Source of the DNA: an uncultured virus (IMG/VR IMGVR_UViG_3300034198_030405) | Taxonomy: Duplodnaviria > Heunggongvirae > Uroviricota > Caudoviricetes | Direction: 5' to 3' (one strand) | Virus record (IMG/VR): IMGVR_UViG_3300034198_030405 | DNA: 64,000 nucleotides | Made by a program: the position numbers and the translations under genes | Notes under the pieces: model-generated | What the model was told of the DNA's origin: nothing | Databases searched by the model: none | The model's input: the letters and a program-made list of their open reading frames with translations, nothing else | Shown here: positions 1 to 64,000 of the stretch, piece by piece | Layout of the letters: each line of letters opens with the position of its first letter | Position numbering within the stretch: the stretch's first letter is position 1

Positions 1-538
1 ATTCTGTACTCATCTTTGATCCTTTCCTAGATTCATAGAAACAACTCTTGCTACACATTTTTGCATATTTTGTTCTAACCTGTCTGATATGGCAATTAGC
101 ACACATTTTCATTTGACTCATTCTCTCTTTTCGTCTCTTACTGTTAAAAATTTTTAACTTTTCTGAAACCATGTTTTTTGTATCAGTGTTTTTCATTGGA
201 TGAAATTCACTAAATAACTTTCTTGCTCTTTCAAACTGTCTTGAATTTATTTTTCTATTGTCAGTATGATGTATACACATTTTGTTGAATGCAGCTACTA
301 ATTTAGCGCATATATTATATGCAATTTTATGATCTTTATATTGCTTAACATATTCTTTAGCTAGCAAATGATGTAAAATAAAATGCTCTCGCGCTGTTAC
401 ACTGACTATATTATCATCATTATCCTTGCCACCGACACATTTAGGAATAATATGATGCTTCTCATAGTATATATCTTTATTATATTTTCGTGTTTTGCAG
501 CGACCTACTATCTCATGATAAATTTTCGAATATGTCAT
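1..538 (-). CDS. HNH homing endonuclease (runs off the left window edge; not in the ORF track)
   Basis: Hand translation from ATG 538: MTYSKIYHEIVGRCKTRKYNKDIYYEKHHIIPKCVGGKDNDDNIVSVTAREHFILHHLLAKEY. This is the HHIIP..GG.D...N....AREH..H HNH motif, followed later by CANC..CSKSC. The frame is open to position 1. TAAATA lies 5 nt upstream (544-549). Confidence 0.85.
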   Translation of the reverse strand, partial: MTYSKIYHEIVGRCKTRKYNKDIYYEKHHIIPKCVGGKDNDDNIVSVTAREHFILHHLLAKEYVKQYKDHKIAYNICAKLVAAFNKMCIHHTDNRKINSRQFERARKLFSEFHPMKNTDTKNMVSEKLKIFNSKRRKERMSQMKMCANCHIRQVRTKYAKMCSKSCFYESRKGSKMSTE

Positions 539-547
539 ACTCGTATT

Positions 548-626
548 TACTTCAATGTCTACGTCTTCTTACGTATTTTAATTTTTTTCTCTGCTTTATA
601 TTTTGTAGTATCTACTTCAATGTCTA
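548..626. repeat. 14-bp direct repeat TACTTCAATGTCTA (548-561 and 613-626)
   Basis: Exact copies. On the minus strand the copy at 613-626 encodes the IDIEV Exo I motif of the polymerase fragment; the other overlaps its stop codon. Confidence 0.9.
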
Positions 627-960
627 TGAATGCAACACGCACAGGAAATTTTCCAAAATCGCTATCGTTATTATGTTTCCAAAATGCATCAACAAGAAAC
701 TGCTGAACGGGATTGAGGTTTTCAAATAGCCTCTTGGTGCCACAGTCTTTAATAAATTTATTGCGATCAAACTGTGATTTAAATTTACGCGTGCGTAGCT
801 TGGTATTGAAGATGCTAATATCTTTTCCGTTAGCATCTTCAATCATTACGTAGGGAGTATAGTGTGAATCATAAGATACACGCTCACCATTTTCATTCCA
901 TGAATACACCCGCACACACTCTTCTTGTGGAATATAAACTGCATTTCTATAGCCAATCAT
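559..960 (-). CDS. Family B DNA polymerase (gp43-like), N-terminal fragment only
   Basis: Starts YRNAVY..VYSWNENGER..YTPY, has QQFLVDAFW and VAFIDIEV (Exo I), then a basic tail KKIKIRKKT and stop. Lies in the gp46/47/55 gene neighbourhood. Confidence 0.8.
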   Translation of the reverse strand: MIGYRNAVYIPQEECVRVYSWNENGERVSYDSHYTPYVMIEDANGKDISIFNTKLRTRKFKSQFDRNKFIKDCGTKRLFENLNPVQQFLVDAFWKHNNDSDFGKFPVRVAFIDIEVDTTKYKAEKKIKIRKKT

Positions 961-966
961 TCCACA

Positions 967-994
967 ATTATAGCAACTACAAACTTAATATCAA
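967..994 (-). promoter_or_regulatory. Sigma70-like promoter TTGATA-N16-TATAAT, 6 nt before the polymerase ATG
   Basis: -35 at 989-994 and -10 at 967-972. Same geometry as before folE, queD, queE, nrdA and the dpdA-like gene. Confidence 0.6.
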
Positions 995-2208
995 ATGCTA
1001 TTATTAAATTTGTTGAGACATTTGCGATCAGCGCTACCGTATGGTGTTGTAAATAATTCAACATAGCAGTCATGATTTTCATCCTTTTCAAGGAATCTAT
1101 TTTCGCCAATCTTGCGATAATCATATGAATTTTCAAGATATCTATTGGTACGTCTGAGGGTATCTTCAATTTTAAACATCATCTCTTCACCTGTTTCAAA
1201 CTTAATGAGTGCATTTTTATATGTAACCATATCCTGGCATGCAACAGGTAACCCCATGCAGCATGCTTCAATAAACTTGATGTCACTTTTGCATCTGTTG
1301 AAGTTATTATCCTGCAGCGGTGCTATAAGCATCTGCACTTCCAATTCATATATTTTTTTGGGGTAATCATACAATTTTTGCCATGGATGATATTCAATCT
1401 CACCAGATTTAATGTATGGAATAAGCTGCATTGGTGCTGCACCAATGAATATCCACGTATATTTGTGACGGGAATCAATGATGTGTTTAATAACATCTTC
1501 AAAATCATCTTGCTGATTGACTTTATTGTCAACATCAAAATGTGCACCCGATCCTGCATACAAAATACGCGGCTTTTTCTTGTGCTTTAACAGCAAATCA
1601 TAACTGCGCTTAGGATCACTATACCTACCTATCCACCAATCAGGCGGGAAGTTTGGAATTACAGAAATTTCTTTTTTGCCTGTCTTCTGTCTAAAGTAGT
1701 CACGCATATATTCATTTGTAACAGTCACTTCATCACACATGTTTATCATGGTAATGATGTTGTTGCGAATTTCTTCTGATTCAAACGCAAACTTAAATTT
1801 GTTGTAGTCTGGAATATCTTCATGAAACACAACATCATCAATTTCATAAATAATGCGAAATCCGTATTTCTGTCTTAGCTGTGTTAGATATTGCATAAAA
1901 TCTAACTGTGCCTTTGTTGCTTGACGCTGTACTCTTATAGCTTTGAGTGGTGCATAAAATTGCTCGCTTGGATTCATCACCGTTGTTGTAGTAACCATGG
2001 CTTTTTGATTTGCATTCAAAATATGCTCTGGCCAAAACAAACGCCAAAAACCACACCCAGAAGCATCCGCTGCATATTGCAACACACGCGGCAAATCTTC
2101 TTCTGGTGAATGTGGCTGTGATGCAGCTTGCTGCACGGGCAGTATTGGCTGCATTGGCTGTGCAAAAGGCGATTTAAAAGGCTGCCTAAACGGCGATGCA
2201 TTGATCAT
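991..2208 (-). CDS. Glycosyltransferase (GT-B/GT4-like)
   Basis: ADASGCGFWR, YEIDD and APLQDNNFNRCKSDIKFIE motifs, typical of phage glycosyltransferases. Confidence 0.75.
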   Translation of the reverse strand: MINASPFRQPFKSPFAQPMQPILPVQQAASQPHSPEEDLPRVLQYAADASGCGFWRLFWPEHILNANQKAMVTTTTVMNPSEQFYAPLKAIRVQRQATKAQLDFMQYLTQLRQKYGFRIIYEIDDVVFHEDIPDYNKFKFAFESEEIRNNIITMINMCDEVTVTNEYMRDYFRQKTGKKEISVIPNFPPDWWIGRYSDPKRSYDLLLKHKKKPRILYAGSGAHFDVDNKVNQQDDFEDVIKHIIDSRHKYTWIFIGAAPMQLIPYIKSGEIEYHPWQKLYDYPKKIYELEVQMLIAPLQDNNFNRCKSDIKFIEACCMGLPVACQDMVTYKNALIKFETGEEMMFKIEDTLRRTNRYLENSYDYRKIGENRFLEKDENHDCYVELFTTPYGSADRKCLNKFNNSI

Positions 2209-2233
2209 GTTCTTATGTATTCATAGTCAATCA

Positions 2234-4027
2234 TCAATCAACTCGTCTCGTGATACCATTTTCCTTTTCAAGTAAAATTATTTTGCTTGTCGCAAAGAAA
2301 GTACTTTCTTTGCGGTGTGTAATGATGTATGCGCATTCATTGTATGTATTTGCACGCTCAACAATGATGTTATAAACCAGTTCTACGCCTTTATCGTCAA
2401 GACTCGTATCAAGCAATTCATCATAAAACACAACATTGTATGCTACACTTCCCTGCATTCTGCGGATATCGATAAATGCAAACAAACAAGCAAGGTCAAT
2501 GCTTTTACGCTCTGCACCAGAGAAATTAAAATAGCTGCATAATTTGCCCTTGTCGTTAAAGATTTCTTCCTCAAAAAATTCATTGAATCTGCATGTGCAT
2601 TTGAAGCCAATGCGATTGAGATAAAGTTGAAGCTTTGCATTTAAGATGGATAAAATCTTTTTGATGATATAAGATTTGACACCTTCTTCTGAGACAATAA
2701 CTCTTAGGGTGTTTAGGAGATTTACAACATCAAGTTGCTCCTTAACCTTCTTTTCTATTTTTAAAATTTTATCTTGATTGTCAATTATAACATCATCTAC
2801 ATCTGTAACTGCACTTTTTAATGACTCAACGTATGTACCTACAGTGTTAAAATATTCATCAATTACATTTACCTTGCCAACTAATAAATTTTTATTTCTC
2901 TCACTCTGTTCATATGCCTGCAATTTTTGTTTATTTTTAGCAATGAGCTTTTTAATTTCATCCTTTTTGTCACGCACATTGGCGATCTGCTGCTTATCTT
3001 TTGCGAGAGTACTGCTTAGATCATCAATTTGATTTTGTAATTTTGCCTTTTCCTGCTCCAGGTGATTTATATCATTTGCATCAATGGGTTTTAAGCATTT
3101 TGAACAAACATCATCGCTTGTTCCTATTGAATTCTTTTTGATGCTAATATTTTTAATTTGCATTTCATTGACAGCAATTTGTTGAATCAATCCGTCAATG
3201 ATTTCTTGGCATTTATCTACACCTGAATTGAGGCTATTAATTGTATTATTTACCTTGTTGATGTCTACAACTTCAATCAAATTGATTTGCTTTTGTATAA
3301 AATCTCTCTCTGTATTCTTGTTATTAATCGTAGTTTCAATTTCAGTGAGTCTTGCTATTCTGTCAGATAAGATGGACTGTTTTTGATTTTTAAATTTTAT
3401 AAGATTGGTTTGTGTTTCATTGAGTTTAAACAACTCCATGTCATAAAGCTTTTTACAGTCATTATATTCGTCTCTTGCATGTGTAAGCATCTTACTAAAG
3501 ACCTGTAAATTAAAAATGCTTTCAATGAATTTTCTCTTATCTACCTTGTTTTGTGCCATGAACGGAATTGTTCCGTTGAGTGTCATAATTACACAGTTTT
3601 GAAAAATACTTGGCGTAGCTTCAATCAGCTCATTAATATATTGAGTGGTATTTGCCATTGAGTCTCGTGTAACATCATCACCGTCTTTAAATAAAAAACA
3701 TTTGCTTGGATTTAAAGTTCTCACTATCCTATAATCACTGTTTGCATTTGGCGTGTTTACACTAAACTCTAATTCTACAGCACACATTCCATTTGTGATG
3801 CTGTTGCCAATGAAATCCTTTTTAATCTCCCTCATGGTTGTTCCAAAGATGGCAAAATATAGAGCATCAGCAATGGTTGATTTACCAACCCCATTGCGCC
3901 TATCATCCATGTCTTTATTAATACCAGTAATGATATTAATTCCTTCATTAAAATTAATAACAACTGGCTCTCTGCCTACTGATAGAAAGTTACTTATGGA
4001 GAGCTTTTTAAAATCAATATGTTTCAT
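2234..4027 (-). CDS. gp46-like recombination ATPase (SbcC/Rad50)
   Basis: Walker A NGVGKST, coiled coil with CSKC zinc hook, FSGAE signature, YDELLD Walker B. Confidence 0.92.
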   Translation of the reverse strand: MKHIDFKKLSISNFLSVGREPVVINFNEGINIITGINKDMDDRRNGVGKSTIADALYFAIFGTTMREIKKDFIGNSITNGMCAVELEFSVNTPNANSDYRIVRTLNPSKCFLFKDGDDVTRDSMANTTQYINELIEATPSIFQNCVIMTLNGTIPFMAQNKVDKRKFIESIFNLQVFSKMLTHARDEYNDCKKLYDMELFKLNETQTNLIKFKNQKQSILSDRIARLTEIETTINNKNTERDFIQKQINLIEVVDINKVNNTINSLNSGVDKCQEIIDGLIQQIAVNEMQIKNISIKKNSIGTSDDVCSKCLKPIDANDINHLEQEKAKLQNQIDDLSSTLAKDKQQIANVRDKKDEIKKLIAKNKQKLQAYEQSERNKNLLVGKVNVIDEYFNTVGTYVESLKSAVTDVDDVIIDNQDKILKIEKKVKEQLDVVNLLNTLRVIVSEEGVKSYIIKKILSILNAKLQLYLNRIGFKCTCRFNEFFEEEIFNDKGKLCSYFNFSGAERKSIDLACLFAFIDIRRMQGSVAYNVVFYDELLDTSLDDKGVELVYNIIVERANTYNECAYIITHRKESTFFATSKIILLEKENGITRRVD

Positions 4028-5073
4028 TGTAATTTGCGATAGAGATCAATTGCATATTTTTGCAAATCGACTTTGTTAGGATAATTCATCAATTCAATAA
4101 ATTCAATGATTGCTTGTTCAGTATCAATGCCTTCAAAGGAATAATCTATGCCATTAATGTTGCTGCTATCATTCTTGTTTGATTCAGTCTCAAAGGTGAT
4201 TTGCAGTGGCTTAAAACTATGCATCTTGCTCTTAATAATTTCAATGTCATCACTGCTTAACAATTCATCAATGATGAATGTAATGATGTTATTTTTTATC
4301 TTGCTATGCAGTTCTTCAATGCATATGTCTTGCAATGCAATGCTGGAAAGTTTCACTTTGTATATTTTGGGTGAAATGGTGTTGTTGATGAATTCATACT
4401 CCTTGGTATCTCCATCAAAAATATAATATCCTTTGTCATTGTCAGCATCATTAAGATCCATTTGAAATGGATTACCCACATATACTATTTTACCAATTTC
4501 AAAAACTCTCTCATCTCTAAAGTGAAAATGACCTGAAAAAACGAGCGGCGATTTTTCGAGCAACTGTCTGATGCTTATGCCGTGGTCACACAATTTAAAT
4601 GTATTCATTTTGAACGTTTGAATTTCAAAATGACCAAACACAACATCGCATGCTGCAATTTGCTCAATGTCTGTGCCCCATGGGCATAAAAATGCTTCAC
4701 AGTTGTCTCCAATCCTTGCATGTGTCGGCTTGTCATATACGAACACATTGCTACGACCTTGCATAATGCTCAAAGAATTTATATCACTCTTTTCCTTATA
4801 GAAGCAATCATGATTGCCTGGAAACATATGCAAGTTAAAGTCTGATAATGCACTTAAAATTCTACAAGCTACATGAATAGTATTGACTGCAACAGCATCT
4901 CTTTCATGAAAAAAATCTCCACAAAATATTATATCTGTTATGCACCTATTTTTAAGATCATTCGCAAACCACTGCACCCATTCAAGTGATATATCATGCC
5001 ATGCAGCACCATTGCAATGTACACCAACATGCAGGTCACTGAAAATCGCTATCTTGTTCGTAGTCTGAATCAT
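4024..5073 (-). CDS. gp47-like recombination nuclease (SbcD/Mre11)
   Basis: SDLH, GDFF, GNHD and SGHFH metallophosphoesterase motifs; adjacent to gp46. Confidence 0.92.
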   Translation of the reverse strand: MIQTTNKIAIFSDLHVGVHCNGAAWHDISLEWVQWFANDLKNRCITDIIFCGDFFHERDAVAVNTIHVACRILSALSDFNLHMFPGNHDCFYKEKSDINSLSIMQGRSNVFVYDKPTHARIGDNCEAFLCPWGTDIEQIAACDVVFGHFEIQTFKMNTFKLCDHGISIRQLLEKSPLVFSGHFHFRDERVFEIGKIVYVGNPFQMDLNDADNDKGYYIFDGDTKEYEFINNTISPKIYKVKLSSIALQDICIEELHSKIKNNIITFIIDELLSSDDIEIIKSKMHSFKPLQITFETESNKNDSSNINGIDYSFEGIDTEQAIIEFIELMNYPNKVDLQKYAIDLYRKLQ

Positions 5074-5518
5074 CTGAAGATGGCTTGGTGTATATGTGAT
5101 ATTTTTCGTCGTGAACCATGCCTGTGGTTAGCAACTTCTCATATTCATTTGCTTTGTATTGTTCAAGTGCTTCGTGGTGCTTTTTTTCCTTTTTAATGCG
5201 GTTAATGAATGCATGAAAAGCAATGGTTGTAAAATACGAGAACGGATTTGTTTCTGTATTAGTATTGTATTTTTTGTGCTTGAGAGCACTATACATTTTT
5301 ACCAATGCATCTCCGATCATTTCATCTCTATATGTATAATTGATGAAGCTGGGTGAAAAGCTTAGCCCATGAGCAATTTTATTTAAATTATCCCCTAATT
5401 CAGCAACACAAAATTCTGTTTTGTAAAACTCTATGATTTGCTGCTTAAACACTTCAGGATTAACGTAAAATTGTTCTTTGCTGAACTTGGTTGTTGGTTT
5501 TTTTACTTGCACTGACAT
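5036..5518 (-). CDS. gp55-like late-transcription sigma factor
   Basis: FYVN, FINYTYRDEMIGDA, NPFSYFTTIAFHAFINRIKKEKK. Confidence 0.92.
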   Translation of the reverse strand: MSVQVKKPTTKFSKEQFYVNPEVFKQQIIEFYKTEFCVAELGDNLNKIAHGLSFSPSFINYTYRDEMIGDALVKMYSALKHKKYNTNTETNPFSYFTTIAFHAFINRIKKEKKHHEALEQYKANEYEKLLTTGMVHDEKYHIYTKPSSDDSDYEQDSDFQ

Positions 5519-5542
5519 AATTTTTAATCTATATTGGGGTTG

Positions 5543-6985
5543 TTATTTCTCTACAAAGCAATTGACTGATAAGTCAATTTTTTCCGATTTATATATTTGT
5601 GTTCTCACAGCAGCATGATTAGAACCATATTTTAAATTGTCTTGAACATCAATAATGATGAGTTTATTTTTTGTTTCGTGTAATCTTAAGCCACGGCCTA
5701 TGCTCTGCACCACACGTACAAAACTTTTACCACCAGCAGCAAATAAAATCATATGAATATTGTTAATACTAATGCCTGTGGAAAAAATCTTGCTCATGGC
5801 TATCACAATCATATCATTGTGTTGTTCCATGAGATCTTTAACTTGCTCTCTATCATCCATATCTACACCACCATGAATGTATTTGACTTGCTTGTTGGGG
5901 CATTGTTGTAGCTTTTCGAATAACACAGCGCCATGATCCAGATGATTAATGAGAATTAATACATTATTGTTAAAGTTACAGCATAACTGTTTAATTATGC
6001 TGTTTCTATATTCATTATGATGCAAAAATTCCAATTCCGCTCTATATTTTGCTGTAGATAGGTTTTTATCACGCTTATCTATCTGCTGGGGCGTACTTTT
6101 GTATGTGATGTTTAGTATTTTTACCTCAACTTCTGCAAGATATCCACCTGCGCGCAACTCTGCACTTGATTTAATAATCAATATTTCACCAAACAGTCCC
6201 ATGACATTCCATTTGTCAGTTGCGGCTGCTGGCATAGTACCAGTCATTCCAAAGCGATTGCTTGTTTCAATCTTGCTGATAATTTTATTAATCTTATTAT
6301 CCTTCTTGATGGTATGAACTTCATCTACAATGAGTACATCTACTTTGTAAAGCCATTTGTTATTATCAGCACGGGTAAGCAGAATACGCTGACTTGCAAT
6401 AATTACATCTGCAGTTTCATCTAAGTCGTGCTCACCTGTCCACAAGTTTACTTTAAACGGCACCTGATATTTTTGAAAATCATTGTATGTCTGCATTGCA
6501 AGACCAGGATCCGGTACAACGATTAAACATTTGAAGGGCTTGCATGGTGTTTTTATACTTGCTGCTAAACATGCCATAATAAGCGTTTTACCAGCTCCTG
6601 TTGCAAGTAGACAAATGCCTCTGCCTTGTTTAAGTGCTCTTGAGATGCCTTCGTATTGGTAGCTTCTCAGTTCAAATGCCAGTGAATTGTATACCTGTGC
6701 ATCAATGGTAGGCTTATAAAGCTTTTTGAATGCATCAGTCATTTCAACTTTAGATGCAAGCTGCTTGCAGGCTATAATGCGCAAGATTTCACCGGCAAGC
6801 CCTATTTCAAATTTACCAGTAGGTGCAATTGCATATATGCGGCTGGGTATAAAATTTTTTTTCCTGCCCTTAACAAAGTTTTTTGCAGCATTTTCAATGC
6901 TAAATTCAAATCTTATTTGTTCTAGCACTTCATCTGTTGTAATGATATAAGCATCATCATTAACAATATCAAACTTGATGTTCAT
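5543..6985 (-). CDS. uvsW: UvsW-like SF2 helicase
   Basis: LRSYQ, ATGAGKT, DEVH, GMTGT, QSIGRGLR. Confidence 0.88.
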   Translation of the reverse strand: MNIKFDIVNDDAYIITTDEVLEQIRFEFSIENAAKNFVKGRKKNFIPSRIYAIAPTGKFEIGLAGEILRIIACKQLASKVEMTDAFKKLYKPTIDAQVYNSLAFELRSYQYEGISRALKQGRGICLLATGAGKTLIMACLAASIKTPCKPFKCLIVVPDPGLAMQTYNDFQKYQVPFKVNLWTGEHDLDETADVIIASQRILLTRADNNKWLYKVDVLIVDEVHTIKKDNKINKIISKIETSNRFGMTGTMPAAATDKWNVMGLFGEILIIKSSAELRAGGYLAEVEVKILNITYKSTPQQIDKRDKNLSTAKYRAELEFLHHNEYRNSIIKQLCCNFNNNVLILINHLDHGAVLFEKLQQCPNKQVKYIHGGVDMDDREQVKDLMEQHNDMIVIAMSKIFSTGISINNIHMILFAAGGKSFVRVVQSIGRGLRLHETKNKLIIIDVQDNLKYGSNHAAVRTQIYKSEKIDLSVNCFVEK

Positions 6986-7007
6986 TCAAAAAATTACATA
7001 CTTAAAC

Positions 7008-7406
7008 TCATGTCTGCTCGAGTTTAAGTATGTCAATGACGTTTTTAACGTCATAGGTTGCAGAGAAGAAATTTCTCTGCACCTGTTCAAGAAATTCTAC
7101 AATATTTTTATTGTCAGTAATGTCTTCATTGATTTTTTGAATGGATTCGCTTTGCTCTGCAGCTTTATTAATGTTTTTTGCTTCAATTTTTACCGGAGCC
7201 TCACTGATGATCTTTTGAGATACCTCTTTTAATATCTGCTGCTTTTGTTTCTCAAGAGAAGTTATTTTGATTTTATGTTCAATGAGTCGCGCAGCCCAGA
7301 AATGCCTGCGTACAGGTAGCTTTCTTGCCACATCAGCAATATTAATTTGATTTATCTCTAAATCAGCTTTGATTTGCTCAATGTATCTTGAGAGCAGCTC
7401 GTTCAT
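7008..7406 (-). CDS. UvsY-like recombination mediator
   Basis: 132-aa helical protein next to uvsW; starts IKADLEI and ends YDVKNVIDILKLE. Confidence 0.6.
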   Translation of the reverse strand: MNELLSRYIEQIKADLEINQINIADVARKLPVRRHFWAARLIEHKIKITSLEKQKQQILKEVSQKIISEAPVKIEAKNINKAAEQSESIQKINEDITDNKNIVEFLEQVQRNFFSATYDVKNVIDILKLEQT

Positions 7407-7434
7407 TGGAGTAAATATATAATATCACATACAA

Positions 7435-7680
7435 ATGTCAACTATATTTAAACAAGTCTTTGACCGCATTTTAGCAGAAGATATGACGTCTGGTGCCTTT
7501 GGTGCTGACTCACAGTATTATGATAACATGGGTATGTCAAATGCTGATCATCCGCAGTCAAATGATGCACGCATGCCAAAAATTTTAGGTGCAAAGAAAA
7601 AAATTAATCGACGAACTGCACCAGAAACGGTGTTTTTAACAGGTAAAATAACTAAAAGTGCCAAAAGCAAAAAGAAGTGA
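7435..7680 (+). CDS. Hypothetical protein
   Basis: ORF with a FKQVFDRILAED N-terminus and a DARMPKILG motif. Confidence 0.6.
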   Translation: MSTIFKQVFDRILAEDMTSGAFGADSQYYDNMGMSNADHPQSNDARMPKILGAKKKINRRTAPETVFLTGKITKSAKSKKK

Positions 7681-7719
7681 GTTGCATTATTTTATGCTAA
7701 CGACTAACTAATTGCATAG

Positions 7720-8136
7720 ATGATAGAAGAAAGTGAGGATCTAGGACATTGGGTATGTAATATACAGATTCCTGCTGATTTTTACGGATTTATCTATTGT
7801 ATAACTAATAATATATCGAAAAGACAATACATTGGAAAAAAACAGTGTATAATTAAACGCAAAAAGCCACTCAGAAAAAATAAAAAAAAGAGAGAAATTG
7901 TAACAAAGCAGTCAGACTGGAAGACATATACAGGAAGCTGTAATGATTTAAATGCTGATATTACAACACACGGCAAAGATAATTTTTCATTTGTAATTAT
8001 TAAGTTCTGCAATAGCAAATGGGAGCTTGGGTACTTTGAAATTGAAGAACAAATTAACAGACATGTATTGTTAAAAAAAGAATATTATAACGGGATTATC
8101 AACTGCAGGCTCGGTAAATTAAAAGAGTATAGATGA
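7720..8136 (+). CDS. GIY-YIG endonuclease
   Basis: YGFIYCITN...QYIGKK, DWKTYTGS, YYNGII. Confidence 0.85.
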   Translation: MIEESEDLGHWVCNIQIPADFYGFIYCITNNISKRQYIGKKQCIIKRKKPLRKNKKKREIVTKQSDWKTYTGSCNDLNADITTHGKDNFSFVIIKFCNSKWELGYFEIEEQINRHVLLKKEYYNGIINCRLGKLKEYR

Positions 8137-8651
8137 TTCATGAGTATCCACTGTTCAATGTAACATTATGCGATTTTTGCACACTACTGCAACATGCTTT
8201 AGTAGAATACAGCAAAATAACATATGAATATCACATTGACAAGTTTGACACCAATGCTAAGCGTGTTCTAACCCATTGCATAATCAAACACTGTTGTGAT
8301 GTTGTGATGGGTATAACACATGGCAAAGTAGTCTTCTATTACAGTGACAAGTGTATGCAGGTGCAAGGTGATGAAGATGGTAAAATTAAAGAGTTCATAC
8401 ACAAGCTCATTAAAGAAACTACAAAGAAGTTGCCTCTTACATGGTATTGCAGCAGCAAACCCATCACATACTATCAAGAGTTGATAACCAATCATCATGG
8501 AATGTCTTTTTTGATGCAAATTAGTAATGATGACAAGCAAAACTATAAATTTGAAAAATCAAAAAAGTTCATTAATAAATATAAATTGTCTTTTCTCAAC
8601 GATAATTACTTCAATTGTTTGAAAACAAGATGCATGTTACTAAATACTTAA
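8133..8651 (+). CDS. Hypothetical protein
   Basis: ORF overlapping the preceding stop (ATGA coupling). Confidence 0.6.
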   Translation: MIHEYPLFNVTLCDFCTLLQHALVEYSKITYEYHIDKFDTNAKRVLTHCIIKHCCDVVMGITHGKVVFYYSDKCMQVQGDEDGKIKEFIHKLIKETTKKLPLTWYCSSKPITYYQELITNHHGMSFLMQISNDDKQNYKFEKSKKFINKYKLSFLNDNYFNCLKTRCMLLNT

Positions 8652-8652
8652 A

Positions 8653-9057
8653 ATGGATAGCATTTTTGATAGAGTAATTAGAGAAGCCCGCATTACATAC
8701 CTCACAGAACAGGGTGAAGGTGGTGAAGTGCAGCAACAAGGCCAGCAGCCTGATGCAGCAATGCCTCAGCAGCCCGCAGCTGCTGCACCACCACAGAATG
8801 GTAAAACCGTTGAACAGATTCAGGGTGGGTATGATATATTCCGTACCATTGTTATTAATTTACTACGCATTATTAGTCAAACAGCAGGCGCAGTTGAAAG
8901 CGGTGATAGTGAAAGGTTGCAAGCAGTCAAAACAAGCATACCAAAAGACATTGAAAAGCAAATTCAAATTGCTATTCAGCAACTAACTACAGCTGAGCCA
9001 GCTCAAGTTGAGCAAAACGTTAGTGCTATCATCAAGAATATGTCTACATCTGCTTAA
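8653..9057 (+). CDS. Hypothetical protein (Q/P/A-rich)
   Basis: TAAATA 6 nt upstream. Confidence 0.6.
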   Translation: MDSIFDRVIREARITYLTEQGEGGEVQQQGQQPDAAMPQQPAAAAPPQNGKTVEQIQGGYDIFRTIVINLLRIISQTAGAVESGDSERLQAVKTSIPKDIEKQIQIAIQQLTTAEPAQVEQNVSAIIKNMSTSA

Positions 9058-9060
9058 TGC

Positions 9061-10110
9061 ATGCTAAAACTAGCTGTAACAAGTGATTGTGGTGGTGATG
9101 TAGTGCAAGATTTTCAGATTGATGACTGTCTATGGAGTGAAGTAATTATTCATTACATAAATTTGCAGCAAAATCACAAGCAAATTGGCAAATGCTTTAA
9201 AATAATTAATGAAAATTTACACAAACGTAGCAGCAATGTTGCATTGACCGGCAGGGTAATTGATAGACTTACAGAGCTAAACAAACTATTTGGTTATTTT
9301 TGTGATGTTGCCAAAGAATGTGTAATGCAAATGTTAGAAACCATCACAAAAGATGAAGCTGCACCATTATTTTTAGAATTTTTAAAGCAAAATGCATTTA
9401 AAAAATGCAACGTTGTTGAATTTTTAAACAACTTCTATAAAGCTGATTTTACTGCCAGTGAATATACAGCAGAGGTGTGGACAAAAATGAGACCCATTTC
9501 AGATGAAGGAAAAACACGCGGCTATTCAGGTCCATCAGAATTGCCATTGCTGCTGCTAACAGGAGGGTACAAAGCCTGTAAAGGCGACATAGTTGTGTGC
9601 AATAATTTGATTGAAATAAAAGGCGAAGGTGGGCGAATTGGCGAGACAAGCAAGTGGATAAGTAACAAAGTAAAAATTGATAAGTTTATTAATCAGTTTG
9701 CAAAAGAAAGAATTGAAACAAATGAATTGCAAACTGAATTTACATTTGATAATAATGCTTCAATTGTTCGGTTAAATTATGACTTCTCTATGCTACCATG
9801 CAGTATATCTCATCTAGCACGTGCAGCATATGCCGATAATCTAATTAAATGCAAAGAAGATGCGATGTTTGTTTTGGGCGCTATACAATTGTTAGAATAC
9901 ATCACCCGCAAACATGATGACTGGTTTGTTCTCTTTAAGCATCCCGGCAAAAAGACAGTGCCATTTGGCACTGCTTTTGTTTTAGAGTCAGCTAGCATCA
10001 AGTATGATATGCAAAATTGTTTAAATCTTTGCAAAATTCTGCGCAAGTGCAATGTAACTTTCTCGCCGTGTTATGATTCAGGTGGGTACAAAATCAAATT
10101 TGCAAAATAA
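9061..10110 (+). CDS. Hypothetical protein, possible PD-(D/E)XK nuclease
   Basis: GPSE...KGDIVVCNNLIEIKG resembles the E..D..ExK catalytic pattern. Confidence 0.45.
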   Translation: MLKLAVTSDCGGDVVQDFQIDDCLWSEVIIHYINLQQNHKQIGKCFKIINENLHKRSSNVALTGRVIDRLTELNKLFGYFCDVAKECVMQMLETITKDEAAPLFLEFLKQNAFKKCNVVEFLNNFYKADFTASEYTAEVWTKMRPISDEGKTRGYSGPSELPLLLLTGGYKACKGDIVVCNNLIEIKGEGGRIGETSKWISNKVKIDKFINQFAKERIETNELQTEFTFDNNASIVRLNYDFSMLPCSISHLARAAYADNLIKCKEDAMFVLGAIQLLEYITRKHDDWFVLFKHPGKKTVPFGTAFVLESASIKYDMQNCLNLCKILRKCNVTFSPCYDSGGYKIKFAK

Positions 10111-10118
10111 ATAAACAA

Positions 10119-10520
10119 GTGCAGACGTTCATACAGTTTTTTTACGAAAAGAAAGCAATTCCACCTACAATTAGAGTTACAGTTCACGGCATTGGTAATT
10201 TTGAAGCTAAAGCTGATACAGGCAATGACGGTCACAACGTTTTACATGCAACCAACATCAAAGATGATGGGAGTATAGTGACATTTGTATGCAACAACAA
10301 GCAGCACAGAGCAAATTCCTGTGGCACAATGACGATTAACAAGGGCCCACAATTACAAGAAAACCGTCACGTGATTAAACTCGACGTGACGGTTGGCGGG
10401 ACAACTTATAAAAATCAGCCTTTTACTATTTCTGATCGCACCGGCATGACTGAGCCTGTACTTCTGAGCAAGAACTTTATTGCTCAAATGAATAGTGTGG
10501 TGGATCCTGCACTTACATAG
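10119..10520 (+). CDS. Retropepsin-like protease (RimK-associated putative Zn-protease family)
   Basis: AKADTGN and DRTGMTEPVLLSKNFI motifs; GTG start with TAAATA upstream. Confidence 0.75.
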   Translation: MQTFIQFFYEKKAIPPTIRVTVHGIGNFEAKADTGNDGHNVLHATNIKDDGSIVTFVCNNKQHRANSCGTMTINKGPQLQENRHVIKLDVTVGGTTYKNQPFTISDRTGMTEPVLLSKNFIAQMNSVVDPALT

Positions 10521-10534
10521 TAAATTTAACTTGC

Positions 10535-11176
10535 TTAATAACGAGTCTGCGCAAATTCAATGAATTTATAAAATTCAGCTCTACTTGCACCGCTTTCATC
10601 ATGAAATGCACCACTTACACGAGCTGTTCTCATTGTTGAGTCATGCTTAATTCCGCGGTTGCTGCAACATGTATGATTGCATTCAATCATCACTGCTACA
10701 CCTTTGTTTTTTACGCAAACCTTATCAACATAATCAAAAATTTGAGATGTTAATGCTTCTTGTACCTGCGGCCGACGAGCAAACCAGTCAACAATGCGAT
10801 TGAGCTTGCTGAGACCTATGACTTTACCTTCTTTTGATGGAATATATGCTACATGTGCACGCCCAGTGAACTGCAAATGATGATGAGAACACATGGATAC
10901 AACTTTTATATTATTCTGGCACACCATTCCATCATATCCATCAATATTATCAAACGATGTAATATTTGGCGGCGATGAATAACATCCTGCAATAAGATCA
11001 TTTACCCAGGCTTTAGCAACACGACGAGGTGTATCTGCACTATTAGGATCTTGTTTGAAGTCAAACTTCAATGCAGTCATAAACTCTGCATAATGTTTTG
11101 ATGCTTCATCAATCATTTTTTGACGTTCTTCTTCTGATTGCGGTAGGTTACCGTTGGCGTATTTGAGCAATTCCAT
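10535..11176 (-). CDS. folE: GTP cyclohydrolase I
   Basis: DTPRRVAK, SMCSHH, GLSKLNRIV, RRPQVQE, HTCCSNRG. Confidence 0.95.
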   Translation of the reverse strand: MELLKYANGNLPQSEEERQKMIDEASKHYAEFMTALKFDFKQDPNSADTPRRVAKAWVNDLIAGCYSSPPNITSFDNIDGYDGMVCQNNIKVVSMCSHHHLQFTGRAHVAYIPSKEGKVIGLSKLNRIVDWFARRPQVQEALTSQIFDYVDKVCVKNKGVAVMIECNHTCCSNRGIKHDSTMRTARVSGAFHDESGASRAEFYKFIEFAQTRY

Positions 11177-11221
11177 TTTTTAATATAGTGTAAAAACCAT
11201 AAAAGTCTACTAAATAACTGC

Positions 11222-12100
11222 ATGTCAAAATTTTTTGAACAATATAATGCAGTGCTTGAAAAAAATCTCCAAAAAGTGCGACTCAAAGTTGATCCACTTA
11301 ACAAATATGCTGAAGATTATGGTCAATATGATGGATATGTTGGATATATTCTTGCAGAAACAGAAAATGAAATCAAATTTTTTTATAACAGTAGTACTCT
11401 AAATATTCCTAAAAAAGCAGTTGTAATTGAAAATATGGTAGCTAATTACCTACAAGGTGCTGCGGGCCAGAAGCCAGTTGGTGCATTGGGTGCATTAGGC
11501 AGCATTACACGCGGCGTAGCGGGTACAGCTGCGAGGGCAGTATTTGGACCTCAAGTTACAGGAACATCAGCGGTGCCTGGTTCAGATACAAATAATTCAA
11601 CGCAAAAAACACCAACAACAAGCAAAGACAGGATAACAATGATTTCGCAAGATATGTTGGGTAAATCCTTTGGAGTTGTAGACAGCAAAGGTACAGCTTC
11701 CTTTACTGGGTCGAGTAATAAGACCTTTTATATATTAAAAATACAGCTTTTAAATAAAACTAAAAATGTACTTGAAAATAAAAGCTTTAGAGATATAGCT
11801 AATTTTTATACATATCTTTTTGAAAATACTAATCAGCCACCACCCATACCACCTACTAATCAGCCACCACCCATACCACCTACTAATCAGCCACCACCCA
11901 TACCACCTACTAATCAGCCACCGCAAAAAGCAGGCATTAAATTTACAGATATCATATCAAAGCCAGAATTTTTGAACGAAAATGCTCTTTTTACATGTAT
12001 GAATATAAAAGACAACTCACTAGTTCAAGGATACGGTCTTCTTACAAGAGTTCCTAATTCAAACGATTTTGTTATAAACTTTTCGGCTCAGCAATCTTGA
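11222..12100 (+). CDS. Hypothetical protein with Pro-rich tandem repeats
   Basis: TAAATA 5 nt upstream; KVRLKVDP..YVGYILAE N-terminal domain; (TNQPPPIPP)x3. Confidence 0.7.
   Translation: MSKFFEQYNAVLEKNLQKVRLKVDPLNKYAEDYGQYDGYVGYILAETENEIKFFYNSSTLNIPKKAVVIENMVANYLQGAAGQKPVGALGALGSITRGVAGTAARAVFGPQVTGTSAVPGSDTNNSTQKTPTTSKDRITMISQDMLGKSFGVVDSKGTASFTGSSNKTFYILKIQLLNKTKNVLENKSFRDIANFYTYLFENTNQPPPIPPTNQPPPIPPTNQPPPIPPTNQPPQKAGIKFTDIISKPEFLNENALFTCMNIKDNSLVQGYGLLTRVPNSNDFVINFSAQQS
11827..11922 (+). repeat. 27-bp tandem repeat, about 3.5 copies
   Basis: TACTAATCAGCCACCACCCATACCACC at 11827, 11854 and 11881, with a partial copy at 11908. Confidence 0.95.
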
Positions 12101-12124
12101 TTTTATAAATTTTAGTAGTATATT
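12097..12124 (+). promoter_or_regulatory. Sigma70-like promoter TTGATT-N16-TATATT, 5 nt before the queD ATG
   Basis: Same hexamers and spacing as upstream of nrdA (32109-32136). Confidence 0.65.
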
Positions 12125-12129
12125 GTGAT

Positions 12130-12756
12130 ATGTTTACAAGTACTAAAGTAATAGAGTTAGGATCATGTGCTTTTCGTCAGTGGAGAGCAAAACATTCACA
12201 CTGTCAATTCATTCATGGCTACCAGCTTAAAGCAAAGTTTTGGTTCAGATGTGAAGAGTTGGATGATAAAAATTGGGCGGTTGATTTTGGCAGCCTTAAA
12301 GAGCTCAAAAAACAACTACAATATATTTTTGATCACACGTATTGTGTAGCTGCTGATGATCCAGCAATTGATCAATTTAGAGCATTAGATGCAGCAGGCA
12401 TCATTCAGCTTCGTGTTTTTGAAAAAGGCGTTGGAGTAGAAAGAGCTGCTGAAAAATGCTTTGAAATTGCATCACAGTTTCTTAAAGAGAAATATGGTGA
12501 ACGCTGCAGCGTCAATCAAGTTGAGGTGTTTGAGCACGAAGATAATTCTGCAATTTATAGTAATTGCTTTGGCTGCAAGGATAGGGAAATTCCTGAAGAT
12601 GGTGGTTATTCAGAAGCAGCGGATGTTATTACAATTCATGAAATAACTCCGCTACCTCAGACTGAAACTACACGCAATGGAGGTAGACCAGCAAATGTTG
12701 GCTCACATGTATCAACTGGCAAAAGTGATTGGTTCAAGGGTACCTCTTGGGGTTAA
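12130..12756 (+). CDS. queD: 6-carboxytetrahydropterin synthase
   Basis: SCAFRQWRA.HSHCQFIHGY, VDFG.LK, FDHT, VFEHEDNSA. Confidence 0.9.
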   Translation: MFTSTKVIELGSCAFRQWRAKHSHCQFIHGYQLKAKFWFRCEELDDKNWAVDFGSLKELKKQLQYIFDHTYCVAADDPAIDQFRALDAAGIIQLRVFEKGVGVERAAEKCFEIASQFLKEKYGERCSVNQVEVFEHEDNSAIYSNCFGCKDREIPEDGGYSEAADVITIHEITPLPQTETTRNGGRPANVGSHVSTGKSDWFKGTSWG

Positions 12757-13505
12757 TGCTTTTTGATCCGCTCAATCTTACCAACAATGAAGCGCAGAAT
12801 TTTGCTTCGCACAATTTCGTTCTCACCGAACCGATATGTGTGAATGTGATTTTCTGCGCTTTCTGTATCATCAAAAGCATTAAATAAGTCTTTAAATCCT
12901 GACTTTGATCCAATGTCTGCTTGACGAGCATCTCCAATGGCAATATATTTTGAGTTGTGACCAAAACGCGTTAGAATAGTGACACCTTCTTCAAAAGTGA
13001 GGTTTTGAAACTCATCAATTATGACGAGTGAATCATGAAAGGTTAAACCTCTCACGAAGTTAACAGGAATGCATTTGATGATGCCGGAATCGATTAGTTC
13101 ACTTGAAGTGTGTGGAGAGAGAAGTTCATTCAACTTGTCTAGCAATGGTAAACTCCATGGCTTGAACTTTTCATCCAACTCACCAGGAAGAGCTCCAATG
13201 CTCTTGGTTGCTGATTCAACAATGCTGCGGATATATATAATATTTTTTATTTTCTTTTCTTGAAGCAGCAAAAGACCAGCATAAACTGCTAAAAATGTCT
13301 TTGCAGTGCCTGCAGGTCCATCTACAAACACCATTTTTGTTTTTTCATATAAGCAGGTATCTAAAAACGATTTATGTACATCATTGAGCTGATACTTGTT
13401 TCTAATTCCAAGTGAATTACTTGTCGTAGATGTGTGTAATTCAATGTCGCCATCACCGAACTCTAAATCTGCCAGCGCTTTGCGCAAGCGGGGTTTTTTG
13501 CTCAT
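12753..13505 (-). CDS. phoH: PhoH-like ATPase
   Basis: GPAGTAKT, RGLTF, IIDEFQN, GDARQAD; start placed 6 nt after TAAATA. Confidence 0.92.
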   Translation of the reverse strand: MSKKPRLRKALADLEFGDGDIELHTSTTSNSLGIRNKYQLNDVHKSFLDTCLYEKTKMVFVDGPAGTAKTFLAVYAGLLLLQEKKIKNIIYIRSIVESATKSIGALPGELDEKFKPWSLPLLDKLNELLSPHTSSELIDSGIIKCIPVNFVRGLTFHDSLVIIDEFQNLTFEEGVTILTRFGHNSKYIAIGDARQADIGSKSGFKDLFNAFDDTESAENHIHTYRFGENEIVRSKILRFIVGKIERIKKH

Positions 13506-13552
13506 ATACATTATTTATGTTGAAATATTAGTTCTAGCTATTATTTTTATAT

Positions 13553-14425
13553 ATGAGTGATATTGTTAACAACTACAACCATTTGGTAATTTCTGAAGAT
13601 TTCTATTCTGTACAGGGAGAAGGCATCACAACAGGCTGCCCCTCTTATTTTATTCGTCTTAAAGACTGTAACCTTACATGCGGTGCAACTCGAGCTGTTG
13701 CAAAACAAGTGAAGGGTGCAGGCTTAGGCAACACAGATCCAGGGTCTTTTAAAGGAGACTTACATGCAGCAGGCAAAGCAACCTGGACATGTGACTCTCT
13801 ACCTGTGTGGCTTTTCGGTGAAAAGAAGCCGTTTGAATATCTCATCAATCGTTGGAGAGAACATAAAAATTATGATGGCTCTACAATGTTAGATTGGATT
13901 TTGAGTGGCCAGACTCATCTGATCTGGACTGGTGGTGAGCCAACCCTACCCAAGCATCAAGAATGCATTGCAAATTTTATTCATCATCTTGCTGATGTTT
14001 ATCAAGCAGAAGACTCTGCCATTGATTATGGTGTATATAATGAGATTGAGACCAATGGCACACAATACATTGATGATATGCTGTATGATGAACTTCATCA
14101 AATCAACTGCAGTGCGAAGTTAAGTAACTCTGGCCTTGATAAAGAAGATCGCATTGTACCTGAAGCCATAGAGCGCATTAAAAACCACTGGAATTCACGA
14201 TTCAAGTTTGTAATTTCAACAGAAGAAGACATTAAAGAAATTATTACTGATTATCTTGTACCGTTTAACATCCCCATGACTCAAGTTGTGTGCATGCCGG
14301 GAATGGATAGTCGGGAAAATTTTCATGAACGCACTGCTTTCGTGCTAGAAATGGCAAAGAAATATGGATTTACCGGACTGTCTCGCCTGCACGTGAGTGC
14401 ATGGGATAAAACATGCTCTGTATAA
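13553..14425 (+). CDS. queE: 7-carboxy-7-deazaguanine synthase (radical SAM, with an insertion in the Cys motif)
   Basis: FYSVQGEG, RLKDCNLTC...WTCDS, TGGEP, ETNGT, RLHV. Confidence 0.88.
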   Translation: MSDIVNNYNHLVISEDFYSVQGEGITTGCPSYFIRLKDCNLTCGATRAVAKQVKGAGLGNTDPGSFKGDLHAAGKATWTCDSLPVWLFGEKKPFEYLINRWREHKNYDGSTMLDWILSGQTHLIWTGGEPTLPKHQECIANFIHHLADVYQAEDSAIDYGVYNEIETNGTQYIDDMLYDELHQINCSAKLSNSGLDKEDRIVPEAIERIKNHWNSRFKFVISTEEDIKEIITDYLVPFNIPMTQVVCMPGMDSRENFHERTAFVLEMAKKYGFTGLSRLHVSAWDKTCSV

Positions 14426-14466
14426 CGAGCGAGGGAATACCCGATCAATGTTTTTCCGACGAACAT

Positions 14467-14919
14467 ATGAATAATGAAGATACAAAGCATGTAAGCAAAG
14501 TAATAATTGTTTATAAAGGTAAGCTGTTGCTTTTGCTGCCGATGAACAAACAAAAGTGGCATTTGCCCGGTGGACACATTAAACGTGGTGAGACGTCACA
14601 AGAAGGTGCAAGAAGAGAAGTGAAAGAGGAGACACAACTATTAATTACATCATTCACAAGTGTATATAGATTGCATAATTTTGAATTATTTTTGTGCAAA
14701 ACCAGTACAAATAATGTTAAACTGAGCAGTGAGCACAGATCTTACAAATGGGTTACATCCAATGAAGCACTACATAAAATGTATATCACAAAAGAAACTG
14801 AAAGAGATCTCACTGAAGCAATCAACAAACAATTGATTGTACTGCCTGCACAAAAACAGAAAATAACAAAGAAAAAACAACAACAAGATGTTGATTTAGA
14901 GGATGAGGAAAATAAATGA
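14467..14919 (+). CDS. NUDIX hydrolase
   Basis: Nudix box PGGHIKRGETSQEGARREVKEET. Confidence 0.9.
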   Translation: MNNEDTKHVSKVIIVYKGKLLLLLPMNKQKWHLPGGHIKRGETSQEGARREVKEETQLLITSFTSVYRLHNFELFLCKTSTNNVKLSSEHRSYKWVTSNEALHKMYITKETERDLTEAINKQLIVLPAQKQKITKKKQQQDVDLEDEENK

Positions 14920-14923
14920 AATT

Positions 14924-15151
14924 ATGGCAAAAGAACAACCCAGTACAGTCCCACATTCCGTAGTTGAGATAAACACAACAGTTGAATATCAAGGCGAAAA
15001 GCTTCAATCAGTCATTAGATTCAACGTAGAGGAGCTTGCTCAAATTGTAAAAAATAAGGGCGCAGAAGCTGCTAACAAAAGCATGAAAACACTAACTGAT
15101 CAGATCTACGCAAAGACTAGCGAAAATCTTAAGCAGCTTATCAATAAATGA
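14924..15151 (+). CDS. Hypothetical protein
   Basis: Short ORF coupled to the next gene. Confidence 0.55.
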   Translation: MAKEQPSTVPHSVVEINTTVEYQGEKLQSVIRFNVEELAQIVKNKGAEAANKSMKTLTDQIYAKTSENLKQLINK

Positions 15152-15882
15152 GAATTGCATTTAGCGGTACTGCGAATACCGGAAAAACCACACTAATCAA
15201 AGATTTTTTGACAGTATGGCCCATGTATTCTACACCGTCAAAAACATATAGAGACATCATTGCTGAAAGTAGTATCACACATAGCAAGAATGTAAACAAG
15301 CAAGGTCAGGAAGCAATTCTTGATTTTATGGTTGATAGTATGCAGGGTAAAACCGCAGATGATCACATTGCATATGATAGATGCCCACTAGATAACGTTA
15401 TATATTCTCTCTGGGCGAATGAAAAAACGTCATCAGATATTGATGACGTTTTTATTGAAAAATGTGCTAAAAAGGTAAGAGAATCTCTAAAGAATCTAGA
15501 CATTATTTTTTGGATTCCTTATACTGAGCGCATTACAATTGCACAAGATAATATGAGAGAAACAGACAGTGTTTATATCAAGGAGATTGATAATCTCTTT
15601 GAAGTAATTTATAATCAATACATATGCAATGATAAGTTTTTCCTGTTTGACAATGAGGATAGGCCTGCAATAATTCCTATTCATTCTTCTGATAGATTTA
15701 TGCGAATCAAAGAAATCGCAAACTATATACATGAAAATGGTAGCATGGTTGTACCAGATGACTCATGGGTTGAAGAACTGCAAAATGCAACTAAACCAGA
15801 AGATGCACAGCATGCTGTTGAAGATTTAATTAAACAGCAAAAGCAGCAATTGCTCAAAGATACAGGAATTATAGTACCGTAG
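15148..15882 (+). CDS. P-loop nucleotide kinase-like protein (AAA_28/dNMP kinase-like)
   Basis: RIAFSGTANTGKTT, YDRCPLD. Confidence 0.75.
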   Translation: MRIAFSGTANTGKTTLIKDFLTVWPMYSTPSKTYRDIIAESSITHSKNVNKQGQEAILDFMVDSMQGKTADDHIAYDRCPLDNVIYSLWANEKTSSDIDDVFIEKCAKKVRESLKNLDIIFWIPYTERITIAQDNMRETDSVYIKEIDNLFEVIYNQYICNDKFFLFDNEDRPAIIPIHSSDRFMRIKEIANYIHENGSMVVPDDSWVEELQNATKPEDAQHAVEDLIKQQKQQLLKDTGIIVP

Positions 15883-16717
15883 ACTGTATATTAATAGCTG
15901 GGGCTGCAACATCAGCAATCTTTTCAAGATACATGCTGATGTTGCATGCACTTGTCTGTAGCATCTTAAACAAGCTGGCACTCAGTGGAGATGCAGAAGC
16001 AGTGCTATAAAGAGTTTTAAACTGAGTACTACCTATCTTAAATGTACCATATGTTGTTGCTTTGATTGCAACTTCTGCATCTTTACAAAGAGTGAAGTAT
16101 CCGTCGATGTTGAGATTCTTTTGCTGATTTTCACCGGTTGGTATAAATGGAGATCCGAGCAACAAAACTCGCGCAGGGGGAGAATTTTGATATAGATAAA
16201 TTTGCATCCATGTCGTACCAGATGTTGCTGATGTGATGCTGGCATCAATGGACGTCTTATATACACCTGCAGGCAACAGCAATGCGCTTGCTGCTGTTGA
16301 TAGAGTCAAATCAGTACATATGTTGATGTTATTCAAATCAGTTGCTGATTGCTGCAATGAAAGCTGATTAACTTCAATAAAATTGAGAGGCAAATCAATG
16401 CCTGCACCAGAAAAATACTGACCACCTGAGAGTGGGGAGATGTTTTTGAATACAGCAATAGAAGTTTTTAGAATCTGAGCCAATTCATTATAAACATTGC
16501 TACTCAATGCTGTATATTGCGCACACAGCCCAATAGTTGATGTGACAAGTGCTTCAATTGTGGGTCTAAAATTTGTTTGATCGAGATCAATGACGATGTC
16601 GTTAAAGTCAATGATTCCGGTACCATCAGGTGTCTCAATGATAAAAAAATCACCACTTTGCGCAAAATTTATTTGCGGTAGTTGCTTGATATTAATTCCA
16701 ATAGGGTCAGTTGCCAT
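15869..16717 (-). CDS. Hypothetical protein, possibly virion/tail-associated
   Basis: INIKQLPQ..SGDFFIIETPDGT N-terminus, S/T/A-rich; TAAATA upstream. Confidence 0.55.
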   Translation of the reverse strand: MATDPIGINIKQLPQINFAQSGDFFIIETPDGTGIIDFNDIVIDLDQTNFRPTIEALVTSTIGLCAQYTALSSNVYNELAQILKTSIAVFKNISPLSGGQYFSGAGIDLPLNFIEVNQLSLQQSATDLNNINICTDLTLSTAASALLLPAGVYKTSIDASITSATSGTTWMQIYLYQNSPPARVLLLGSPFIPTGENQQKNLNIDGYFTLCKDAEVAIKATTYGTFKIGSTQFKTLYSTASASPLSASLFKMLQTSACNISMYLEKIADVAAPAINIQSTVL

Positions 16718-16746
16718 TTGTATGTATTTATGCTATATTATCTATA

Positions 16747-17541
16747 ATGAAAATTGGCGCCGGAATAATTACATGCAACAGGCAAATAATGTTTGAAAAA
16801 TGCTTCAAAAGCATTCCATCACATAAGGTTGATGAACTCATCATTATAAATGACGGCGAGCAATCTGTTGATAGTTTTGTACATGCGCATAATATGCATG
16901 CGAGTATAATTAATACAGGTGGTGGGGGTGTAGGCATAGCAAAAAATGCAGCATTAAAATATTTGATCGATAAAGAATGTGATTACATTTTTCTCATTGA
17001 AGATGATATGCTCATCAAGAGAGAGGATATCTTTGAAGAATATATCAAAGCTAGTAAAGCAACAGGTCTGCATCATATGATGTTTGCATATCACGGTCCT
17101 GCAAATAAAAATAATATATCTGGTGGACCGCCTTGTCCGCGTGTGGTATTAGAATATCCTTCTGAATTAAAGATAGCACTCAATCAGCACTGCGTGGGTG
17201 CATTTTGCATGTACACAAAAGAGAGTCTACAAAAAGTTGGCTTATTTGATACACAGTTTCACAATGCTTTTGAGCATGTGCATCACTCATATTTGCTGTG
17301 CAAAAATAACTTCTGCACTGAATACTGGTGGTGGCCAGACATTGCAAATAGCCTCGACTTCATTGAAGAGCAGGCATGCTCTGAACACAATAGCACCATT
17401 AGACCACGCAAAGATTGGCAAGAAAACATTAGAAAAGGCTTTGAACACTTTATAAAGCTTGAGGGCAAAAGCCCGGTGCAGATTGCAGATGCTTCTTTTG
17501 AGCAAGTCAAGACAAAACTCAAACAACTCATTAAACAATGA
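16747..17541 (+). CDS. Glycosyltransferase family 2
   Basis: IITCNR, IINDG, AKNAAL, FLIEDD. Confidence 0.85.
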   Translation: MKIGAGIITCNRQIMFEKCFKSIPSHKVDELIIINDGEQSVDSFVHAHNMHASIINTGGGGVGIAKNAALKYLIDKECDYIFLIEDDMLIKREDIFEEYIKASKATGLHHMMFAYHGPANKNNISGGPPCPRVVLEYPSELKIALNQHCVGAFCMYTKESLQKVGLFDTQFHNAFEHVHHSYLLCKNNFCTEYWWWPDIANSLDFIEEQACSEHNSTIRPRKDWQENIRKGFEHFIKLEGKSPVQIADASFEQVKTKLKQLIKQ

Positions 17542-18341
17542 TCACTAGCAAAGACATTACATTCATCTGTCACATTAGAATTGATAATGAAGCACGTCTC
17601 AAAAACGTAAAAACCATCTACAAATACTACAAAAAGCATTTGCATGGCTGCAAGTTTGTTTTTGTTGAAGATGATGAGCAAGCAAATTCGCTGGATATTA
17701 CACTTGATGCAGGTGATGAGTATGTGCTTATAATAAACCAAGATACAATCAAGAAATGTACTGGGTATAATCGTGGTGTAAGGCACGCTAATACAGATAT
17801 TCTGATTTTCTTGGATGTCGATGTAATTATAGACTGTGGCAAACTGCTAGAATGTATCAATGAAGCGCAGTGCAACAGTTCTCCTGAATGTCTCATTGGA
17901 TACAATGGATGTGCCTTCTACATGACACAACAGGGGGAGAACCAATTTCTCAATACACTAGACGTTGAGGATTTGCACTCTAAAATAAAAGACCTTCATT
18001 TAATTACCAACAATGCGAATGAATTTGCTTTGCTTGGCAATACCAAAGCAGTTGGAGGCTGTCTGATTATGACCAAGAAGTCATTCAACCAAATCAATGG
18101 TTTTAATCCATTTTTTATTGGATGGGGATATGAGGATAATGAAATCATTTCCCGTGCCCATACTCTTGGATTGAATGTAACCAAAAGCAACATTGCAAAT
18201 CACTACCTGTATCATTTGCCACATTGTGATACATCTGTAAATAAAGCACAACACAATCACTACAAACAAAATGAAGCAATTGTACAGTTTGTAGAGAGCC
18301 TCAACAAAGAACAACTTCAACGATACATCAAACAATGGTAA
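17538..18341 (+). CDS. Glycosyltransferase (GT2/GT7 galactosyltransferase-like)
   Basis: FLDVDV DxD motif, INGFNPFFIGWGYEDNE. Confidence 0.85.
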   Translation: MITSKDITFICHIRIDNEARLKNVKTIYKYYKKHLHGCKFVFVEDDEQANSLDITLDAGDEYVLIINQDTIKKCTGYNRGVRHANTDILIFLDVDVIIDCGKLLECINEAQCNSSPECLIGYNGCAFYMTQQGENQFLNTLDVEDLHSKIKDLHLITNNANEFALLGNTKAVGGCLIMTKKSFNQINGFNPFFIGWGYEDNEIISRAHTLGLNVTKSNIANHYLYHLPHCDTSVNKAQHNHYKQNEAIVQFVESLNKEQLQRYIKQW

Positions 18342-19186
18342 AGGTAAATATTCGAGACAAAAACTTTGGTGGTGAACCTTCTTCATGCCACAAAGGCGTC
18401 AACAAATATGTTGAATGGGAATTTGGCAATACTCCAACAAGCAAAAGCTGCTTCATTACAGATTTATGCTTGCCTGATGTATACAAAGCCAAAGGTGTAA
18501 AACGCAAAATTGCGTGGATTCTTGAACCACGCGCCATTCATCCACAAGTGTATGAATGGATTGAGCAGAATAATCGATTGTTCGATTTTGTACTCACCTT
18601 TGATACTGATCTCATCAACAGAGGTGAGAACTTCTTATATTATCCTCATGGCAGATGCTGGATCAATGGTAGCCCTACTGTAGAGGTTGAAACAAGTCAT
18701 GGACAATATAATCTAAAAAAGAACAAAATGTGTTCCATCATTGCATCAAGTAAAAATTTTACAACAGGACATCAATTGCGACACAAAATCATTCAAAGCA
18801 AATATGATAATGTTGATGTGTATGGTTATGGGTACAAGCCAGTAGAAAGCAAAAGAGAATCACTTGATGAATATCGCTTTTCCATCACCATTGAGAATTC
18901 AATTCAACCTGGTTACTGGACTGAAAAAATTGTAGACTGCTTTGCAACACAAACAATTCCCATCTTCTGGGGTGATAGATCCATTGCAGAGCATTTTGAT
19001 GAAAATGGAATTTTGTTCTTCAATGACTTGAATGAATTGGAAGAAATTTTAAATCAGATTAGTGAAAATGGTCAAGAGATGTATGAACACCGGCAACAAG
19101 CAATTAGACAAAATTATCATCTAGTTGAACAATATCGCATTCCAGAAGACTGGATGTACTTAAAATATCCATTTCTTTTCAATTAA
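18335..19186 (+). CDS. GT10 (fucosyltransferase-like) glycosyltransferase
   Basis: YRFSITIENS..PGYWTEKIVDCF..TIPIFWG. Confidence 0.8.
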   Translation: MVKVNIRDKNFGGEPSSCHKGVNKYVEWEFGNTPTSKSCFITDLCLPDVYKAKGVKRKIAWILEPRAIHPQVYEWIEQNNRLFDFVLTFDTDLINRGENFLYYPHGRCWINGSPTVEVETSHGQYNLKKNKMCSIIASSKNFTTGHQLRHKIIQSKYDNVDVYGYGYKPVESKRESLDEYRFSITIENSIQPGYWTEKIVDCFATQTIPIFWGDRSIAEHFDENGILFFNDLNELEEILNQISENGQEMYEHRQQAIRQNYHLVEQYRIPEDWMYLKYPFLFN

Positions 19187-19857
19187 TGAAAGCATTGATT
19201 AAACAACCAGCCGGCATTGGTGATATTTTCTTTTGCCAAAAAATTGCGCACAAACTACGTCAACAAAATTATGATGTAGTTTGGCCAGTTATTCCTGAAT
19301 TTCTTTGGATTAAAGATTACATCAAAGACATTGAATTTTGCAATATAAATGAAGTACTGCATTACAATTATGATGCAATTTTACCGTTGCATGATGCAGA
19401 TAAATTATTTCCAGGTATATCAGTCATGGAAGCAAAATATAAGCTTGTTGATTTGAGATATGATGATTGGTGTAAATATTTTGATTTTAAACACAATTAC
19501 CATAAAGAGGAACAGCTGTTTTATGATGTCTTAAAGTTAGCAGATGATACACCATATGTTTTAAAAAATTTCTATTTTGCATCTCCACCACAAACACAAA
19601 TTTGTGAAGCAGCTAAAAACGCTAATTGCAACAACATGAGAGAAATTTGCATGACCAACTTACCTGATTTCACATTATTAGATTGGTGCAAAGTTATTTC
19701 AAAGGCAAAAACAATTCATACTGTTGAAACATCAATCAATTACATCATTGAAAAAGTTGATTCAACCAAAGACCTGCATATGTATTCTAAATGGAAGCCT
19801 TCGAGCTTTTTCCATATAAAAAACCTCTTCAAGAAACCCTGGAGATATTATGAGTGA
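19186..19857 (+). CDS. Putative glycosyltransferase-like protein
   Basis: QPAGIGDIFF N-terminus, IHTVETS; lies within the glycan cluster. Confidence 0.5.
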   Translation: MKALIKQPAGIGDIFFCQKIAHKLRQQNYDVVWPVIPEFLWIKDYIKDIEFCNINEVLHYNYDAILPLHDADKLFPGISVMEAKYKLVDLRYDDWCKYFDFKHNYHKEEQLFYDVLKLADDTPYVLKNFYFASPPQTQICEAAKNANCNNMREICMTNLPDFTLLDWCKVISKAKTIHTVETSINYIIEKVDSTKDLHMYSKWKPSSFFHIKNLFKKPWRYYE

Positions 19858-20449
19858 TAGACAAGATATATTCGAACAAGAAACATACCTTTCTTTTGAA
19901 GATGGGTACCCTGAGAGACCAGTGAGCTGGTTTAAGAGTAGCATGTTACCTAAAATACGAAATTTACTTGCAAATAAAAAGCTCTTACTTGATGTAGGGT
20001 GTGCAAGTGGTTATTATACAAAAGAATTTGCACCATTCATTGAGAGGATTGTAGGTGTTGATTATGCATACAACAGAATCAAATATGCAAAAGAACATTT
20101 TGAAGGTGATAAACTAAAGTTTATTCATTCTCGTGTTGATCAATTGAAAGTAGATAGATTGTTTGATGTGATGTTTACATCCATGGTGTTTCAGCACATG
20201 CCGTTAGATATTAAAATGCAGTCATTTGAAAATCTTGCAACACTTGCTTCAGATGATTGCTTGTTTTTAATGTATGATTTCAATAGCAATCAAACAGATA
20301 TTGGCAATGGCTGGGTTGAACCGGTTAGCCCTCAGTGGCTTGATAAACATATCAAAGGATGGAGAGTTAAATCATGTGAACCATTCTGTAACGAATATCA
20401 GACACCGGATAGCATGATTTGGGAATATCAATTAGTTAAAAACTTATAA
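19850..20449 (+). CDS. Class I SAM-dependent methyltransferase
   Basis: LLDVGCASG, GVD. Confidence 0.85.
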   Translation: MSDRQDIFEQETYLSFEDGYPERPVSWFKSSMLPKIRNLLANKKLLLDVGCASGYYTKEFAPFIERIVGVDYAYNRIKYAKEHFEGDKLKFIHSRVDQLKVDRLFDVMFTSMVFQHMPLDIKMQSFENLATLASDDCLFLMYDFNSNQTDIGNGWVEPVSPQWLDKHIKGWRVKSCEPFCNEYQTPDSMIWEYQLVKNL

Positions 20450-21093
20450 TGATTGAACTTCCACGAGTTACTCTTGTTGCTGTTGAAGGTGTAGATGCAA
20501 ATCTTGCTCTCAAAGCTTTGAAGATAAGTGCAAAACAAATACACTTTGCTAAAATTAAATTATTGTCACCTGTAAAACCTACAGATGATTTGAACGGCAT
20601 TGAATGGGTTCAAATTGCTCCAATGAACTATTCAGAATACAATAGATTCATTCTCTTTAGTTTAAGCGATTACATTGATACAGATTTTGCACTAACAGTA
20701 CAAACAGATGGTTTTGTTTTGAATGCAGATTCATGGACACCTGATTTTGAGCAGTATGATTACATAGGAGCTGCATGGCTTCCAGATAGAATTATGATGT
20801 CTCAATGGGTAACACAAGAGGCAAAAATAACAGTGAACAACAATGTAGGCAATGGCGGATTTAGCTTGAGAAGTAAGAGGCTACTTAATGCAACAAAAAA
20901 AGCACCTTTTGTTTGTGATGGTCCAGAAGATGCGTACATTTGTTTGAATCATTACAACTATTTTATACAACAAGGTATTAAATTTGCACCACAAGAAATT
21001 GCCCATATCTTTTCAAGAGAGCAATTCAACTGGCTTACAAACACTTTTGGCTTCCATGGTGATAAAGGATTAATTTATGATTATACTGTATAG
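20449..21093 (+). CDS. DUF5672-like GT-A protein
   Basis: QTDGFV, YDYIGAAW, VGNGGFSLRSK, PED, FGFHG. Confidence 0.75.
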   Translation: MIELPRVTLVAVEGVDANLALKALKISAKQIHFAKIKLLSPVKPTDDLNGIEWVQIAPMNYSEYNRFILFSLSDYIDTDFALTVQTDGFVLNADSWTPDFEQYDYIGAAWLPDRIMMSQWVTQEAKITVNNNVGNGGFSLRSKRLLNATKKAPFVCDGPEDAYICLNHYNYFIQQGIKFAPQEIAHIFSREQFNWLTNTFGFHGDKGLIYDYTV

Positions 21094-21766
21094 AGCTTCA
21101 AATTACGAACTAGATAAACTAACATTCAAGAATAATAGACCTTCGTGGTTTAGCAAGAAGAGGTGCTTTACAAGCATGCATCATGCAGTTTCTCAATCTA
21201 GTGAACACGAGCTGCATGTAGTTGTTGATGGTCCTCGTGGTGAACTTTCTGATTTTATTGAATCGCATCAAAACGTAAATGTTAGATACATCAATGCAAA
21301 TGGAAATGCTGCATGCCTCTCTCAAGTATATGACATCTATCTCAACGAATTTAGAGATCAAGATGTATATTTTGTTGAAGATGATTACTTGCACCTGCCA
21401 CACAGTCTCAACTTAATTGCTGATGGTGTTGAGAGATTTGCCCTTGCAACAGGGTATGATCATACAGATAGATACACTCGTACAGATGATGCATCTTATA
21501 AACAAGAATCAATTGCACTTGGAAGTACCTGTCATTGGAGAACTGCTGAAAGTACGACGTGTACATGGGCAACCAAGGGAGGAGAATGGGGCACCAAGTT
21601 AGTAAACATTGCAAAAACATATCTACTTGAAGATAGAGCGTTTTTCAGATACTTGATAAATTCAGACATAAGATTATATATTCCTATGCCAGGATGTACT
21701 ACTCATTTGAATGCTTTTCAGCTTTCTCCGTATACAGATTGGCATGCATTCAATGACAAATTATGA
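21077..21766 (+). CDS. GT-A-like glycosyltransferase
   Basis: VYFVEDDYLH, HWRTAESTTCT. Confidence 0.65.
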   Translation: MIILYRASNYELDKLTFKNNRPSWFSKKRCFTSMHHAVSQSSEHELHVVVDGPRGELSDFIESHQNVNVRYINANGNAACLSQVYDIYLNEFRDQDVYFVEDDYLHLPHSLNLIADGVERFALATGYDHTDRYTRTDDASYKQESIALGSTCHWRTAESTTCTWATKGGEWGTKLVNIAKTYLLEDRAFFRYLINSDIRLYIPMPGCTTHLNAFQLSPYTDWHAFNDKL

Positions 21767-22746
21767 AGATTCTAATAACAGGAGTAGGTGGATTAATCGG
21801 ATCAAACTTTGCAGACAATTTGCAAAAGTCTGGTTATGATGTTGTAGGTGTAGATAACTTCTTTGGTGGATATGAAGATTTTATTCCAAGTAATGTACCT
21901 TGGAATAAAGTAGAGTTAACAGATGCAACTGCTGTAAAAGAATTTTTTGAGACTCACAAACCGAATGTTGTCTACCATTTTGCAGCTTATGCTGCTGAAG
22001 GTTTATCTCCTTTTATTCGCAAATTCAATTATGAAAACAATGTTATAGCGTCTGTCAATGTGATTAATGAATGCATTAAATCAGATGCAAAACTTATCTT
22101 TACATCTTCTATGGCGGTTTATGGTAACCAGGTACCACCATTTGTTGAATCAATGGTGCCTGCACCTGTTGATCCATATGGCATTGCAAAATATACAGTT
22201 GAGCAGGATATTAAACAAGCTCATGAACAATTTGGTTTGAGGTATAACATTGTTAGACCGCACAATGTTCTAGGCAAAAATCAAAACATATGGGATAGAT
22301 ACAGAAATGTAATTGGCATCTGGATTAGACGCGCACTAAAAGGTGAACCAATTTTGGTATATGGTGATGGTGAGCAGAAAAGAGCATTTTCTGATATCGC
22401 ATGTTATATTGAACCGCTAAAAAAACTATGCAATGGTTTTGACAATGAAATGTTTAACATTGGTGCAGATAGAGAATATACACTAAATGAAGCAGCAAGA
22501 GCAGTACAAGCTGTTGCTGCGAAGTTCAACATTAATGTAAACATTACACATGTTGAAGGTAGGCATGAAGTTAAAAATGCTTTTTGTGATCATAAGAAGG
22601 CAAAGCAGTTACTAGATTTTAAAGATACAACAAATTTTGAACAACTAATTTATGAAATGTTTGAATGGGCTGTGACGCAGCCCGAGAGAAAAATTAAACA
22701 TATGAAATATGAAGTTGACAAAAACATCTACTCTTTTTGGAAATGA
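21763..22746 (+). CDS. NAD-dependent nucleotide-sugar epimerase/dehydratase
   Basis: GVGGLIG, TSSMAVYG, YGIAK. Confidence 0.9.
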   Translation: MKILITGVGGLIGSNFADNLQKSGYDVVGVDNFFGGYEDFIPSNVPWNKVELTDATAVKEFFETHKPNVVYHFAAYAAEGLSPFIRKFNYENNVIASVNVINECIKSDAKLIFTSSMAVYGNQVPPFVESMVPAPVDPYGIAKYTVEQDIKQAHEQFGLRYNIVRPHNVLGKNQNIWDRYRNVIGIWIRRALKGEPILVYGDGEQKRAFSDIACYIEPLKKLCNGFDNEMFNIGADREYTLNEAARAVQAVAAKFNINVNITHVEGRHEVKNAFCDHKKAKQLLDFKDTTNFEQLIYEMFEWAVTQPERKIKHMKYEVDKNIYSFWK

Positions 22747-23354
22747 AAACTAAACAATACAAACAAACTGACCCACGGTGGGCCAATGTAGCAGGTAAAG
22801 TAGGTGTTTCAGACGTACCTAATGCTTTTACACAAGTACTCTACAATTACAGAAATCAAACAGCAATTGACAAAATTACACATGCAATTGAGCTTGGTAC
22901 TTTTGAAGGAGATACGGCGCAAATATTTGCAGAGCATTTTGATAGAGTGTCAACTGTTGAACAATTCATTCAAGGTAATAGTTATACATCAATTAATTTA
23001 TTTGAAAAATACAAAAGCCTTAAGCAACAATACAGTAATATTGATTTTTATAATGCTTGTTCAACAAAATTTCTTGAGGAGTTTTTATCAAAAAATCCCC
23101 ATGAGCAATTTGTAATGTTGATTGATGCACATACACCAACTTATTCACCGGTCATTGATGAATTTAAAGCAATACAACAATTTTCAAAACGAAATGATCA
23201 TATAATCATTGTTGATGATTGTATCGATATTGGTAGCCCAGGTTGGCCTTCGCATGAAGAATTTCAAGCTGCATTCGCAGCAATAAATCCAAAATATGTA
23301 TGTGAGTATACAGGCATTGGGCGTGATATTTTAATAATCTATGAACCTTCTTAA
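22743..23354 (+). CDS. Putative SAM-dependent methyltransferase
   Basis: IELGTFEG, LIDAH, IIVDD. Confidence 0.65.
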   Translation: MKTKQYKQTDPRWANVAGKVGVSDVPNAFTQVLYNYRNQTAIDKITHAIELGTFEGDTAQIFAEHFDRVSTVEQFIQGNSYTSINLFEKYKSLKQQYSNIDFYNACSTKFLEEFLSKNPHEQFVMLIDAHTPTYSPVIDEFKAIQQFSKRNDHIIIVDDCIDIGSPGWPSHEEFQAAFAAINPKYVCEYTGIGRDILIIYEPS

Positions 23355-23952
23355 ATTAGCTGATAAGTATCTTACTGACAAGGGTACAAATTTCTTTGAT
23401 AAAATACCAGGAGCAGGTCATATGTATGCTCCTGTATACGATTTGTTTCTTTCACATTTAAGAGATGAATCAATTAACTTGCTTGAAATAGGCATTGCCA
23501 AAGGTGCTTCTCTATGCATGTGGCAAGAGTATTTTAAAAAAGCTACCGTTGTTGGCCTTGACATTACACTTGATAATGTTGACAAATCTAGACAACTTGG
23601 GGTCGAAGGTGGTGGGTGGCCACATTCAGATAGTATTCATTTAATTCAAGGTAGTCAGACAGATGTTGTAGTCTTGGATAATATTTTTAAAACATTTGAA
23701 AAATTTGATGTTGTAATAGATGATGGTAGCCATGCAAATGAGCACCAGCGTATAAGCTTTGAGCATATCTGGCCAAAGCTTCATAAAGATGCATATTATA
23801 TCATTGAAGATATTCATTGTGACAAAAATGCGGAAAATTCTACACTTAAGGGTATTAATAAAATTATGCATAATGATGCAAGTTTTGAATGTCAGTTTAT
23901 AAATCTTCTCTATACAAACGCAACAAGTATAACCTGTATTATTAAAAAATGA
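23341..23952 (+). CDS. SAM-dependent (sugar O-)methyltransferase
   Basis: TDKG..H.Y, LLEIGIAKGASL, IDDGSH, YIIEDI. Confidence 0.8.
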   Translation: MNLLKLADKYLTDKGTNFFDKIPGAGHMYAPVYDLFLSHLRDESINLLEIGIAKGASLCMWQEYFKKATVVGLDITLDNVDKSRQLGVEGGGWPHSDSIHLIQGSQTDVVVLDNIFKTFEKFDVVIDDGSHANEHQRISFEHIWPKLHKDAYYIIEDIHCDKNAENSTLKGINKIMHNDASFECQFINLLYTNATSITCIIKK

Positions 23953-24530
23953 TTATAGTTCAAATTGGTACAAATGATGGTAATGATGATGTAAAAGTAT
24001 TTGTTAAAGACAATCAATTAGATATTAAGCTCTGCATATTAGTAGAGCCATTGAGTGAGCTCAATGCAAAAATATTAGAAAATTACAAAGGCATTGATAA
24101 TGTTTATGTTGAAAATGTGGCGATTGTTTCATATGATGATACAGAGGAGCAGGACTTTTTCTATGAACAAGACAGTGATAACTATCAAGTGAGTTCACTC
24201 ATTAGTAATCATACTAACGTATCTGTTAAAAGTGTTAATCCTGTAGTGAGTAGAAAAATTAAAGTATTGTCAATAAACAACCTGTTTGAAAAATATGATC
24301 TTCATACAATTGACTGCCTGTATATAGATGCTGAGGGGTTAGATGTAGATATCATTAATAGCATTGATTTTACCAAATTTATTATCAAAAAAATTGTATT
24401 TGAATCAGCTCATAGTGATGGAAATTGGACAAAAGCTGATAAGTATATTAAACTCATTGAAAAACTCAAACTACTCAATTACGATGTACAAGAGTTAGAT
24501 GTTTTGAATACACAAGCAACATTAAAATAG
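23949..24530 (+). CDS. FkbM-family methyltransferase
   Basis: VQIGTNDG, LVEP, IDAEGLD. Confidence 0.85.
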   Translation: MIIVQIGTNDGNDDVKVFVKDNQLDIKLCILVEPLSELNAKILENYKGIDNVYVENVAIVSYDDTEEQDFFYEQDSDNYQVSSLISNHTNVSVKSVNPVVSRKIKVLSINNLFEKYDLHTIDCLYIDAEGLDVDIINSIDFTKFIIKKIVFESAHSDGNWTKADKYIKLIEKLKLLNYDVQELDVLNTQATLK

Positions 24531-24533
24531 ATT

Positions 24534-25517
24534 ATGAAAACAGCATTAGTATTAGGCGCCGGCGGCTTCATTGGTAACCATCTTGTAAATATACTCAAAT
24601 CTGAAGGGTATTGGGTGAGAGGTGTCGATCTCAAACATCCTGAATATCAAGACAAATCAGCAGCTGATGATTTTGTGATTGGTGATTTGCGTGATGTTAA
24701 GATAGTTTCATGTGTGATGTGGTCCCCACTTCAGAGAACTGCACAGGAAGGAAGCTTTGATGAAGTATATCAACTTGCAGCTGATATGGGTGGTGCGGGT
24801 TATATTTTTACCGGAGAAAATGATGCTAATGTCATGCACAACTCTGCAACAATTAATTTGAATGTTGCAGATTTTGCTACAAAGTTTGGAGCTAAGAAGA
24901 TTTTTTATTCATCTTCTGCATGCATGTATCCTGCATACAATCAAGAAGATCCAAGCAATCCCAACTGCACAGAAGCAAGTGCTTATCCAGCAGCTCCGGA
25001 CTCCGAATATGGTTGGGAGAAATTGTTTAGTGAACGTCTGTATCTTGCATATCAACGCAATTATGGATTGAATGTTCGTATTGCACGCTTTCACAACATC
25101 TTTGGTCCACTTGGAACATGGCAGGGTGGCAAAGAAAAAGCTCCTGCAGCCATTTGTCGTAAAGTTATTAATGCTACAGATGAAATTGAAATTTGGGGTG
25201 ATGGAGCGCAGACTCGCTCTTTCCTCTACATTGATGAATGCATTGAAGGTATTCGCCGTTTGATGCAATCTGATTTTACAGGACCTGTGAATCTCGGTTC
25301 AGATGAAATGGTTACTATTAATCAATTGGTTGATTATGCATGTGCAGTTGAAGGGAAGCAGCTTAAAAAGAAATACATTGAAGGACCAACTGGTGTAAGA
25401 GGTAGAAACTCTGATAATAATCTCATCAATGAAAAGCTTCAATGGAAGCCGAACTATTCACTCGCAAAAGGTTTAGAGCAAACATATTTTTGGATCAAAA
25501 ATCAAATAAATGAATAA
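24534..25517 (+). CDS. GDP-mannose 3,5-epimerase-like SDR
   Basis: GAGGFIG, LAADMGGAGYI, SSACMYP, YGWEK, RFHNIFGP, EKAPAAICRK, GVRGRNSDN. Confidence 0.88.
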   Translation: MKTALVLGAGGFIGNHLVNILKSEGYWVRGVDLKHPEYQDKSAADDFVIGDLRDVKIVSCVMWSPLQRTAQEGSFDEVYQLAADMGGAGYIFTGENDANVMHNSATINLNVADFATKFGAKKIFYSSSACMYPAYNQEDPSNPNCTEASAYPAAPDSEYGWEKLFSERLYLAYQRNYGLNVRIARFHNIFGPLGTWQGGKEKAPAAICRKVINATDEIEIWGDGAQTRSFLYIDECIEGIRRLMQSDFTGPVNLGSDEMVTINQLVDYACAVEGKQLKKKYIEGPTGVRGRNSDNNLINEKLQWKPNYSLAKGLEQTYFWIKNQINE

Positions 25518-26247
25518 GTATTTTATAAGTTTTGCGACACAATTTAATAATTATACAAATCATCAGCAACAATCACTTAATGAATTTTTAAAATTTAATA
25601 AATTTCAAAAATATTACAGTTTAAATGAGCATTCACTTGATAGTAAATTTTTAGAACAATATAGTTTTATAAATTCTAAAACTCGCGGGTTTGGATACTG
25701 GCTTTGGAAACCGCATATTATTAACAAATTTATATCAAGTGATCGTGTACAATTTGGTGACATTATTTTTTATGTGGATAGCACAGTGCAGCAAGTTGCA
25801 AGTCTGCAACCGCTTTTTAATTTGCTTGAGCAACAAGATGTTATACCATGGATTATCAATGATGGGTTAGGTGATGAGCGAGATTCTTGCAAAAGAGACG
25901 CTTTTATCTTAACAGATTGTGATAATGAAATTTACTGGACGAGTAATAAAAATAGATATTCCGGCCAGTATGGAGCAAGCTATATTTGTTTAAAAAAGAC
26001 TGAACACACAGTCAAATTAATACATGAATGGTATAATTACTGCTGTAATGAAAATATCATTACAGATGAAAAATCTAAATACGGGCAAGATTATAGCATT
26101 TTTAATGATCACCGGCATGATCAAGCAGTATGGAGTTTATTATGTAAAAAATACAATATAAAGCCAATTCACGATATCACACAATATGGCAATCCATATA
26201 GACCTACTGATGAATCGTGGGGACAGCTTCTTTATCATAATAGATAG
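25510..26247 (+). CDS. Putative GT-A-like glycosyltransferase
   Basis: RGFGYWLWKP, YVDS, HRHDQA motifs. Confidence 0.6.
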   Translation: MNKYFISFATQFNNYTNHQQQSLNEFLKFNKFQKYYSLNEHSLDSKFLEQYSFINSKTRGFGYWLWKPHIINKFISSDRVQFGDIIFYVDSTVQQVASLQPLFNLLEQQDVIPWIINDGLGDERDSCKRDAFILTDCDNEIYWTSNKNRYSGQYGASYICLKKTEHTVKLIHEWYNYCCNENIITDEKSKYGQDYSIFNDHRHDQAVWSLLCKKYNIKPIHDITQYGNPYRPTDESWGQLLYHNR

Positions 26248-26280
26248 TTGAAATTTAAAACTAAGATATTATCTTAACAG

Positions 26281-26883
26281 ATGAATTACAACCTTCTCGT
26301 TCGCGATGATCAGCATGTATATGATGGGCATCTCATTCATTCAAGATTTGCATATAAGCTGTTGCGTGATAATGTACTACCTCAAGGCAATATTGTAGCT
26401 TTTCGTGCTCCTATGCATGTTGAAGCATCTGGCATGATTGATTTAGAAGACGTACTCAGCAATGACTTCATCTATAGCAAAGATGCAATTAATTTCTGTT
26501 GGGAAATTCCTAATCTTGAAGCATTTGGTGCAGTAGCTTTCCAGCGTCTGTTTAATACACAACTTGCTAACATTCTATTTAACATCATTCAAAAGCCCAT
26601 TGAAGTTAGTGGTGATGATTTGCTTGTTCATAATGAATTTAAAGGTAGTGATGGAGAGATGCATAGCAAGGGAAAGTGTTCTGTGAGTATTACATATACA
26701 AAGAATGGTGCTGCTCTCGGTCATACAGGAATCAATGTGGATGCAGGGCCTAAGGCACCTGGCTTTGCATATTCTACTAACATGACATCGGAGCAATGCA
26801 ACATGTTTATGGCTAAAGGAATTGAAGCTTTCCATTCAATGACCAATAGCATCTTTGTTGCTACCACAAAGGTAATTGCATGA
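26281..26883 (+). CDS. DUF366-like protein
   Basis: YDG..IHSRFAY, IVAFRAP, DLED, GDDL, KCSVSI, GHTGIN. Confidence 0.7.
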   Translation: MNYNLLVRDDQHVYDGHLIHSRFAYKLLRDNVLPQGNIVAFRAPMHVEASGMIDLEDVLSNDFIYSKDAINFCWEIPNLEAFGAVAFQRLFNTQLANILFNIIQKPIEVSGDDLLVHNEFKGSDGEMHSKGKCSVSITYTKNGAALGHTGINVDAGPKAPGFAYSTNMTSEQCNMFMAKGIEAFHSMTNSIFVATTKVIA

Positions 26884-27254
26884 CCATCTTTAATATACTC
26901 TCTTCCTTATTAACAACCAAGCAGAGGATTGAACTTGATACAGAGAGTGAGAAAGAATTCAATTTATACATGGTAAATAGATGGCTAAGCATGTATTCAC
27001 CCGACGTTGCTGCGCTCATTAACTCTACCACAAATCAGTGGTGGGATATCTTCGATACAAAGCAACAGCAGTATGATTTTCTATTTCATTTAATTGGTAA
27101 AAGTAAATTCAAGAAAATTAACTATATTAAAAAAGCTGCAAAGAATAAAAAGACAAATAAAACAGAAGAATTAGAACAGGAAAAAATGCTTGCACATGCA
27201 AATTTCATGAGCATCAAACAACTTAGAGAGTTGCAAAATGATGCTATTATGTAA
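26880..27254 (+). CDS. gp62-like clamp-loader small subunit
   Basis: FNLYMVNRWLSMY...QYDFL...YIKK. Confidence 0.7.
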   Translation: MTIFNILSSLLTTKQRIELDTESEKEFNLYMVNRWLSMYSPDVAALINSTTNQWWDIFDTKQQQYDFLFHLIGKSKFKKINYIKKAAKNKKTNKTEELEQEKMLAHANFMSIKQLRELQNDAIM

Positions 27255-27263
27255 ATAGTGCAT

Positions 27264-27665
27264 ATGCCAGCAGACATTAATCAGTTAACACCTACACGCA
27301 GCCTCATCGACATGTCATCCCACTCAGAAGGAAACTTCGGGTTGGATGACTTTGTTTTGTCCCAAGTCTATGGCGACATTATTTTGGTTGAATTTACAGA
27401 TTTATCAGAAGATGGTGAATTTATTAAACGTGGTTCCATTTTTATTCAGACCAATGCAGTTACAAAAGCATGGCGCAAAGCTAGAGTTGTACTAGTAGGC
27501 ACAGAAGTAAAAAATACAAAACCTGGTGACATTGTTATGTTTCCAAATGACAAAGGTGTAACTATATCTGGCATTAATATTAAAGGATATGGCACAGTTA
27601 AAAGTGGTATGTTTTTAAATGAGCAGCGCTTGTTTGGCAAATGTGAGCCTAAGACAGAAGTTTAA
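27264..27665 (+). CDS. GroES/gp31-like co-chaperonin
   Basis: DIILVE, ARVVLVG.EVK..KPGDIVMF, FLNEQRLFG. Confidence 0.75.
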   Translation: MPADINQLTPTRSLIDMSSHSEGNFGLDDFVLSQVYGDIILVEFTDLSEDGEFIKRGSIFIQTNAVTKAWRKARVVLVGTEVKNTKPGDIVMFPNDKGVTISGINIKGYGTVKSGMFLNEQRLFGKCEPKTEV

Positions 27666-27667
27666 TT

Positions 27668-28045
27668 ATGCCTGCGACGTATGCTAATCTATATCAAAGT
27701 TTACTCAACAACGTTGTTGATGTTCGCTTCTTACGTCGCAGACAAATTCCTGGAGTTGGACCGGTGCGCAGAATGCTATGCACCAACAACAGTGCATTAC
27801 TCACATCACCGAATGGGCGCATTGTTTTAAATTATAGAACGCCATCTAAAGCTCCTGCATTTAACGCTGCAGCAAAAAATCTCATCATCACCTGGGATAT
27901 AATTATGCAGGATTTTAGAATCATAAGTTTGGATGACTGTGATATTATTAGAACCTTTCCACCTGCGGATGAATTCTGGAATTTTTTTAATGAAGAGATA
28001 TTTATAATGTCAACTCAACAAAAAATAGCATATATGACAGCATGA
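27668..28045 (+). CDS. Conserved phage protein (Sm/SH3-like, WYL_2-like)
   Basis: VVDVRF.RR..RRMLCT..ITWDI..QDFR. Confidence 0.55.
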   Translation: MPATYANLYQSLLNNVVDVRFLRRRQIPGVGPVRRMLCTNNSALLTSPNGRIVLNYRTPSKAPAFNAAAKNLIITWDIIMQDFRIISLDDCDIIRTFPPADEFWNFFNEEIFIMSTQQKIAYMTA

Positions 28046-28386
28046 TTACAGAATATATTGAAAAAACTTTTGGTTCGTTTTTGCAGAGCAAAATAAGCTT
28101 TGACATAAACGGCAAGTCAATTAAAAAAGGCAAATTAATTCTCATTGCCATCAAAGATTTTCATGTATTCTTTATTTTGCAGACTGACAGCGGTGACAAT
28201 AAACAATTTATAATACCCATGCCGTTTGGTATTTCAAAAAACACTACTGATACAATTACATTAGACTATACTCACAATACTTTGTGCCGTGGCAACAAAG
28301 ACATTCTCTTAAAGCTTAGAACTGTTTCAAAGAAGAAAAATACTAGATTTTTTAATATAATTATGCATTGCAAAAAGATAAACTGA
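28042..28386 (+). CDS. Hypothetical protein
   Basis: Translationally coupled ORF. Confidence 0.6.
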   Translation: MITEYIEKTFGSFLQSKISFDINGKSIKKGKLILIAIKDFHVFFILQTDSGDNKQFIIPMPFGISKNTTDTITLDYTHNTLCRGNKDILLKLRTVSKKKNTRFFNIIMHCKKIN

Positions 28387-28401
28387 TTATACAATTGAAA
28401 G

Positions 28402-30024
28402 ATGATTGATATTGACAGACACTTCCCTAAACCATTCACACCTACAGAATCACAGGCTAAAGTGCTTGGTGAAATTTCTGTTGCACTTAATAAACATAAG
28501 TTTGTTATTTGCTGTGCACCGACTGGTAGTGGTAAGAGTATGATTGCAAAAACAGTCTGCAATGCTAGTAATGATGCATCGGAACGGTTCAAGCAATTAG
28601 TAAAAAGTTATGATGTGTATGCAAAAGAATCAGGAGAATATACACATGCAGATGAATGCACTAGTATGCCTGCATTTGGTGGTGCAGTTTTAACTGTGAC
28701 AAAATCTTTACAAGACCAGTATGAGAGATTGTTTGACGATTCAAAGATTCTCAAAGGTAAGAACAATTATGTATGTAAAGTTGACGAAGATCATAGTGTA
28801 GATACTGCACCATGCATCATCATTGATAAAATTAAACAAGATTGCTGGTCATGTGACAAGTGCTTATATTACAATGCGCGTAATGAAAGCATTTTGTCAA
28901 AATTTGGAGTATACAACTACAAAATGTACATGTGCTTGCCGGATCATGTAAAACAAAAGCAATTTTTAGTGTGTGATGAAGCTGCGGAGCTTGAAGATGA
29001 ACTTGTCAAGAGTTATTCCGTAGACATCAAGACTAAATCCTTGCAATATTTGCTCCCTAGTTTTGATGGTGTTGTAGATGTAGAAAATCTCAGTTCAGTA
29101 CGAGTACATCTTACAAACATTGTAACAAATCTTACAGATGTTATCAGTGAGTTGGAGCGCAAAGTTACAAGCAAGAAGAAAAAAGCAGCTCAAAGTGAAG
29201 TTACAAAAATGCTTGCAGCAAAAAACATGCACGGTCAAATTAAAACTGTGCTAGAAAATTGGGGAAAGTGTGAGTACATTGCTGAAAAAACAAAAACAGG
29301 AATTGTTATTAGTCCGCTCAAGGTGGATAAACTATCACATCAATTGTTCGATAATGCGCAGAAAGTTATTCTTATGTCTGCAACCATCATTGATCCAGTA
29401 AATTTTGCTAAGAGTCTGGGCATTGAAGACTATGCATATGTTGAGATGCCGAGCACTTTTGATCCTCAAAAAGCACCCATCATTGTATCAAGCAAATACA
29501 AGATGAATAATGGCAACTGGGAAAAACTAATGCCAGTCTTCAGAAAAATCATTGATGAAATTGTAAACAAACACAAAGGTGAAAAAGGCATTATTCATAC
29601 ACACAACATGAACATCACGAATTACATGAAAGAAAACCTTCGTGGCAGTAGATATCTAGTGCGTGAGAGCGGTGTTGATAATGAGCAAATTCTGCAAATG
29701 CATTTGCAAGGTGATAATGATACCGTGATTGTGAGTCCCAGCATGACACATGGTGTTGATTTAAAAGATGATTTAGCTAGATTTCAAATCATTGTCAAAG
29801 CACCATTTCTACCGCTCAGCAGCAAACGAATCAAGAAGCTTTTTAGCATGGATTCACAGTGGTATGCTAATAAAATGCTTACAACTGTGATACAAGCTAC
29901 TGGGCGAGGTGTTCGCAGCAAAGATGATCACTGTGTTACATACATTTTAGACGGTAATATTGTTCAGAGCATTCTTGATAACGCTAATAAACTGCCTAAA
30001 TACTTCTTGAAACGATTTGTATGA
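28402..30024 (+). CDS. DinG/XPD-family helicase
   Basis: APTGSGKS, KGKNNY.C with further Cys (Fe-S candidates), DEA, MSAT, GVDL..D, QATGRGVR. Confidence 0.85.
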   Translation: MIDIDRHFPKPFTPTESQAKVLGEISVALNKHKFVICCAPTGSGKSMIAKTVCNASNDASERFKQLVKSYDVYAKESGEYTHADECTSMPAFGGAVLTVTKSLQDQYERLFDDSKILKGKNNYVCKVDEDHSVDTAPCIIIDKIKQDCWSCDKCLYYNARNESILSKFGVYNYKMYMCLPDHVKQKQFLVCDEAAELEDELVKSYSVDIKTKSLQYLLPSFDGVVDVENLSSVRVHLTNIVTNLTDVISELERKVTSKKKKAAQSEVTKMLAAKNMHGQIKTVLENWGKCEYIAEKTKTGIVISPLKVDKLSHQLFDNAQKVILMSATIIDPVNFAKSLGIEDYAYVEMPSTFDPQKAPIIVSSKYKMNNGNWEKLMPVFRKIIDEIVNKHKGEKGIIHTHNMNITNYMKENLRGSRYLVRESGVDNEQILQMHLQGDNDTVIVSPSMTHGVDLKDDLARFQIIVKAPFLPLSSKRIKKLFSMDSQWYANKMLTTVIQATGRGVRSKDDHCVTYILDGNIVQSILDNANKLPKYFLKRFV

Positions 30025-30233
30025 ATAGTTATCTTAAAAAAACAAATGATGGTGGTTTGCAGCTCTGCTGTGGTGGCAACAATTGTCCGGTTGTAACCAA
30101 AATAGATCAAACCAAGGTTGAGATTGTAGATGATGATGGCAATAAAGTAGTCATGAAACTCGAACAAGCAAAACTCATTGCTGATGCAGTAAAAGTTTTA
30201 GAAGGTACAAATAATGAGTTACTACTTGGCTAG
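30021..30233 (+). CDS. Hypothetical protein
   Basis: LCCGGNNCPVV; coupled ORF. Confidence 0.6.
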   Translation: MNSYLKKTNDGGLQLCCGGNNCPVVTKIDQTKVEIVDDDGNKVVMKLEQAKLIADAVKVLEGTNNELLLG

Positions 30234-30564
30234 TTGCATTGGTTTTACCTTTATTCTTAAATACGGTAGTATTTTAAAGGATTATAGAGCTCGTGTCACA
30301 GAAGATAACGAGCTCTTGCAAGATTTATTCAAGTGCTCCCTGTGTTTGGGTTTCTGGGCTGGTGTGCTGCACATTCCTTTTGTTGCATTAAGTGAATGGG
30401 CACTGCATATAAAATATCTTGCTTTACCATTTATAAGCGCAGCAGTATGCTGGTCCGCTGATAGTTTGGTGCAGATGATTCAAGCAATTGATGTTTATCT
30501 CATGAGTAAGAAGCAAGCACCTACAGACTATCCATCTGATTCAGCAACTTCTTCAAAACTCTAA
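30214..30564 (+). CDS. Small membrane protein (DUF1360-like)
   Basis: Hydrophobic segments with CSLCLGFW. Confidence 0.55.
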   Translation: MSYYLASCIGFTFILKYGSILKDYRARVTEDNELLQDLFKCSLCLGFWAGVLHIPFVALSEWALHIKYLALPFISAAVCWSADSLVQMIQAIDVYLMSKKQAPTDYPSDSATSSKL

Positions 30565-30832
30565 TAGCATAAGTCATTTTTTTAGGCGCTCGTTGAATTT
30601 CTATTTCAATGAGCGCTTTTATTTTGCTCATTTTATCTCGACCACCAACATTCTCTTCATCTACAGATGGTGTTAGCATTTGAGGTCCCTTGGAGGGATC
30701 AGTCATTCCACTCCACTCAGGTGTACTGTTGCGCCTGTCATATTCTGCCTTGAAGCGCTGACTTGCAGGCTGCATAGTTTCTATGTTACGGTAATAATTT
30801 TCAAGGATGCATCTAAAATCAGTATTATTCAT
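30521..30832 (-). CDS. Hypothetical protein
   Basis: ORF with a DFRCILENYY N-terminus. Confidence 0.55.
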   Translation of the reverse strand: MNNTDFRCILENYYRNIETMQPASQRFKAEYDRRNSTPEWSGMTDPSKGPQMLTPSVDEENVGGRDKMSKIKALIEIEIQRAPKKMTYAIRVLKKLLNQMDSL

Positions 30833-30865
30833 GTTGAGAAGTGGTGTGGTTGTATATATTTAGTC

Positions 30866-31333
30866 ATGGATAAACATTATCTTAGCTGGCATGAATTTGA
30901 TGATCTCTGCAACTCACTACAAAGCAAAATTAAACAGTATGAAGCAGATAATAATTTATCATTTAACTGCATCATTGGATTGCTGCGAGGCGGTGTAGTG
31001 CCTGCAGTGTGGCTAGCGCATAATTTAAATTTACCAATGAGAATCATTGGTATAAAAACTTATGAGAATATGAAGCAAACAGATACCATTGAATTATACA
31101 ATGACATAGGTAAAGAACTTGCTGACTTTGTAGATAGCAGAAATGTTTTGATTGTAGATGATATTTGTGATACAGGTCGAACAATTTCCTGCATCAAAGA
31201 GTATCTCAAAAATAACAGCAACTGCAGCAATCATATTTTCGCAACGCTACACCGGGCACATGATTCATATTATGTGCCTGATATATTTGCTGTAGAAAAC
31301 TCACAATGGGTTAGATATCCCTGGGAAGCATAA
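30866..31333 (+). CDS. Type I phosphoribosyltransferase (Gpt-like)
   Basis: GLLRGG, VLIVDDICDTGRT PRPP-binding loop, WVRYPWE. Confidence 0.88.
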   Translation: MDKHYLSWHEFDDLCNSLQSKIKQYEADNNLSFNCIIGLLRGGVVPAVWLAHNLNLPMRIIGIKTYENMKQTDTIELYNDIGKELADFVDSRNVLIVDDICDTGRTISCIKEYLKNNSNCSNHIFATLHRAHDSYYVPDIFAVENSQWVRYPWEA

Positions 31334-31341
31334 ATAAATGT

Positions 31342-31617
31342 ATGCTCGATTTTGCTACATTTTTTGAAACATATTACATGAATGACTCAGAATATGCTAG
31401 AACCGGCAAGGGGCCATTGTTTAATCAAGCTAACTCAATAAGTACCATTACTAGAGCACCTCGTCAGGGATTCAAGGGCAATGAGGGGTATGGTGCTCCA
31501 GAAGAAAATATTTTAAAATGGCCGACACTCAAAAACAGAAAAAAACCACACAAGTTGCGTGCATCATCACAGGAAAAACGACGCCATTCACTAAAGAATA
31601 CCTCGAAAGAAAAGTAA
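31342..31617 (+). CDS. Hypothetical protein
   Basis: TAAATA upstream; overlaps the next ORF. Confidence 0.45.
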   Translation: MLDFATFFETYYMNDSEYARTGKGPLFNQANSISTITRAPRQGFKGNEGYGAPEENILKWPTLKNRKKPHKLRASSQEKRRHSLKNTSKEK

Positions 31618-31889
31618 GTGAGTATGGTAGCGAAGAAATGCTGCATCAAAAATATATCTGCAAACAGGCAAAGAGCATGCTCAAACGAGGGTATACAATT
31701 CATGAAGTGCAAGGCGTATTAGGTGCATCAAACATTAAATTGCACATGACTGATGAACAAATCAAAAGCATTGTTCAGGAGAAAGATTCAGAAAATTTCA
31801 ACATAAGCCAGCCTGTAGAGTTAGTAAATATTGCAGTACAGCCGCATATACGCGACTTTATAGATAAACTAAAAAAATACAATGGATAA
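31518..31889 (+). CDS. Hypothetical protein
   Basis: CIITGK...YIC. Confidence 0.6.
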   Translation: MADTQKQKKTTQVACIITGKTTPFTKEYLERKVSEYGSEEMLHQKYICKQAKSMLKRGYTIHEVQGVLGASNIKLHMTDEQIKSIVQEKDSENFNISQPVELVNIAVQPHIRDFIDKLKKYNG

Positions 31890-32112
31890 TACACAATACA
31901 CCGCCTTCTCACAAGGCAGCATAGTAAAAGTTTTTAATGCACTCACGGGTGTGGTGGTTGTATCACGAGAAATGGGTGATGAAATTCTATCTTGTGTCTG
32001 CGCTGGTAATGTACTCACATTAATTGTAAAAGTTTCTGCTACAGGTAAATACCTCAAAGTTTATAAATTACCTAATTTTGAAATGGTGAATTCAATGCCA
32101 ATTTACAATTGA
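31882..32112 (+). CDS. Hypothetical protein
   Basis: Coupled ORF. Confidence 0.5.
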   Translation: MDNTQYTAFSQGSIVKVFNALTGVVVVSREMGDEILSCVCAGNVLTLIVKVSATGKYLKVYKLPNFEMVNSMPIYN

Positions 32113-32136
32113 TTTTACAATTTAGCAGGTTATATT
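32109..32136 (+). promoter_or_regulatory. Sigma70-like promoter TTGATT-N16-TATATT, 5 nt before the nrdA ATG
   Basis: Same hexamers and spacing as the queD promoter. Confidence 0.65.
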
Positions 32137-32141
32137 GATAT

Positions 32142-34622
32142 ATGAGTTCTATGAAAGTTAAGAAACGCTCCGGTAAAGAAGAAGAGTTTAATGAGAAGAA
32201 AATTCATAACTGTGCGAAAAGAGCCTGCAAAGGGCTTGAATCAACTGATTATAAGCAAGTTGTTTATAATGCAACGCTCAAGTTATACGATGGCATTCCT
32301 ACTGATGCCATTGATGAATCTCTGATCAAATCAGCACGCGCTTTAATTGAGCAGGAGCCGCAATACCGGTTTGTTGCTGCGCGCTTGTTGTTGCAGGCCT
32401 TGTATAAACAAGTGTTTAGCGAGGGGGTGGATAGCGATGCATTTGATTTGCAATATCGCAAATCGTTCATTACCAATCTCAAGAAGCTTTCCAAGGCAGG
32501 CATTGTCAATAAAGAACTTCTCAAGTATGATTTGAAGCGCCTGAGCAACGCGCTCAAGCTTGATAGAGATTATTTGTTTCCATACATTGGCTTGCAGACT
32601 GTCAATGACCGCTATTTTTACCGCATTAATGATGAGATTGTTGAAGCACCGCAGTCATGGCTCATGCGAGTCGCCATGGGGCTTGCGCTTGCAGAGCATC
32701 CAGAAGCTCGTACAGACTGGGCAATTCGTTTTTATGAAGTGCTTAGTACTTTCCGTTACATGACCAGTACACCAACGTTGTTTAATGCAGGAGGTGTTCG
32801 CAATCAATTGAGCAGCTGTTTCTTGAACACCTTTGAGGATTCACTTGAAGGTATTTTCGATGGGTTGCACCAAGAAGCTCAGAAGAGTAAATTTGCTGGT
32901 GGATTAGGCATGGACTTCACACCGTTCCGTGCAGGTAATGCTACTATTTCTTCAACTGGAGGCAAGACACAAGGATCTGTATACATCTGGAAGATGTTCA
33001 ATGATATGCTTGTAGCCATCAATCAGAGCGGCAAGCGACGCGGCGCAGGGTGTGGCTATCTTGAAACATGGCACTATGACATATATGATTTTCTGGAACT
33101 CAAGAAGAATACAGGGGATGATCGTCGTCGCTGCCACGACTTGAATACAGCCAACTGGATTCCTGACTTGTTTATGAATCAGGTCCGCAATGATGGTGCA
33201 TGGTATCTCATGAGTCCAAATGAAGCACCAGAACTGCACGAATTGTGGGGTGAAGCTTTTGATCAAAAATATTGGGAGTATGTTGAAAAGGGTAAGCGTG
33301 GAGAAATGCGACTGTTTAAAGAGGTATCTGCTAAAGAGCTTTGGAAGCTCATGCTCAAGATGTTGTTTGAAACCGGTCACCCATGGGTTACATTCAAAGA
33401 TCCAAGCAATCTTAGATATTCAAATCAGCATGTAGGTGTTGTGCATAGCAGCAATCTCTGCACCGAAGTTATTTTGCATAATATTCCTACTACTTTTGAA
33501 CGCAATAATGACCGGCAAATTAAGGAATACGGTGAAACAGCTGTGTGTAACCTTGGATCGCTAAATGTCGGTATACATACAAAAATTGTTGACGGCAAGG
33601 TTGAAATTGACTGGCCGCTGCTTGCAGATACCATTACAACTGCAGCACGTATGCTTGACAATGTTATTGATATTAATTTCTATCCTACTCAGGAGGCTAA
33701 AATCTCTAACACCAAGCATCGTCCCGTTGGCATGGGCAGCATGGGATGGCATGATCTACTATTCGCAATGGATGTCAATTATGATAGTGATGCAGCTGTG
33801 AAGCTGGGTGATGAAATTTATGAATTCATCTCACTACATACCATCAAAGCAAGCGCACTGCTTGCTAAAGAACGTGGTGCATATTCTTCATACAAAGGAT
33901 CGCTCTGGGATCAAGGCATCTTCCCCATTGATACGTACAACAAACTTGCTAGCAAGCGTGGTCACATTGACGTTGCAGCTGAGAATCTTGCAGAGTGGAA
34001 GGAAGTGAGAGAACTTGTGAAGGAAAACGGTATGCGTAATAGCAACACCATGGCAATTGCACCAACCGCAACCATCAGCAGCATTGTTGGGTGCAGTCCA
34101 ACCACAGAACCGCTATACAATAACATCTATGTATACTCTACTCTCAGCGGTGATTTTACAGTTATATGTGAGCCGTTTGTCAATGACCTCAAGCAGCTTG
34201 GTCTGTGGAATCACAACATGCTCAATGAAGTGAAACGTGTGAATGGTGATGTTATGCAGCTTAATATTCCTGCAGAACACAAAGCATACTTGCAAGCAAA
34301 ATACAAGACAGCATTTCAGATTGATCAGTTTCAGTTGCTAAGAGCAGCAGCAGCTCGCGGCAAATGGATTGATCAGGCCATGTCTGTGAATTTATTCAAC
34401 GATAAAACAAGTCTCAAATACCTCAATGATGTATATATGCTTGCTTGGGAGCTGGGGCTCAAGACTACATATTACTTGAGAAACCGTGGTGCAAGTGACA
34501 TTGAGAAGGCATCTGTAACAACCTCTAAAGCTGTTGTGCCAATCGTTAGCTCCATTGGAGACGACGCAGGCACCATCAAGGCATGCATGATCGATAACCC
34601 AGATTGCAGTAGCTGTCAGTAA
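32142..34622 (+). CDS. nrdA: Ribonucleotide reductase class I, alpha subunit
   Basis: ATP cone VKKRSG, TPTLFNAG, LSSCF, SNLCTE, APTATIS, KTTYY, C-terminal CSSC. Confidence 0.97.
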   Translation: MSSMKVKKRSGKEEEFNEKKIHNCAKRACKGLESTDYKQVVYNATLKLYDGIPTDAIDESLIKSARALIEQEPQYRFVAARLLLQALYKQVFSEGVDSDAFDLQYRKSFITNLKKLSKAGIVNKELLKYDLKRLSNALKLDRDYLFPYIGLQTVNDRYFYRINDEIVEAPQSWLMRVAMGLALAEHPEARTDWAIRFYEVLSTFRYMTSTPTLFNAGGVRNQLSSCFLNTFEDSLEGIFDGLHQEAQKSKFAGGLGMDFTPFRAGNATISSTGGKTQGSVYIWKMFNDMLVAINQSGKRRGAGCGYLETWHYDIYDFLELKKNTGDDRRRCHDLNTANWIPDLFMNQVRNDGAWYLMSPNEAPELHELWGEAFDQKYWEYVEKGKRGEMRLFKEVSAKELWKLMLKMLFETGHPWVTFKDPSNLRYSNQHVGVVHSSNLCTEVILHNIPTTFERNNDRQIKEYGETAVCNLGSLNVGIHTKIVDGKVEIDWPLLADTITTAARMLDNVIDINFYPTQEAKISNTKHRPVGMGSMGWHDLLFAMDVNYDSDAAVKLGDEIYEFISLHTIKASALLAKERGAYSSYKGSLWDQGIFPIDTYNKLASKRGHIDVAAENLAEWKEVRELVKENGMRNSNTMAIAPTATISSIVGCSPTTEPLYNNIYVYSTLSGDFTVICEPFVNDLKQLGLWNHNMLNEVKRVNGDVMQLNIPAEHKAYLQAKYKTAFQIDQFQLLRAAAARGKWIDQAMSVNLFNDKTSLKYLNDVYMLAWELGLKTTYYLRNRGASDIEKASVTTSKAVVPIVSSIGDDAGTIKACMIDNPDCSSCQ

Positions 34623-34628
34623 TAGAAC

Positions 34629-35462
34629 TCAATCAAGCGCTGGATCTTTATTCACTCTTTCGTGAAATATTTGAGTCCAGCGCTTGACCATTTTTCGCTT
34701 GATTGCTTCAGGGTAATCTTCCCATAGCCTATCAACTCTCAATTCATCAATGCATGCATTGATGAAGCGTGGGAGAAATTTAGGTGATGAGAAGTACCTT
34801 GCAAAAATAGGGTTGCCAATAATGCTTGCAGCTGCTTCTGTTATGCGGCTATTAATTTCTTGATCTGAAAACGTATAGTTTATATCTCGCTGTTGCTGTG
34901 CAGTAAGTTTTTCTCCTGTCTCATGTTTCCGTATTTGCTCTGCACGCTTATGCACAAAAGGATTATAAAAGTGCTGTATTTCATGAGTAAATATTTTTGC
35001 AAAGATGTTGGTTGTAATTAAATCCATTACAATGTTAAGGAAAATATTCATTGTAATGCGGTCATCAAAAGCATAAGCATTCTTTCCAACTTTTTTGATG
35101 TATGGTTTTAACACATCATAATCAATTATTTGGTGCTTATATAGTTGAATAATATTTGCAACATTTATGCCCATGGATCCATCGACTACTAATTTGCGGC
35201 GGCGTTTGTGACCTGCCGGTGTAACTACAGTGGTACGCTTGTCCTGATGCATATTTATCATGTAAGCCTGTGAATCATCTTTTCTAGATAATGCAGCTTT
35301 ATAAAAGGTAACTATTATATCTGGTGTTCCATGCACAATAGTTACTAAACTATTACCCGCAACTTCATCTGAAGGAGCCGGTGGATTTTTAAGAAGGTTA
35401 CGATACAGTTGTTCACTGAACTTTAACGCATCATTATAATAATTTTCAAATAACATTCGCAT
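34629..35462 (-). CDS. Hypothetical protein with HExxH (zincin-like) motif
   Basis: FTHEIQH...YTFSDQEINSR. Confidence 0.55.
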   Translation of the reverse strand: MRMLFENYYNDALKFSEQLYRNLLKNPPAPSDEVAGNSLVTIVHGTPDIIVTFYKAALSRKDDSQAYMINMHQDKRTTVVTPAGHKRRRKLVVDGSMGINVANIIQLYKHQIIDYDVLKPYIKKVGKNAYAFDDRITMNIFLNIVMDLITTNIFAKIFTHEIQHFYNPFVHKRAEQIRKHETGEKLTAQQQRDINYTFSDQEINSRITEAAASIIGNPIFARYFSSPKFLPRFINACIDELRVDRLWEDYPEAIKRKMVKRWTQIFHERVNKDPALD

Positions 35463-35474
35463 CCTTTTATATTT

Positions 35475-35717
35475 ATGTTACTACACAGACATTGGCTTGA
35501 AACTGAATTGACATCAGATGAACTTAGCATGCTTATATACATTGCACAACAAAATTGTGAGATGAATGTAGATATAGTTATTTTGCAGGGTTTCAGATTA
35601 CCTCGTTTAATTAAAAAACTGCAGCAATGTGAAGCACAGGTAAATGAAGAAGGTAAGGAAATTTATCAAAGTTTGAAGAAAAAACTTCTTGACTTTACAA
35701 ATTTGCAATTACTATAA
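35475..35717 (+). CDS. Hypothetical protein
   Basis: 80-aa ORF. Confidence 0.5.
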   Translation: MLLHRHWLETELTSDELSMLIYIAQQNCEMNVDIVILQGFRLPRLIKKLQQCEAQVNEEGKEIYQSLKKKLLDFTNLQLL

Positions 35718-35737
35718 ACACATAAATACACAACAAT

Positions 35738-36739
35738 ATGCATAAGAAAACAGGTGAAATTTTTGGTAAGAATACAGAGGGCGTCAATCAAATTTTGCCG
35801 CATGTTAATAAATGGGCTTGGGAGTTGTATCGCAAAGGTAAAAATAATCACTGGAATCCAGAAGATGTTCCAATGACTAGAGATATTCTCAATTGGAATA
35901 GTGGTACTATTACTGATGCAGAAAAGACTGTGATTAAGCGCTGCTTGGGCTTTTTTGCTGGATCTGAATCTCTAGTTGGTAATAACCTAGTCACTTTGTT
36001 CAAACACATTACAGATCCTGAATGTCGCCAATACATGGCGCGGCAGATTTGGGAAGAATGTTTGCACAATGATACTGTTGTTTACATCTGTGATTCGCTC
36101 AAACTTGACCTCAATGAAGTGTATGAAGCACACAACAACATTCCCAGTATTAAAGCTAAAGATGACTTTTTGATGCGCGTGACCAAAACCATCAACAAAG
36201 ATATTGATGCAAGTACAGTTGAGGGGCGACGAGCAATCACCAAGGCTGCATTTTTATACTGGGTTGTATGTGAAGGTACTTTCTTTTTTAGCGGTTTTGC
36301 CATGATGCTAGCCATTAAAAATAAAATTCCCGGCATTGGAGAGCAGATTGAATATACCTTACGTGATGAATCATTACACATTGCTTTTGGTGCATCGCTC
36401 ATTACTAAGATTAAAGAGCAATATCCAGATGTATGGAATGAAGAATTTGAAAAAGACCTGACTGAATGTCTGGCAGAAGCTGTGATACTTGAAACAAAGT
36501 ATGCACAAGATGTCTTGCCTCCCGGAATTATAGGGCTCAGCCCCACCATGTTTATTGATTATATGCAATACATTGGCAATCGCCGACTTGAGAGTGTGGG
36601 TATGAAGTTTAGATTTGAAAACGATAAAAATCCTTTTGACTTCTTATCTGAAGTGCAAGATTTGCTTAAAGCTAAGAATTTCTTTGAAACCCGTGTAACT
36701 GAGTATCAATCTGCAGGAGCTTTAGCCGATGATTTCTAA
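35738..36739 (+). CDS. nrdB: Ribonucleotide reductase beta subunit, class Ic-like
   Basis: W.PED, FFAGSESLV, EECLHNDTV, EGTFF, RDESLH, NFFETRVTEY. Confidence 0.93.
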   Translation: MHKKTGEIFGKNTEGVNQILPHVNKWAWELYRKGKNNHWNPEDVPMTRDILNWNSGTITDAEKTVIKRCLGFFAGSESLVGNNLVTLFKHITDPECRQYMARQIWEECLHNDTVVYICDSLKLDLNEVYEAHNNIPSIKAKDDFLMRVTKTINKDIDASTVEGRRAITKAAFLYWVVCEGTFFFSGFAMMLAIKNKIPGIGEQIEYTLRDESLHIAFGASLITKIKEQYPDVWNEEFEKDLTECLAEAVILETKYAQDVLPPGIIGLSPTMFIDYMQYIGNRRLESVGMKFRFENDKNPFDFLSEVQDLLKAKNFFETRVTEYQSAGALADDF

Positions 36740-36745
36740 ATATAT

Positions 36746-36913
36746 ATGAATCAAAAACTCATTAGCAAATGGACTGCCTATCTGGAGAAATTAAAGGACC
36801 AGAAAACACACAGCACCATTATGGAAGAAACAGATGTAATATTTGAAGGCATTTTGGATGCAAATGTTGATATAATTAAACAATTTATAATAGATTTAAA
36901 AACAAATGAGTGA
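36746..36913 (+). CDS. Small hypothetical protein (55 aa, below the ORF-track cutoff)
   Basis: Hand translation MNQKLISKWTAYLEKLK...; fills the gap between nrdB and clpP. Confidence 0.5.
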   Translation: MNQKLISKWTAYLEKLKDQKTHSTIMEETDVIFEGILDANVDIIKQFIIDLKTNE

Positions 36914-37439
36914 CTTTATTAAAGAATTTCTAGTACATCATGGCAATACCGTCTGGTTCTATGCCGATATTGATACAGAAACATGCTTGCATTTAAATGC
37001 AACACTGAAAAAAATTGATCAAGAAATTGCAAATCAATCTGATCCGATCATCCACCTGCACATTAATTCTTTTGGTGGATCAGTAGTTGCTGCATTAGCG
37101 ACCATTGATACAATTCTTACACTCAAAAGCAAAGTATATACATATGTGGATGGCGGTGCAGCAAGTGCTGCAACTCTTATTTCATGTGTTGGTACCCGCC
37201 GATTCATAGGCAAATATTCTTGCATGCTTATTCATCAGGTGAGAAGTGAGAGCAGTGGCAAGCTAGATGAAATGGAAGACGAAATCAAGAATACCAGACA
37301 GTTCATGGGAATCATCAAATTAATTTACAAAAAGTATTCAAAACTCACAACAAAAAGAATGGAAGAGCTTCTCAAATCTGATTTGTGGATTGATTCTACT
37401 CTATGCTTGGAATATGGGTTGGTCGACGAAATTCTCTGA
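36906..37439 (+). CDS. clpP: ClpP-like serine protease
   Basis: HINSFGG, AASAA (Ser), MLIHQ (His), DLW, YGLVDEI. Confidence 0.88.
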   Translation: MSDFIKEFLVHHGNTVWFYADIDTETCLHLNATLKKIDQEIANQSDPIIHLHINSFGGSVVAALATIDTILTLKSKVYTYVDGGAASAATLISCVGTRRFIGKYSCMLIHQVRSESSGKLDEMEDEIKNTRQFMGIIKLIYKKYSKLTTKRMEELLKSDLWIDSTLCLEYGLVDEIL

Positions 37440-39863
37440 TTCAGGCATTGCGACTTCAGTAATTTCTTTTTTACCATTTGTAACAACACCAGCTGTAGCT
37501 GGTGTTGTTCCTTTGTTCATTTGCATCGCAGATCTTCTCAGACTAATGTTGTTATCAACTAGATTGAGCGGAAGATTTCTAAAATTGTGTGAATGTGGAA
37601 CTGTGATGATGCTATCCGGATCGTTAAACAAACCCGCTGCAAGTACACATGAATATACCGGCAACCATGTATTAACGACATACACAAACCCAATTACCTT
37701 AGGATTTATGTTGTCTGGTCTGCCATACACTTCAATTAACTCTGTCTCTTGAATTTCAGCAGGAGCAGTCACATGATTGACATACAGTTCACCTTCTACA
37801 TACGTACCACCGCCAATAACTACATTATTTTTAACACCAAGGCTGCAATCAATGCCTATTTGCTTGTTTTGTGTCTGACTTAGCGTAATTACATCTGCAG
37901 TAACATTGAACCTGCCACCAGATGTAATTTTAACATCTCCAGAAGAACTAACGATAATTTCATTGGATCCAGATACTACCACTTGTGATCCAGCAATGTC
38001 GAAAGTTCCTGTTGTGCGGAGGCCGATGCCACCACTGCCAGCTGTACAGTAAAAGCCATTGCAAATAGTCAAAGTATAATTGCCGCACGGATATTTACCG
38101 TCATTAGCAACACGCTCCACAAGTGGGCTTGGCTTTTGAGACGCAAATACTGTTTCAGAGCAAATAAGCATTTCATTAAATTCCATGCGACCTACAGGAT
38201 CAACACGAACACTTGGTGAATCATTAAAAGCAGCACCTACTATTTCATATTTATGACGTATGATTTGTGTATTATCATCACCACCGTTACCAAATTTTTT
38301 CTCATACTGCAGCATTCGCTCTGATTGAGCTGTTTCTAAATCTTTCAAGTTATTATATTCAGTATCCGGTGCCCATTCACCATCTTGTGTTGAAGAGGAA
38401 AGTTCAGCATCTGTACCAGAAAAATTATTTGAACCGTTTTCTCCTGCAGCAATTAAAAATTCTTCTGGAGGAATAGTTGCTGGTTGCGCAAAAGATGAAG
38501 GCGTTAATACTTGCTCTACTGCTGTTTCGAGTGTGCTAGCTTGGTTGCCAGTTGCATCACTTGCTTTGGGTATCTCAACATATATTTCGTTTGGTATAGG
38601 TGCCGATGTAACTGCAACTGGCGTTTGAGCAAGAATTGGATTGTCAGCAAAAGTTCCTTCTTGGGTCTGACTGATGCTGCCTGCAGGTGGTAGCAGAGAC
38701 GATACTAATGGTGCACCGGCGCTACGTTTGATAGCAAATCTCGCTCTTGTATCTGCAATGGGTCTATTGAGTTCAACCCATTGTTGATAAGCATTAATAT
38801 TTTTCCAATCACCAATGCGACACCATCTAGTTTCGTCTACACCAATATTATATACCTTTCTTACATGAACATTTTTTGAATTTTCAACGGTCTCAAATTG
38901 AGATTTAAGTATTAATTTTTGATCGTTGCCAGTGCATAAAGTTGTATAAGCAAGTTTATGCATTTGTATAAATGAGCCGCTTGGGTGAGTTAATTTTAAT
39001 GATTCATTATTATCTGTATCAACTACTTCAATGGTGCCTCCTTTTGAATTGAGTACCATTTTGCCTTTTTTATACTTCTGTGGATCATTACTTCCGGAGT
39101 TTTCATAAGCTCCAGGGTAATTGATGCCTGCATTTGGGATATCAGTATTGACCATCTCATTGATTTTTTGCCAGTCATTTTTATCATAACTATAAGCAAA
39201 ATAAATGGGTGTCTCAATGCTACCATTCTCAAAAAATATCCACACGCTTGCACCTACATCAGGCACAGCAAATAAACCTTTAGTACAGTTGCTATATGTT
39301 GATGGCTTGAATTGAAATGCATATGGATTTGATTCAGGCATCATATCGTCAGTAAATGCACCAAAGCCATCTTTGAGTTGTCCAGTTGGGGTTTCGTATA
39401 AAAACCCAGGCTTCTCACCAATGCCATCCACATTAAGAGATCCACCCGCGCCAGGAAGTTTATTGGTGCTACTGTCACTAATTGTTGCGATATCATCTTT
39501 TGCTGAATACACTCCAGAAGAGCCGCTGCCTACAAGTGATGCAGCTTGTTCAGCCCATGGAATAATTTTTTTTGCATATTTTTCAATTGAACTAAGAGAT
39601 GTCTTGTCTTTATAAATGTTTGAGCCAGCGGGAAATCTAAAGCTCTTATCTACATCACTTGATTCACCATACCACTCTTTAATCTGAGGTGCAAGTGCGG
39701 GTATATATACCTTGACACGTCCACGACGCTCCGGGTCATTGTTTTGAATAACTATGCCTCGATAAAATCCAAGATGCTTTGTTCCATATATATTTGTCTC
39801 CAGCACCATTTGTTTAATATTTGTTGACTCCTCACTTGGGAGTAACTGATCGTTTGTATTCAT
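37401..39863 (-). CDS. gp5/VgrG-like baseplate hub (spike) protein
   Basis: OB fold YRGIVIQNNDPERRGRVKV, VPDVGASVWIFFENG, THPSGS, beta-helix-like C-terminus, HSH. Confidence 0.75.
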   Translation of the reverse strand: MNTNDQLLPSEESTNIKQMVLETNIYGTKHLGFYRGIVIQNNDPERRGRVKVYIPALAPQIKEWYGESSDVDKSFRFPAGSNIYKDKTSLSSIEKYAKKIIPWAEQAASLVGSGSSGVYSAKDDIATISDSSTNKLPGAGGSLNVDGIGEKPGFLYETPTGQLKDGFGAFTDDMMPESNPYAFQFKPSTYSNCTKGLFAVPDVGASVWIFFENGSIETPIYFAYSYDKNDWQKINEMVNTDIPNAGINYPGAYENSGSNDPQKYKKGKMVLNSKGGTIEVVDTDNNESLKLTHPSGSFIQMHKLAYTTLCTGNDQKLILKSQFETVENSKNVHVRKVYNIGVDETRWCRIGDWKNINAYQQWVELNRPIADTRARFAIKRSAGAPLVSSLLPPAGSISQTQEGTFADNPILAQTPVAVTSAPIPNEIYVEIPKASDATGNQASTLETAVEQVLTPSSFAQPATIPPEEFLIAAGENGSNNFSGTDAELSSSTQDGEWAPDTEYNNLKDLETAQSERMLQYEKKFGNGGDDNTQIIRHKYEIVGAAFNDSPSVRVDPVGRMEFNEMLICSETVFASQKPSPLVERVANDGKYPCGNYTLTICNGFYCTAGSGGIGLRTTGTFDIAGSQVVVSGSNEIIVSSSGDVKITSGGRFNVTADVITLSQTQNKQIGIDCSLGVKNNVVIGGGTYVEGELYVNHVTAPAEIQETELIEVYGRPDNINPKVIGFVYVVNTWLPVYSCVLAAGLFNDPDSIITVPHSHNFRNLPLNLVDNNISLRRSAMQMNKGTTPATAGVVTNGKKEITEVAMPESENFVDQPIFQA

Positions 39864-40426
39864 AGATAATTTTGTAAATTCATCTGCATTTTTGCTTTGT
39901 CAAAAAATTGTAGATTTTTATTAACATAGTTATTAAGAGTTCCTGAATTTCCACCCACAGCATCGTATAAGCTATTGTTAAATTGTGTCAGCTGCTGTGC
40001 AGGTTTTTGCAGCGTTTTTTGTAAATTAGTTGCAGATACAAGAATACAGGAAAGCATATTTGCACCTGCAAAAGTACAATTTTCAGTATTTTTGATGTAA
40101 CTTATTGTGTCAATTACTTTTTTACGCAGTGCTGCAACGGTGAGAAAAATTGCTTTGAAAGTATTAATTATGCTGAGAATATCTCTGTATAATTGCTGAA
40201 GCGTCTGTGATATTAAATTTCCGATGAGTGCTATTTCATTCTGAACAATGGTATTAATAATATTTGCTGCAGCGCCTAAAACAGCAGCACCAAAAGATTT
40301 TAAACCTCCACCTTTAAATAAAGAACCAATCAATGATGGTATACACATGATGCCTTTTGCAACTTTGGTAAGTTGATCAAAAGTACTTGTAGCATTGTTA
40401 AGAAAACTGCCTATTTTTGGTAGCAT
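39860..40426 (-). CDS. Hypothetical protein (likely baseplate-associated)
   Basis: Start placed after TAAATA; coupled to the gp5-like gene. Confidence 0.55.
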   Translation of the reverse strand: MLPKIGSFLNNATSTFDQLTKVAKGIMCIPSLIGSLFKGGGLKSFGAAVLGAAANIINTIVQNEIALIGNLISQTLQQLYRDILSIINTFKAIFLTVAALRKKVIDTISYIKNTENCTFAGANMLSCILVSATNLQKTLQKPAQQLTQFNNSLYDAVGGNSGTLNNYVNKNLQFFDKAKMQMNLQNYL

Positions 40427-40532
40427 ATGTATATATTTAAGTTGTATAATGGCGTTCAAATACAAAAGAAAAATTACAACATCTAGCATGCGTTTTATGT
40501 AGATTTCTTGTTAATATAGACTATCATATCAC

Positions 40533-41330
40533 ATGAAAATCAAAGTAGCTCACGAAGCACCCATTAGCATCATGAAAGAAGTTGATGATTTAACAGACTA
40601 TTCATATGCGTTAGTTCATTTATTTGAGACACACCCGCAGTATTACGAATACTTTTTTTATGCTCGTCAGCAAGGCAGAGATGTACTGCTTGATAATAGT
40701 ATTTTTGAGTTGGGTGAAGCATTTGAATCGGAAAAATATGCTGAATGGATTAAAAAACTACAACCAACATATTATGTTCTTCCTGATGTACTAGAAGATG
40801 GCTATAAAACTATTGAGAACTTCATTAAGTTTGCATCTACATATGATGATCTCCCAGGCATGAGAATTGGGACAATTCAAGGTAAAACTTATGGTGAGAT
40901 TGTTGATTGCTATAAGTTTATGTCGGATAATGCTAATATGATTGCCATTAGCTTTGATATGTCCTACTATCAATTCACTGGGCTGGGTAATACTAAACTT
41001 GAACTTCAATGCAATGGCAGAATTTCACTCATTGATGATTTGATTCACGATGGTATCTGGAATCATAACAAACCACATCACTTGCTGGGGTGTTCGCTTG
41101 CTCGTGAATTTTCTAATTATATCCGCAAAGGCGTAGGCAACATCTACTCTGCAGACACAAGCAATCCTGTCGTGTGTGGCATCAAGGGATATGCATACAA
41201 CGGAGAATTTGGTTTAGAGATTAAACCGTCACAGAAACTTGTTGAAATGATTGATGCAGAGGTTACAGATGAACAAATGAGAAAGATCAAATACAACATT
41301 AAAAACTTCAAACACATTATTGCAGGATGA
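40533..41330 (+). CDS. TGT-fold guanine transglycosylase, DpdA-like
   Basis: LLDNSIFELG, LPDVL, TIQG, HHLLGC and SADTSNP match TGT-barrel motifs; first gene of the operon ending in queF. Confidence 0.65.
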   Translation: MKIKVAHEAPISIMKEVDDLTDYSYALVHLFETHPQYYEYFFYARQQGRDVLLDNSIFELGEAFESEKYAEWIKKLQPTYYVLPDVLEDGYKTIENFIKFASTYDDLPGMRIGTIQGKTYGEIVDCYKFMSDNANMIAISFDMSYYQFTGLGNTKLELQCNGRISLIDDLIHDGIWNHNKPHHLLGCSLAREFSNYIRKGVGNIYSADTSNPVVCGIKGYAYNGEFGLEIKPSQKLVEMIDAEVTDEQMRKIKYNIKNFKHIIAG

Positions 41331-41887
41331 AAGAAAATAAACAAAAAACAAAGCGTTGTTGGGTAGCAATGTTCTCGCAGACGGGTAGTGAGCTGCATGC
41401 AGTATGCTCAGAGCTTGGCATTTGGCCAGATGCAGTCATTACAAATGCTGAAGAAGTGGATATAAGCAAGTGGGGTAATACCAATTTAATTTGGTTATCT
41501 TATAAAGATATTATCAACAGCAAAACATATAAATCGTTATTCAATGCTTTTTCACCGTATGAAGATCCAGTTGTTACTTTGCATGGGTGGCTAAAAATTG
41601 TACCTGGTGATGTTTGTGAACAGCACCAGATCTTCAATGGACACCCAGGAGATATTGTAAAGTTTCCTCAACTCAAAGGTAAAGATCCTCAGCAAAAAGC
41701 ATATGATCTGAAGATGCCTATGAGTGGATGTGTTATTCATAGAGTCACATCTGAAATTGATGGTGGTCCCATTGCATCATATGACAAAGTAACAATTGCT
41801 CATTGCAAAAATGCTGATGAAGTGATTAATACTCTCAAAAAAACTTCTATTGAACAGTGGAAGAAATTCATTAACACAATATTGTAA
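41327..41887 (+). CDS. PurN-like formyltransferase (candidate DpdN)
   Basis: AMFSQTGSE, LHGWLKIV, FNGHPG, SGCVIHRVTSEIDGGPI. Confidence 0.8.
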   Translation: MKENKQKTKRCWVAMFSQTGSELHAVCSELGIWPDAVITNAEEVDISKWGNTNLIWLSYKDIINSKTYKSLFNAFSPYEDPVVTLHGWLKIVPGDVCEQHQIFNGHPGDIVKFPQLKGKDPQQKAYDLKMPMSGCVIHRVTSEIDGGPIASYDKVTIAHCKNADEVINTLKKTSIEQWKKFINTIL

Positions 41888-41891
41888 CAAC

Positions 41892-42449
41892 ATGGTAATA
41901 TCATTCACAGGAGCAGGTAGCACTGGTAAATCATCTCTTCTTAAATTGTGCAAGCAAGAATTTGGTGATAATTTTACATATGTAGAAGAGGTTACTCGTC
42001 TTGTCAAGAGACAGTATAATGTACCCATCAACGAGCAGGCAGGTGATATGACTCAATTGCTAATACTCAATCAACATCTTACCAATTCGTTCATTAAAGG
42101 TGATGTTATTATGGATAGATGCATCGTTGATGGGTTAATATATACGCACTGGCTTTATAAACATGGAAAAGTAAGCACGTGGGTGCATGATTATGCATGG
42201 CGTTTAGTTAGTTTGCTTATTAACAAAGTGGATATCTTTTTCTATTGTTCAGCAGATTTTGACTTGGTTGATGATGGTGAAAGATCAACCAGCACTGATT
42301 TTAGAAATGATATTGCACAGCAGATTGATTCTTATTTAAATAATTATTGCAAACCAGAACAAATTGTTAAATTATCTGGTAGCATTGAACAGCGCATGCA
42401 CACAATCAAAGAAACACTCAAACAATATGGCACAAACCCTACTCGATAA
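41892..42449 (+). CDS. P-loop nucleotide kinase-like protein (AAA_28)
   Basis: ISFTGAGSTGKS, EEVTR, MDRCIVD, DDGER. Confidence 0.75.
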   Translation: MVISFTGAGSTGKSSLLKLCKQEFGDNFTYVEEVTRLVKRQYNVPINEQAGDMTQLLILNQHLTNSFIKGDVIMDRCIVDGLIYTHWLYKHGKVSTWVHDYAWRLVSLLINKVDIFFYCSADFDLVDDGERSTSTDFRNDIAQQIDSYLNNYCKPEQIVKLSGSIEQRMHTIKETLKQYGTNPTR

Positions 42450-43359
42450 CAGCAACATTAGCGTACATCTTGGCAAGACCTCGGAGTACAAGTCTCAGTA
42501 TGATGCATCTCTTCTTGTAAGAGAGCCTCGTAGCAACAACCGCAAGCATCTAGATATTTCAGATGATAACATACCTTTCTATGGTAATGATACATGGAAT
42601 GCTTATGAGATATCTGCACTCACACACAATGGATTGCCTGTTGCAGGCATTGGAAAGATTGTGTATCCTTGCTCTAGTAAGTATATTGTTGAATCTAAAT
42701 CCATCAAATTGTATTTCAATTCGTTCAACATGACCAAATTGGCTAAAACAGCAGATGAAGTACGCGACGCCATTGCAGCACATGCATCACGTGATTTGAG
42801 TCAGTTGCTAGAGACCGATGTTCAAGTCAAAGTCTTCAGCAATTATGAAGCAATTTGTGAGCAAACATCTGCAGTAGATGAGTATATGATTGATGAGTAT
42901 GAGACTCTTGAAAATATTTATGATGATGATGGTGAGGTGACTGTGTATCAAGAGACACCTAAACTGCTTAAAGTCATTGATCATACTGATCATCGCGGTT
43001 ATAACCGCATGTCATACAAGTATCATAGTGCATTACTCAAAAGTAATTGTCGTGTAACTTCGCAGCCAGATTTTGGTGATATTTTGATTCATTACAACGG
43101 TAGCAAGACTGTGACTCCTGAATCACTGCTGCGCTACATCATTTCTTTCCGTGATGAGTGCCACTTTCATGAGGAGATTTGTGAGACCATTTACAAGCGT
43201 TTGCATGATGTACTGCAGCCAGATGCATTGTCAGTCATTTGTTTGTATGCTCGTCGCGGCGGCATTGATATCAATCCGGAACGTGTTTCATGTGAGACAC
43301 TACTGCACGGCTCGTTGAGTAATATTGAATATTGCCATATTAAAACAACAAAACAATAA
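42427..43359 (+). CDS. queF: NADPH-dependent preQ0 reductase (bimodular)
   Basis: DTWNAYE, ESKSIKLYFNSF, KSNCRVTSQPD, FHEEICE, YARRGGIDINP. Confidence 0.93.
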   Translation: MAQTLLDNSNISVHLGKTSEYKSQYDASLLVREPRSNNRKHLDISDDNIPFYGNDTWNAYEISALTHNGLPVAGIGKIVYPCSSKYIVESKSIKLYFNSFNMTKLAKTADEVRDAIAAHASRDLSQLLETDVQVKVFSNYEAICEQTSAVDEYMIDEYETLENIYDDDGEVTVYQETPKLLKVIDHTDHRGYNRMSYKYHSALLKSNCRVTSQPDFGDILIHYNGSKTVTPESLLRYIISFRDECHFHEEICETIYKRLHDVLQPDALSVICLYARRGGIDINPERVSCETLLHGSLSNIEYCHIKTTKQ

Positions 43360-43396
43360 TTTGTTGCTTGTAACAGCAACAATGGTGGACGCCCCT

Positions 43397-43428
43397 ACCC
43401 GAGCAGCTTTGTGCTGCTCGGGTTTTTT
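43397..43428 (+). terminator. Rho-independent terminator after queF
   Basis: 11-bp stem ACCCGAGCAGC/GCTGCTCGGGT followed by a T run; a second hairpin TTGTTGCT/AGCAACAA lies at 43361-43382. Confidence 0.85.
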
Positions 43429-43468
43429 GTGTTGATTATTTTGCAAAAAGCATATAACATGTCTATAT

Positions 43469-44386
43469 ATGAAATATAATTATTCACTCGGTCTGTGCTG
43501 CATTTCTCTTAAATGTAAAGAGCAAGGCATTAAGTTTCAAACTATGACCTACACGCGGTTTGCTAAACTGCCGCGCAAACAAGCAGAATCAATTCTTGCA
43601 CTGCGCATCATCAACAACTTTAAAGCTGTTGCTAAAATTGTACACATGTGCAAGGACATGGGCATTGAGCGATATCGCATACCGTCAGACCTCGCACCGG
43701 TAATCAACCACCCTCTTGTCAACATGACACTACTCGACTTTGATGATGCAGATAAAATCTTCGATGCCATTGATGAAGCTAAGCAGGCCATTATTGATAC
43801 TAACATTCGAACCAGTGCGCATCCTTCTGAATTCATCTCCCTAACAAGTGAAGATGACGGTGTTGTTGCAAACTCTATTAGAGACCTAGAGCAACATGGT
43901 GAGATCTTTGATCTCCTTGGGTTGCCCCGGGGATACGAGTCTCCTCTTAATATTCACATTCGACAACAAGGCGACGTGGAGAAACTGGGGCAAACGTTTC
44001 GTCGCAATCTATCCAAATGTTCCGACTCTGTACGCAAGCGGTTAGTTGTTGAAGTGAATGACAACAAGCAAGGTCAATGGACTATTCAAGAGCTTTACAA
44101 TCAATTGTACAAGACTGAACAAATTCCGGTAACATATGATAACTTGCATCATGAAATGATCGGAGATGCCATGAGTCATCAAGAAGCATTTGATGTAGCA
44201 TATAGCACATGGCCTTGTCTTCCTGTATTTCACTACAGTGAAGGAATTGATGGTACTCGCAAGCATGCAGACTATGCTAATCTGTTGCCTCAAGATTTCG
44301 GTATGCCTGTTGATTACGAAGTAGAACTCAAAATGAAAGATTTAGCCATTGAAAAAATGCTTTTAAAAATGCGCGCAGCAGCATAA
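43469..44386 (+). CDS. uvsE: UV-damage endonuclease (UvsE/UVDE)
   Basis: LGLCCIS, YRIPSDL, SAHP..F, NIH, RLVVE.ND, YDNLHH, FHYSE, KHAD, EVELKMKD. Confidence 0.88.
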   Translation: MKYNYSLGLCCISLKCKEQGIKFQTMTYTRFAKLPRKQAESILALRIINNFKAVAKIVHMCKDMGIERYRIPSDLAPVINHPLVNMTLLDFDDADKIFDAIDEAKQAIIDTNIRTSAHPSEFISLTSEDDGVVANSIRDLEQHGEIFDLLGLPRGYESPLNIHIRQQGDVEKLGQTFRRNLSKCSDSVRKRLVVEVNDNKQGQWTIQELYNQLYKTEQIPVTYDNLHHEMIGDAMSHQEAFDVAYSTWPCLPVFHYSEGIDGTRKHADYANLLPQDFGMPVDYEVELKMKDLAIEKMLLKMRAAA

Positions 44387-44397
44387 ATAAAAGCATT

Positions 44398-44853
44398 ATG
44401 CCAGCAAAATCAGAAAAACAACGCAAATTCTTCGGTGCCGTTATGGGTGCTAAAAAAAGCAAAGGCAAAGCAACAGGTGCCGCAGCCAAAGTAGCTAAAA
44501 AAATGCCCAAGAAAGAAATCAAGAAATTTCTAAAAAAGGAATCTGCATTTGCCAATGAATTAAATGCTTTAGTTGAACGTGCACAGCCAGGAAATGTTTT
44601 TGATTTTGCATATCAACATGTGATGTCATTATATCTTGAAAAACTTGATGATGTTGGTGAAGAGGATGATGATATCAATAATGATGGTAAAGAAGATAAA
44701 ACAGATGAATTTCTCAAAAATCGTCGCAAAAAAATAAACAAAGCTATTCACGGAAAAGAAGAAGCAGAAGAGCACATGCATTGCAAATATGCTGAAGAAG
44801 GCTGTGATTGCAGTGAGTGTAAAGAATGCAAAGCAAATCAAGACTGTGAATAA
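44398..44853 (+). CDS. Hypothetical phage protein
   Basis: MPAKSEKQRKFFG start; DINNDGKEDKTD motif; TAAATA upstream. Confidence 0.65.
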   Translation: MPAKSEKQRKFFGAVMGAKKSKGKATGAAAKVAKKMPKKEIKKFLKKESAFANELNALVERAQPGNVFDFAYQHVMSLYLEKLDDVGEEDDDINNDGKEDKTDEFLKNRRKKINKAIHGKEEAEEHMHCKYAEEGCDCSECKECKANQDCE

Positions 44854-44855
44854 TT

Positions 44856-45023
44856 ATGGAAATCTTTGCTGAAATATTTACATACGTGCTTGAAGAAAAA
44901 GTTAAAAAGCCCAAGCATGATGCATGTTATCGCAAAGCCAAGAGCAAATACAAAGTATTTCCAAGTGCATATGCAAGTGGATACATTGCAAAATGTCGCA
45001 AACGTGGAGGCAAATTAAAATGA
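44856..45023 (+). CDS. Small basic phage protein (55 aa, below the cutoff)
   Basis: Hand translation ...DACYRKAKSKYKVFPSAYASGYIAKCRK, a motif familiar from T4-like phage proteins. Confidence 0.65.
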   Translation: MEIFAEIFTYVLEEKVKKPKHDACYRKAKSKYKVFPSAYASGYIAKCRKRGGKLK

Positions 45024-45337
45024 TCAAATCTTACAAAAGAATTGAACCATATAGACTAGGAGATAAGAATTATAAAGTAAAGCGAACCTATGATGGCCGC
45101 TTTGCTGTCTATGATTATACAAAAAAAGATTACATAGTTGCAACATTTGATGCAGACGAAGAATCTGAAGCTTATGAATCAGCAGAAAATCGCAACAAAG
45201 AAAATGATGCGAATTTTATGCAGCACTTAAAAAATATAGCTGATTTAAAAAAGCAAGCTCATAGCTTCACACCTGAATCGTTTTTTCGGTATATGGATGG
45301 TTTGATTGTAGAAAACATGAAGACATTCATGCGTTAA
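45020..45337 (+). CDS. Hypothetical protein
   Basis: ATGA-coupled start MIKSYK. Confidence 0.55.
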   Translation: MIKSYKRIEPYRLGDKNYKVKRTYDGRFAVYDYTKKDYIVATFDADEESEAYESAENRNKENDANFMQHLKNIADLKKQAHSFTPESFFRYMDGLIVENMKTFMR

Positions 45338-45422
45338 TGAGTGCACTGAAAATAATATTAAAAAGAATTAACCTGCAACAGCAACAATGCATAAATGCCT
45401 TGCATAGCGAATAAATAAATGT

Positions 45423-45809
45423 ATGCCAGCTTTTAATTTTGAACTCCGCGATGCAACTGCATATAATCCACAGCCACTTAATGCAACCCTTTCTGCATCT
45501 AATGGTACCATTGTCGTAAATTCTTTTGGAACCATTAATAGTAAACGAGTTGTAGCGGTTTTATACAATAATAATTTCACCAATGCAGATACCACCAAGG
45601 TGACACTTTCTGCAGCATATGGCTTGAGCATTACTGTAAACAGGAGTTTCCAGGGTCAAACCATTGCTCTCGAATTCCCTGATCGTACAAGTTCCCTCGT
45701 GACTGTAACAACTGCATTTGGAGTATCCAAAGTTCAGAATGTATCAGCAGCAAATACGGATAATATAAGCCCCAACACACGTAGATTGTGGGCACTTGAA
45801 ATGAATTAA
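45423..45809 (+). CDS. Hypothetical protein (possible small virion protein)
   Basis: TAAATA upstream; S/T/N-rich and beta-like. Confidence 0.6.
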   Translation: MPAFNFELRDATAYNPQPLNATLSASNGTIVVNSFGTINSKRVVAVLYNNNFTNADTTKVTLSAAYGLSITVNRSFQGQTIALEFPDRTSSLVTVTTAFGVSKVQNVSAANTDNISPNTRRLWALEMN

Positions 45810-45844
45810 ACACCAAATTGATTATTCAAATCTTCGTATGACAT

Positions 45845-46192
45845 TTAAGCGAGGTGGAAGCTGCAAAGGTTACTCATTAATATTGCAGCAGGAACCAATA
45901 AACTGACAAGATTCCAATTCTTGCATGAAAAATATCTAGCAGTTCCCGGCTTAGCACTTGAACATTTGTGACGCGCTCTAAATGACTTACGCTTCTTAGG
46001 ATTAGATTTTTTGATTCTCAGATTGGGATCACCATAATGAATGCGCTTAAGCTTACCACCAACACGCGCACAGCGCATGTATTTTTTATCATCTCTAGTT
46101 GATGATTGTTGCCCTGTTACCTTGGTGCAGCGTACACCTTTCTTCGCTTCGAGCAACAGCTGTTCAAATATAATGTTAAACTGACTAATCAT
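45845..46192 (-). CDS. Small basic conserved phage protein
   Basis: YGDPNLRIKKSNPKKRKSFRARHKC...ARYFSCKNW; TATAAATA 5 nt upstream. Confidence 0.7.
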   Translation of the reverse strand: MISQFNIIFEQLLLEAKKGVRCTKVTGQQSSTRDDKKYMRCARVGGKLKRIHYGDPNLRIKKSNPKKRKSFRARHKCSSAKPGTARYFSCKNWNLVSLLVPAAILMSNLCSFHLA

Positions 46193-46206
46193 GTTTATAT
46201 TTATAC

Positions 46207-46240
46207 AAAAAGAGCGCTGGAGTAGCAATCCTCCAGCGCC
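46207..46240 (-). terminator. Rho-independent terminator, copy 2 of a 28-bp direct repeat
   Basis: GCGCTGGAG/CTCCAGCGC stem with a T-rich tail on the minus strand; 46213-46240 is identical to 48073-48100. Confidence 0.85.
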
Positions 46241-46294
46241 AATATGATTTTCTGCTTCAATCTGAAGCACACGATCCTTTTCGTAAGCATAAAG

Positions 46295-47224
46295 CTATCT
46301 AACATAAACAAATAGCCATTCAGCATTTTGCTTAGCTTTATTAGTAAAGTGTGAAAATGTCTTGCCTAATTTTGTTGTTTGAATTAATCTGTATCCCTGC
46401 AGCTCAAATGCAGATTGTACATGATGCTTGTAGGTGCTGTTTATAACTACGCCCCAAATATTTGCAACGCTATTACCAATCATGCAGTTAAGAAATTCTT
46501 GATAATCATTTGTATCCCTAAACTTTTTTTTACTATATTGTTCAATGTTATAGTATGGCGGACACGTGAAGCATGCGTCATTTTTTGTATAAATTTTTGT
46601 GCAGTCGTTATTGGAAACAGAGTGATGCGCATTACAAAAATTAATAATTTTTTCAGCACCAATACATGATGCTTCCCATGCATCATTGTAATGATAGTTA
46701 ATATTTAGTGCACCAAGTATTCTGTGGCCCCACCCACCGCAGGGATCATAAACATCTTTTATATTGTATTGCTGTATAAATTTACGCAACCATAATGGAG
46801 AGAAATGCGAAAAACCGCTACAAATACCAGATATCTTAAACCCTCGAAGTATTTCAGCATTGGTAAATTCGTTTTTGTTTAAATATTTTTTTCTATTAGC
46901 AATTAATTTATCTCTAATTTCTAGATGTTGCCATAGCCGGCGCTCATTATGATAAAAATGTGGCTGAAAGTTTAAAACAATTTTATTGTTACGAGGAGTT
47001 GCGTCATAAGTTCCATCAGATATTTTATACATATTTAATTCCCGCTGAAGCTGCTGTTCTGTATAACACAATGCCAGACAATCATCATTGCTTCTATCAT
47101 TTGAAATCCACCTGTATATAGTAGCAGCAGAAATAATACCCTGCATTAAATCAATGATTGCTTGCTTAGGCATTGATTTGGCCATGAGCATAACTTGCTG
47201 CTTTAATTCAGTTAATTTGATCAT
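46295..47224 (-). CDS. Putative amino-DNA methyltransferase
   Basis: VYDPCGGWGHR (motif I) and FTCPPYYNIEQY (motif IV-like). Confidence 0.75.
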   Translation of the reverse strand: MIKLTELKQQVMLMAKSMPKQAIIDLMQGIISAATIYRWISNDRSNDDCLALCYTEQQLQRELNMYKISDGTYDATPRNNKIVLNFQPHFYHNERRLWQHLEIRDKLIANRKKYLNKNEFTNAEILRGFKISGICSGFSHFSPLWLRKFIQQYNIKDVYDPCGGWGHRILGALNINYHYNDAWEASCIGAEKIINFCNAHHSVSNNDCTKIYTKNDACFTCPPYYNIEQYSKKKFRDTNDYQEFLNCMIGNSVANIWGVVINSTYKHHVQSAFELQGYRLIQTTKLGKTFSHFTNKAKQNAEWLFVYVR

Positions 47225-48008
47225 GTAATGTGTTTGATATTTTTGTATCTGTTTCTTGAAATTTAGCGTTTTTGGTTAAATTTTCTATTTCCCATAGAGG
47301 CTGGTAATTAGAGAAATGGCATATATCTTTGAGATGTTCTGGTGTAAGTTGTTGCAAGCAGCAAAGCGGTTTAATGTGATCTAGATGCCAGCATTGCTCT
47401 CCTCTGCCATGATTGTCCCAGGTCATTCCTGGTCTAAATTGTTTTTCAATGTGTTGTTTGAACTCTTCAATTGTACAGCCTAAATATACAATTGATGGAT
47501 GATGTTTGGAGCAATTAGCATATTTGATGGCCTGTCTAATATGTTCTCTAATGTTGCATTTCATTTTATGCAATGGATCGGTGTTGTATTTTTCGCGTAA
47601 ATGTGGTTTACTTTCAACATAGTGCTTTTGTGCTCTTTGTTTGTATTGCTCCTTGTTATCTAACCGGTGCTGCTTAATGCGAATATTATTTTGTTCTTTT
47701 TTATTTGTGCTCAAACTTTTATACCACTGTTTCCAGTATCTAGCTGTATCACCTGATTCAGCTCGCATTTTTCTATACTCTCTTTTGCGATCATTGACAT
47801 CAACATCCTGCTTTGTTTTTTTGTAACTCTCATTGGACATCTTTTTGATCTTGTTGCGTAGCTCTGGATTTATCCAATATTTTACAGTTTCAGGCCACAC
47901 GTTAAATTTTGCTTTTACAGACCATATACCGTGCATATTTGCATATTCAATTATCTCTCTCTTTTGCTCTTCGGTCCATGTTTTGTTCTTTCTAAATTGC
48001 AACGACAT
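47208..48008 (-). CDS. HNH endonuclease
   Basis: YLGCTIEEF, GMTWDNHG, WHLDHIKP, HFSNYQPLW..ENLTK; TATAAATA 5 nt upstream. Confidence 0.85.
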   Translation of the reverse strand: MSLQFRKNKTWTEEQKREIIEYANMHGIWSVKAKFNVWPETVKYWINPELRNKIKKMSNESYKKTKQDVDVNDRKREYRKMRAESGDTARYWKQWYKSLSTNKKEQNNIRIKQHRLDNKEQYKQRAQKHYVESKPHLREKYNTDPLHKMKCNIREHIRQAIKYANCSKHHPSIVYLGCTIEEFKQHIEKQFRPGMTWDNHGRGEQCWHLDHIKPLCCLQQLTPEHLKDICHFSNYQPLWEIENLTKNAKFQETDTKISNTLHDQIN

Positions 48009-48066
48009 GCTATTATTTATATGAAAGTCTTATTTTTGCAAGATAATTTTTTTGGCGTTTGTGTAT

Positions 48067-48100
48067 AAAAAAAGCGCTGGAGTAGCAATCCTCCAGCGCC
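48067..48100 (-). terminator. Rho-independent terminator after the major capsid gene, copy 1 of the direct repeat
   Basis: GGCGCTGGAG-GATTGCTA-CTCCAGCGC-TTTTTTT on the minus strand. Confidence 0.9.
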
Positions 48101-48122
48101 GATTAATGCTTTGTTCCTTCAA

Positions 48123-49592
48123 TTAGAAGTAGACTGTCTGTGACGCAGGTGTGAATGCCACACCAAGACCCTGAACAATGATTACGTGATAGTACAGATT
48201 AGCACCGAAGATGTTATCAACAACGCCATAACGTGTAAGCAAGCCTACACGTGGAGCGAAGTCGTTTGGACCAATGGTACGCTGCACCATGACAGGAATG
48301 TACGGACAATAGATAATACCAGTGTCATAAAATTCGCTGCCTTTGTAACCAAGTAGTGCATACTCAACGCCTGCGGTTTGACCGGTATAACCGTTGTCAC
48401 CATAGACATTGCTGTTTTGCACTTCAGTACGAGTGTCGCGGTACACATTGAATCTTCCACCAAGGCTTCCTACCTTAGCAACCCCAGTTGCCTGGGTGTT
48501 AACGTTGCCTTGGACAGGTGCCCACTGAAACTCAGGAAGCATTTCAAGGATTGCACACACACGAGGTGTTGCAACGATGAAATTAGCCGAACCGCGACGA
48601 TTACGTACTGCGATGCGATTTGCTTCGATGATGAGTCTCTGGTAGAAGTCACGGTTGCGCTCTACCATCCAGCGACCATCTGCTGAAGCTGGGCTCCAGA
48701 CAGAATAGCCAACGCCGTATGGCTGACTGAGTGCGGTTTGGACCATTCGGATAATCATTTCACGGTCGATTTCAGCCTGGATTTCATATGCCATAGCATT
48801 TGTAATCTCAGCATCAATATCGATACCGTTCATGTTCTTCAGATCCTGTTCCAACTCAACAGACCAACGAGCGCCCAGACGGCGAGTACCGGCTTCAACT
48901 GCTGTCTTTTCAAAACTAACTTCGACTGTTGGGATGTTGCTATTGATTTCGAAATTCTTCAAAATCTCTGCGACACCACGGTCCTGGTTAGCGAAAGTCC
49001 AGTAGCTATTACCGGAGAGTACAGTTGCGGAAGTACCGGTGAAGCGGGTGTCAATGAACTGGTATCCCATTTCATTTTGTCCGTTGCCGGTTCCGTAACT
49101 AACTCCTTGCTGACTGTGCGTGCCTGATGTACCTTGTGTAGATCCGTCAATGCTGTTTGCGTTACCAAGTGTGTTTGTACCATACTTGTAGCGAAGAGCA
49201 AAGGCGAGTCCGACAGGGCCGCTCATTGGCTGCACACCGCATATCTCGTTACTGATAAGTTCAGGGAACGTACGACGAATCATCGGAATCAAAATCTTTG
49301 GAAGACGAGCATCATTTGTAGCATAGCTGTCGGAAGAGGAAATTCCGGTAGGAGGGGAGTATTGACCACCCGCTGCACTACCAAAAGAACCGCCTTGACC
49401 GCCAACGTTTGCTTCGTTCAAGCACCATGCTTCTTGGTTTTCCAAGAGCATTGCGGTATTTAAACGAGTGTGTTCGTTTTCGATGGCTGCGACGTTCTTG
49501 GAGGTGTAATCCAATACTGGACCCCACTTTTCAAGAAGCACCTTAGCGCGATTTTGATCGATATAAGCCTGTGTAGGTTTGATTCTATTCAT
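48123..49592 (-). CDS. Major capsid protein (gp23)
   Basis: LLEKWGPVL, LLENQ, GVQPMSGPVGLAFALR, ELEQDLK, EIQAEIDRE, YCPYIP, TRYG. Confidence 0.97.
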   Translation of the reverse strand: MNRIKPTQAYIDQNRAKVLLEKWGPVLDYTSKNVAAIENEHTRLNTAMLLENQEAWCLNEANVGGQGGSFGSAAGGQYSPPTGISSSDSYATNDARLPKILIPMIRRTFPELISNEICGVQPMSGPVGLAFALRYKYGTNTLGNANSIDGSTQGTSGTHSQQGVSYGTGNGQNEMGYQFIDTRFTGTSATVLSGNSYWTFANQDRGVAEILKNFEINSNIPTVEVSFEKTAVEAGTRRLGARWSVELEQDLKNMNGIDIDAEITNAMAYEIQAEIDREMIIRMVQTALSQPYGVGYSVWSPASADGRWMVERNRDFYQRLIIEANRIAVRNRRGSANFIVATPRVCAILEMLPEFQWAPVQGNVNTQATGVAKVGSLGGRFNVYRDTRTEVQNSNVYGDNGYTGQTAGVEYALLGYKGSEFYDTGIIYCPYIPVMVQRTIGPNDFAPRVGLLTRYGVVDNIFGANLYYHVIIVQGLGVAFTPASQTVYF

Positions 49593-49665
49593 AAATATTC
49601 CTTTTTTCTTATTCTCGATCTCAGGTATTTTTGTACCTCATTTTTGTGATTCCACTAGTACTATA

Positions 49666-50553
49666 TTAGTACTTGGAAAGTTCTTGGAGATACGGGCTGC
49701 ATGTCTGTGATGTGAATTGTGAGGACTCCTCAACAATTCTACTGTCAGCAGGGGCATCATCTGTTGCGACGATGTCATGCATTGCCTGTTCTCTGAGAAA
49801 GTCAACTTGGTCACGCTCGGTCCTGTCAAACAGGCCGATGGTGTAATCGATGTTTTCTGCAATGAATGTTGCAGACTTGCCATCAAGAACACGCTTGACA
49901 TATTCACGCTTTTTAATTGGAAGAGTAGATGTCTTCTCCGTAAGGATCAGATCTGCTTGTGATTTAACAAGCTTTTCTTCCAACAACCGAGCGCGGCGTT
50001 GTACTTTCTCAAGCTCTGTATGAGCTTCATTAATTTGGTTTTTGCCATCAATCACTGCTGTTCTTATCGACTCACCCATGAGAGCGGAATCAATGGCAAG
50101 ATGTTGGCGAAGATTTTCTAAAACATGCTGAGCTTTACGCTCAATCACTGCTTTGTTTATGAATTCTTGTGGAATTGCTTGTTCCAAATATACTTCAAGA
50201 TATCTGCTCATTGATTTAACGAGGCTTTTCTTGAACTGTGCTGCTTCATTTGCAAGGGCTGTTTTGTACTTTTTAACAACTCTGTTGAGCTTAACAGCAT
50301 TATTTGTATCAATTGCTTCTGCAAGTTTAAGAAGCTTGCCAGTATGATTTCCATCAATTGTCTCAAGAAGCGATTGTAGCTTATCTGCATATTCTGCATC
50401 CTGACTCACAAGCGCTGCTTCAATATTAAGAGTAGACTTTTCGTCTACCGCTTTATCGAAAGCTTCTTGGACTGCTACTAAGGATTCCTCTGAAAGAATG
50501 CCTTCGGTGGCTTCTTTAATTATGTCTACGAAGTTGTTGTTGGTATTTCCCAT
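49666..50553 (-). CDS. Prohead core scaffold protein (gp22-like)
   Basis: Acidic coiled-coil protein immediately upstream of gp23. Confidence 0.8.
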   Translation of the reverse strand: MGNTNNNFVDIIKEATEGILSEESLVAVQEAFDKAVDEKSTLNIEAALVSQDAEYADKLQSLLETIDGNHTGKLLKLAEAIDTNNAVKLNRVVKKYKTALANEAAQFKKSLVKSMSRYLEVYLEQAIPQEFINKAVIERKAQHVLENLRQHLAIDSALMGESIRTAVIDGKNQINEAHTELEKVQRRARLLEEKLVKSQADLILTEKTSTLPIKKREYVKRVLDGKSATFIAENIDYTIGLFDRTERDQVDFLREQAMHDIVATDDAPADSRIVEESSQFTSQTCSPYLQELSKY

Positions 50554-50554
50554 A

Positions 50555-50701
50555 TCAGAAAAGCGTTGTGGTTTTTACGGCAGAGGCAATCTTATGCTTA
50601 ACATTGGCTTCGACGATTGCTTGTATATATTTAGTTGCGCTGTGGTAATTTTTATTATTTACCGCACTGATAAATTTAATTATTTGCTGTTTATTACGCA
50701 T
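50555..50701 (-). CDS. Small prohead-region protein (48 aa, below the cutoff)
   Basis: Hand translation MRNKQQIIKFISAVNNKNYHSATKYIQAIVE...; TAAATA upstream. Confidence 0.6.
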   Translation of the reverse strand: MRNKQQIIKFISAVNNKNYHSATKYIQAIVEANVKHKIASAVKTTTLF

Positions 50702-50711
50702 ACGAATGTAT

Positions 50712-51377
50712 TTATTTAATCAGGTTAATGAATTTAATGATGTGTTCACGCAAAAATACATCTAAATTTTTCTTCGGTAAACGTGAGATGTTTCGCTCAA
50801 AACTATCATAGGATTCTTGATACTTGCCATCAGTCGCAACTACCCACTGCTTGCTCTCAAGTATACCATTAACAAACGCTTTTGGATATGAAGGATCCGC
50901 AACGCAATCAATTGCCACCAATCGCATTTCTTTAACAACGGAGGTGCCATTGCTTTCAGAAACCAATTGACCAAGAGCTCTTGAGCTCATGCCAACTTTC
51001 ACACCATCATTGATGAGAGCTCTGACAATTAGACCGCATGGTGTTGAAAGAACTTTGCTCTTGCCATAAAATACATTGCCTTCCTGCCATAAATCAGTAA
51101 CAATGTGACATGCACGTTCCAAATCTACATCAGCGGTAGTTGGATGATTGAGCTCTCCCATTGCACGTCCCGTTTTAATCATTTCAGATGTATATCGTGT
51201 AACTTCACGAGTCATCTCCTCCAATGGGTATAGCCGCTTGTTTCTATTTACACCATTTGCCATCATATATGGACCTTTGATAAAAAGAGTTGCAGGTGCA
51301 TTACGATCCTTTTCTTCAAGAATGTATTCAAACTCTTCCTGTGGAGCTGGTTTTTCTACTAGCAATTTAAACGCCAT
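50712..51377 (-). CDS. Prohead protease (gp21)
   Basis: NRNKRLYP, GELNHP, STPCG, GMSSRALG, DCVADPS; TATAAATA at 51383-51390. Confidence 0.95.
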   Translation of the reverse strand: MAFKLLVEKPAPQEEFEYILEEKDRNAPATLFIKGPYMMANGVNRNKRLYPLEEMTREVTRYTSEMIKTGRAMGELNHPTTADVDLERACHIVTDLWQEGNVFYGKSKVLSTPCGLIVRALINDGVKVGMSSRALGQLVSESNGTSVVKEMRLVAIDCVADPSYPKAFVNGILESKQWVVATDGKYQESYDSFERNISRLPKKNLDVFLREHIIKFINLIK

Positions 51378-51463
51378 ATTCGTATTTATATTAGTAAGCA
51401 TAAATTATACGCTTTATATCATACATCATAGACTTTTTATGCTTGAAACATAACATACTAGCA

Positions 51464-52642
51464 CTATCCTACAAGAAACATTACAGGTTCTACTGCACCC
51501 ATGCCTGGAGCCGAGCCGCTAAACAGCTGTTCTTCGAGGCGTTTCTTTTCTTCAATGCCTTGTGTCATCATATCAGATGAAAAGACCTGGCCACCAAACA
51601 GCGGCAGCTGCCCATACTTACCTCTTACATATCCTACTGAAATTTTAGTAAGAGCAAGTGCGTATTCGTATACCCAAAACTCCTTGATTAAATCACGCAG
51701 CGGTCTTTCAACATATGCTGAAATTACACCATAGAATCTGCTATTTGCAGTCGGCTGAGGATACATTACCATGTACTGAGTGCGGTCATCAAATTTCATC
51801 TCACGCTTAGTTGCGAGCATTTTTTCTCTTACATCAAGCCAATTTTTCAGTGTGTACCAAGACACAAGATCAAAGCCATAATTACCCATGGCATATGAAA
51901 AGTAGGTTTGTTGAGCAAGAGTTTGCTCAATGGTAAATAAAGTATTAATGCCTGTGGTACTACCTTCCTCAAAATCTGTAACAGACATTACTTTGCGGTA
52001 ATCCATAACATCATAATCAAACATGTTATTATATTGCTCTACTGCTGTAGTGGTACACTCACCTTGTATAGTAAGCTTATTATTGGTGCGCTGTGTTTGC
52101 TTAAAAGCACCTGTGAGAGAGATGTTGAGAGTTGCTTTAAATGATGTTAAGATATTTGTACGGGTAAGCTCATCAAGTAATTGAAACTCAAAGAGACCAG
52201 ATTCAGTAAAGTGTGCAGATAGATTTGGAATTTGAGCAAAATAAGATACCGGTACTGCGCTTATACAAACATATTCTGCTGGAGGGGGCTCTATATATGG
52301 TGATGTTGATCTTGAAGTGGTCTGTGCTTCAAGTTTACGATCGATTGTTAAATTAGAATTTGATAAGGTGTAAAGTAAATCTAATCTTATGCCTTTATTC
52401 TTTTCATATAAATTTGAATCAAAGATCAAATACTCTTGCGTATATCCTGCATATCTTGTAAAAAGTTCACATGCAATGCTTATGTTTTCAAAAATTTGAT
52501 CTTGATGTACTTCAATAGTAATTAATGGTGCACCCAATGCACGCACAATTCTGTCTGAGAGTCTACAAAATGAATCAATCCGACTATTGAGGTTGGTAGA
52601 CTGGAACGCAGAAATTGGTGTAATTGTGCAAGTATTAGCCAT
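51464..52642 (-). CDS. Neck protein (gp13-like)
   Basis: RALGAPLITIEV..Q, WVYEYALALTK...RGKY...GG, C-terminal PVMFLVG. Confidence 0.85.
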   Translation of the reverse strand: MANTCTITPISAFQSTNLNSRIDSFCRLSDRIVRALGAPLITIEVHQDQIFENISIACELFTRYAGYTQEYLIFDSNLYEKNKGIRLDLLYTLSNSNLTIDRKLEAQTTSRSTSPYIEPPPAEYVCISAVPVSYFAQIPNLSAHFTESGLFEFQLLDELTRTNILTSFKATLNISLTGAFKQTQRTNNKLTIQGECTTTAVEQYNNMFDYDVMDYRKVMSVTDFEEGSTTGINTLFTIEQTLAQQTYFSYAMGNYGFDLVSWYTLKNWLDVREKMLATKREMKFDDRTQYMVMYPQPTANSRFYGVISAYVERPLRDLIKEFWVYEYALALTKISVGYVRGKYGQLPLFGGQVFSSDMMTQGIEEKKRLEEQLFSGSAPGMGAVEPVMFLVG

Positions 52643-52764
52643 AGATATGTACATGAAAAAACATGTCACACATATTTAGGCTCTGATAAGTATCGGAAGC
52701 ATCATATTCACAAACATGAGAAAAATATTAATACTCAAATTTTGTGCCCCTGCAGAACTATAGG

Positions 52765-54552
52765 CTATTCACCTGCTTCAGGTGGTGCTGCTGCTGCTGC
52801 TTCTGGTGGCGCTTCAACTTCTGGCGGTGCCTCTACAGCTGCAGGCCCGCCTGCAAATTCAGGTGGAATACCTGCTGGGCCTGCACCACCGGCAGGGGGA
52901 GCACCCCCAGTCTCGCCACCTGCACCACCACCACCACCACCTGCACCACCACCCATCATAAGTTTCCAATATGGACCAGAGTTAGTGATCTGATTAAGCT
53001 CCCATTCCAATTCTTTATCTGCGCGTAGATACTCTCTATTAGCTTTGATATCAATGTCACTCCAGCTGAGTAATTTTTTCTGCAAATATGTTTGAGAAAT
53101 TGTTGCATTTGAAGCAAGGTTATTAAAGTTGCTCACTTTAATTTCCAATCTCTGACTCTGGCGTAGCTCATAATAATTAGTAGGCGGATTAAATTCTACA
53201 TCCAAATAATAATCTTTGAGATTCCATTTATCCCACAGCCCCTTGAGGTGTAGATGAGTAAAGAAACCTCTTTTGAGGCCCGTAGCAAACAACTGCTGCA
53301 TTCTAATGACAAATCTTGCGAATTTTAATTCTTCACGCAAAATTGAACTGTCGGCAGAAATTTGTGATTGTGGATCAAGTCTATTGACTGGTACTTTGAG
53401 TGCTTCGTATAGTTTTTTGACAAAATACATTAAGTCTGTCAATTCACCAAGATTCTGACCGCCAGGCAATTGTGTTACATTTGTACCTTCAGATCCAGCT
53501 CTCTTGGCAAACCAAAAACTATCCAGCATGCTCTGTGGGTTAAATTTTCTAACCACATCGTTCTGATCAACATCAAAAGTCTTGCTGCTCCAATATTGCT
53601 GAATAAGCTTGCGTAGATAAGCTTCTGCCTTGGGTGGTGCCATGTTGCCTACATCAACATTAAAAATAAGACGCTCTGGCGCACGCACCAAACGATAAAT
53701 TACAATGGCATCTTCAATGAGAGACAATTGACGATATGCACGGCGGGCGTTTTCAATGAAAGGCAGGCGCACTGTTTTATTTTGATTCCAAATGCCGCTG
53801 TTAATGTATACAACCTGATTCTCCTGCATAGGAATCATCTTCTCTTCAATTTTTTTCTTAGGATTAGTTGCATCAAAAATTGGCTTTCTATATAGAAAGC
53901 CTTTAACAATCATGTTTTGAATATTGTTGTAAACTGGATCTACTAATTCCGTAGGCATTCTAATTGTGCCTAATACACCCTGCTCGGGATATTTTTTGTG
54001 AATGATGTGTTCAAAAAATAACTCCCCTTCAATTAAAAGTTCTCGAAAATATGCCCAGCCTTTATTTTCGAGATCATAGAACTGAATGTATTTCTGAAAT
54101 TCTAGCTGCAGCTGTTCATGATCAACTGCGTCCATTGTGAAGTTTCTAAGCCTTATATTGACAATGTTGTTTTGTGAATCGCGATTAATCATTTCATCAC
54201 AAACTTCATCCAATGCATTGGATACTTCTGCAAATGCCGCCATTACTCTGTAATCCTGCATGCGTGAACCTTTATCTTGTTGCACATTTGCATACATGAG
54301 ATCCCCAAAGTTCACATCTTTGAATTCACCATATCCTGCAGAGAACAGGTTAGATTGTGATACAGAATTTCTGGCAAGTGCTTCGTTTCTGCGAATACCG
54401 GTTTCTTCAAATGTTTTGAATTTAGGATTTTCTTTTTCTGTAAAATCCAGAACATTAAAACCAGAATATGGCAGCTTAGAAGAAATGTAGGTCATTAACT
54501 GCCTACCAAATGTTTGCTGCACATTGGATTGATTACTATAAGAAGAGTCCAT
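52765..54552 (-). CDS. Portal protein (gp20)
   Basis: LIEDAIVIYRLVRAPERLIFNVDVGNM, TQLPGGQNLGE, REELKF; long Gly/Pro/Ala C-terminal tail. Confidence 0.97.
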   Translation of the reverse strand: MDSSYSNQSNVQQTFGRQLMTYISSKLPYSGFNVLDFTEKENPKFKTFEETGIRRNEALARNSVSQSNLFSAGYGEFKDVNFGDLMYANVQQDKGSRMQDYRVMAAFAEVSNALDEVCDEMINRDSQNNIVNIRLRNFTMDAVDHEQLQLEFQKYIQFYDLENKGWAYFRELLIEGELFFEHIIHKKYPEQGVLGTIRMPTELVDPVYNNIQNMIVKGFLYRKPIFDATNPKKKIEEKMIPMQENQVVYINSGIWNQNKTVRLPFIENARRAYRQLSLIEDAIVIYRLVRAPERLIFNVDVGNMAPPKAEAYLRKLIQQYWSSKTFDVDQNDVVRKFNPQSMLDSFWFAKRAGSEGTNVTQLPGGQNLGELTDLMYFVKKLYEALKVPVNRLDPQSQISADSSILREELKFARFVIRMQQLFATGLKRGFFTHLHLKGLWDKWNLKDYYLDVEFNPPTNYYELRQSQRLEIKVSNFNNLASNATISQTYLQKKLLSWSDIDIKANREYLRADKELEWELNQITNSGPYWKLMMGGGAGGGGGGAGGETGGAPPAGGAGPAGIPPEFAGGPAAVEAPPEVEAPPEAAAAAPPEAGE

Positions 54553-54583
54553 TCTAGTTATTTAGTTGCTTAACAGCGAACAG

Positions 54584-55735
54584 CTACACAACATTAATAA
54601 AAACACTTTGATTGGCGCTATAAGATGTGTCATATCCTGCCTCATTGATGACTGCAACGGTAAATTTACCTGCTGCAGAAAGTGTAGGCAGTGTAACTGT
54701 CATTACATTATCGTTAATAATGCTATAACTGTTAATTAAAAAACACGAAATAGGCGGGTAATATGCAAAGTTGAGTGCAGTCAATGACTTGTAAAATAAT
54801 GCATTGCTGCTGCTAAGTGCTACAGCAGATGTATTAGTGAATCTCTTGCCTAATAAAGTAATGGCTCCACCTGATACAAATGAATTAATGGTATAATTTG
54901 ATGTAATGTTTTCACCGATGCCCGTTCTTGTTGCATAATATATATTGGTAATAGTTGGAGCAGCAGATATACTCACTGTTTCCACAAAACCTCCTATATT
55001 TGATGCGCTCAATGTTGCATACTCATCCAGCGTTGAGTATATGAAATTATATGGATTACCAGATAGTTGTCTGGTAGCATAAAAATTAGCATCAATGAAG
55101 AATATATTTTTTACTTTATTTGTTGGTGCTTCTGGGAATAACCAGCCTTTAATTGTAAAGCTTGTATCTGCAGTTACTCTATAAACATCTGTTGGTGTTT
55201 GGTCACCTGGATAAGCTAAACTAATGGACCCACTCCAATCAACTTCTGTTCGTATTTCGTAAGTTTTGCTCAAATTATAAGATGCAGGAATTTTCCAGCT
55301 TATGATGAGATATGGATTTACATATGATGCAAAGTTGGAAATAATTTGTTCTAAATCTGTTTGATACTTAGCAATGATGCTCATGTTTACTGATACATTC
55401 ACCGGTACAGGTGAAAATACCTGATTAGAAAACGCAGCATACTCATTATTTGTGTCTGAAGCAGGGTAGTAGAATCCATCAAGCTTGTTAAAAACACGAG
55501 ATGGATCTCTTGCAATTTGTGTAATATGCAGAGATACAGCAGGCAATGTAATATTTTTGCCCTTGTTTATAATATCATACAGCACCCGCTGCTTGGGTGC
55601 ATATATATACCGCACATTGATTTGATCTTTTGTTCCACGCGAGCCTGTGAATCTCTTAATCACACAATCATCAAATGCAGCAATGAATTGTGTGATTAGA
55701 TCTTCAATCTCAAAATGAAATGCCTGGTTTTCCAT
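54584..55735 (-). CDS. Tail terminator/sheath stabiliser (gp15-like) with a C-terminal Ig-like extension
   Basis: FHFEI..F..FDD, YIYAPKQR, TLPAVS, EQIISNF, FTIKGWLF. Confidence 0.85.
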   Translation of the reverse strand: MENQAFHFEIEDLITQFIAAFDDCVIKRFTGSRGTKDQINVRYIYAPKQRVLYDIINKGKNITLPAVSLHITQIARDPSRVFNKLDGFYYPASDTNNEYAAFSNQVFSPVPVNVSVNMSIIAKYQTDLEQIISNFASYVNPYLIISWKIPASYNLSKTYEIRTEVDWSGSISLAYPGDQTPTDVYRVTADTSFTIKGWLFPEAPTNKVKNIFFIDANFYATRQLSGNPYNFIYSTLDEYATLSASNIGGFVETVSISAAPTITNIYYATRTGIGENITSNYTINSFVSGGAITLLGKRFTNTSAVALSSSNALFYKSLTALNFAYYPPISCFLINSYSIINDNVMTVTLPTLSAAGKFTVAVINEAGYDTSYSANQSVFINVV

Positions 55736-55750
55736 GCAGTTATTTATGCA

Positions 55751-56986
55751 TCATGCAAGCAATGCCGATACAGGTACACCCTTATCAGCAAGTTTGAATG
55801 GTCTACCTTCAGGCGATAATAGTACATGATTGATAGGCAGACCTGCAGCTGCAGCAATGGTAGCATTAAAATCAGCTGGTGATATAATGTTTTCTACTGC
55901 TTTCATTCCCTTGTCATCAGACTTACCGTAAACTTGCCCACCTTTGATGCCTGCACCAATGAGTACACCACAAAATGCACCGGGGTGATGGTCGCGTCCA
56001 TCATTAATGTTGATTATAGGTGTGCGTCCAAAGTCAGTAGCAATGACAATGAGTGTCTTGTTAAGTAGTCCACTTGACTGCAAATCATTAATGAGCGCAT
56101 TTAGCGCTTGATCTAAAATGGCTAATTTTGTTTCTAAAGAATCAAAATTATCAACATGTGTATCCCACCCGCCATCAGAGACTTCAATGAATTTGCATCC
56201 ACCTTTTTCAATGAGACGTTTTGCTAAGCAGCAGCCTTGACCAAAGCGATTGTTGCCATATCTTTCTCTAGCCATTGCATCTTCCTTGGATAAATCAAAC
56301 ACATCAATTTCAGTACTGTTGAGCAGGCGAATAGTTTGGTCATAAAATTCTGCATAACTTTTTTGTAATGGGTTCACAACCTTATTTGAGTCCCTTTCAA
56401 GTTGTTGCAAAATATATACTCGCTTGGAAAATTCTGATGCATCTTTAATTTTTGTGTTATCTAAACCTCTTACTGGATCAGCAATGGGAATGGGTGAATA
56501 TTTTTTAGGCATCCAACCTGCACCAGGATGATCAGCAGTACCTGAGATAAGTACATTCTCGGGAATGATTTTTTTCTCATGTGTATCTGTAAGATTGCAC
56601 ATCCATGCACCCAAATTTGGATGCACTATGGTACCAATTTTCTTAAATGAAGTTCTTTGAATGTATTGTGCACCAGCATGGTCTCCTGTTGTGACCATCA
56701 TGCTACGAACAATGGACATTTTATCACCATGCTTAGCAAGCTTAGACAAATGTTCAGAAATTTGATGACCGGCATTAGTAGTGATGGCATTAAATTTCCC
56801 CTTGACATCGGCATTAATTTTTGGGTCAAATGTATCCAAATGACTCATGCCTCCATTCATAAAAAGATAAATGATATGCTCTGCTTTACTGGCTGCGGGT
56901 GAAGCAGCAATGTTAGGAAGAACTGTTACGCCCAAGCCTGCTGAAGCAAGATTGAGTACAAAGTTGCGACGTGTTAATGTTTCCAT
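55751..56986 (-). CDS. DUF1501 protein with Tat signal
   Basis: TRRNF twin-arginine; LFMNGGMSHLDTFDPK, YG.NRFGQGC.LA.RL, GWDTH, DFGRTP..N..GRDHHP. Confidence 0.9.
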   Translation of the reverse strand: METLTRRNFVLNLASAGLGVTVLPNIAASPAASKAEHIIYLFMNGGMSHLDTFDPKINADVKGKFNAITTNAGHQISEHLSKLAKHGDKMSIVRSMMVTTGDHAGAQYIQRTSFKKIGTIVHPNLGAWMCNLTDTHEKKIIPENVLISGTADHPGAGWMPKKYSPIPIADPVRGLDNTKIKDASEFSKRVYILQQLERDSNKVVNPLQKSYAEFYDQTIRLLNSTEIDVFDLSKEDAMARERYGNNRFGQGCCLAKRLIEKGGCKFIEVSDGGWDTHVDNFDSLETKLAILDQALNALINDLQSSGLLNKTLIVIATDFGRTPIININDGRDHHPGAFCGVLIGAGIKGGQVYGKSDDKGMKAVENIISPADFNATIAAAAGLPINHVLLSPEGRPFKLADKGVPVSALLA

Positions 56987-56990
56987 AATG

Positions 56991-58769
56991 TTATTTATTA
57001 AATTTAAATTCAGAACTGTTAATTAGGGCCCAAATAATATCATCATTTTGACACCCTGCAAAGTTTGCCTTTTCAGCTATACTAGGCCTTCTTGATAGAA
57101 TGGATTTAAAAATAATGTCAATGGTCTCTGCAGGTGATTTGCCAGAAACATTCTTTGCAAGTTGTGTGTTTGCATTAGCTGCAATGTCAATAAGCTGCCC
57201 ATTCATAAAAGATATAACCTGTGTGACACTACCCTCTTTGCTGCTGGAATCGATAAGCTCTCGATCTCCTCTGCCCAACTGCTCTAAAATAGTATTAACA
57301 TTACTGGTGTCGTTGACTTCGGATGCACGCATTAAATTATAGTTTTTATACTTTGACACACCATCATATTTTCCACCAATTGCTTTTTGATAATCTGCAT
57401 ATTTGGTGCGAATATATTCTAGAGTCACATCATTTGACTGCATGAGCATAATTTTAGCATATGCATCATGAAAGGTTAATTTGAAGTTTTCCGGCGATTC
57501 AATGGCAATTGCAACAACTGAATCCCAAAGTTGCTCTGCACTTAATCTATATTTTACTGGGCCAATGAATATAAACTTAGTAGAGTTCATATTAGCACCA
57601 TCATACAACTCTCGTTGAAATAATTTGGTATTATACAATACATATAGAAATTGTCTGCTATCATAATTTAATTTGATCATGATATCAGCTAAAACATTCA
57701 TTAAATCACTTTGCAGCAAATCACTATCATGAATATTGTCATACTGCCCAATGATGTACTTTCCAAATACCCATTTCCAATATCTATTGACAATGTTTTT
57801 AGTAAAGGTGGGATGATTGGCATTCACCATCCATTCAACTGCATCTTTGCGCATATCATCCTTATTTTTGATGGTTGTCTTTCCGCTCAGTACCACTGGC
57901 TCAACAACATCAAATGGCTTACCATCTGTATACTGATAGTCATGCGGCAATTTGAGCTGCTTATTAGCTTCAATTGTCAAGTCAGAACGCATGGCTCTAA
58001 TAAAATTATTAATCTGATTGTTGAGACCTCTATTTTTTATTGGATCAGCTTTGATGAGTTCATCCATTTGTAGTCTTAATACTTTTATTTTTTCGTTAAA
58101 TTCTTTACTATCTTTGCTGCGCAATTCTACTTGATTGAATAGCGCTGCCATTCCATAAAATTGTTTTTGTGTAAAATCCTGGAATGGATCATCATGGCAC
58201 TGTGCGCAACTAATGTTGATGCCTAAAAATACTTTGCTAGTGGCAATGAGGTTATCCATGGGCATACCCAAGTCTCTGTAATAATATCCTACCGCAGGTG
58301 AGGTAAAATAATTACCACTTGAAAGAAGTAAATCAGATACAAATTGATTGTACGGCTTGTTTGATGCTAGCTGGTCTTTGATATAGTCAATGTATACAGC
58401 ACCATGAAAGTTATTGACATTGTTGAGTCTATCACGCAATCTTAATGATTCTGCCCAAAAATTAAACATGTGCGAAACATGCCCGGGATGTCTGATGAGA
58501 TATTGAATCAAACCACTGCGTTTATTTGCATCATTAACATTGCTAAACATTTGATATTCCTCAAATGTAGGATTGCGTCCTATGATGGCGAGATATGCTC
58601 GACGTACAAAAGCATCATCATTAATGAATTGCAGAGGTGTAATTTTTGATACAACATACTGCTTATCTAGGACAGCGTCAATTTTTTTGCTATAACTGCT
58701 GAGCTGTTCAACAGTTGCACCAAATGTCAACGTGCACATTCCTACTAAAACCGCAATTAATTTTTTCAT
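56991..58769 (-). CDS. DUF1549/DUF1553 (PSCyt2/PSD1) exported protein with a heme-c motif
   Basis: Signal peptide MKKLIAVLVGMCTLTFG; DDAFVRRAYL.IIGR.PT, NKPYNQFV, FLGINISCAQCHDDPF, VNRYW, RLSAEQLWDS, WALINSSEF. Confidence 0.9.
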   Translation of the reverse strand: MKKLIAVLVGMCTLTFGATVEQLSSYSKKIDAVLDKQYVVSKITPLQFINDDAFVRRAYLAIIGRNPTFEEYQMFSNVNDANKRSGLIQYLIRHPGHVSHMFNFWAESLRLRDRLNNVNNFHGAVYIDYIKDQLASNKPYNQFVSDLLLSSGNYFTSPAVGYYYRDLGMPMDNLIATSKVFLGINISCAQCHDDPFQDFTQKQFYGMAALFNQVELRSKDSKEFNEKIKVLRLQMDELIKADPIKNRGLNNQINNFIRAMRSDLTIEANKQLKLPHDYQYTDGKPFDVVEPVVLSGKTTIKNKDDMRKDAVEWMVNANHPTFTKNIVNRYWKWVFGKYIIGQYDNIHDSDLLQSDLMNVLADIMIKLNYDSRQFLYVLYNTKLFQRELYDGANMNSTKFIFIGPVKYRLSAEQLWDSVVAIAIESPENFKLTFHDAYAKIMLMQSNDVTLEYIRTKYADYQKAIGGKYDGVSKYKNYNLMRASEVNDTSNVNTILEQLGRGDRELIDSSSKEGSVTQVISFMNGQLIDIAANANTQLAKNVSGKSPAETIDIIFKSILSRRPSIAEKANFAGCQNDDIIWALINSSEFKFNK

Positions 58770-58774
58770 AATTA

Positions 58775-59542
58775 TTATTTATTCTTTTTATGCAATCTAA
58801 AATCAAAGTCATCTTGAAACTGAGATGTTGCTGCTTTATATGATTGTTTAGTTTCATCACTAGCATCATCTGTAAACTGCCAATACAATGACATAGGCAC
58901 TGGCGACTTGAACCCAAACATCTCAAAAACTTGGCGCTGCGTTTGCATAACTTGTTTATCTTTCCAGTTGTGGCCTATTACTATGATGCCTGCTTCTTTA
59001 TTTTCGAGTAAGTTGCTCTCACCCAAACAGCTCCATCTATTTTCTAACCATGTGAGTCGTTCTATGAGTTTTTGGTATATTGAATTAGTCTGTCCCCACC
59101 TCACACTTGTAAAAAATACAACTGCATTTGCTTCAAATATCTTGTTAGCAATTTTATAAATTTCATCATCTCTATGTTTAGCTTCCCAACATCTTATTAA
59201 CCCAGTTGGATTTTTTGATGAACTTTTTAATAGAGCATCTTTTGCACCGCAAATATTCCCAGACGCTAAACTAACATTACCGGAACAGCACCTAATATTG
59301 AGCTTATCTGCTTCAATGATGTTAATAGTTTGATCTGGAAGCATGTCTTTTATATGATATGCAAGTTGTGTAGATTTTGCTTTTTGTTCGGAACCAGACC
59401 ATCTGTTGCTAGTTGTTACGAACAAAACATTATTTTTTGATCTTAAAGAGTCAGCAAACTCATTCATCTCATTTTGCATTTGCGAAGTAGTGTGCAATTT
59501 TTTTTCCGAAATAATAGAATTAAAAGTATTGTTGAAGCTCAT
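58775..59542 (-). CDS. Flavodoxin-fold protein (NADPH-dependent FMN reductase / iron-sulfur flavoprotein-like)
   Basis: TTSNRW, KST.LA, CCSGNVS..C..CW, FFTSVRWG, QKLIERL. Confidence 0.7.
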   Translation of the reverse strand: MSFNNTFNSIISEKKLHTTSQMQNEMNEFADSLRSKNNVLFVTTSNRWSGSEQKAKSTQLAYHIKDMLPDQTINIIEADKLNIRCCSGNVSLASGNICGAKDALLKSSSKNPTGLIRCWEAKHRDDEIYKIANKIFEANAVVFFTSVRWGQTNSIYQKLIERLTWLENRWSCLGESNLLENKEAGIIVIGHNWKDKQVMQTQRQVFEMFGFKSPVPMSLYWQFTDDASDETKQSYKAATSQFQDDFDFRLHKKNK

Positions 59543-59569
59543 ATTTGTATTTAGAGAATAAATAGATAC

Positions 59570-59896
59570 ATGCCAGTACCTACAACAAACAATGGAGTTA
59601 CATATTACAACCTCAATACATGTAAGTCTTTCAGCGTTGCATTAGACACCAATTTAAAAGCTCTTCCCTTTCAGGTGTGTTCAGAAGTCATTATAAAAAA
59701 TACAACTGGGCAAGGCATTGCTGTATACGATCAAAACAATTTTGCTGTGTCAAATGCATTTCGCTTGTCAGCAGATCAAGAATTTACATTTAGAGGTCTT
59801 ACCAACAGCTCACAAGTAAGCGCACAAACAACCGCAGGTGCTGGTCAGCTGTCCATAAGAACACAGTTCTTTTCATTCTCTAATCAAGGCGTTTAA
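59570..59896 (+). CDS. Hypothetical protein
   Basis: TAAATA 5 nt upstream; FTFRGLTNSSQVSA. Confidence 0.65.
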   Translation: MPVPTTNNGVTYYNLNTCKSFSVALDTNLKALPFQVCSEVIIKNTTGQGIAVYDQNNFAVSNAFRLSADQEFTFRGLTNSSQVSAQTTAGAGQLSIRTQFFSFSNQGV

Positions 59897-61149
59897 ACAA
59901 TGATTTGCTCAATGGGCTGAGCTTCATAGACAATTTCTACAGGGCGCAAATCAGGTGTCATGAGGGTCTTTCTAGGATTAATGCCCATGAGATGGTACAT
60001 TGTAGCAGCTAACTGACCGGGGGTAACTGGATCTGTATCTGGTTCCGATGCTAATGCATCACTGGTTCCATATGCAAATCCTGCCTTGGTTCCGCCCCCA
60101 GCAAGTACAGAAGAGAATACACGAGGCCAATGATCGCGGCCATTGGTTTGATTGATTTTAGGTGTGCGTCCAAATTCAGATGTAACTAAGACTAATGTAG
60201 AATCAAGCAATCCGCGTTGCCTTAAGTCTGCAATAAGTGCAGCAAAAGCTTTATCAAAACTAACCATGTTTTGCTCAAATGCACTCTTGATGTTGCTATG
60301 ATGATCCCAGCTACCATATGTTACGGTGACCATTCGAACACCTGCTTCAACCAATCTACGTGCAAGCAGCAATCGCTGACCAGCAGCATTTTTTCCATAT
60401 GTCTCTCTTACTGAATCTGTTTCTTTTGATATCTCAAATGCTTCACGAGCCTGGGTAGAAGAAATCATATTATAAGCATCATTATAAAACGAATCAGATG
60501 CTTTAATTGCATCAGCACGTGATTCTCTTGTTTTAAAATAATCATCTACAATGCCGAGCATTTTTTTGCGTCGCTCAAACATCTCATTTGTCACACCAGT
60601 GGGCAGTTTTAGATCCCTGACTACAAACGATGGATCCTCTGGATTTGAGCCTAGTGCAAATGGTCCGAAACGGGTTGATAAGTAACCAGTGCCATTCTCG
60701 GGAGCAAATTGATTTGGCACGAGCACATACGCGGGTAGATTGTTTCTACTGCCGAGCTCATGATTAATAACGCTTCCAAAAGAAGGGTAAGATAATGCTG
60801 GAGATGGCTTGTAGCCTGTGAGCATATTATGTACTCCGCGCTCATGAGCAGCTTCACCATGTGTCATGGATCTTATGACTGTCAATTCATTGCTAATATT
60901 TGCCGTATTTTGCAGCAAAGAGCCAAAATAAACTCCATCAATTTTAGTCTTAATACCTCCAAAAGGTCCCCTGTAATCAGACGATCCATTGGGTTTATAG
61001 TCCCATGCATCCTGATGTGCAATGCCGCCAGGTAGGAAAATTTGAATTACAGATGTTGCTTTTGCTGCATTTGTAGATTGCGCTCTGAGTAAAGCAGGAA
61101 GTGATGCACCTGCTGCAGCACCTACTCGAATAAATTCTCTGCGGTTCAT
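59893..61149 (-). CDS. Second DUF1501 protein with Tat signal
   Basis: MNRREF; IFLPGGIAHQDAWD.KP, YG..AAGQRLLLARRLVEAGV, WDHH, EFGRTPKIN..GRDHWP. Confidence 0.9.
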   Translation of the reverse strand: MNRREFIRVGAAAGASLPALLRAQSTNAAKATSVIQIFLPGGIAHQDAWDYKPNGSSDYRGPFGGIKTKIDGVYFGSLLQNTANISNELTVIRSMTHGEAAHERGVHNMLTGYKPSPALSYPSFGSVINHELGSRNNLPAYVLVPNQFAPENGTGYLSTRFGPFALGSNPEDPSFVVRDLKLPTGVTNEMFERRKKMLGIVDDYFKTRESRADAIKASDSFYNDAYNMISSTQAREAFEISKETDSVRETYGKNAAGQRLLLARRLVEAGVRMVTVTYGSWDHHSNIKSAFEQNMVSFDKAFAALIADLRQRGLLDSTLVLVTSEFGRTPKINQTNGRDHWPRVFSSVLAGGGTKAGFAYGTSDALASEPDTDPVTPGQLAATMYHLMGINPRKTLMTPDLRPVEIVYEAQPIEQIIV

Positions 61150-61178
61150 ATGTGTATTTAACCAGTGTATATTACATT

Positions 61179-61508
61179 TCAATTGCTCTTATTATCGTCA
61201 AAGAACTTTATCGGATTTTTAGCAAATCTAGCAGCAATTTTTATTAAACCATTAATGAGTTCTGGGCTAACTACACCCACCACGCCATATACAATGGCTT
61301 TGGTTAAGCTAGCAAGTTCAGTCTGTTCAAGCACAAACCATGCAATGCCAGAGCAAAGAGATGCAGCAAGTATTCTTTTAAAAATTTCATAAGCTGAATG
61401 TCTTATTCCACTGCAAAGTATTCTTGCTCCCATGCCCGAAGCACCGACAATGAGGATAATCCACCCACCGCTTAAAAATTCATTAATTAAATTTTTGTGA
61501 TCGCTCAT
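61179..61508 (-). CDS. Small multi-pass membrane protein, holin-like
   Basis: Three hydrophobic segments and a charged C-terminus; TAAATA upstream. Confidence 0.55.
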   Translation of the reverse strand: MSDHKNLINEFLSGGWIILIVGASGMGARILCSGIRHSAYEIFKRILAASLCSGIAWFVLEQTELASLTKAIVYGVVGVVSPELINGLIKIAARFAKNPIKFFDDNKSN

Positions 61509-61600
61509 TATTAATATTTATTTTTTGAGCTAGCTTAAAATGAAAAAATAAAAAAAATATAATAATGCTGCCATTATTATATTTTTTAGTGTAGAAGTTT

Positions 61601-61762
61601 TTAATGTATGGGTTTGACGGCACTATCATCGTCATCGTCATCATCATCGTCAAATTCTTCGTGCTTAGGGGCAAAACTACATTCTAGGATGAATATAATT
61701 GTAATGACACCAACAACCCAGCCGCAGAAGAAAGCGCCTATTAAAGATATATAATTAATCAT
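61601..61762 (-). CDS. Small membrane protein with a poly-Asp tail (53 aa)
   Basis: Hand translation MINYISLIGAFFCGWVVGVITIIFILECSFAPKHEEF(D)9SAVKPIH. Confidence 0.45.
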   Translation of the reverse strand: MINYISLIGAFFCGWVVGVITIIFILECSFAPKHEEFDDDDDDDDDSAVKPIH

Positions 61763-61801
61763 AAGTTAAGAAGGATAAAATAAAATATACTAAATTATTC
61801 A

Positions 61802-62023
61802 TTACAAATCAATATCATCAGAACCTAATTCCTCCTTCATTGCATTCATCATGTCATTGAGTGCATATACAGCTTCTTCTTTTGTCATAGACTCATGCCA
61901 ATAATCATCAATTAAAAGAATATCGGGTAAGTCCATGTAGCTCAGATTGAAGCTACTATTACATTTTTTATCCCATGCTTTGATGAATGACTCTAGAGTG
62001 ATGTGTGTATCTGTGTTGTTCAT
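61802..62023 (-). CDS. Hypothetical protein
   Basis: Acidic 73-aa ORF, DLPD motif. Confidence 0.55.
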   Translation of the reverse strand: MNNTDTHITLESFIKAWDKKCNSSFNLSYMDLPDILLIDDYWHESMTKEEAVYALNDMMNAMKEELGSDDIDL

Positions 62024-62030
62024 ATTTAAA

Positions 62031-62318
62031 TTATGTTTTGGGTGATTCTTTTTGCATTTCTTCAGATCCTGTTTTTAGAAATGCGGACTGTGCAAACGTC
62101 GGTTCAAAATCCTGCCCGTCATTAATGACTGCTAAACCTGTAATGTCTATGAGGTCCTTGCGAAGAAGACTCAGCAGCGTCTCTGCAATTAGAGCCTTGG
62201 CGACCCAATCTTCAATAATGATGCGCTCAGAGCTGCGAATTTCATTGCGGTCAAAATCATCTACAATCTTAGTGTAGAGATCGGGATCAGATTCATATAA
62301 TTTACTGTTCATTTGCAT
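62031..62318 (-). CDS. Hypothetical protein
   Basis: 95-aa ORF. Confidence 0.55.
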   Translation of the reverse strand: MQMNSKLYESDPDLYTKIVDDFDRNEIRSSERIIIEDWVAKALIAETLLSLLRKDLIDITGLAVINDGQDFEPTFAQSAFLKTGSEEMQKESPKT

Positions 62319-62609
62319 TTAATGTATGATGAGTCAATAGGCTATCAACTAAAAATATATGTCATAGTAAAATTTAAATAAAAACTTATCTTTTATAAGA
62401 GTGTTATACCGCTGGCTGTAATGCACGACTTCTTTTTAGATGCACATTTAGCATAAATAATTGTATGAATTTTTTTTGCAGTTACTACTTTTTTAAGAAA
62501 TTTTTGCTGTTGTGTAGTTAATATGGATATTCTACTTCTAGTTTCAGGTTTATTGGGTGTTGCTTTTGGTCTCTACCTTATAGTAACAGCTAGATGAAAT
62601 GATTTTTAT

Positions 62610-62675
62610 GGACGGTAACGCTCCGTCTTTTCTCAGACCACAACTGAGGGCGATGACTTTCGTACGACGAGAGGA
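62610..62675 (-). pseudogene. tRNA-His(GTG) remnant
   Basis: Anticodon arm CTCAG-TTGTGGT-CTGAG and T arm GACGG-AGCGTTA-CCGTC are present; there is no pairing 3' acceptor strand or CCA. Confidence 0.6.
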
Positions 62676-62684
62676 TTTTAAAAA

Positions 62685-62758
62685 TGGTACCTGGTGTGGA
62701 AATCGAATACCTATTGAGGCTTTAGAAGAGCCTATCTTATCCATTAAACGAACCAGGC
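62685..62758 (-). tRNA. tRNA-Arg(TCT) with a poorly paired T stem
   Basis: GCCTGGT/ACCAGGT-A-CCA acceptor; AGGCT-CTTCTAA-AGCCT anticodon arm; T stem AGGTA/TCCAC is mismatched. Confidence 0.7.
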
Positions 62759-62817
62759 ATTTGTTGTTTAACAAAACTATTATAATATGTTTACTATTTA
62801 AAAACAACTAATAAAAT

Positions 62818-62883
62818 TGGCGGCCCGTTAACTTCACCTGAAATTTGGAATCTCAGATGCCTAGGATTAACCAGCGACGGGCC
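62818..62883 (-). ncRNA. tRNA-Trp(CCA)-like RNA lacking the T arm
   Basis: GGCCCGT/ACGGGCC-G-CCA acceptor, CTGG/CTAG D stem, 9-bp stem closing TTCCAAA, 6-nt linker in place of the T arm. Confidence 0.6.
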
Positions 62884-62912
62884 AAGCGCTGGAGACGCAC
62901 GCGTACTAGAAT

Positions 62913-62995
62913 TGGAGGACATACAGAGTATCGCACTCTGCGTAGGAATTTAATCCACGTGGTTTTGCAGACCACTGCGTTCACTAGCTCGCTAT
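62913..62995 (-). pseudogene. tRNA-Cys(GCA) remnant
   Basis: GTGGT-CTGCAAA-ACCAC anticodon arm, CAGAG/CTCTG T stem and 3' CCA are present; the 5' acceptor strand does not pair. Confidence 0.6.
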
Positions 62996-63012
62996 TTGAA
63001 AATTGAAAATTT

Positions 63013-63152
63013 AGCGCCACACGGGGTAGCAAAGCCCGCTGGCGCTCGCAGAACATTCGCAAAGCTTGTGCAAGCGCGCTTACTATCAGAGCCGTCAGAG
63101 GTACTCGGCTTGCAAGATCGACCTCTGAGATTGCGGTTGATTGAATGTTCTG
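63013..63152. ncRNA. Unassigned structured RNA candidate within the tRNA array
   Basis: GC-rich island with perfect stems AGCGCCA/TGGCGCT, CAGAACATTC/GAATGTTCTG and TCAGAGGT/ACCTCTGA. Confidence 0.5.
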
Positions 63153-63156
63153 AAAT

Positions 63157-63232
63157 TGGTGCCCGAGGTGAGACTCAAACTCACGATAGTCTGCGTGTAA
63201 GGCAGATACTTTAGTCACTAAGTTACTCAGGC
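63157..63232 (-). tRNA. tRNA-Val(TAC)
   Basis: Full cloverleaf; TCTGC-CTTACAC-GCAGA anticodon arm; CCA encoded. Confidence 0.9.
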
Positions 63233-63240
63233 ATTTAAAA

Positions 63241-63402
63241 TTATTTTTTCTTCTTGAACCAACATATGATTTTTTTGATTAAATCCAGCGAGATAATTGG
63301 AATGAACCCTTCTCTATAGCCGTATTTCTCAGCATTTTTTATATCTTGTGCCTTTTGCAAATGATTACTTTGTTCATTCCAGCTTTCGTTATTTTTATTC
63401 AT
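63241..63402 (-). CDS. Small hypothetical protein inside the tRNA array
   Basis: MNKNNESW...; start placed downstream of tRNA-Met. Confidence 0.4.
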   Translation of the reverse strand: MNKNNESWNEQSNHLQKAQDIKNAEKYGYREGFIPIISLDLIKKIICWFKKKK

Positions 63403-63409
63403 ATGAAAT

Positions 63410-63496
63410 TGGTTGCGGGGGCTGGACTCGAACCAGCACAAGCAATAATGTCTTCTGGTTATGAGCCAGACGTGTTAACCGTTACACTACCCCGCG
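63410..63496 (-). tRNA. tRNA-Met(CAT), initiator-like, with a long variable region
   Basis: C1:A72 mismatch, TCTGG-CTCATAA-CCAGA anticodon arm, GCTGG-TTCGAGT-CCAGC T arm, ACCA end, 16-nt variable region. Confidence 0.85.
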
Positions 63497-63538
63497 TTTA
63501 AAATTTAAATTAGACCACTTACTTACAATTTTGAAATT

Positions 63539-63566
63539 TGGCTCCCAAGCGTGGGGTTGAACCACG
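63539..63566 (-). pseudogene. 3' tRNA fragment (T arm, acceptor strand and CCA)
   Basis: CGTGG-TTCAACC-CCACG-CTTGGGA-G-CCA with no 5' half. Confidence 0.6.
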
Positions 63567-63581
63567 TTCAACTGTTTAAAT

Positions 63582-63656
63582 TGGTGAACCTTAACGGTAA
63601 TGCTCCGTTTTCTAGAAGTTAAAAGCTTCTTGCTTCACTGTTAAAGCTTAAGGTTC
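63582..63656 (-). tRNA. tRNA-Lys(TTT)
   Basis: GAACCTT/AAGGTTC acceptor, AGAAG-CTTTTAA-CTTCT anticodon arm, non-canonical T loop AGCATTA, CCA. Confidence 0.85.
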
Positions 63657-63673
63657 TTCTGTTAAAAGGAAAT

Positions 63674-63725
63674 TGGTCGCTCCCATGGGATTTGCACCCG
63701 TATCATTACAAGTGCCTACGGAGCA
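63674..63725 (-). pseudogene. Internally deleted tRNA-like element (acceptor stem and T arm only)
   Basis: TGCTCC/GGAGCG acceptor, ACGGG-TGCAAAT-CCCAT T arm, ACCA end; no D or anticodon arm. Confidence 0.5.
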
Positions 63726-63769
63726 TTAAAATTAATGCTTAGATTTTCAATATACCTGATGTATATCGA

Positions 63770-64000
63770 TTAACGCTGAAACGCTCTGCCTAGTATAGGC
63801 TTTTGTTGTGGAGCAGCTACATTACCTGTAGTAAGCTTTTCAACCTCTTGTTTAAATGCGTCTAAGCTTTTAAATTGCTTTTGATCTAAACTAGCAAGCA
63901 ATTCACTATTATTCGGCGTTGGTGATTTAAACGACGTACCTAAAATTTTATTTGCATCACCCTTTACTGAGACAGTAACGATACCATTATACACTGCTAT
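63770..64000 (-). CDS. Hypothetical protein, C-terminal part (start probably beyond the right edge)
   Basis: ORF reaches the window end. Confidence 0.5.
   Translation of the reverse strand: MAVYNGIVTVSVKGDANKILGTSFKSPTPNNSELLASLDQKQFKSLDAFKQEVEKLTTGNVAAPQQKPILGRAFQR

Follow-up and report, generated by a model that had tools for sequence, protein, structure and literature searches.

The window, a 64,000-nucleotide stretch of an uncultured Caudoviricetes genome, carries at its left end the start of a DNA polymerase gene and the start of an endonuclease gene. All genes in the region examined lie on the minus strand. The features are as follows:

559..960, minus strand: gp43 (family B DNA polymerase) N-fragment of 133 aa, including the TAG stop (559-561), from the ORF call and its relatives.
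Residues 1-116 of the N-fragment, minus strand: native polymerase part, up to Exo I (FIDIEV), from comparison with L001 and L002.
613..626, minus strand: repeat copy 1, the (I)DIEV codons of Exo I; 613 is its last base and the left boundary of the cassette.
562..612, minus strand: cassette-borne 17-codon tail DTTKYKAEKKIKIRKKT, predicted first strand of a split mini-domain, not found in L001, L002 or L017.
548..561, minus strand: repeat copy 2, again the Exo I codons, overlapping the TAG at 559-561 and a candidate for an operator of the HNH gene or a mimic of its homing site.
544..550, minus strand: GTAAATA, late-promoter-like, differing from ATAAATA at one base; 5 nt separate it from the HNH ATG, and it overlaps copy 2 at that copy's end.
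2..538, minus strand: free-standing HNH homing endonuclease gene (phrog_655), first 179 of 273 codons, the rest lying outside the window.

A sequence-only reading of this DNA had described a polymerase frame that stops 17 residues past FIDIEV, with the remainder of the polymerase beyond the window. Indeed, the ORF ends there with TAG, its C-terminus reading ...VRVAFIDIEV followed by DTTKYKAEKKIKIRKKT and the stop, and only the N-fragment and the 5' part of the HNH gene are visible within the window. Over residues 1-116, the N-fragment shares 99% identity with the beginning of a 498-aa ORF, which has Pfam DNA_pol_B_exo1 and DNA_pol_B domains and belongs to a sister genome (G002, locus L001), and 62% with the intact 849-aa polymerase of L002. 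The N-fragment is also present in the protein database (P0146). Taken alone, it matched nothing in Pfam or PHROG, and a PDB sequence search returned chance matches only. In the named-phage collection, nothing matched the window DNA, the N-fragment or the leader described below, the nearest polymerases being less than 60% identical; the top-ranked named match, the LIMEstone1 polymerase (28%), carries a different insert after Exo I and was set aside.

The HNH gene product matches phrog_655, 'homing endonuclease', over residues 1-142 (E 9e-34), while its Pfam HNH_5 score of 17.5 bits falls under the 27.5 cut-off. The full-length protein is P0001 (273 aa), with the readable motif ..EKHHIIPK..N..REH..; no close relative of it was found in the viral or metagenome contig collections. 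The motif ahead of the gene recurs in the window: 13 of the 25 ATAAATA copies lie at most 40 nt upstream of the ATG of a long ORF (0.6 expected), 12 of them ending 5-9 nt ahead of the ATG and one abutting it. In the window, the HNH AUG lies inside a 7-bp hairpin whose shape is not conserved, and RNA folds around the junction were uninformative (Z -0.40 in the window, -1.78 in L015).

The 14-mer TAGACATTGAAGTA occurs at just two sites in the 64-kb window, 613-626 and 548-561, 65 nt apart, as that reading had reported. By direct reading of the sequence, the two copies agree at 18 of 19 bases over a longer span (626-608 against 561-543), and the 18-mers around the two copies share 15 of 18 positions, equalled by 1 of 2000 shuffles. 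Copy 2 shares its reading frame with the HNH ATG (538-536), giving DIEV-NTS-MTYSK, and overlaps GTAAATA, both also as reported. An assembly error in the repeat or the stop can be rejected, because a 151-nt contig of run X3, from a different study, spans 503-653 with both copies and a single difference, and run X1, the likely source, matches exactly (positions 1-1200, 0 differences, depth 91). A run X2 contig covers positions 550-1052, contigs from another study show the same layout, and the X1 contig extends about 34 kb past window position 1.

Uninterrupted relatives, which had been suggested as a comparison, define the left edge of the insertion. The sister genome is 98.8% identical to the window over 8389 nt up to the junction and departs from it after base 613: L001 reads DIEV-FSPLSFP uninterrupted, with neither the HNH gene nor the tail DNA. 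L002 and L017 likewise lack the tail, and a run X4 contig leaves the window sequence exactly at 613 to continue as an L001-type, HNH-free allele. L015, with the insertion, and the near-identical, uninterrupted L017 form a second pair, so the HNH gene is present or absent at one exact site between near-identical genomes in both cases. By these sequence comparisons, the insertion is a mobile cassette and not a decayed gene. Presence and absence at the site would fit a cassette that spreads by homing into HNH-free alleles, carrying the halves of the mini-domain along. On the left flank of the window, no signature of co-conversion was seen, SNPs lying 91, 97, 250, 285 and 370 nt from the junction at about the 1.1% background; right of the cassette, L015 and L017 differ at 4 of the first 30 nt and at 8 of the next 1070. 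The exact 41-nt junction pattern was absent from the viral and metagenome contigs searched, and the nearest record, G001, stops short of the junction, at about window position 2138.

Complete cassettes were found in related phages. In L015 and L016, the N-fragment ends DIEV-DTSKYKNDNQIKIRKKRST and a stop, followed by a 270-aa HNH protein 48% identical to that of the window and by a polymerase C-fragment whose ATG lies 2 nt past the HNH stop; L027, L028 and L093 share the L015 layout. The order of elements is a basic tail (..IKIRKK) with its stop, a second Exo I-like copy, ATAAATA, the HNH gene (270-273 aa) and the C-fragment, whose ATG, in the complete cassettes examined, overlaps the HNH stop or follows it by 0-2 nt. 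Tails with a KIRKK-type ending occur in five of six N-fragment clusters and also across the split loci. The C-fragment starts with Met and a leader of about 45 aa (..YEVWDE..W..SCY), which L017 does not contain. A search of 1.84 billion proteins with a profile of this leader gave 83 representatives. Of these, 49 open with the leader, 48 beginning with M and one with V; the other 34 matches are internal, in 31 continuous polymerases and three unrelated proteins. The leader motif was found at 45 viral loci, 10 of them continuous and 35 split; 32 of the split loci have an upstream HNH gene of the same family, although only as a remnant in L190-L192 and as a broken gene in L211. The split N- and C-fragments hold open frames across many diverged lineages.

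From this layout, the polymerase would be made as separate chains. For the window phage, the two-chain reading leans on the homologous cassettes, because its own C-fragment and HNH 3' end lie outside the window. Positions 2-626 would be the left part of a homing-endonuclease cassette set in the sole DNA polymerase gene, gp43, of a T4-like phage, directly after the Exo I codons. By homology, the full cassette would comprise a basic tail of 17-19 codons with its stop, a degenerate Exo I copy, ATAAATA, the HNH gene and an abutting leader, and the C-fragment of the window phage would start with an ATG and a leader of about 45 codons running into FPTAEQAGHPINIITIHD.

The tail and the leader are two parts of an alpha/beta mini-domain of about 60 aa, situated between Exo I and the next exonuclease strand. 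Indeed, in 31 more distant polymerases they form one continuous mini-domain. In an AlphaFold2 model of the continuous form (mean pLDDT 95), the Exo I strand (108-115) is followed by the 'tail' strand (125-130), a loop at 131-135 that corresponds to the break point, and a further strand ahead of two helices and two more strands. The break is thus predicted to fall in the loop of a beta-hairpin, and the tail strand could dock on the leader because of this position. A model of the complex of the L015 halves gave an ipSAE of 0.87 against 0.00 for the best control, a mark reached by 116 of 157 solved complexes and by 2 of 215 mismatched pairs, but the score may reflect likeness to solved PolB structures and possibly memory of them, because the halves belong to a family with solved relatives. 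Contacts agreed to at least 92% between runs, partner pLDDT was at least 88, and leader residues 2-13 and N-fragment residues 106-132 are part of the modelled interface. An ESM Atlas look-up with the mini-domain returned just PolB exonuclease-domain clusters (0.87). The models suggest that the two cassette-supplied peptide ends probably clip the polymerase halves together; docking of the tail strand onto the leader would join the chains without RNA or protein splicing. A two-chain polymerase held by a charged tail had been one of four options raised by the sequence-only reading: the two chains are supported by the homologous cassettes, while the tail is not merely charged but the first beta-strand of a mini-domain. 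All together, we consider it likely that a mobile cassette splits gp43 into docking chains and carries the repeat as a conserved element.

The second Exo I copy is indeed recurrent. After de-duplication, 17 of 19 cassette lineages carry a DIE-like core between tail and HNH ATG, L209 and L219 being those without it, and ATAAATA with at most one mismatch follows the copy in 18 of 19 (exactly in 13), in most lineages between the copy and the HNH ATG. The copy matches its own host polymerase (mean 12.4 of 18 positions) better than other hosts (10.9 of 18), a difference reached in 1 of 20000 permutations, although this count overstates independence because the lineages are related. In L208, the unusual DIEC codon of the host is mirrored in the second copy. 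Two copies are weak, that of the L015 lineage at locus L187 (11 of 18, equalled by 35 of 2000 shuffles) and that of L215 (10 of 18), and L206 keeps its copy though the HNH gene is deleted. In the window, the target-like sequence lies directly upstream of the HNH ORF on its promoter (14 of 14 positions, 18 of 19 when extended, overlapping GTAAATA), if the Exo I codons are taken as the actual target of the enzyme, as the operator comparison assumes. By analogy to I-TevI, a copy of polymerase sequence may thus regulate the endonuclease: the most likely role that we can assign to it, tentatively and short of an even chance, is that of a mimic of the HNH recognition sequence placed on the enzyme's own promoter as an operator, through which the HNH enzyme would limit its own expression as I-TevI does. 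The mismatch in the GTAAATA of the window speaks against this role, as does the weak copy of the L015 lineage.

A copy with no function is a serious alternative, to which we give roughly one chance in three: it would be a relic of the insertion, or would be kept alike by short-tract gene conversion or repair during homing. Conversion between the copies would also yield matching to the own host, phage recombination could presumably homogenise such close repeats, and the weak copies of L187 and L215, the missing cores of L209 and L219 and the retention of a copy in L206 are all as expected of a functionless element. Over a divergence that leaves HNH proteins matching the family profile at only E 1e-25, however, such an element would be expected to decay; instead, 17 of 19 lineages retain the DIE-like core, each time flanked by the tail stop and the HNH promoter motif. 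Moreover, repeats of 14 bp, 65-86 nt apart, are short for homologous conversion. A fresh target-site duplication by the HNH insertion, another of the four options, is unsupported because both copies lie left of the HNH gene and copy 2 is an old, conserved part of the cassette.

It is also conceivable, but improbable, that the mini-domain derives from an intein, atypically split so as to leave a very short N-piece, that has worn down, lost its splicing chemistry and now acts as a non-covalent clasp, with the HNH gene self-controlled via a target copy that co-evolves with the Exo I codons of the host. Very short N-pieces are a feature of the VidaL and AceL inteins, and the HNH gene would occupy the place of the endonuclease in a 'fractured gene'. 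About 16 of the 50 structural matches listed for the mini-domain model are inteins, all of them weak (best Z 4.1, rmsd 3.5 over 58 residues); Foldseek returned nothing at E <=0.001, Pfam no intein family, and hhalign of the mini-domain against the L001 N-intein gave a probability of 0.2%. No Cys/Ser intein nucleophile is present in the window, as noticed from its sequence alone; across lineages, the residue that follows DIE(V/T) varies (D, Y, A, H, E, G, K, N, P, S, T or V), and the leaders show no conserved His-Asn of a C-terminal intein junction. If true, an intein remnant would document a step from protein splicing to docking as a way of neutralising a gene break.

Far less probable than a cassette with docking chains is an HNH gene inside a group I intron with its core beyond the window, whose splicing would restore a single polymerase mRNA. 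The DNA downstream of the HNH gene does lie outside the window, and group I introns occur elsewhere in these polymerase genes (84.9 bits in L001, 81.6 bits in L015). The same Rfam searches that detect these, and that had been suggested as a check, found no Intron_gpI match in window positions 1-1000 at E up to 10, and, at E up to 0.1, none within any of three complete cassettes (L015, L027 and L093). The complete cassettes also leave no space for a ribozyme core between the HNH stop and the C-fragment ATG. In addition, the leader is conserved as protein, with a Met start in 48 of 49 representatives, as is the tail, in which window and L015 differ by synonymous changes. We give the same very low standing to a dead, decaying polymerase copy with an intact polymerase elsewhere in the genome, a case that the sequence-only reading had foreseen: the sister genome, 96% complete, contains only one PolB locus, whose functional-looking gene the N-fragment matches at 99% identity, and the split fragments keep open frames across many diverged lineages. 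Least credible is a ribosome hop, or a deletion, from copy 1 to copy 2 that fuses Pol-N to HNH, the last of the four options: the codons match and the landing frame in the window enters the HNH ORF as DIEV-NTS-MTYSK, but only 4 of 17 lineages have copy 2 in phase with the HNH start and the frame between them open, the take-off codon lacks the following stop that the 50-nt translational bypass of T4 gene 60 needs, the fusion would not restore a polymerase, and the contigs of four runs, which can miss rare forms, contained no 65-bp deletion or other joint.

Polymerase pieces such as the 133-aa ORF match no Pfam or PHROG family and can be mistaken for pseudogenes or hypothetical proteins; the motifs ..IKIRKK and YEVWDE..W..SCY mark a common, functional-looking split form (49 of 83 representative clusters of the leader profile). 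The cassette also points to a selection-tested cut site for a family B polymerase inside the proofreading domain, with a small predicted docking module. If copy 2 is an operator, the recognition sequences of uncultured free-standing endonucleases would become readable from promoter-adjacent DNA. Our literature search turned up no description of an HNH cassette splitting gp43 after Exo I; one candidate, PMC12695635, concerns T7-like split polymerases, unrelated to this split.

Several known systems, taken here as the available parts of the sources present them, share elements with the cassette. In T4, insertion of mobA splits an essential gene into gene 39 and gene 60 (PMC2988022). There too, a gene-splitting endonuclease gene adjoins a brief additional segment whose two ends carry matching codons, but here the frame after copy 2 is not conserved (in phase and open in 4 of 17 lineages) and no stop follows copy 1. 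In fractured genes, a host gene is split around a free-standing endonuclease gene with split-intein halves at the ends (Dassa et al. 2009, PMC2677866); two ORFs around an endonuclease gene and added peptide modules on both ends are common to both, whereas the Exo I break shows no intein chemistry. The polymerase gene of the sister genome carries, further down, a fractured-gene split intein with an endonuclease element.

The I-TevI operator of the T4 td intron matches the target at 15 of 20 positions and lies upstream of the ORF on a late-promoter motif, and binding and repression were measured (Edgell et al. 2004, via PMC2988022). The cassette likewise has a target-like sequence upstream of the endonuclease ORF on a late-promoter motif, matching at 14 of 14 positions and extending to 18 of 19. 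I-TevI, in contrast, is a GIY-YIG enzyme within an intron, and the free-standing HNH gene has an operator candidate read from sequence.

Gene 43 of the Aeromonas salmonicida phages 44RR and 25 is organised as two cistrons, 43A and 43B (Petrov, Karam and co-workers, via PMC2988022, PMC2677866), with a free-standing endonuclease gene between them in phage 25; the available parts of both sources describe the intervening element as a GIY-YIG/seg-type gene or an untranslated spacer, not HNH. What these phages share with the window is a T4-family gp43 encoded in two cistrons, and the break of L001 at about 498 may be comparable to their split. To our knowledge, their gene 43 is not broken at Exo I.

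The closest parallel is nrdA-a/mobE/nrdA-b of phage Aeh1, where an essential gene is interrupted by a gene for an HNH-family endonuclease and translated from the two resulting ORFs (Crona et al. 2010, PMC3045599; Friedrich et al. 2007 via PMC2988022). In the available text of these sources, the unique C- and N-terminal tails of Aeh1 NrdA arrived with the insertion and are needed for assembly of the enzyme, with no RNA or protein splicing (PMC3045599, PMC2988022). Both systems have a free-standing HNH gene that splits a replication-related gene, with insertion-derived tails at both ends of the break, and by this analogy the gp43 Exo I cassette is a variant of the Aeh1 genes-in-pieces arrangement. 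It differs in that the host gene is a polymerase and the site lies directly after Exo I, in that the tails are parts of a mini-domain uninterrupted in other polymerases, their docking being predicted, and in that the cassette occurs in dozens of diverged lineages. With a second, independent case beside Aeh1 NrdA, docking peptides supplied by a cassette would become a general means of surviving a gene break.

The genes at the left end of the window are all carried on the minus strand, with the polymerase gene represented by an N-terminal fragment:

4024-5073, minus strand, SbcD-like gp47
2234-4027, minus strand, SbcC-like gp46
991-2208, minus strand, 405-aa glycosyltransferase (phrog_7162, E 1.2e-24), between gp46 and the polymerase gene
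559-960, minus strand, 133-aa ORF, the polymerase N-fragment, ending VRVAFIDIEV-DTTKYKAEKKIKIRKKT-TAG
613-626, minus strand, repeat copy 1, on the codons I-DIEV
548-561, minus strand, repeat copy 2, overlapping the N-fragment stop
2-538, minus strand, HNH ORF, continuing past the window edge

The sequence-only reading had proposed that the polymerase frame is broken after FIDIEV and that a 14-bp repeat lies at the DIEV codons and again 65 nt downstream, over the stop; both points were borne out. The 133-aa ORF alone gave no Pfam, PHROG or PDB match. Over residues 1-116 it aligns with the beginning of two longer ORFs, one of 498 aa in L001, the HNH-free sister allele (99% identity), and one of 849 aa in locus L002 (62%); the L001 ORF carries both Pfam DNA_pol_B_exo1 and DNA_pol_B. 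Residues 1-116 of this L001-type polymerase are the only polymerase coding in the 64 kb. The glycosyltransferase keeps the same position in L001, L002, L015, L017 and L024. An assembly artefact at the stop or repeat is ruled out by independent contigs: run X1, from which the window probably comes, agrees with it throughout 1-1200, a contig of run X2 covers 550-1052, and a 151-nt contig of run X3, from another study, spans 503-653 with one difference.

G002, the genome that carries L001 (completeness estimated at 96%), matches the window at 98.8% identity across 8389 nt up to base 613, where it reads on as DIEV-FSPLSFPTAEQAGHPINIITIHD; both the HNH gene and the 51-nt tail DNA are missing from G002. 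The HNH-free allele also appears on a contig of run X4, labelled freshwater metagenome, which fits the window to 613 and whose loose end is L001 sequence. The HNH protein (273 aa in its full version, P0001) was assigned with E 9e-34 to PHROG 655, a 'homing endonuclease' family. Compared side by side, the alleles show that a mobile element was inserted here recently. A decayed copy accompanied by an intact polymerase elsewhere is argued against by the single PolB locus of G002.

When the uninterrupted part of the L001 polymerase was used as query, it retrieved proteins of 420-435 aa in which a new leader of about 45 aa is joined to the polymerase at FP..HPINIIT. The complete cassette is seen in L015: the N-fragment ends DIEV-DTSKYKNDNQIKIRKKRST and a stop, followed by a 14-nt spacer, a 270-aa HNH protein (48% identity to that of the window), a 2-nt spacer and directly the C-fragment, with an ATG start and reading MEQYQYIKLGDFACNKNMREEYEVWDEEKQQWVNYDNSCYVQQTE-FPAAEYAKHPINIITIHD. 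L027, L028 and L093 have an L015-like layout, with HNH proteins 38-39% identical to that of the window. The window ends inside the HNH gene; the two-chain layout proposed for its phage is read from the cassettes of these relatives. L017, closely related to L015, is uninterrupted (DIEV-YSPDE-FPAAEY); it is 100% identical to the C-fragment protein, and its flanking DNA is 95% (left) and 99% (right) identical to that of L015. On the right flank, the 30 nt nearest the cassette hold 4 silent differences, against only 8 over the following 1070, a pattern compatible with co-conversion or target immunity. A group I intron, another of the options raised from sequence, was not borne out: Rfam searches found no intron in window 1-1000 or in the relatives' complete cassettes, and detected group I introns at later positions in these polymerase genes (84.9 bits in L001, 81.6 bits in L015). 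Between the window and L015 the tail shows synonymous changes, which indicate that it is a translated sequence. Clustered at 90% identity, the N-fragments form 6 groups, 5 of which keep the tail as protein; the sixth, P0148 (121 aa), ends DIEAVAKDK without a KIRKK tail, and could represent either a different type of break at this position or a gene call cut short.

The G002 polymerase gene holds three more interruptions (L001:10001-15288). Near residue 498 lies a 43A/43B-type break with a GIY-YIG-like ORF (11483-12364) on the opposite strand and helical-looking ends, ELSRIEEQLKNT before the stop and MKDNKQLLERANYLRDKIAQL after the break; the group I intron, after NSVYG (12460-12728), has no ORF; and the two halves of a split intein at GDTD/S enclose a Vsr-like (REase_MTES_1575) gene.

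Tail and leader together make up one mini-domain. A leader profile found 83 proteins among 1.84 billion representatives. In 49 the leader stands at the protein start (first residue M in 48, V in 1); in 34 the match is internal, 31 of these being continuous polymerases and 3 unrelated proteins. In the continuous polymerases, a tail-like ..hK(I/V)RK.., a short loop and a leader-like segment follow DIE(V/T) in frame. An AlphaFold2 model of one such form (L096, residues 1-400, mean pLDDT 95) places, in order, the Exo I strand (108-115), the 'tail' strand MVKIRK (125-130), a loop (131-135), a strand (136-140) and then two helices, strands at 154-158 (YEIYD) and 161-164, and the next exonuclease strand (186-193). 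By alignment, the break of the split forms maps to loop 131-135, and these elements persisted when the mini-domain was folded alone (pLDDT 82.5). With the best of 3 controls at 0.00, the two L015 halves modelled together gave an ipSAE of 0.87, a level attained by 116 of 157 solved complexes and by 2 of 215 mismatched pairs; this score measures likeness, not binding, and it may reflect the resemblance to solved PolB structures, since the halves belong to a polymerase with solved relatives. The runs share at least 92% of contacts, with partner pLDDT of at least 88, and the interface takes in leader residues 2-13 and N-fragment residues 106-132. The models suggest strand complementation, in which the tail strand would dock on the leader module and tether the Exo I strand to the remaining exonuclease domain. 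In structure, the mini-domain resembled the N-terminal halves of inteins only weakly (best Z 4.1; inteins about 16 of the 50 matches listed); an intein origin found no support in Pfam or profile comparison, and the defining intein residues are absent.

The YEV[WY]DE motif picked out 45 viral loci, 35 with a split polymerase and 10 with a continuous one, and 32 of the split loci have an HNH gene from the same family as their immediate upstream neighbour (L222 begins at a contig edge and lacks its upstream region). All that is left of the HNH gene in L190-L192 is a C-terminal remnant, and in L211 the gene is divided over two ORFs; L206 and L210 gave no HNH match in the search of split loci, a C-terminal remnant being still visible in L206. 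The polymerase is nevertheless split in these loci, and the split thus outlives the endonuclease.

The 14-mer TAGACATTGAAGTA occurs exactly twice in the 64 kb, and 18 of 19 bases agree when the match is extended. Of 19 de-duplicated split lineages, 17 have a DIE-like core (GAY-ATH-...) in the stretch from the tail stop to the HNH ATG, in most of the 17 at 65-86 nt downstream of the real Exo I codons. Copy 2 matched its own Exo I 18-mer at 15 positions in the window (1/2000 shuffles as good), at 14 in L200, 15 in L208 and 16 in L221 (0/2000 each), at 11 in L187 (35/2000) and at 10 in L215 (499/2000). In L208, even the unusual DIEC codon is repeated. Own-host pairs averaged 12.4/18 against 10.9/18 for different hosts (1/20000 permutations as high; the lineages are related, and this count overstates their independence). 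A single old duplication with free drift predicts equal means; their inequality implies that either selection or conversion keeps the second copy like its own host. In L213, the second Exo I element recurs in inverted form just downstream of TATAAATA (~2330-2400), giving a palindrome that brackets the promoter, and in L231 (~2400-2450) the promoter lies between two direct Exo I-like copies. Copy 2 is in phase with the HNH ATG (538-536) in the window, which had prompted the proposal of a bypass or Pol-HNH fusion; this link is in phase and open in only 4 of 17 lineages, so such a product is unlikely.

Between copy 2 and the HNH ATG, 13 of 19 lineages carry an exact ATAAATA motif, and 18 carry it with no more than 1 mismatch; in the window (GTAAATA-CGAGT-ATG) it overlaps the end of copy 2. 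Of the 25 ATAAATA copies in the window, 13 precede a long-ORF ATG by no more than 40 nt, against 0.6 expected, 12 ending 5-9 nt before the ATG and 1 abutting it (for example 48014-48021 and 55741-55747, minus strand; 44383-44389, plus strand). This suggests late promoters lying so near the starts that late mRNAs would have almost no leader. A 7-bp hairpin, CGAGUAU-GAC-AUAUUCG, can be drawn around the HNH start codon (527-543, minus strand); the fold of this region was no better than shuffles (z -0.40), and L015 gave a fold of another shape. According to excerpts of PMC2988022, the I-TevI operator, 15/20 identical to the homing site, overlaps a late promoter, and I-TevI binds it and lowers its own expression. 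The target-like copy over a promoter motif upstream of the HNH gene resembles this arrangement, and by analogy we tentatively read the repeat as a target mimic that could serve as operator of the HNH gene. The main rival, almost as likely, takes it as a functionless relic, the host likeness being kept by conversion.

The polymerase interruption is real and explained, and of the new points its target copy, conserved and tracking the host, lends itself best to testing. A literature search gave no account of an HNH cassette interrupting gp43 after Exo I, or of a tail-leader mini-domain. Split gp43 is known in Aeromonas phages 44RR and 25, as excerpts of PMC2988022 and PMC2677866 state. The closest known case to the polymerase cassette, going by the excerpt of PMC3045599, is Aeh1 nrdA-a/mobE/nrdA-b, where tails arising together with insertion of an HNH-family endonuclease gene are essential for the split enzyme.

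Follow-up and report, generated by a model that had tools for sequence, protein, structure and literature searches.

One of the closest known relatives of the system reported here is that of the Flavobacterium phage immuto_2-6A, whose DNA contains 345,000 7-(formylamino)methyl-7-deazaguanines (fdPreQ1) per 10^6 nucleotides, with the dG peak absent (PMC10516641). The same report gives the extent of modification as 100% of G for DpdA3 transglycosylases versus <0.1% for bacterial DpdA (bDpdA), and includes complete G replacement in CP220-type phages. For DpdN an activity is proposed only, and efforts in that study to demonstrate that DpdA3 is active in E. coli failed. For the Campylobacter phages, a route through a modified dGTP was put forward in 2019 (PMC6884629). 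Bacterial DpdA requires the ATPase DpdB, and ATP hydrolysis is needed for preQ0 insertion (PMC10164549).

To compare these systems with a new locus, a 64,000-nucleotide stretch (the window) of the uncultured virus record IMGVR_UViG_3300034198_030405 was analyzed. The source phage is a freshwater, T4-like myovirus with a PolB polymerase. Positions 40533-43359 contain four tightly spaced ORFs on the same strand with a strong terminator at their end, and their products are a DpdA3-type transglycosylase, a DpdN-type formyltransferase, a nucleoside/nucleotide-type P-loop kinase and QueF (Table 1). An earlier note, made from the sequence alone, had read these genes as an operon that places fdPreQ1 in the phage DNA. 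Gene identity, protein folds, conserved residues, synteny and pathway completeness all support this reading; from these we infer that the DNA is modified, how far, and in what sequence of steps. The cassette likely represents the late half of a pathway that swaps guanine in virion DNA for fdPreQ1, and the phage is, judged by its genes, a further member of the already published fdPreQ1 gene system.

The resemblance to immuto extends to gene order, which in that phage is DpdA3-(small ORF)-DpdN-kinase-QueF, with identities of 50.6%, 43%, 31% and 45%, respectively, to the proteins encoded here. Both phages also encode FolE, QueD, QueE, QueC and a phosphoribosyltransferase (PRTase), with QueC assigned to the present phage from a near-identical record (see below). 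Several features differ, however. The precursor genes adjoin the immuto cluster, whereas folE, queD and queE, which the earlier note had placed about 30 kb away, lie 26-30 kb upstream of the present cassette. The immuto cluster has a PolA gene beside it and a MazG/PRA-PH gene two genes upstream of dpdA3, which is lacking here, and its host is Flavobacterium, while the present phage's likely host belongs to the Verrucomicrobiaceae. The dADG system of CP220 and its relatives (Firehammervirus) is similar in that a DpdA3 homolog (39.5% identity) is followed directly by a homologous AAA_28 kinase (35%), but the CP220 locus as shown lacks QueF and DpdN and carries an HD-kinase fusion upstream, and the base used is ADG.

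Table 1. Annotated features of the deazaguanine pathway and associated elements in the window.
Feature	Coordinates	Strand	Evidence or details
folE (GTP cyclohydrolase I)	10535..11176	-	PF01227 1.5e-48; NF006824 3e-51
queD	12130..12756	+	PF01242 2e-15; phrog_2389 9.7e-36
queE (radical SAM)	13553..14425	+	phrog_2076 2.1e-35; QueE NCBIfam down to 2.4e-11, all under cut-offs
NUDIX hydrolase, candidate accessory gene	14413..14919	+	PF00293 7.7e-14; overlaps queE stop
Second AAA_28 kinase, paralog of cassette kinase, near queE	15148..15882	+	AAA_28 9.1e-10; phrog_2107 5e-11
Purine PRTase, xanthine/guanine type, candidate accessory gene	30680..31333	+	PF00156 2.2e-16; NF006613 1.8e-16; start codon uncertain
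Promoter-like element TAGATT-N16-TATCAT	40500..40527	+	ends 5 nt before dpdA3 ATG
dpdA3, TGT-fold transglycosylase, 265 aa (ORF1)	40533..41330	+	phrog_19058 1.7e-50
dpdN, PurN-superfamily formyltransferase, 186 aa (ORF2)	41327..41887	+	PF00551 1.6e-8
P-loop kinase, nucleoside/nucleotide type (AAA_28), 185 aa (ORF3)	41892..42449	+	AAA_28 6.4e-12; phrog_2107 4e-24
queF, two-domain NADPH-dependent preQ0 reductase (ORF4)	42427..43359	+	QueF_N 2.5e-34; QueF 2.5e-24
Intrinsic terminator	43397..43433	+	hairpin 43397-43423, 11-bp stem, 8 G-C pairs, then TTTTTTG

The tight packing and the terminator were found as first described. The dpdN ATG overlaps the dpdA3 stop codon by 4 nt. The kinase frame is open from a TTG at 41850, but the ATG listed in Table 1, 4 nt past the dpdN stop, is the start in homologs; the queF frame is open from a TTG at 42364, and the ATG at 42427 is its likely start. 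The hairpin ranks first of six terminator-like sites in 39500-45500, where shuffled sequences gave 3.2 +/- 1.9 sites. The cassette was also recovered intact, with zero indels, in contigs from three further runs (three studies).

ORF1 had been called dpdA-like, and comparison with isolate phages places it with the DpdA3 type: it shares 50.6% identity over 99% of its length with immuto DpdA3 (YP_010114477, 2e-72) and 39.5% with gp056 of Campylobacter phage CP220 (2e-46), while similarity to phiST CGPG_00065 is low (24.8%, E 0.06). No match was found to Pfam and NCBIfam models at E up to 0.01, including PF01702 (TGT), as is expected for the DpdA3 subfamily, nor to the sequences of solved structures. 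Membership in the TGT fold is instead apparent from structure. The AlphaFold (AF2) model of ORF1 (pLDDT 92.6) returned only TGTs as top Foldseek matches (E about 2e-8, TM 0.64-0.69), and in the VIA comparison it aligned over ~230 of its 265 residues with archaeosine and bacterial TGTs and with the DNA preQ0 insertase DpdA (7ui4) at Z 17.4-18.2 and ~3 A rmsd (Z 17.6 for 7ui4). The presence of a TGT barrel, on which the earlier reading depended, is therefore predicted with good model confidence.

Three catalytic aspartates, Asp95, Asp130 and Asp256, are invariant in TGT and DpdA, together with Phe99 and Leu236 (PMC10164549). An alignment of 30 ORF1 homologs revealed invariant D54, F58, D85, Q116, L184/L185 and D208, and the spacing of D54/F58, D85 and D208 is close to that of Asp95/Phe99, Asp130 and Asp256. 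These putative counterparts were matched by motif and spacing; hhalign of ORF1 against E. coli TGT gave a probability of just 5.9% and was unreliable in the nucleophile region. Beyond the TIM barrel and the putative aspartate counterparts, ORF1 is unlike the bacterial DpdA/DpdB system (Salmonella; 7ui4) and the tRNA TGTs. Structure-based identity is 10-14%, those proteins span 358-577 residues versus 265, and ORF1 has no ParB-like DpdB partner. The CxCxxC...H zinc motif is also absent, with zero invariant Cys clusters among the 30 aligned sequences. DpdA3 proteins are acidic (pI 4.66-6.51; 5.29 for ORF1). Without a match to the TGT family, ORF1 is not a canonical TGT, and by sequence similarity it goes with the DpdA3 proteins of isolate phages and not with tRNA-specific enzymes.

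ORF2 was similarly expected to be related to PurN without being PurN, and this holds. It shares 43% identity with immuto DpdN (YP_010114479, 1e-48) versus 25% with E. coli PurN (b2500), and scores 39.2 bits against the PurN equivalog TIGR00639, far below the cut-off of 150.1. ORF2 keeps the fold family and the N-terminal S-x-x-G-S loop of PurN, and its invariant N104, H106 and D145 align to E. coli PurN N106, H108 and D144, which we take to be the formyltransferase catalytic residues; ORF2 would then retain the Asn-His-Asp set. On the other hand, DpdN has a nearly invariant glutamate (E22) where PurN has N13, and ORF2 lies among deazaguanine genes, not purine genes. The failed equivalog cut-off and the identities given above argue against a normal GAR transformylase.

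Genomic neighborhood analysis provides further evidence. The family is abundant (3479 homologs), and synteny was assessed in 88 related contigs that extend 2 kb or more past dpdA3. The four-gene form occurs in 44 of these, always in the order DpdA3-DpdN-kinase, so that dpdN sits between dpdA3 and the kinase gene in every contig that carries it (44/44). DpdN is missing from 39 of the 83 kinase-bearing contigs, which indicates that preQ1-only versions exist.

The remaining precursor genes complete the pathway. Both QueF Pfam domains of ORF4 exceed their cut-offs, the match to TIGR03138 (3e-78, 263 bits) falls slightly under the cut-off of 293, and the protein is 45% identical to immuto QueF. The stretch E-S-K-S-I-K-L-Y is presumably the QueF motif, and the cysteine in S-N-C-R-V-T-S-Q-P-D presumably the catalytic one. 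As the earlier note had stated, queC is absent from the window (tblastn with the QueC of the near-identical record G002 described next, best E 0.35), and the search it recommended outside the window located the gene: a 203.8-kb phage record (G002), 97-99% identical to the window and 96% complete, encodes queC ~6 kb beyond the window's left end. The gene is present in all three genomes compared (G002, G003 and G004), and by the near identity of G002 the present phage should possess QueC as well. Two further genes are candidate accessories. The NUDIX hydrolase, whose best NCBIfam matches are NudB-like or MutT-like and all under cut-offs, turned up in G002 and in neither G003 nor G004. PRTase homologs are part of the deazaguanine clusters in immuto and L018, and in L156 and L159 they immediately follow the kinase; in most 6-kb flanks of DpdA3 none was seen.

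Taken together, these genes suggest the following route. FolE, QueD and QueE from the window, with the QueC found in G002, would convert GTP to preQ0, which QueF would reduce to preQ1 with NADPH. DpdA3, as a stripped-down TGT-fold enzyme, would exchange guanine for the deazapurine by the double-displacement chemistry of TGT and DpdA. Judging from motif and spacing, D208 may be the nucleophile and D54 the general acid/base, while D85 and Q116 would recognize the edge of the base. The PurN paralog DpdN would then transfer a formyl group to the aminomethyl side chain, with 10-formyl-tetrahydrofolate as the presumed donor. Taking immuto as a guide, guanine replacement is probably complete. We lean slightly towards post-replicative exchange on DNA as the insertion step, as published; exchange on free deoxynucleosides or deoxynucleotides is a less likely alternative, and some other mechanism is improbable.

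The four pathway units are also linked by their upstream regions. The promoter proposed for the cassette, TAGATT-N16-TATCAT, is literally present, and its distance to the dpdA3 ATG would give a leaderless or near-leaderless transcript. A generic sigma-70 scan gave no excess of sites (20 versus 23.3 +/- 6.1 by chance) and did not list this element, because only 8 of its 12 positions fit the consensus. A composite pattern, T[TA]GA[ACT][AT]-N15-17-TAT[ACT][AT]T-N4-9-ATG, occurs nine times in the window versus 1.23 +/- 1.07 expected (maximum 5; 100 Markov-1 simulations), an enrichment that is overstated because the pattern was defined post hoc from the same upstream regions. In eight of the nine matches the closing ATG starts an ORF of at least 100 aa, namely folE, queD, queE, dpdA3, the RNR large subunit, DUF366, uvsY and ORF 559-960. 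This recurring class sits 4-9 nt ahead of the ATG, and a TATNNT box lies a few bases ahead of the ATG in 13 of 15 aligned relatives. On this sequence evidence, folE, queD, queE and dpdA3 appear to have one promoter class in common.

The kinase is the one cassette product to which the published fdPreQ1 scheme assigns no role (PMC10516641). It scores 46 bits against AAA_28 (cut-off 27), and its AF2 model (pLDDT 90.2) predicts a P-loop kinase fold with a substrate lid. Foldseek matches were the deoxyadenosine kinase (dAK) 8puu, the ribosylnicotinamide-kinase (RNK) domain of NadR (6gyf, TM 0.77), dAK 2jat, thymidylate kinases (TMPKs) and dCK; profile comparison with the PDB gave NadR (7.2e-5) and dNK (1.2e-3), while Pfam dNK stayed under its cut-off (0.0088). 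The G-x4-GK[ST] and DDGxRS motifs are conserved among homologs, together with the invariant polar residues E33, R36, Q55, H62, N65, D75, R76, D80 and Y84. The modeled fold would fit a nucleoside, an NMP or nicotinamide riboside as acceptor about equally. G003 and G004 conserve the second AAA_28 kinase at 44-47%; the G003 copy lies ~0.8 kb past queE.

What the kinase does bears on when the base is installed. With the same genes and product, installation could precede replication. In this scheme a dNTP-cleaving enzyme, here NUDIX, would supply dGMP or dG, and DpdA3 would change the base while the deoxynucleoside or deoxynucleotide is still free; in a variant, RNR would reduce a ribonucleotide made by the PRTase. 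After formylation by DpdN, the kinase or kinases would re-phosphorylate the product for use by the polymerase instead of dGTP. The association of kinase and transglycosylase speaks for this. A kinase lies downstream of dpdA3 in 83 of the 88 contigs and ~7 kb away in three more (86/88); in the isolate-phage collection, the records with close homologs (31% identity to the immuto kinase, 35% to that of CP220) are the same 14 Campylobacter and 4 immuto records that contain DpdA3, and the kinase adjoins it there; and non-homologous P-loop kinases sit directly beside the distant DpdA3 genes of phiST (AAA_18, 9.4e-7) and Chryseobacterium phage MA9V-3 (AAA_18/AAA_33). A kinase goes with DpdA3 in five or six phage lineages. 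The 88 contigs, however, form one broad lineage, so their conserved synteny is not independent evidence. DpdA3 clusters also contain genes of dNTP-pyrophosphatase type (MazG in phiST, PRA-PH in immuto, the HD-kinase in CP220 and NUDIX here), but NUDIX and MazG genes are common in phages anyway, and G002 contains none of MazG, HD or PRA-PH; as NUDIX was likewise not found in G003 and G004, this lineage shows no evident step that removes dGTP. The predicted fold is that of small-molecule deoxynucleoside/NMP kinases, although it does not separate these from NAD-salvage kinases. The acidity of DpdA3 proteins, their lack of the zinc motif and the modified-dGTP proposal for Campylobacter phages (PMC6884629) are consistent with a free substrate, but all characterized TGT-superfamily enzymes act on polynucleotides. 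That DpdA3 systems in general exchange the base on free deoxynucleosides or deoxynucleotides, re-phosphorylate it and so let the polymerase make G-free DNA is rather doubtful. If true, the pathway would parallel that of T4 hydroxymethyl-dC, except that a transglycosylase would change the base. The T4 route consists of a dCTPase, a dCMP hydroxymethylase and a dNMP kinase; the likeness, which applies only to pre-replicative installation, would lie in three enzymes, one that cleaves a dNTP, one that changes the base and a dedicated kinase, which together lead to complete replacement, whereas there is zero homology and the base-changing enzyme here has a TGT fold. The present phage would contribute a pair of paralogous kinases, encoded next to dpdA3 and next to queE and NUDIX, respectively, and an early promoter class common to all pathway units.

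Other roles for the kinase leave insertion after replication. The PRTase and kinase could recycle the freed guanine through GMP (by the PRTase) and GDP (by the kinase) to GTP, feeding FolE and so allowing replacement at every G, since by established pathway chemistry each exchange uses one GTP and frees one guanine. The xanthine/guanine type of the PRTase and its homologs in other clusters fit this idea, which is nonetheless unlikely: the kinase fold is of the dNK, NadR-RNK and TMPK kind, with guanylate kinase not among the matches listed, the PRTase is not beside DpdA3 in most flanks, and the MazG, HD and PRA-PH genes of other clusters are left unexplained. Still less probable is an ATPase helper of DpdA3 on DNA, a functional analog of bacterial DpdB. 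The close, conserved adjacency, the need of bacterial DpdA for DpdB (PMC10164549) and the failure of DpdA3 alone in E. coli (PMC10516641) would agree with such a helper, but DpdB is ParB-like and not a P-loop kinase (PMC10164549), and the protein shows a complete small-molecule kinase fold, whose numerous invariant polar residues, DDGxRS included, are those expected around a bound substrate. The contigs without DpdN could also suggest that the genes supply queuosine precursors for host or phage tRNA without DNA modification, or that the product is plain dPreQ1 and DpdN has another job. This is very improbable, as ORF1 is not a canonical TGT, its characterized relatives come from phages without dG in their DNA (PMC10516641), and DpdN resembles its immuto counterpart, keeps its catalytic residues and, wherever it occurs, is flanked by dpdA3 and the kinase.

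The suspected PVC host of the phage gains support from a borrowed, host-type gene. Among the 80 best cellular homologs of its DUF1501 gene, 77 are titled Verrucomicrobiota, and the host is probably, on this sequence affinity, a member of the Verrucomicrobiaceae.

The window belongs to a T4-like myovirus with a G+C content of about 36%; it encodes a gp23 capsid protein, a gp20 portal, a gp15 tail-sheath stabiliser, a prohead protease, a UvsY-like protein, a class I ribonucleotide reductase (RNR) and a gp5-like baseplate hub. All four cassette genes lie on the plus strand, overlapping or only a few bases apart, and are followed by a strong hairpin terminator with a T run. This spacing and the terminator therefore confirm the compact four-gene unit described in the earlier note. 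The ORF3 frame is open from TTG 41850, with its homologues beginning at ATG 41892, and the ORF4 frame is open from TTG 42364. By megablast, no isolate phage matched the cassette at the nucleotide level, and relatives were found at the protein level only. Contigs from three further sequencing runs, belonging to three studies, carry the entire cassette with substitutions but no indels; where present, the labels of these runs are lake or freshwater metagenomes. A 369-nt contig from an RNA library (freshwater metatranscriptome) spans 40980-41348, from late in dpdA3 into the beginning of dpdN, and shows three differences; this is not proof of transcription because DNA can occur in an RNA library. 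A gene for a UvdE-type UV-damage endonuclease (43469-44386) directly follows the cassette terminator and has the same position in three related loci (L003, L004 and L104).

Features of the cassette, the precursor genes and the two predicted promoter classes in the window
Feature	Position	Strand	Remark
ORF1	40533-41330	+	dpdA3
ORF2	41327-41887	+	PurN-superfamily formyltransferase (DpdN-type)
ORF3	41892-42449	+	P-loop kinase, from ATG
ORF4	42427-43359	+	two-domain QueF
Terminator	43397-43423	+	strong hairpin, then T run; 3' end of cassette
folE	10535-11176	-	confirmed
queD	12130-12756	+	confirmed
queE	13553-14425	+	confirmed
NUDIX gene	start 14413		overlaps queE stop
Second AAA_28 kinase paralogue	15148-15882		after NUDIX
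PRTase	30680-31333		xanthine/guanine-type
Early-class promoter, ORF 559-960 start	958-994		sigma-70-like
Early-class promoter, uvsY start	7404-7441		sigma-70-like
Early-class promoter, folE start	11174-11209		sigma-70-like
Early-class promoter, queD start	12097-12132		sigma-70-like
Early-class promoter, queE start	13520-13555		sigma-70-like
Early-class promoter, DUF366 gene start	26248-26283		sigma-70-like
Early-class promoter, RNR large subunit start	32109-32144		sigma-70-like
Early-class promoter, dpdA3 start	40500-40535		sigma-70-like
ATAAATA-type motif	upstream of 34629-35462	-	
ATAAATA-type motif	upstream of 44398		
ATAAATA-type motif	upstream of 45423		
ATAAATA-type motif	upstream of 47208-48008	-	
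ATAAATA-type motif	upstream of 52765-54552	-	
ATAAATA-type motif	upstream of 54584-55735	-	
ATAAATA-type motif	upstream of 55751-56986	-	
ATAAATA-type motif	upstream of 56991-58769	-	
ATAAATA-type motif	upstream of 59570		
ATAAATA-type motif	upstream of 61179-61508	-	

No Pfam or NCBIfam model matched ORF1, which the earlier note had called dpdA-like; its match to phrog_19058 has an E-value of 1.7e-50. With an E-value limit of 1e-5, tblastn matched ORF1 to 20 of 50,697 isolate-phage records. Four of these are Flavobacterium immuto phages, in which the matching gene has 50.6% identity across 99% of the query and is annotated 'DNA guanine transglycosylase ... DpdA'; 14 are of the Campylobacter CP220 type (39.2-39.5%), and a Chryseobacterium phage (25%) and a Weizmannia phage (a partial match) make up the rest. 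The founding DpdA3, phiST CGPG_00065, matched weakly (24.8%, E 0.06) in a search at E up to 1. A profile of 30 ORF1 homologues had no match among PDB sequences at E up to 10, and the hhalign comparison with E. coli TGT, at a probability of 5.9%, was statistically weak, aligning the QG and HLxG motifs with the nucleophile region shifted. The barrel question is settled by fold comparison alone. The AlphaFold model (pLDDT 92.6) forms a TGT barrel, every top Foldseek match is a tRNA-guanine transglycosylase (E about 2e-8), and VIA-align superimposes about 230 of its 265 residues (Z 17.4-18.2, rmsd about 3 A) on the archaeosine TGT 1iq8, the Zymomonas TGT and 7ui4, a bacterial DNA preQ0 insertase DpdA (Z 17.6). 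The dpdA-like assignment is thus borne out by the barrel and by the identity to the immuto DpdA; identity between DpdA/TGT subfamilies is 10-14%.

Invariant among the 30 homologues are D54, F58 (+4), D85, Q116-G117, H183-L184-L185-G186 and D208-T-S-N-P. In order and spacing they appear to resemble Asp95/Phe99, Asp130, Leu236 and Asp256 of DpdA, which PMC10164549 describes as the general acid/base, base-edge reader, stacking residue and nucleophile. The CxCxxC...H zinc motif is absent from these 30 members of the ORF1 family, and DpdA3 proteins are small and acidic (pI 4.66-6.51).

A PF00551 match (1.6e-8) places ORF2 among the formyltransferases of the PurN superfamily. Its 39 bits on the PurN equivalog model lie far below the cut-off of 150, and it shares 25% identity with E. 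coli PurN. Its invariant N104, H106 and D145 align with the catalytic residues N106, H108 and D144 of PurN. The N-terminal loop S-Q-T-G-S-E-L aligns with S-G-N-G-S-N-L of PurN, and the position of PurN Asn13 is a nearly invariant Glu. With the immuto protein YP_010114479, which PMC10516641 calls DpdN, ORF2 shares 43% identity. This combination of identities, retained residues and substituted asparagine indicates that ORF2 is a DpdN-type paralogue and no standard GAR transformylase. ORF4 is a two-domain QueF (QueF_N 2.5e-34, QueF 2.5e-24, TIGR03138 3e-78).

The precursor genes folE, queD and queE lie far from the cassette, as had been noted, and QueC was not found in the 64-kb window or in the nearest record, a 50.9-kb fragment (G001). 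A canonical QueC (PF06508, 4.5e-51), whose N-terminus carries an SGGxDS motif, is encoded about 6 kb past the window's left end in G002, a 203,774-bp, 96% complete phage record reached through L003 and 97-99% identical to the window. QueC is present in all three long relatives searched (G002 and two others). With FolE, QueD, QueE and QueF in the window, this makes the preQ1 pathway complete in this phage lineage.

The gene order provides further evidence. In Flavobacterium phage immuto_2-6A the order is DpdA3, a small ORF, DpdN, a 'thymidylate kinase' and QueF, with QueD, QueE, a PRTase and FolE just upstream of the DpdA3 cluster. According to Table 1 and the text of PMC10516641, immuto_2-6A DNA holds 345,000 fdPreQ1 per 10^6 nucleotides with no dG peak. 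The cassette in the window is the same module. The gene identities, TGT barrel, DpdN match, immuto synteny and QueC in G002 all support the proposal that this is an fdPreQ1 cassette. It is probably the DpdA3/DpdN fdPreQ1 system published in 2023 (PMC10516641), here in a phage of another type whose host is probably from a new phylum. The finding thus adds a T4-like phage type and a host group, probably freshwater Verrucomicrobiaceae, to a described DNA hypermodification; it serves annotation and the prediction of resistance to restriction enzymes, and specialists would find it unsurprising.

The cassette is very common in aquatic phages. A search of 5.8 billion proteins gave 3479 homologues of ORF1 (E up to 1e-3), and none of the 120 listed carries a precomputed Pfam domain. 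An IMG/VR survey gave 96 dpdA3 loci (16 + 80), from which eight with less than 2 kb downstream were dropped. The gp5-like hub gene usually adjoins the cassette in related loci. DpdN is present in 44 of the remaining 88 loci, in each between dpdA3 and the kinase; thus, the window carries one of two common and about equally frequent forms, with DpdN (predicted fdPreQ1) or without it (predicted dPreQ1). The kinase lies downstream of dpdA3 on the same strand in 83 of the 88; three of the five exceptions have it about 7 kb downstream, and two are in records 17-20% complete.

ORF3 matches AAA_28 (6.4e-12) and phrog_2107, labelled 'thymidylate kinase'. The folds nearest to its model (pLDDT 90.2) are deoxyadenosine kinases (8puu, 2jat) and the NadR ribosylnicotinamide-kinase domain (6gyf, TM 0.77), followed by thymidylate kinases and dCK; profile search gave NadR (7.2e-5) and deoxynucleoside kinase (1.2e-3). 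Among isolate phages, close kinase homologues occur in exactly the 14 Campylobacter and four immuto DpdA3 records, beside DpdA3. Distant homologues (25-29%), annotated thymidylate kinase, occur in 33 Streptomyces phages of 120-134 kb. Different P-loop kinases lie immediately upstream of distant DpdA3 genes (AAA_18/AAA_33 in Chryseobacterium phage MA9V-3, AAA_18 in phiST), and Bacillus phage BSTP12 has a marginal P-loop/dNK signal upstream of its DpdA3-like ORF. The second kinase paralogue of the window is kept at 44-47% in the long relatives G003 and G004, just after queE in G003. No described role of the kinase or PRTase in DpdA3 systems was found in the literature; the main text of PMC10516641 has no occurrence of kinase, phosphoribosyl, salvage or nudix, and its supplements may bear on the point. 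No published scheme accounts for the kinase of DpdA3 systems, nor for why only DpdA3 reaches 100% replacement.

The kinase bears on where the base is exchanged. From the presence of a DpdA in every modified phage, PMC10516641 concludes that the base is inserted after replication, and it reports that DpdA3 tests in E. coli failed. We lean towards exchange at the DNA level and hold a nucleotide-level route to be the less probable course; PMC6884629 (2019) mentions that a modified-dGTP route had been put forward before for Campylobacter phages. The linkage of a kinase to DpdA3 across lineages would suit a nucleotide-level route, although the 88 surveyed contigs represent one lineage and the kinase has alternative possible roles. 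Genes of dNTP-pyrophosphatase type likewise recur in DpdA3 clusters (phiST has MazG, immuto PRA-PH and CP220 an HD-kinase fusion), but no MazG, HD or PRA-PH gene was found in the 96% complete G002, where PolA was likewise looked for and not found, and NUDIX is not conserved, being found in neither G003 nor G004. Complete replacement in DpdA3 phages only, the report of free ADG nucleoside inside infected cells (PMC10516641) and the small, acidic, zinc-motif-free DpdA3 proteins also speak for such a route. An objection to it is that free nucleotides are not a known substrate of any TGT-fold enzyme.

As an alternative, the kinase could, together with the xanthine/guanine-type PRTase, recycle the released guanine, or it could serve NAD salvage. 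It could also be an ATPase helper of DpdA3, by analogy with bacterial DpdA, which is helped by the ATPase DpdB (PMC10164549). Complex prediction for DpdA3 and the kinase scored 0.00 in two runs with controls that were not folded, and speaks neither for nor against binding. Within a finding of modest interest, the role of the kinase is the mechanistic point of real interest and worth an experiment.

The promoter proposed in the earlier note, TAGATT-N16-TATCAT, is literally present at 40500-40527, ending 5 nt before the dpdA3 ATG, but falls below the threshold of a generic scanner, which shows no excess of sites in the region. In 13 of 15 aligned relatives a TATNNT box stands at the corresponding position. 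The wider pattern (-35-like T[TA]GA.., 15-17 nt, TAT..T, 4-9 nt, ATG) has nine occurrences in the window, where simulations give 1.23 +/- 1.07; this statistic is generous because the pattern was written after seeing these upstream regions. With the -10 box 4-9 nt before the ATG, the early transcripts of the eight genes in the table are predicted to be leaderless or nearly so, and all pathway units found in the window appear to be under this one promoter class. Structural genes instead have, 5-12 nt before their start codons, an ATAAATA-type motif that resembles T4 late promoters. This motif also precedes host-type DUF1501 and PSCyt2/PSD1 genes. The early class includes a DUF366 gene (26281-26883; PF04017, 1e-22); a literature search found no paper mentioning DUF366 or PF04017.

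Among the structural genes, window 55751-61182 contains two DUF1501 paralogues and a PSCyt2/PSD1 (DUF1549/DUF1553) gene. By record title, the best 80 cellular relatives of the DUF1501 protein 59893-61179 (53-64% identity) comprise 77 Verrucomicrobiota, mostly Prosthecobacter, Brevifollis and Verrucomicrobiaceae MAGs, one Planctomycetaceae and two unlabelled records. Taken from this borrowed gene only, the result supports the PVC host suggested earlier, more exactly a verrucomicrobial one. Positions 56010-58616, which take in most of the PSCyt2/PSD1 gene, have no counterpart in the 97-99% identical G002, so they mark an indel between near-identical phages.

Two further observations concern other genes. 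About 14 same-strand genes at 16711-26247 include GT2-type glycosyltransferases, a GT10 fucosyltransferase-like protein, four methyltransferase-domain proteins, two NAD-dependent epimerase/dehydratases and a DUF5672 protein; this could be a sugar-modification island, with the host surface, the virion or DNA as candidate targets. In Bacillus phage BSTP12 (L185, 3336-6692), a weak DpdA3-like ORF (26%, E 0.02, with a faint DUF6610 match) follows QueD, a radical-SAM gene and FolE, directly precedes DNA polymerase I, and may represent a further DpdA lineage.

What the first reader, a model, noticed from the sequence alone, without database searches (positions are those of the whole stretch)
55751..61149. 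PVC-type DUF1549/1553 + 2x DUF1501 exported module in the phage late gene block
Seen: a signal-peptide protein with DUF1549/DUF1553 motifs and CAQCH, and two divergent twin-arginine DUF1501 proteins (TRRNF; MNRREF). They lie between a holin-like gene and gp15/gp20, on the same strand as the virion genes. Each has its own TAAATA 5-6 nt before the ATG (56992, 58776, 61155), the same layout as portal and gp15. Established: DUF1501 with DUF1549/1553 is a functionally uncharacterised gene pair expanded in Planctomycetota/Verrucomicrobiota; CxxCH is the heme-c attachment motif; Tat exports folded cofactor-bearing proteins. Inference: the phage has adapted this module and expresses a periplasmic heme/metallo-enzyme complex late in infection. 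Possible roles are envelope remodelling for lysis, superinfection exclusion, or sulfur/phosphate scavenging. I do not know of a described phage version. It also points to a PVC host.
Basis: partly seen in the sequence, partly recalled or inferred. Interest (0 to 1): 0.9.

Follow-up and report, generated by a model that had tools for sequence, protein, structure and literature searches.

The report
Phage-borne PVC-type exported enzyme module
A freshwater T4-like phage carries three genes for exported proteins, copied from Verrucomicrobia bacteria, that belong to a large bacterial gene family of unknown function and have not been described in phages.

Summary
Window 55751-61149 (- strand) encodes two Tat-signal DUF1501 proteins about 29% identical to each other. 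It also encodes a signal-peptide PSCyt2/PSD1 (DUF1549/DUF1553) protein with an invariant CAQCH. All sit between T4-type gp15/portal genes and a small three-helix membrane protein. It is not an assembly chimera: contigs from an independent study bridge both junctions. Thirty IMG/VR contigs carry module genes, in three different T4-like genome contexts.

The PSCyt2/PSD1→DUF1501 pair has the same gene order as in 77 of 80 Verrucomicrobiota loci. The second DUF1501 has single 56-59% orthologues in Verrucomicrobiales. The phage copies have phage-like GC content and dN/dS of 0.06-0.11. A co-fold supports a PSD1–DUF1501 heterodimer (0.71 versus 0.00 for controls). DUF1501 has an alkaline-phosphatase-superfamily fold without the sulfatase formylglycine motif. 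The PSCyt2/PSD1 model matches no solved fold convincingly.

A 99%-identical phage has lost the pair through a 2,617-bp deletion between 11-nt repeats, so the pair is accessory. Heme binding, substrate and expression timing remain untested. No match was found in PHROGs, in 50,697 phage records or in the searched literature. My reading is a new host-derived auxiliary gene set that points to a Verrucomicrobiales host.

The parts
55751..56986 (-). DUF1501_A: 411-aa Tat-signal (TRRNF) protein of the alkaline-phosphatase superfamily. It is the downstream gene of the pair.
   Evidence: PF07394, 2e-95. The RR motif is in 35 of 39 relatives. It is 36-45% identical to the gene that follows PSCyt2/PSD1 in 77 of 80 Verrucomicrobiota loci.
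56991..58769 (-). PSCyt2/PSD1 (DUF1549/DUF1553) protein of 592 aa with an N-terminal hydrophobic signal peptide. It is all-alpha, and its C-terminal part is predicted to dock on DUF1501_A.
   Evidence: PF07583 6e-34 and PF07587 5e-23. Model pLDDT 86.6, pTM 0.88. No Foldseek PDB match at E<=1e-3. Co-fold score 0.71 against a best control of 0.00.
58194..58208 (-). Codons for CAQCH (residues 188-192), the CxxCH motif.
   Evidence: C188-A189-Q190-C191-H192-D193 are invariant in 34 sequences that go down to 39% identity. There is one CxxCH per sequence in 34 of 34.
58775..59542 (-). 255-aa FMN_red-like flavodoxin-fold protein with no signal peptide. It is a phage-type neighbour and not part of the PVC module.
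   Evidence: FMN_red scores 22.9 bits, below the cut-off of 24. The nearest Atlas clusters are 96-100% viral. The gene is absent from L009/L016 and L128, which keep the module.
59570..59896 (+). 108-aa ORF of unknown function on the opposite strand, conserved in relatives.
   Evidence: No family match. It is 54-81% identical in related loci.
59893..61149 (-). DUF1501_B: 418-aa Tat-signal (NRREF) protein from a different DUF1501 orthologous group, with no PSCyt partner of its own in the phage.
   Evidence: PF07394, 1e-109. It is 56-59% identical to a single orthologue in each of 4 of 5 Verrucomicrobiales genomes. Fold Z 18.0-17.7 to ENPP/PafA and 17.1-15 to sulfatases.
61179..61508 (-). 109-aa small membrane protein with three hydrophobic stretches ('holin-like', unverified).
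   Evidence: Hydropathy windows fall around residues 7-35, 44-62 and 64-92. No family match. It is 74-87% identical in related phages.
56984..56997 (-). TAAATA-N5-ATG at the DUF1501_A start. It overlaps the last codons and the stop of the PSCyt2/PSD1 gene.
58767..58781 (-). TAAATA-N6-ATG at the PSCyt2/PSD1 start.
61147..61160 (-). TAAATA-N5-ATG at the DUF1501_B start.
58616..58626 (-). 11-nt direct repeat inside the PSCyt2/PSD1 gene: the upstream end of the natural 2,617-bp deletion.
   Evidence: The two blastn blocks of L002 overlap by 11 nt. A contig in run X7 skips 55998->58616 with 11 shared letters.
55999..56009 (-). Second copy of the 11-nt repeat inside DUF1501_A: the downstream end of the deletion.
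   Evidence: The deletion leaves an in-frame 133-aa fusion ORF in L002.
54584..55735 (-). T4 gp15-like tail sheath stabiliser: the flanking virion gene.
   Evidence: PF16724 9e-20. phrog_227.
52765..54552 (-). T4 gp20-like portal: the flanking virion gene.
   Evidence: PF07230 1e-95. phrog_213 2e-97.

Best explanation
This is a host-derived accessory (auxiliary-metabolic-type) gene set in an uncultured lineage of freshwater T4-like phages whose host is most likely a member of the Verrucomicrobiales. The phage took up a two-gene cassette, PSCyt2/PSD1 followed by DUF1501, and separately a lone DUF1501 of another orthologous group. During infection the PSCyt2/PSD1 protein is exported by Sec and the two DUF1501 proteins are exported folded by Tat. 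In the periplasm the C-terminal PSD1 part of the first protein docks on the helical cap of DUF1501_A, giving a heterodimer. DUF1501 is the catalytic subunit, a metal-dependent enzyme of the alkaline-phosphatase superfamily that does not use the formylglycine chemistry of sulfatases. It most likely hydrolyses phospho- or other esters. The CxxCH-bearing partner supplies substrate binding or a heme. The benefit to the phage is more of a host periplasmic activity (nutrient release) while it replicates. The pair is useful but dispensable. Shown here: location in a phage, donor lineage, conservation under selection, fold class, predicted complex, natural loss. Inferred: export, catalysis, substrate, heme, expression timing, host.
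For: Phage context. The window encodes T4-type MCP, protease, portal, gp15, gp55, RNR and helicases.

Not a chimera. In run X2, from another study, a 4,100-bp contig covers 55098-59197 and a 3,603-bp contig covers 59830-62500. The same synteny is seen at 68-87% protein identity in L003, L008, L009, L128 and L129.

Spread. Thirty distinct IMG/VR contigs carry at least one module gene, and 14 hold all three in the stretch fetched. In L027 the pair lies among helicase, SSB, exonuclease and primase genes. In L011/L012 it lies next to clamp-loader genes.

Origin. The best 80 of 576 genome contigs relatives of the PSCyt2/PSD1 protein are 28-36% identical. Of these, 79 are labelled Verrucomicrobiota, and 77 are followed on the same strand by an A-type DUF1501. 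B-type orthologues are 56-59% identical. In the tree, 15 of the 16 phage B rows fall in one clade (with 3 unnamed proteins; support 99; L014 unresolved), sister (96) to named Verrucomicrobiaceae. The phage A rows form a clade with support 96.

Adaptation and selection. GC is 0.36-0.43 against 0.48-0.58 in the cellular genes. dN/dS is 0.06-0.11, like gp15 at 0.11.

Complex. The ipSAE score is 0.71 (median of three runs) and the best of 3 controls is 0.00. That mark was reached by 116 of 157 solved complexes and by 2 of 215 mismatched pairs. The runs share at least 62% of their contacts and the partner's pLDDT is at least 86. The interface includes the near-invariant stretch 509-524 of PSD1. No solved relative was found by sequence.

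Fold. Best Z scores are 18.0-17.7 to ENPP7, PafA, ENPP6, ENPP4 and Xac NPP, then 17.1-15 to sulfatases. T-H-G-E, W-D-H-H, S-E-F-G-R-T and G-R-D-H are invariant or nearly so.

Accessory status. There is a 2,617-bp deletion between 11-nt repeats in L002 and in a 14,193-bp contig of run X7.
Against: There is no expression data, since no RNA run holds the stretch. No activity, metal or heme data exist for any member of these families in the papers read.

The top fold matches to phosphodiesterases and to sulfatases differ by less than 1 Z, so they are tied. The Pfam Phosphodiest hit is below its cut-off, 20.8 against 23 bits.

The cellular orthologous pair sits among housekeeping genes such as HtpG, TsaE, Tgt and SecDF. 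It does not sit in nutrient-uptake loci, which gives no support to a scavenging role.

The host is inferred only from the gene donors. The portal is only about 30% identical to that of any isolated phage. The search of 401 Verrucomicrobiales genomes with 20 kb of the window gave only gene-level similarity and one low-complexity hit.

In the A-type clade, two proteins are nested among the phage rows, one of them named for a Roseibacillus MAG. The number and direction of transfers is therefore not settled.

The co-fold is a model and used my own alignments.
Confidence: 0.55

Rival explanations
1. The module is a lysis or envelope-remodelling accessory. The exported enzymes would modify the unusual PVC-type envelope late in infection, helping the neighbouring small membrane protein release the progeny.
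For: In this lineage the genes lie directly beside a three-helix small membrane protein and the virion genes. They also share the TAAATA-N5-6-ATG start layout with portal and gp15.
Against: The 'holin' is unverified, with no family match. In other phage lineages the same genes lie among replication genes, or next to the clamp loader, with no such neighbour. A 99%-identical phage without the pair persists at depth 39.9 in run X7. The cellular orthologues are chromosomal genes in housekeeping neighbourhoods.
Confidence: 0.12
2. The pair is a redox enzyme rather than a hydrolase. The CxxCH of PSCyt2 would carry heme c and pass electrons to or from a metal centre in DUF1501, as proposed for the bacterial module. 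The phage would use it to alter periplasmic electron flow or to oxidise a substrate.
For: CAQCHD is invariant in 34 of 34 phage-clade proteins. A Sec-type signal fits cytochrome c maturation in the periplasm (established knowledge, recalled). Tat export fits a cofactor-loaded partner. Kamneva et al. 2012 suggested electron transport (PMC3542564, passages read). In one of 14 cellular loci, ResB/CcsA cytochrome c assembly genes follow the pair.
Against: No cytochrome c fold was recognised in a confident model. The phage protein lacks the PSCyt1 cytochrome domain. The predicted interface uses the PSD1 C-terminus (residues 390-590) and not the CxxCH region. DUF1501 keeps the hydrolase-type scaffold of the alkaline-phosphatase superfamily.
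Confidence: 0.2
3. The module acts in superinfection exclusion or receptor masking. The periplasmic enzymes would alter a surface or periplasmic structure that other phages need.
For: The proteins are exported, phage-encoded and dispensable. The presence/absence polymorphism between near-identical phages is typical of conflict genes.
Against: There is no direct evidence. dN/dS of 0.06-0.11 shows conservative evolution, not the diversifying pattern common in conflict genes. The genes are orthologues of conserved host chromosomal genes. I did not scan the PADLOC library.
Confidence: 0.08
4. The block is an artefact: a chimeric assembly or bacterial DNA binned as viral.
For: The gene families are otherwise bacterial. 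There were no PHROG hits and no hits in 50,697 phage records.
Against: Contigs of an independent study bridge both junctions. Thirty IMG/VR contigs of up to 224,703 bp carry the genes between phage genes. The GC is phage-like. The nearest cellular DNA is only 64-78% identical over gene fragments.
Confidence: 0.01

Closest known systems
DUF1501 + PSCyt/PSD1 gene modules of Planctomycetota, Verrucomicrobiota and Lentisphaerota (Kamneva et al. 2012, PMC3542564; He et al. 2017, PMC5615132; passages read)
   Same: The Pfam families are the same. The gene order is the same, with the PSCyt2/PSD1 gene followed by DUF1501. DUF1501 carries a twin-arginine signal and the partner carries a signal peptide and CxxCH. 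Function is unknown in both.
   Different: This version is carried by T4-like phages. The partner is a minimal 592-aa form without PSCyt1, carbohydrate-binding or other extra domains. GC is ameliorated to the phage's. A second, unpaired DUF1501 travels with the pair. The phage proteins are only 28-36% (partner) and 36-45% (DUF1501_A) identical to the nearest cellular pair.
Phage auxiliary metabolic genes for exported nutrient-acquisition proteins, such as cyanophage pstS and phoA
   Same: They are host-derived genes for periplasmic proteins, kept under purifying selection in T4-like phages, variable between close relatives, and found alongside phoH (window 12753-13511).
   Different: The substrate and benefit here are unknown, the gene families are different, and a two-protein complex is predicted.
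Alkaline-phosphatase superfamily enzymes: NPP/ENPP phosphodiesterases, PafA phosphatase, S1 sulfatases
   Same: The core fold is shared: Z 18.0 (rmsd 3.5, 236 aligned) to ENPP7 and Z 17.1 to human steroid sulfatase. Foldseek E is about 1e-6 to sulfatases and LtaS. D-H motifs are conserved at the positions of metal ligands.
   Different: Identity is only 8-15%. The [CS]xPxR formylglycine motif is absent: it is present in only 1 of 36 and 2 of 39 sequences. Neither the Sulfatase nor the Phosphodiest Pfam model reaches its cut-off. A large helical insert at residues 140-222 forms the predicted docking site for PSD1.

Membership tests
DUF1501 (PF07394) | Full-length HMM match above the gathering score | tested here: met
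   320.7 and 367.8 bits against a cut-off of 27, covering profile positions 1-389/390 and 1-390/390.
DUF1501 (PF07394) | N-terminal twin-arginine signal, as reported for many members (PMC3542564) | tested here: met
   TRRNF and NRREF are present. RRx[FLIVM] lies in the first 25 aa of 35 of 39 and 31 of 36 relatives. No SignalP or TatP program was available.
PSCyt2 (PF07583) / PSD1 (PF07587) proteins | Both domains above the gathering score, in this order | tested here: met
   118.2 bits (cut-off 29.8) on residues 29-215 and 82.2 bits (cut-off 28.5) on residues 307-570.
PSCyt2 (PF07583) / PSD1 (PF07587) proteins | Adjacent DUF1501 gene | tested here: met
   DUF1501_A starts 5 nt after the stop codon. 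The order is the same in 77 of 80 cellular loci and in every phage locus that holds both genes.
c-type cytochrome | CxxCH motif on an exported protein | tested here: met
   CAQCH lies at residues 188-192 and is invariant in 34 of 34. The N-terminal hydrophobic signal was read from the sequence.
c-type cytochrome | Covalently bound heme or a cytochrome c fold | tested here: inconclusive
   No cytochrome fold appears among the Foldseek or VIA-align matches to a model with pLDDT 86.6. Heme binding cannot be tested with these tools.
Type I (S1) sulfatase | Cys/Ser-x-Pro-x-Arg formylglycine motif and a Pfam Sulfatase match | tested here: not met
   [CS]xPxR occurs in 1 of 36 and 2 of 39 sequences only. 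There is no PF00884 match for the window proteins. At the place of the sulfatase SDHG motif DUF1501_B has SEFGRT.
NPP/PafA-type phosphoesterase | Pfam Phosphodiest match, Thr nucleophile and two-metal ligand set | tested here: inconclusive
   Phosphodiest scores 20.8 bits, below the cut-off of 23, on residues 269-330 of DUF1501_B only. Fold Z of 17.7-18.0 is tied with sulfatases. The conserved T, D-H-H and D-H residues fit but were not mapped onto a structure.
Phage auxiliary metabolic gene | Host-derived gene inside a phage genome, conserved among phages | tested here: met
Phage auxiliary metabolic gene | Expressed during infection and changing host metabolism | not testable with these tools
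   No RNA run holds the stretch.
T4-type late gene (gp55-dependent promoter) | TATAAATA-like box upstream, and gp55 encoded by the phage | tested here: inconclusive
   A gp55 homologue lies at 5036-5518. TAAATA lies 5-6 nt before the ATG of all module genes, portal and gp15. Twelve of the 20 genes with the motif lie in 45.8-61.5 kb, and 8 lie elsewhere. No transcript starts are known. The T4 consensus is recalled.

The most novel reading that the evidence does not exclude
T4-like phages of Verrucomicrobia carry a stripped-down, self-sufficient version of the PVC superphylum's largest uncharacterised periplasmic system. It would be a two-protein holoenzyme in which a new all-alpha, CxxCH-bearing fold (PSCyt2/PSD1) clamps onto the cap of a new branch of the alkaline-phosphatase superfamily (DUF1501). 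The phage would use it, together with a second orphan DUF1501, to reprogram what the infected cell takes from its surroundings. If so, the phage copies are the minimal working unit of a system that occurs in many copies per PVC genome, and the first direct handle on its chemistry.
Probability: 0.3. Interest if true: 0.75.

Novelty: new member of a known kind. Interest (0 to 1): 0.6.

Why it matters
DUF1501 and PSCyt/PSD proteins are strongly expanded in Planctomycetota and Verrucomicrobiota, and the two papers read give no function for them. Phage-borne copies show that the two-gene unit works as a portable module and is worth carrying. They define its minimal form: no PSCyt1 domain and no carbohydrate-binding domains. 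They also give a testable complex model with named interface residues. The genes offer the first host clue (Verrucomicrobiales) for a deep-branching, widespread freshwater T4-like lineage whose portal is only about 30% identical to that of any isolate. Finally, the natural deletion variant gives a ready-made field comparison of phages with and without the pair.

Tried and rejected
1. No RNA holder is listed among the 20 runs that hold the stretch, so nothing can be said about expression.

2. A CRISPR-spacer or other near-identical host link was sought with 20 kb of the window (44001-64000) in 401 Verrucomicrobiales genomes. It returned only 64-84% gene-level similarity to the DUF1501 genes, plus one 97% match of 38-39 nt. 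That match lies in the CCA-rich low-complexity tail of the portal gene and in a proline-rich coding stretch of G337, not in a repeat array, so I rejected it.

3. The nearest held virus record, G001, is a 50,945-bp fragment with no DUF1501 match. The window's own assembly is not held.

4. NCBIfam gave no family for any of the six proteins.

5. Sequence searches of the PDB found nothing below E = 0.08.

6. For the PSCyt2/PSD1 model, the best wide-search match was a phycobilisome-linker domain at Z 5.9 over residues 410-592. That is too weak to count as a shared fold.

7. The 800-aa PPC-domain protein that follows the cellular DUF1501_B orthologues shows no profile similarity to the PSCyt2/PSD1 alignment (hhalign probability 0.1%).

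8. Gene neighbourhoods of 14 cellular pairs (72 flanking ORFs scanned) gave no consistent functional hint.

9. The search of earlier findings returned nothing for this genome.

10. My first two scripts for the deletion breakpoint failed on SNPs in the anchor. blastn then gave the coordinates.

Full report
**What is there.** The window is part of a T4-like myophage. It encodes a major capsid protein (48123-49592), a prohead protease, a portal (52765-54552) and gp15 (54584-55735). It also encodes a gp55-type late sigma factor (5036-5518), ribonucleotide reductase, helicases, PhoH and queuosine-pathway genes, plus two tRNAs.

On the same strand as the virion genes, directly upstream of gp15, lie five genes:
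- DUF1501_A (55751-56986), a 411-aa protein with the twin-arginine motif TRRNF.
- A PSCyt2/PSD1 protein (56991-58769) of 592 aa with a signal peptide and CAQCH.
- An FMN_red-like protein (58775-59542) of 255 aa.
- DUF1501_B (59893-61149), a 418-aa protein with the motif NRREF.
- A 109-aa protein with three hydrophobic stretches (61179-61508).

A 108-aa ORF lies on the other strand (59570-59896). The Pfam scores are far above the curated cut-offs. The two DUF1501 proteins are only about 29% identical to each other.

**Is it really phage DNA?** Yes.
- Thirty distinct IMG/VR contigs, up to 224,703 bp long, carry at least one of the three genes. Fourteen hold all three in the stretch fetched.
- Among 80 loci found with the portal, the 12 whose portal is at least 68% identical by tblastn all have the module beside gp15, apart from one deletion variant. 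The 68 with more distant portals (66% or less) show no module gene in the stretch fetched, and many of those stretches are short.
- In a second lineage (L005, L025, L027) the pair lies among helicase, SSB, exonuclease and primase genes, with DUF1501_B about 6 kb away on the other strand. In a third lineage (L011, L012, L015) the module lies next to the clamp loader.
In run X2, a 4,100-bp contig covers 55098-59197 with 82 differences, and a 3,603-bp contig covers 59830-62500.
- Run X1 holds the whole stretch in one contig, but it may be the source of the window, so it does not count as independent.

**Where the genes came from.**
- The best 80 of 576 relatives of the PSCyt2/PSD1 protein in species-representative genomes are 28-36% identical over the full length. 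Of these, 79 are labelled Verrucomicrobiota (Luteolibacter, Haloferula, Roseibacillus, Rubritalea, Prosthecobacter, Akkermansiaceae), and one is a MAG labelled Poribacteria.
- In 77 of the 80, an A-type DUF1501 gene (36-45% identical) follows on the same strand, exactly as in the phage. The pair therefore moved as a cassette.
- DUF1501_B belongs to another orthologous group. Four of five Verrucomicrobiales genomes have a single 56-59% orthologue, with paralogues at 43% or less. The first named hits in the large protein search are Prosthecobacter, Phragmitibacter, Roseimicrobium and Verrucomicrobiaceae MAGs at 59-61%.
- In cells, that orthologue is followed in 4 of 4 cases by a roughly 800-aa PPC-domain protein that is unrelated to PSCyt2/PSD1. 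The phage did not take this partner.
- I built a quick IQ-TREE tree of 76 rows. Two thirds of the cellular A-type rows were dropped for size, and loci that duplicate a contig were removed. The tree puts 15 of the 16 phage B sequences in one clade (SH-aLRT 99) together with three unnamed metagenome proteins; the long-branched L014 falls outside it, unresolved at the base of the B family. That clade is sister (96) to the named Verrucomicrobiaceae. It puts the phage A sequences in a clade (96) that also contains two marine proteins, one of them named for a Roseibacillus MAG. The tree needs only two changes of the phage label, one in each DUF1501 subfamily.

**Adaptation to the phage.**
- The three genes have GC of 0.36-0.43, against 0.37 for the window and 0.48-0.58 for the cellular genes.
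- Nei-Gojobori dN/dS between phage copies is 0.06-0.11 where dS is not saturated. That is similar to gp15 (0.11) and portal (0.03).
- The cassette of the window is closest to that of L009 (80% and 87% identity), a phage with much more distant virion genes (portal 68%). L003 has a 90% identical portal but a more distant cassette (68% and 79%). The cassette is therefore exchanged among phages.
- A contig 99% identical to the window (L002, 203,774 bp) lacks 2,617 bp between two copies of an 11-nt repeat (window 58616-58626 and 55999-56009). This leaves an in-frame 133-aa fusion of the PSCyt2/PSD1 signal peptide to the DUF1501_A tail.
- The same joint appears in a 14,193-bp contig of run X7 at depth 39.9, with 11 letters shared at the joint. 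The pair is therefore dispensable, as auxiliary genes usually are.

**What the proteins look like.**
- *DUF1501_B.* The model (pLDDT 71.6, pTM 0.76) has the alkaline-phosphatase-superfamily core. Foldseek E is about 1e-6 to sulfatases and LtaS. In the wide VIA-align search, Z is 18.0-17.7 to ENPP7, PafA, ENPP6, ENPP4 and a bacterial NPP, then 17.1-15 to many sulfatases. Differences under 1 Z are ties.
- *Active-site motifs.* The sulfatase formylglycine motif [CS]xPxR is not conserved: it occurs in 1 of 36 and 2 of 39 sequences. The motifs T-H-G-E, W-D-H-H, S-E-F-G-R-T and G-R-D-H are invariant or nearly so. I read DUF1501 as a metal-dependent esterase-type enzyme that is not a canonical sulfatase. 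The substrate is unknown.
- *PSCyt2/PSD1.* The model is confident (pLDDT 86.6, pTM 0.88), almost entirely helical, and has no convincing solved counterpart. There is no Foldseek match at E <= 0.001, and the best wide-search Z is 5.9. CAQCHD is invariant in 34 sequences down to 39% identity.
- *Heme.* A Sec-type signal plus CxxCH is what a c-type cytochrome needs (established knowledge, recalled). Heme attachment itself is untested.

**The complex.** I co-folded the mature PSCyt2/PSD1 protein (residues 21-592) with mature DUF1501_A (residues 35-411), each with its own alignment.
- The score was 0.71 (median of three runs), against 0.00 for the best of three controls.
- In the tool's calibration, 116 of 157 solved complexes and 2 of 215 mismatched pairs reached that mark. 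The tool notes these counts hold only roughly with my own alignments.
- The runs share at least 62% of their contacts, and the partner's pLDDT is at least 86.
- The interface joins PSD1 residues 390-408, 496-525 and 566-590 to DUF1501_A residues 140-222.
- The PSD1 stretch 509-524 is nearly invariant and was disordered in the monomer model. The equivalent insert of DUF1501_B (148-218) was also of low confidence when folded alone.
- No relative has a solved structure by sequence, so this pass is unlikely to come from memory. It supports binding but does not show it.

**Regulatory signal.**
- TAAATA followed by 4-7 nt and ATG occurs 24 times in the window, against 8.9 expected, and 0 of 100 shuffles reach 24.
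- It marks 20 of 83 picked genes. Twelve of these lie between 45.8 and 61.5 kb, including portal, gp15, protease, all three module genes, the flavoprotein, the + strand ORF and the small membrane protein. Eight lie elsewhere, so the motif is not exclusive to the virion block.
- In eight related loci it precedes 9 of 23 module genes: all three in the closest relative and none in the most distant lineage.
- The box before DUF1501_A overlaps the conserved last codons of the PSCyt2/PSD1 gene.
- It resembles the T4 late promoter core (recalled), and the phage has gp55. The fixed 5-6 nt distance to the ATG would imply nearly leaderless mRNAs, or else a role in translation. Late expression is an inference.

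**Function.** The two papers that discuss the bacterial module call its function unknown. They suggest electron transport or carbohydrate-related roles (PMC3542564 and PMC5615132; passages found by term search). The cellular orthologues of the phage pair lie among housekeeping genes: HtpG in 3 of 14 loci, TsaE/DUF3108 in 3, and Tgt/SecDF in 3. One locus has cytochrome c assembly genes and one has a sulfatase with GH95. Context therefore does not reveal the substrate.

I commit to the following reading, with confidence 0.55 for the whole and less for the substrate. It is a host-derived accessory periplasmic enzyme set, consisting of a PSD1-DUF1501 heterodimer plus an orphan DUF1501, that boosts an ester-hydrolysing activity of the infected Verrucomicrobiales cell. 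The rivals are a heme-dependent redox enzyme (0.2), an envelope or lysis aid (0.12), superinfection exclusion (0.08) and an artefact (0.01).

**Novelty.** The three proteins hit no PHROG family. tblastn of DUF1501_B and of the PSCyt2/PSD1 protein against 50,697 phage records found nothing.

The full-text searches were:
- 'DUF1501' with 'DUF1553': 0 papers.
- 'DUF1501' with 'phage': 2 papers. In one, a 61-aa Pseudomonas phage protein has a weak CDD hit (PMC5418858, passage read). The other (PMC6329079) I saw only as a search listing and did not open.
- The six family names singly.
- 'planctomycete-specific cytochrome' with 'virus': 0 papers.
- 'Verrucomicrobia' with 'T4-like', 'freshwater' and 'auxiliary metabolic': 14 papers, seen as a listing only.

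None of these turned up a description of a phage-borne version. Subscription journals and supplements were not covered.

The kind of thing (a host gene for a periplasmic protein carried by a T4-like phage) is known. The family, the predicted complex and the host lineage are new. I rate it a new member of a known kind, with interest 0.6.

Noticed in passing
window-wide, e.g. 54550-54564(-), 55733-55746(-), 11211-11224(+), 45412-45425(+): TAAATA sits at a fixed 5-6 nt before the ATG of 20 of 83 genes, with no Shine-Dalgarno-like sequence in between. This may mean nearly leaderless gp55-dependent transcripts, or an unusual translation-start signal in this phage lineage.
   Followed up: partly
window 52765-52990 (- strand, portal C-terminus): The portal ends in a roughly 70-residue Gly/Pro/Ala-rich low-complexity tail. 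The complementary strand carries spurious Pro/Ala-rich ORFs (52742-53028). The tail produced a false spacer-like 38-nt match in a Verrucomicrobiales genome.
   Followed up: yes
window 10535-14425 and 42364-43359; L027:93-647: Genes for GTP cyclohydrolase, QueD-like and QueE-like proteins (and QueC-like in a related phage) suggest 7-deazaguanine modification of the phage DNA.
   Followed up: no
window 15869-26247: A long run of glycosyltransferase, methyltransferase and two nucleotide-sugar epimerase genes looks like a phage-borne sugar-modification pathway.
   Followed up: no
L119:8284-10704, L120:4229-6628, L121:8355-10844, L122:8325-10739: In Verrucomicrobiales, the orthologue of DUF1501_B is always followed (4 of 4) by a roughly 800-aa PPC-domain protein with no PSCyt or PSD domain and no profile similarity to PSCyt2/PSD1. 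This may be a second, undescribed type of DUF1501 partner.
   Followed up: partly
window 61060 (DUF1501_B signal-peptide region), run X2: The related strain in run X2 has a 9-nt in-frame insertion in the alanine-rich part of the Tat signal peptide, so the signal length varies between strains.
   Followed up: no
L009/L016 versus L003/L017: The cassette and the virion genes give conflicting relationships. The window's pair is closest to L009 (80% and 87%), while its portal is closest to L003 (90% against 68%). This indicates recombinational exchange of the cassette among phages.
   Followed up: partly
window 36906-37439: A ClpP-like protease gene lies outside the head-gene block, in addition to the T4-type prohead protease at 50712-51401.
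   Followed up: no
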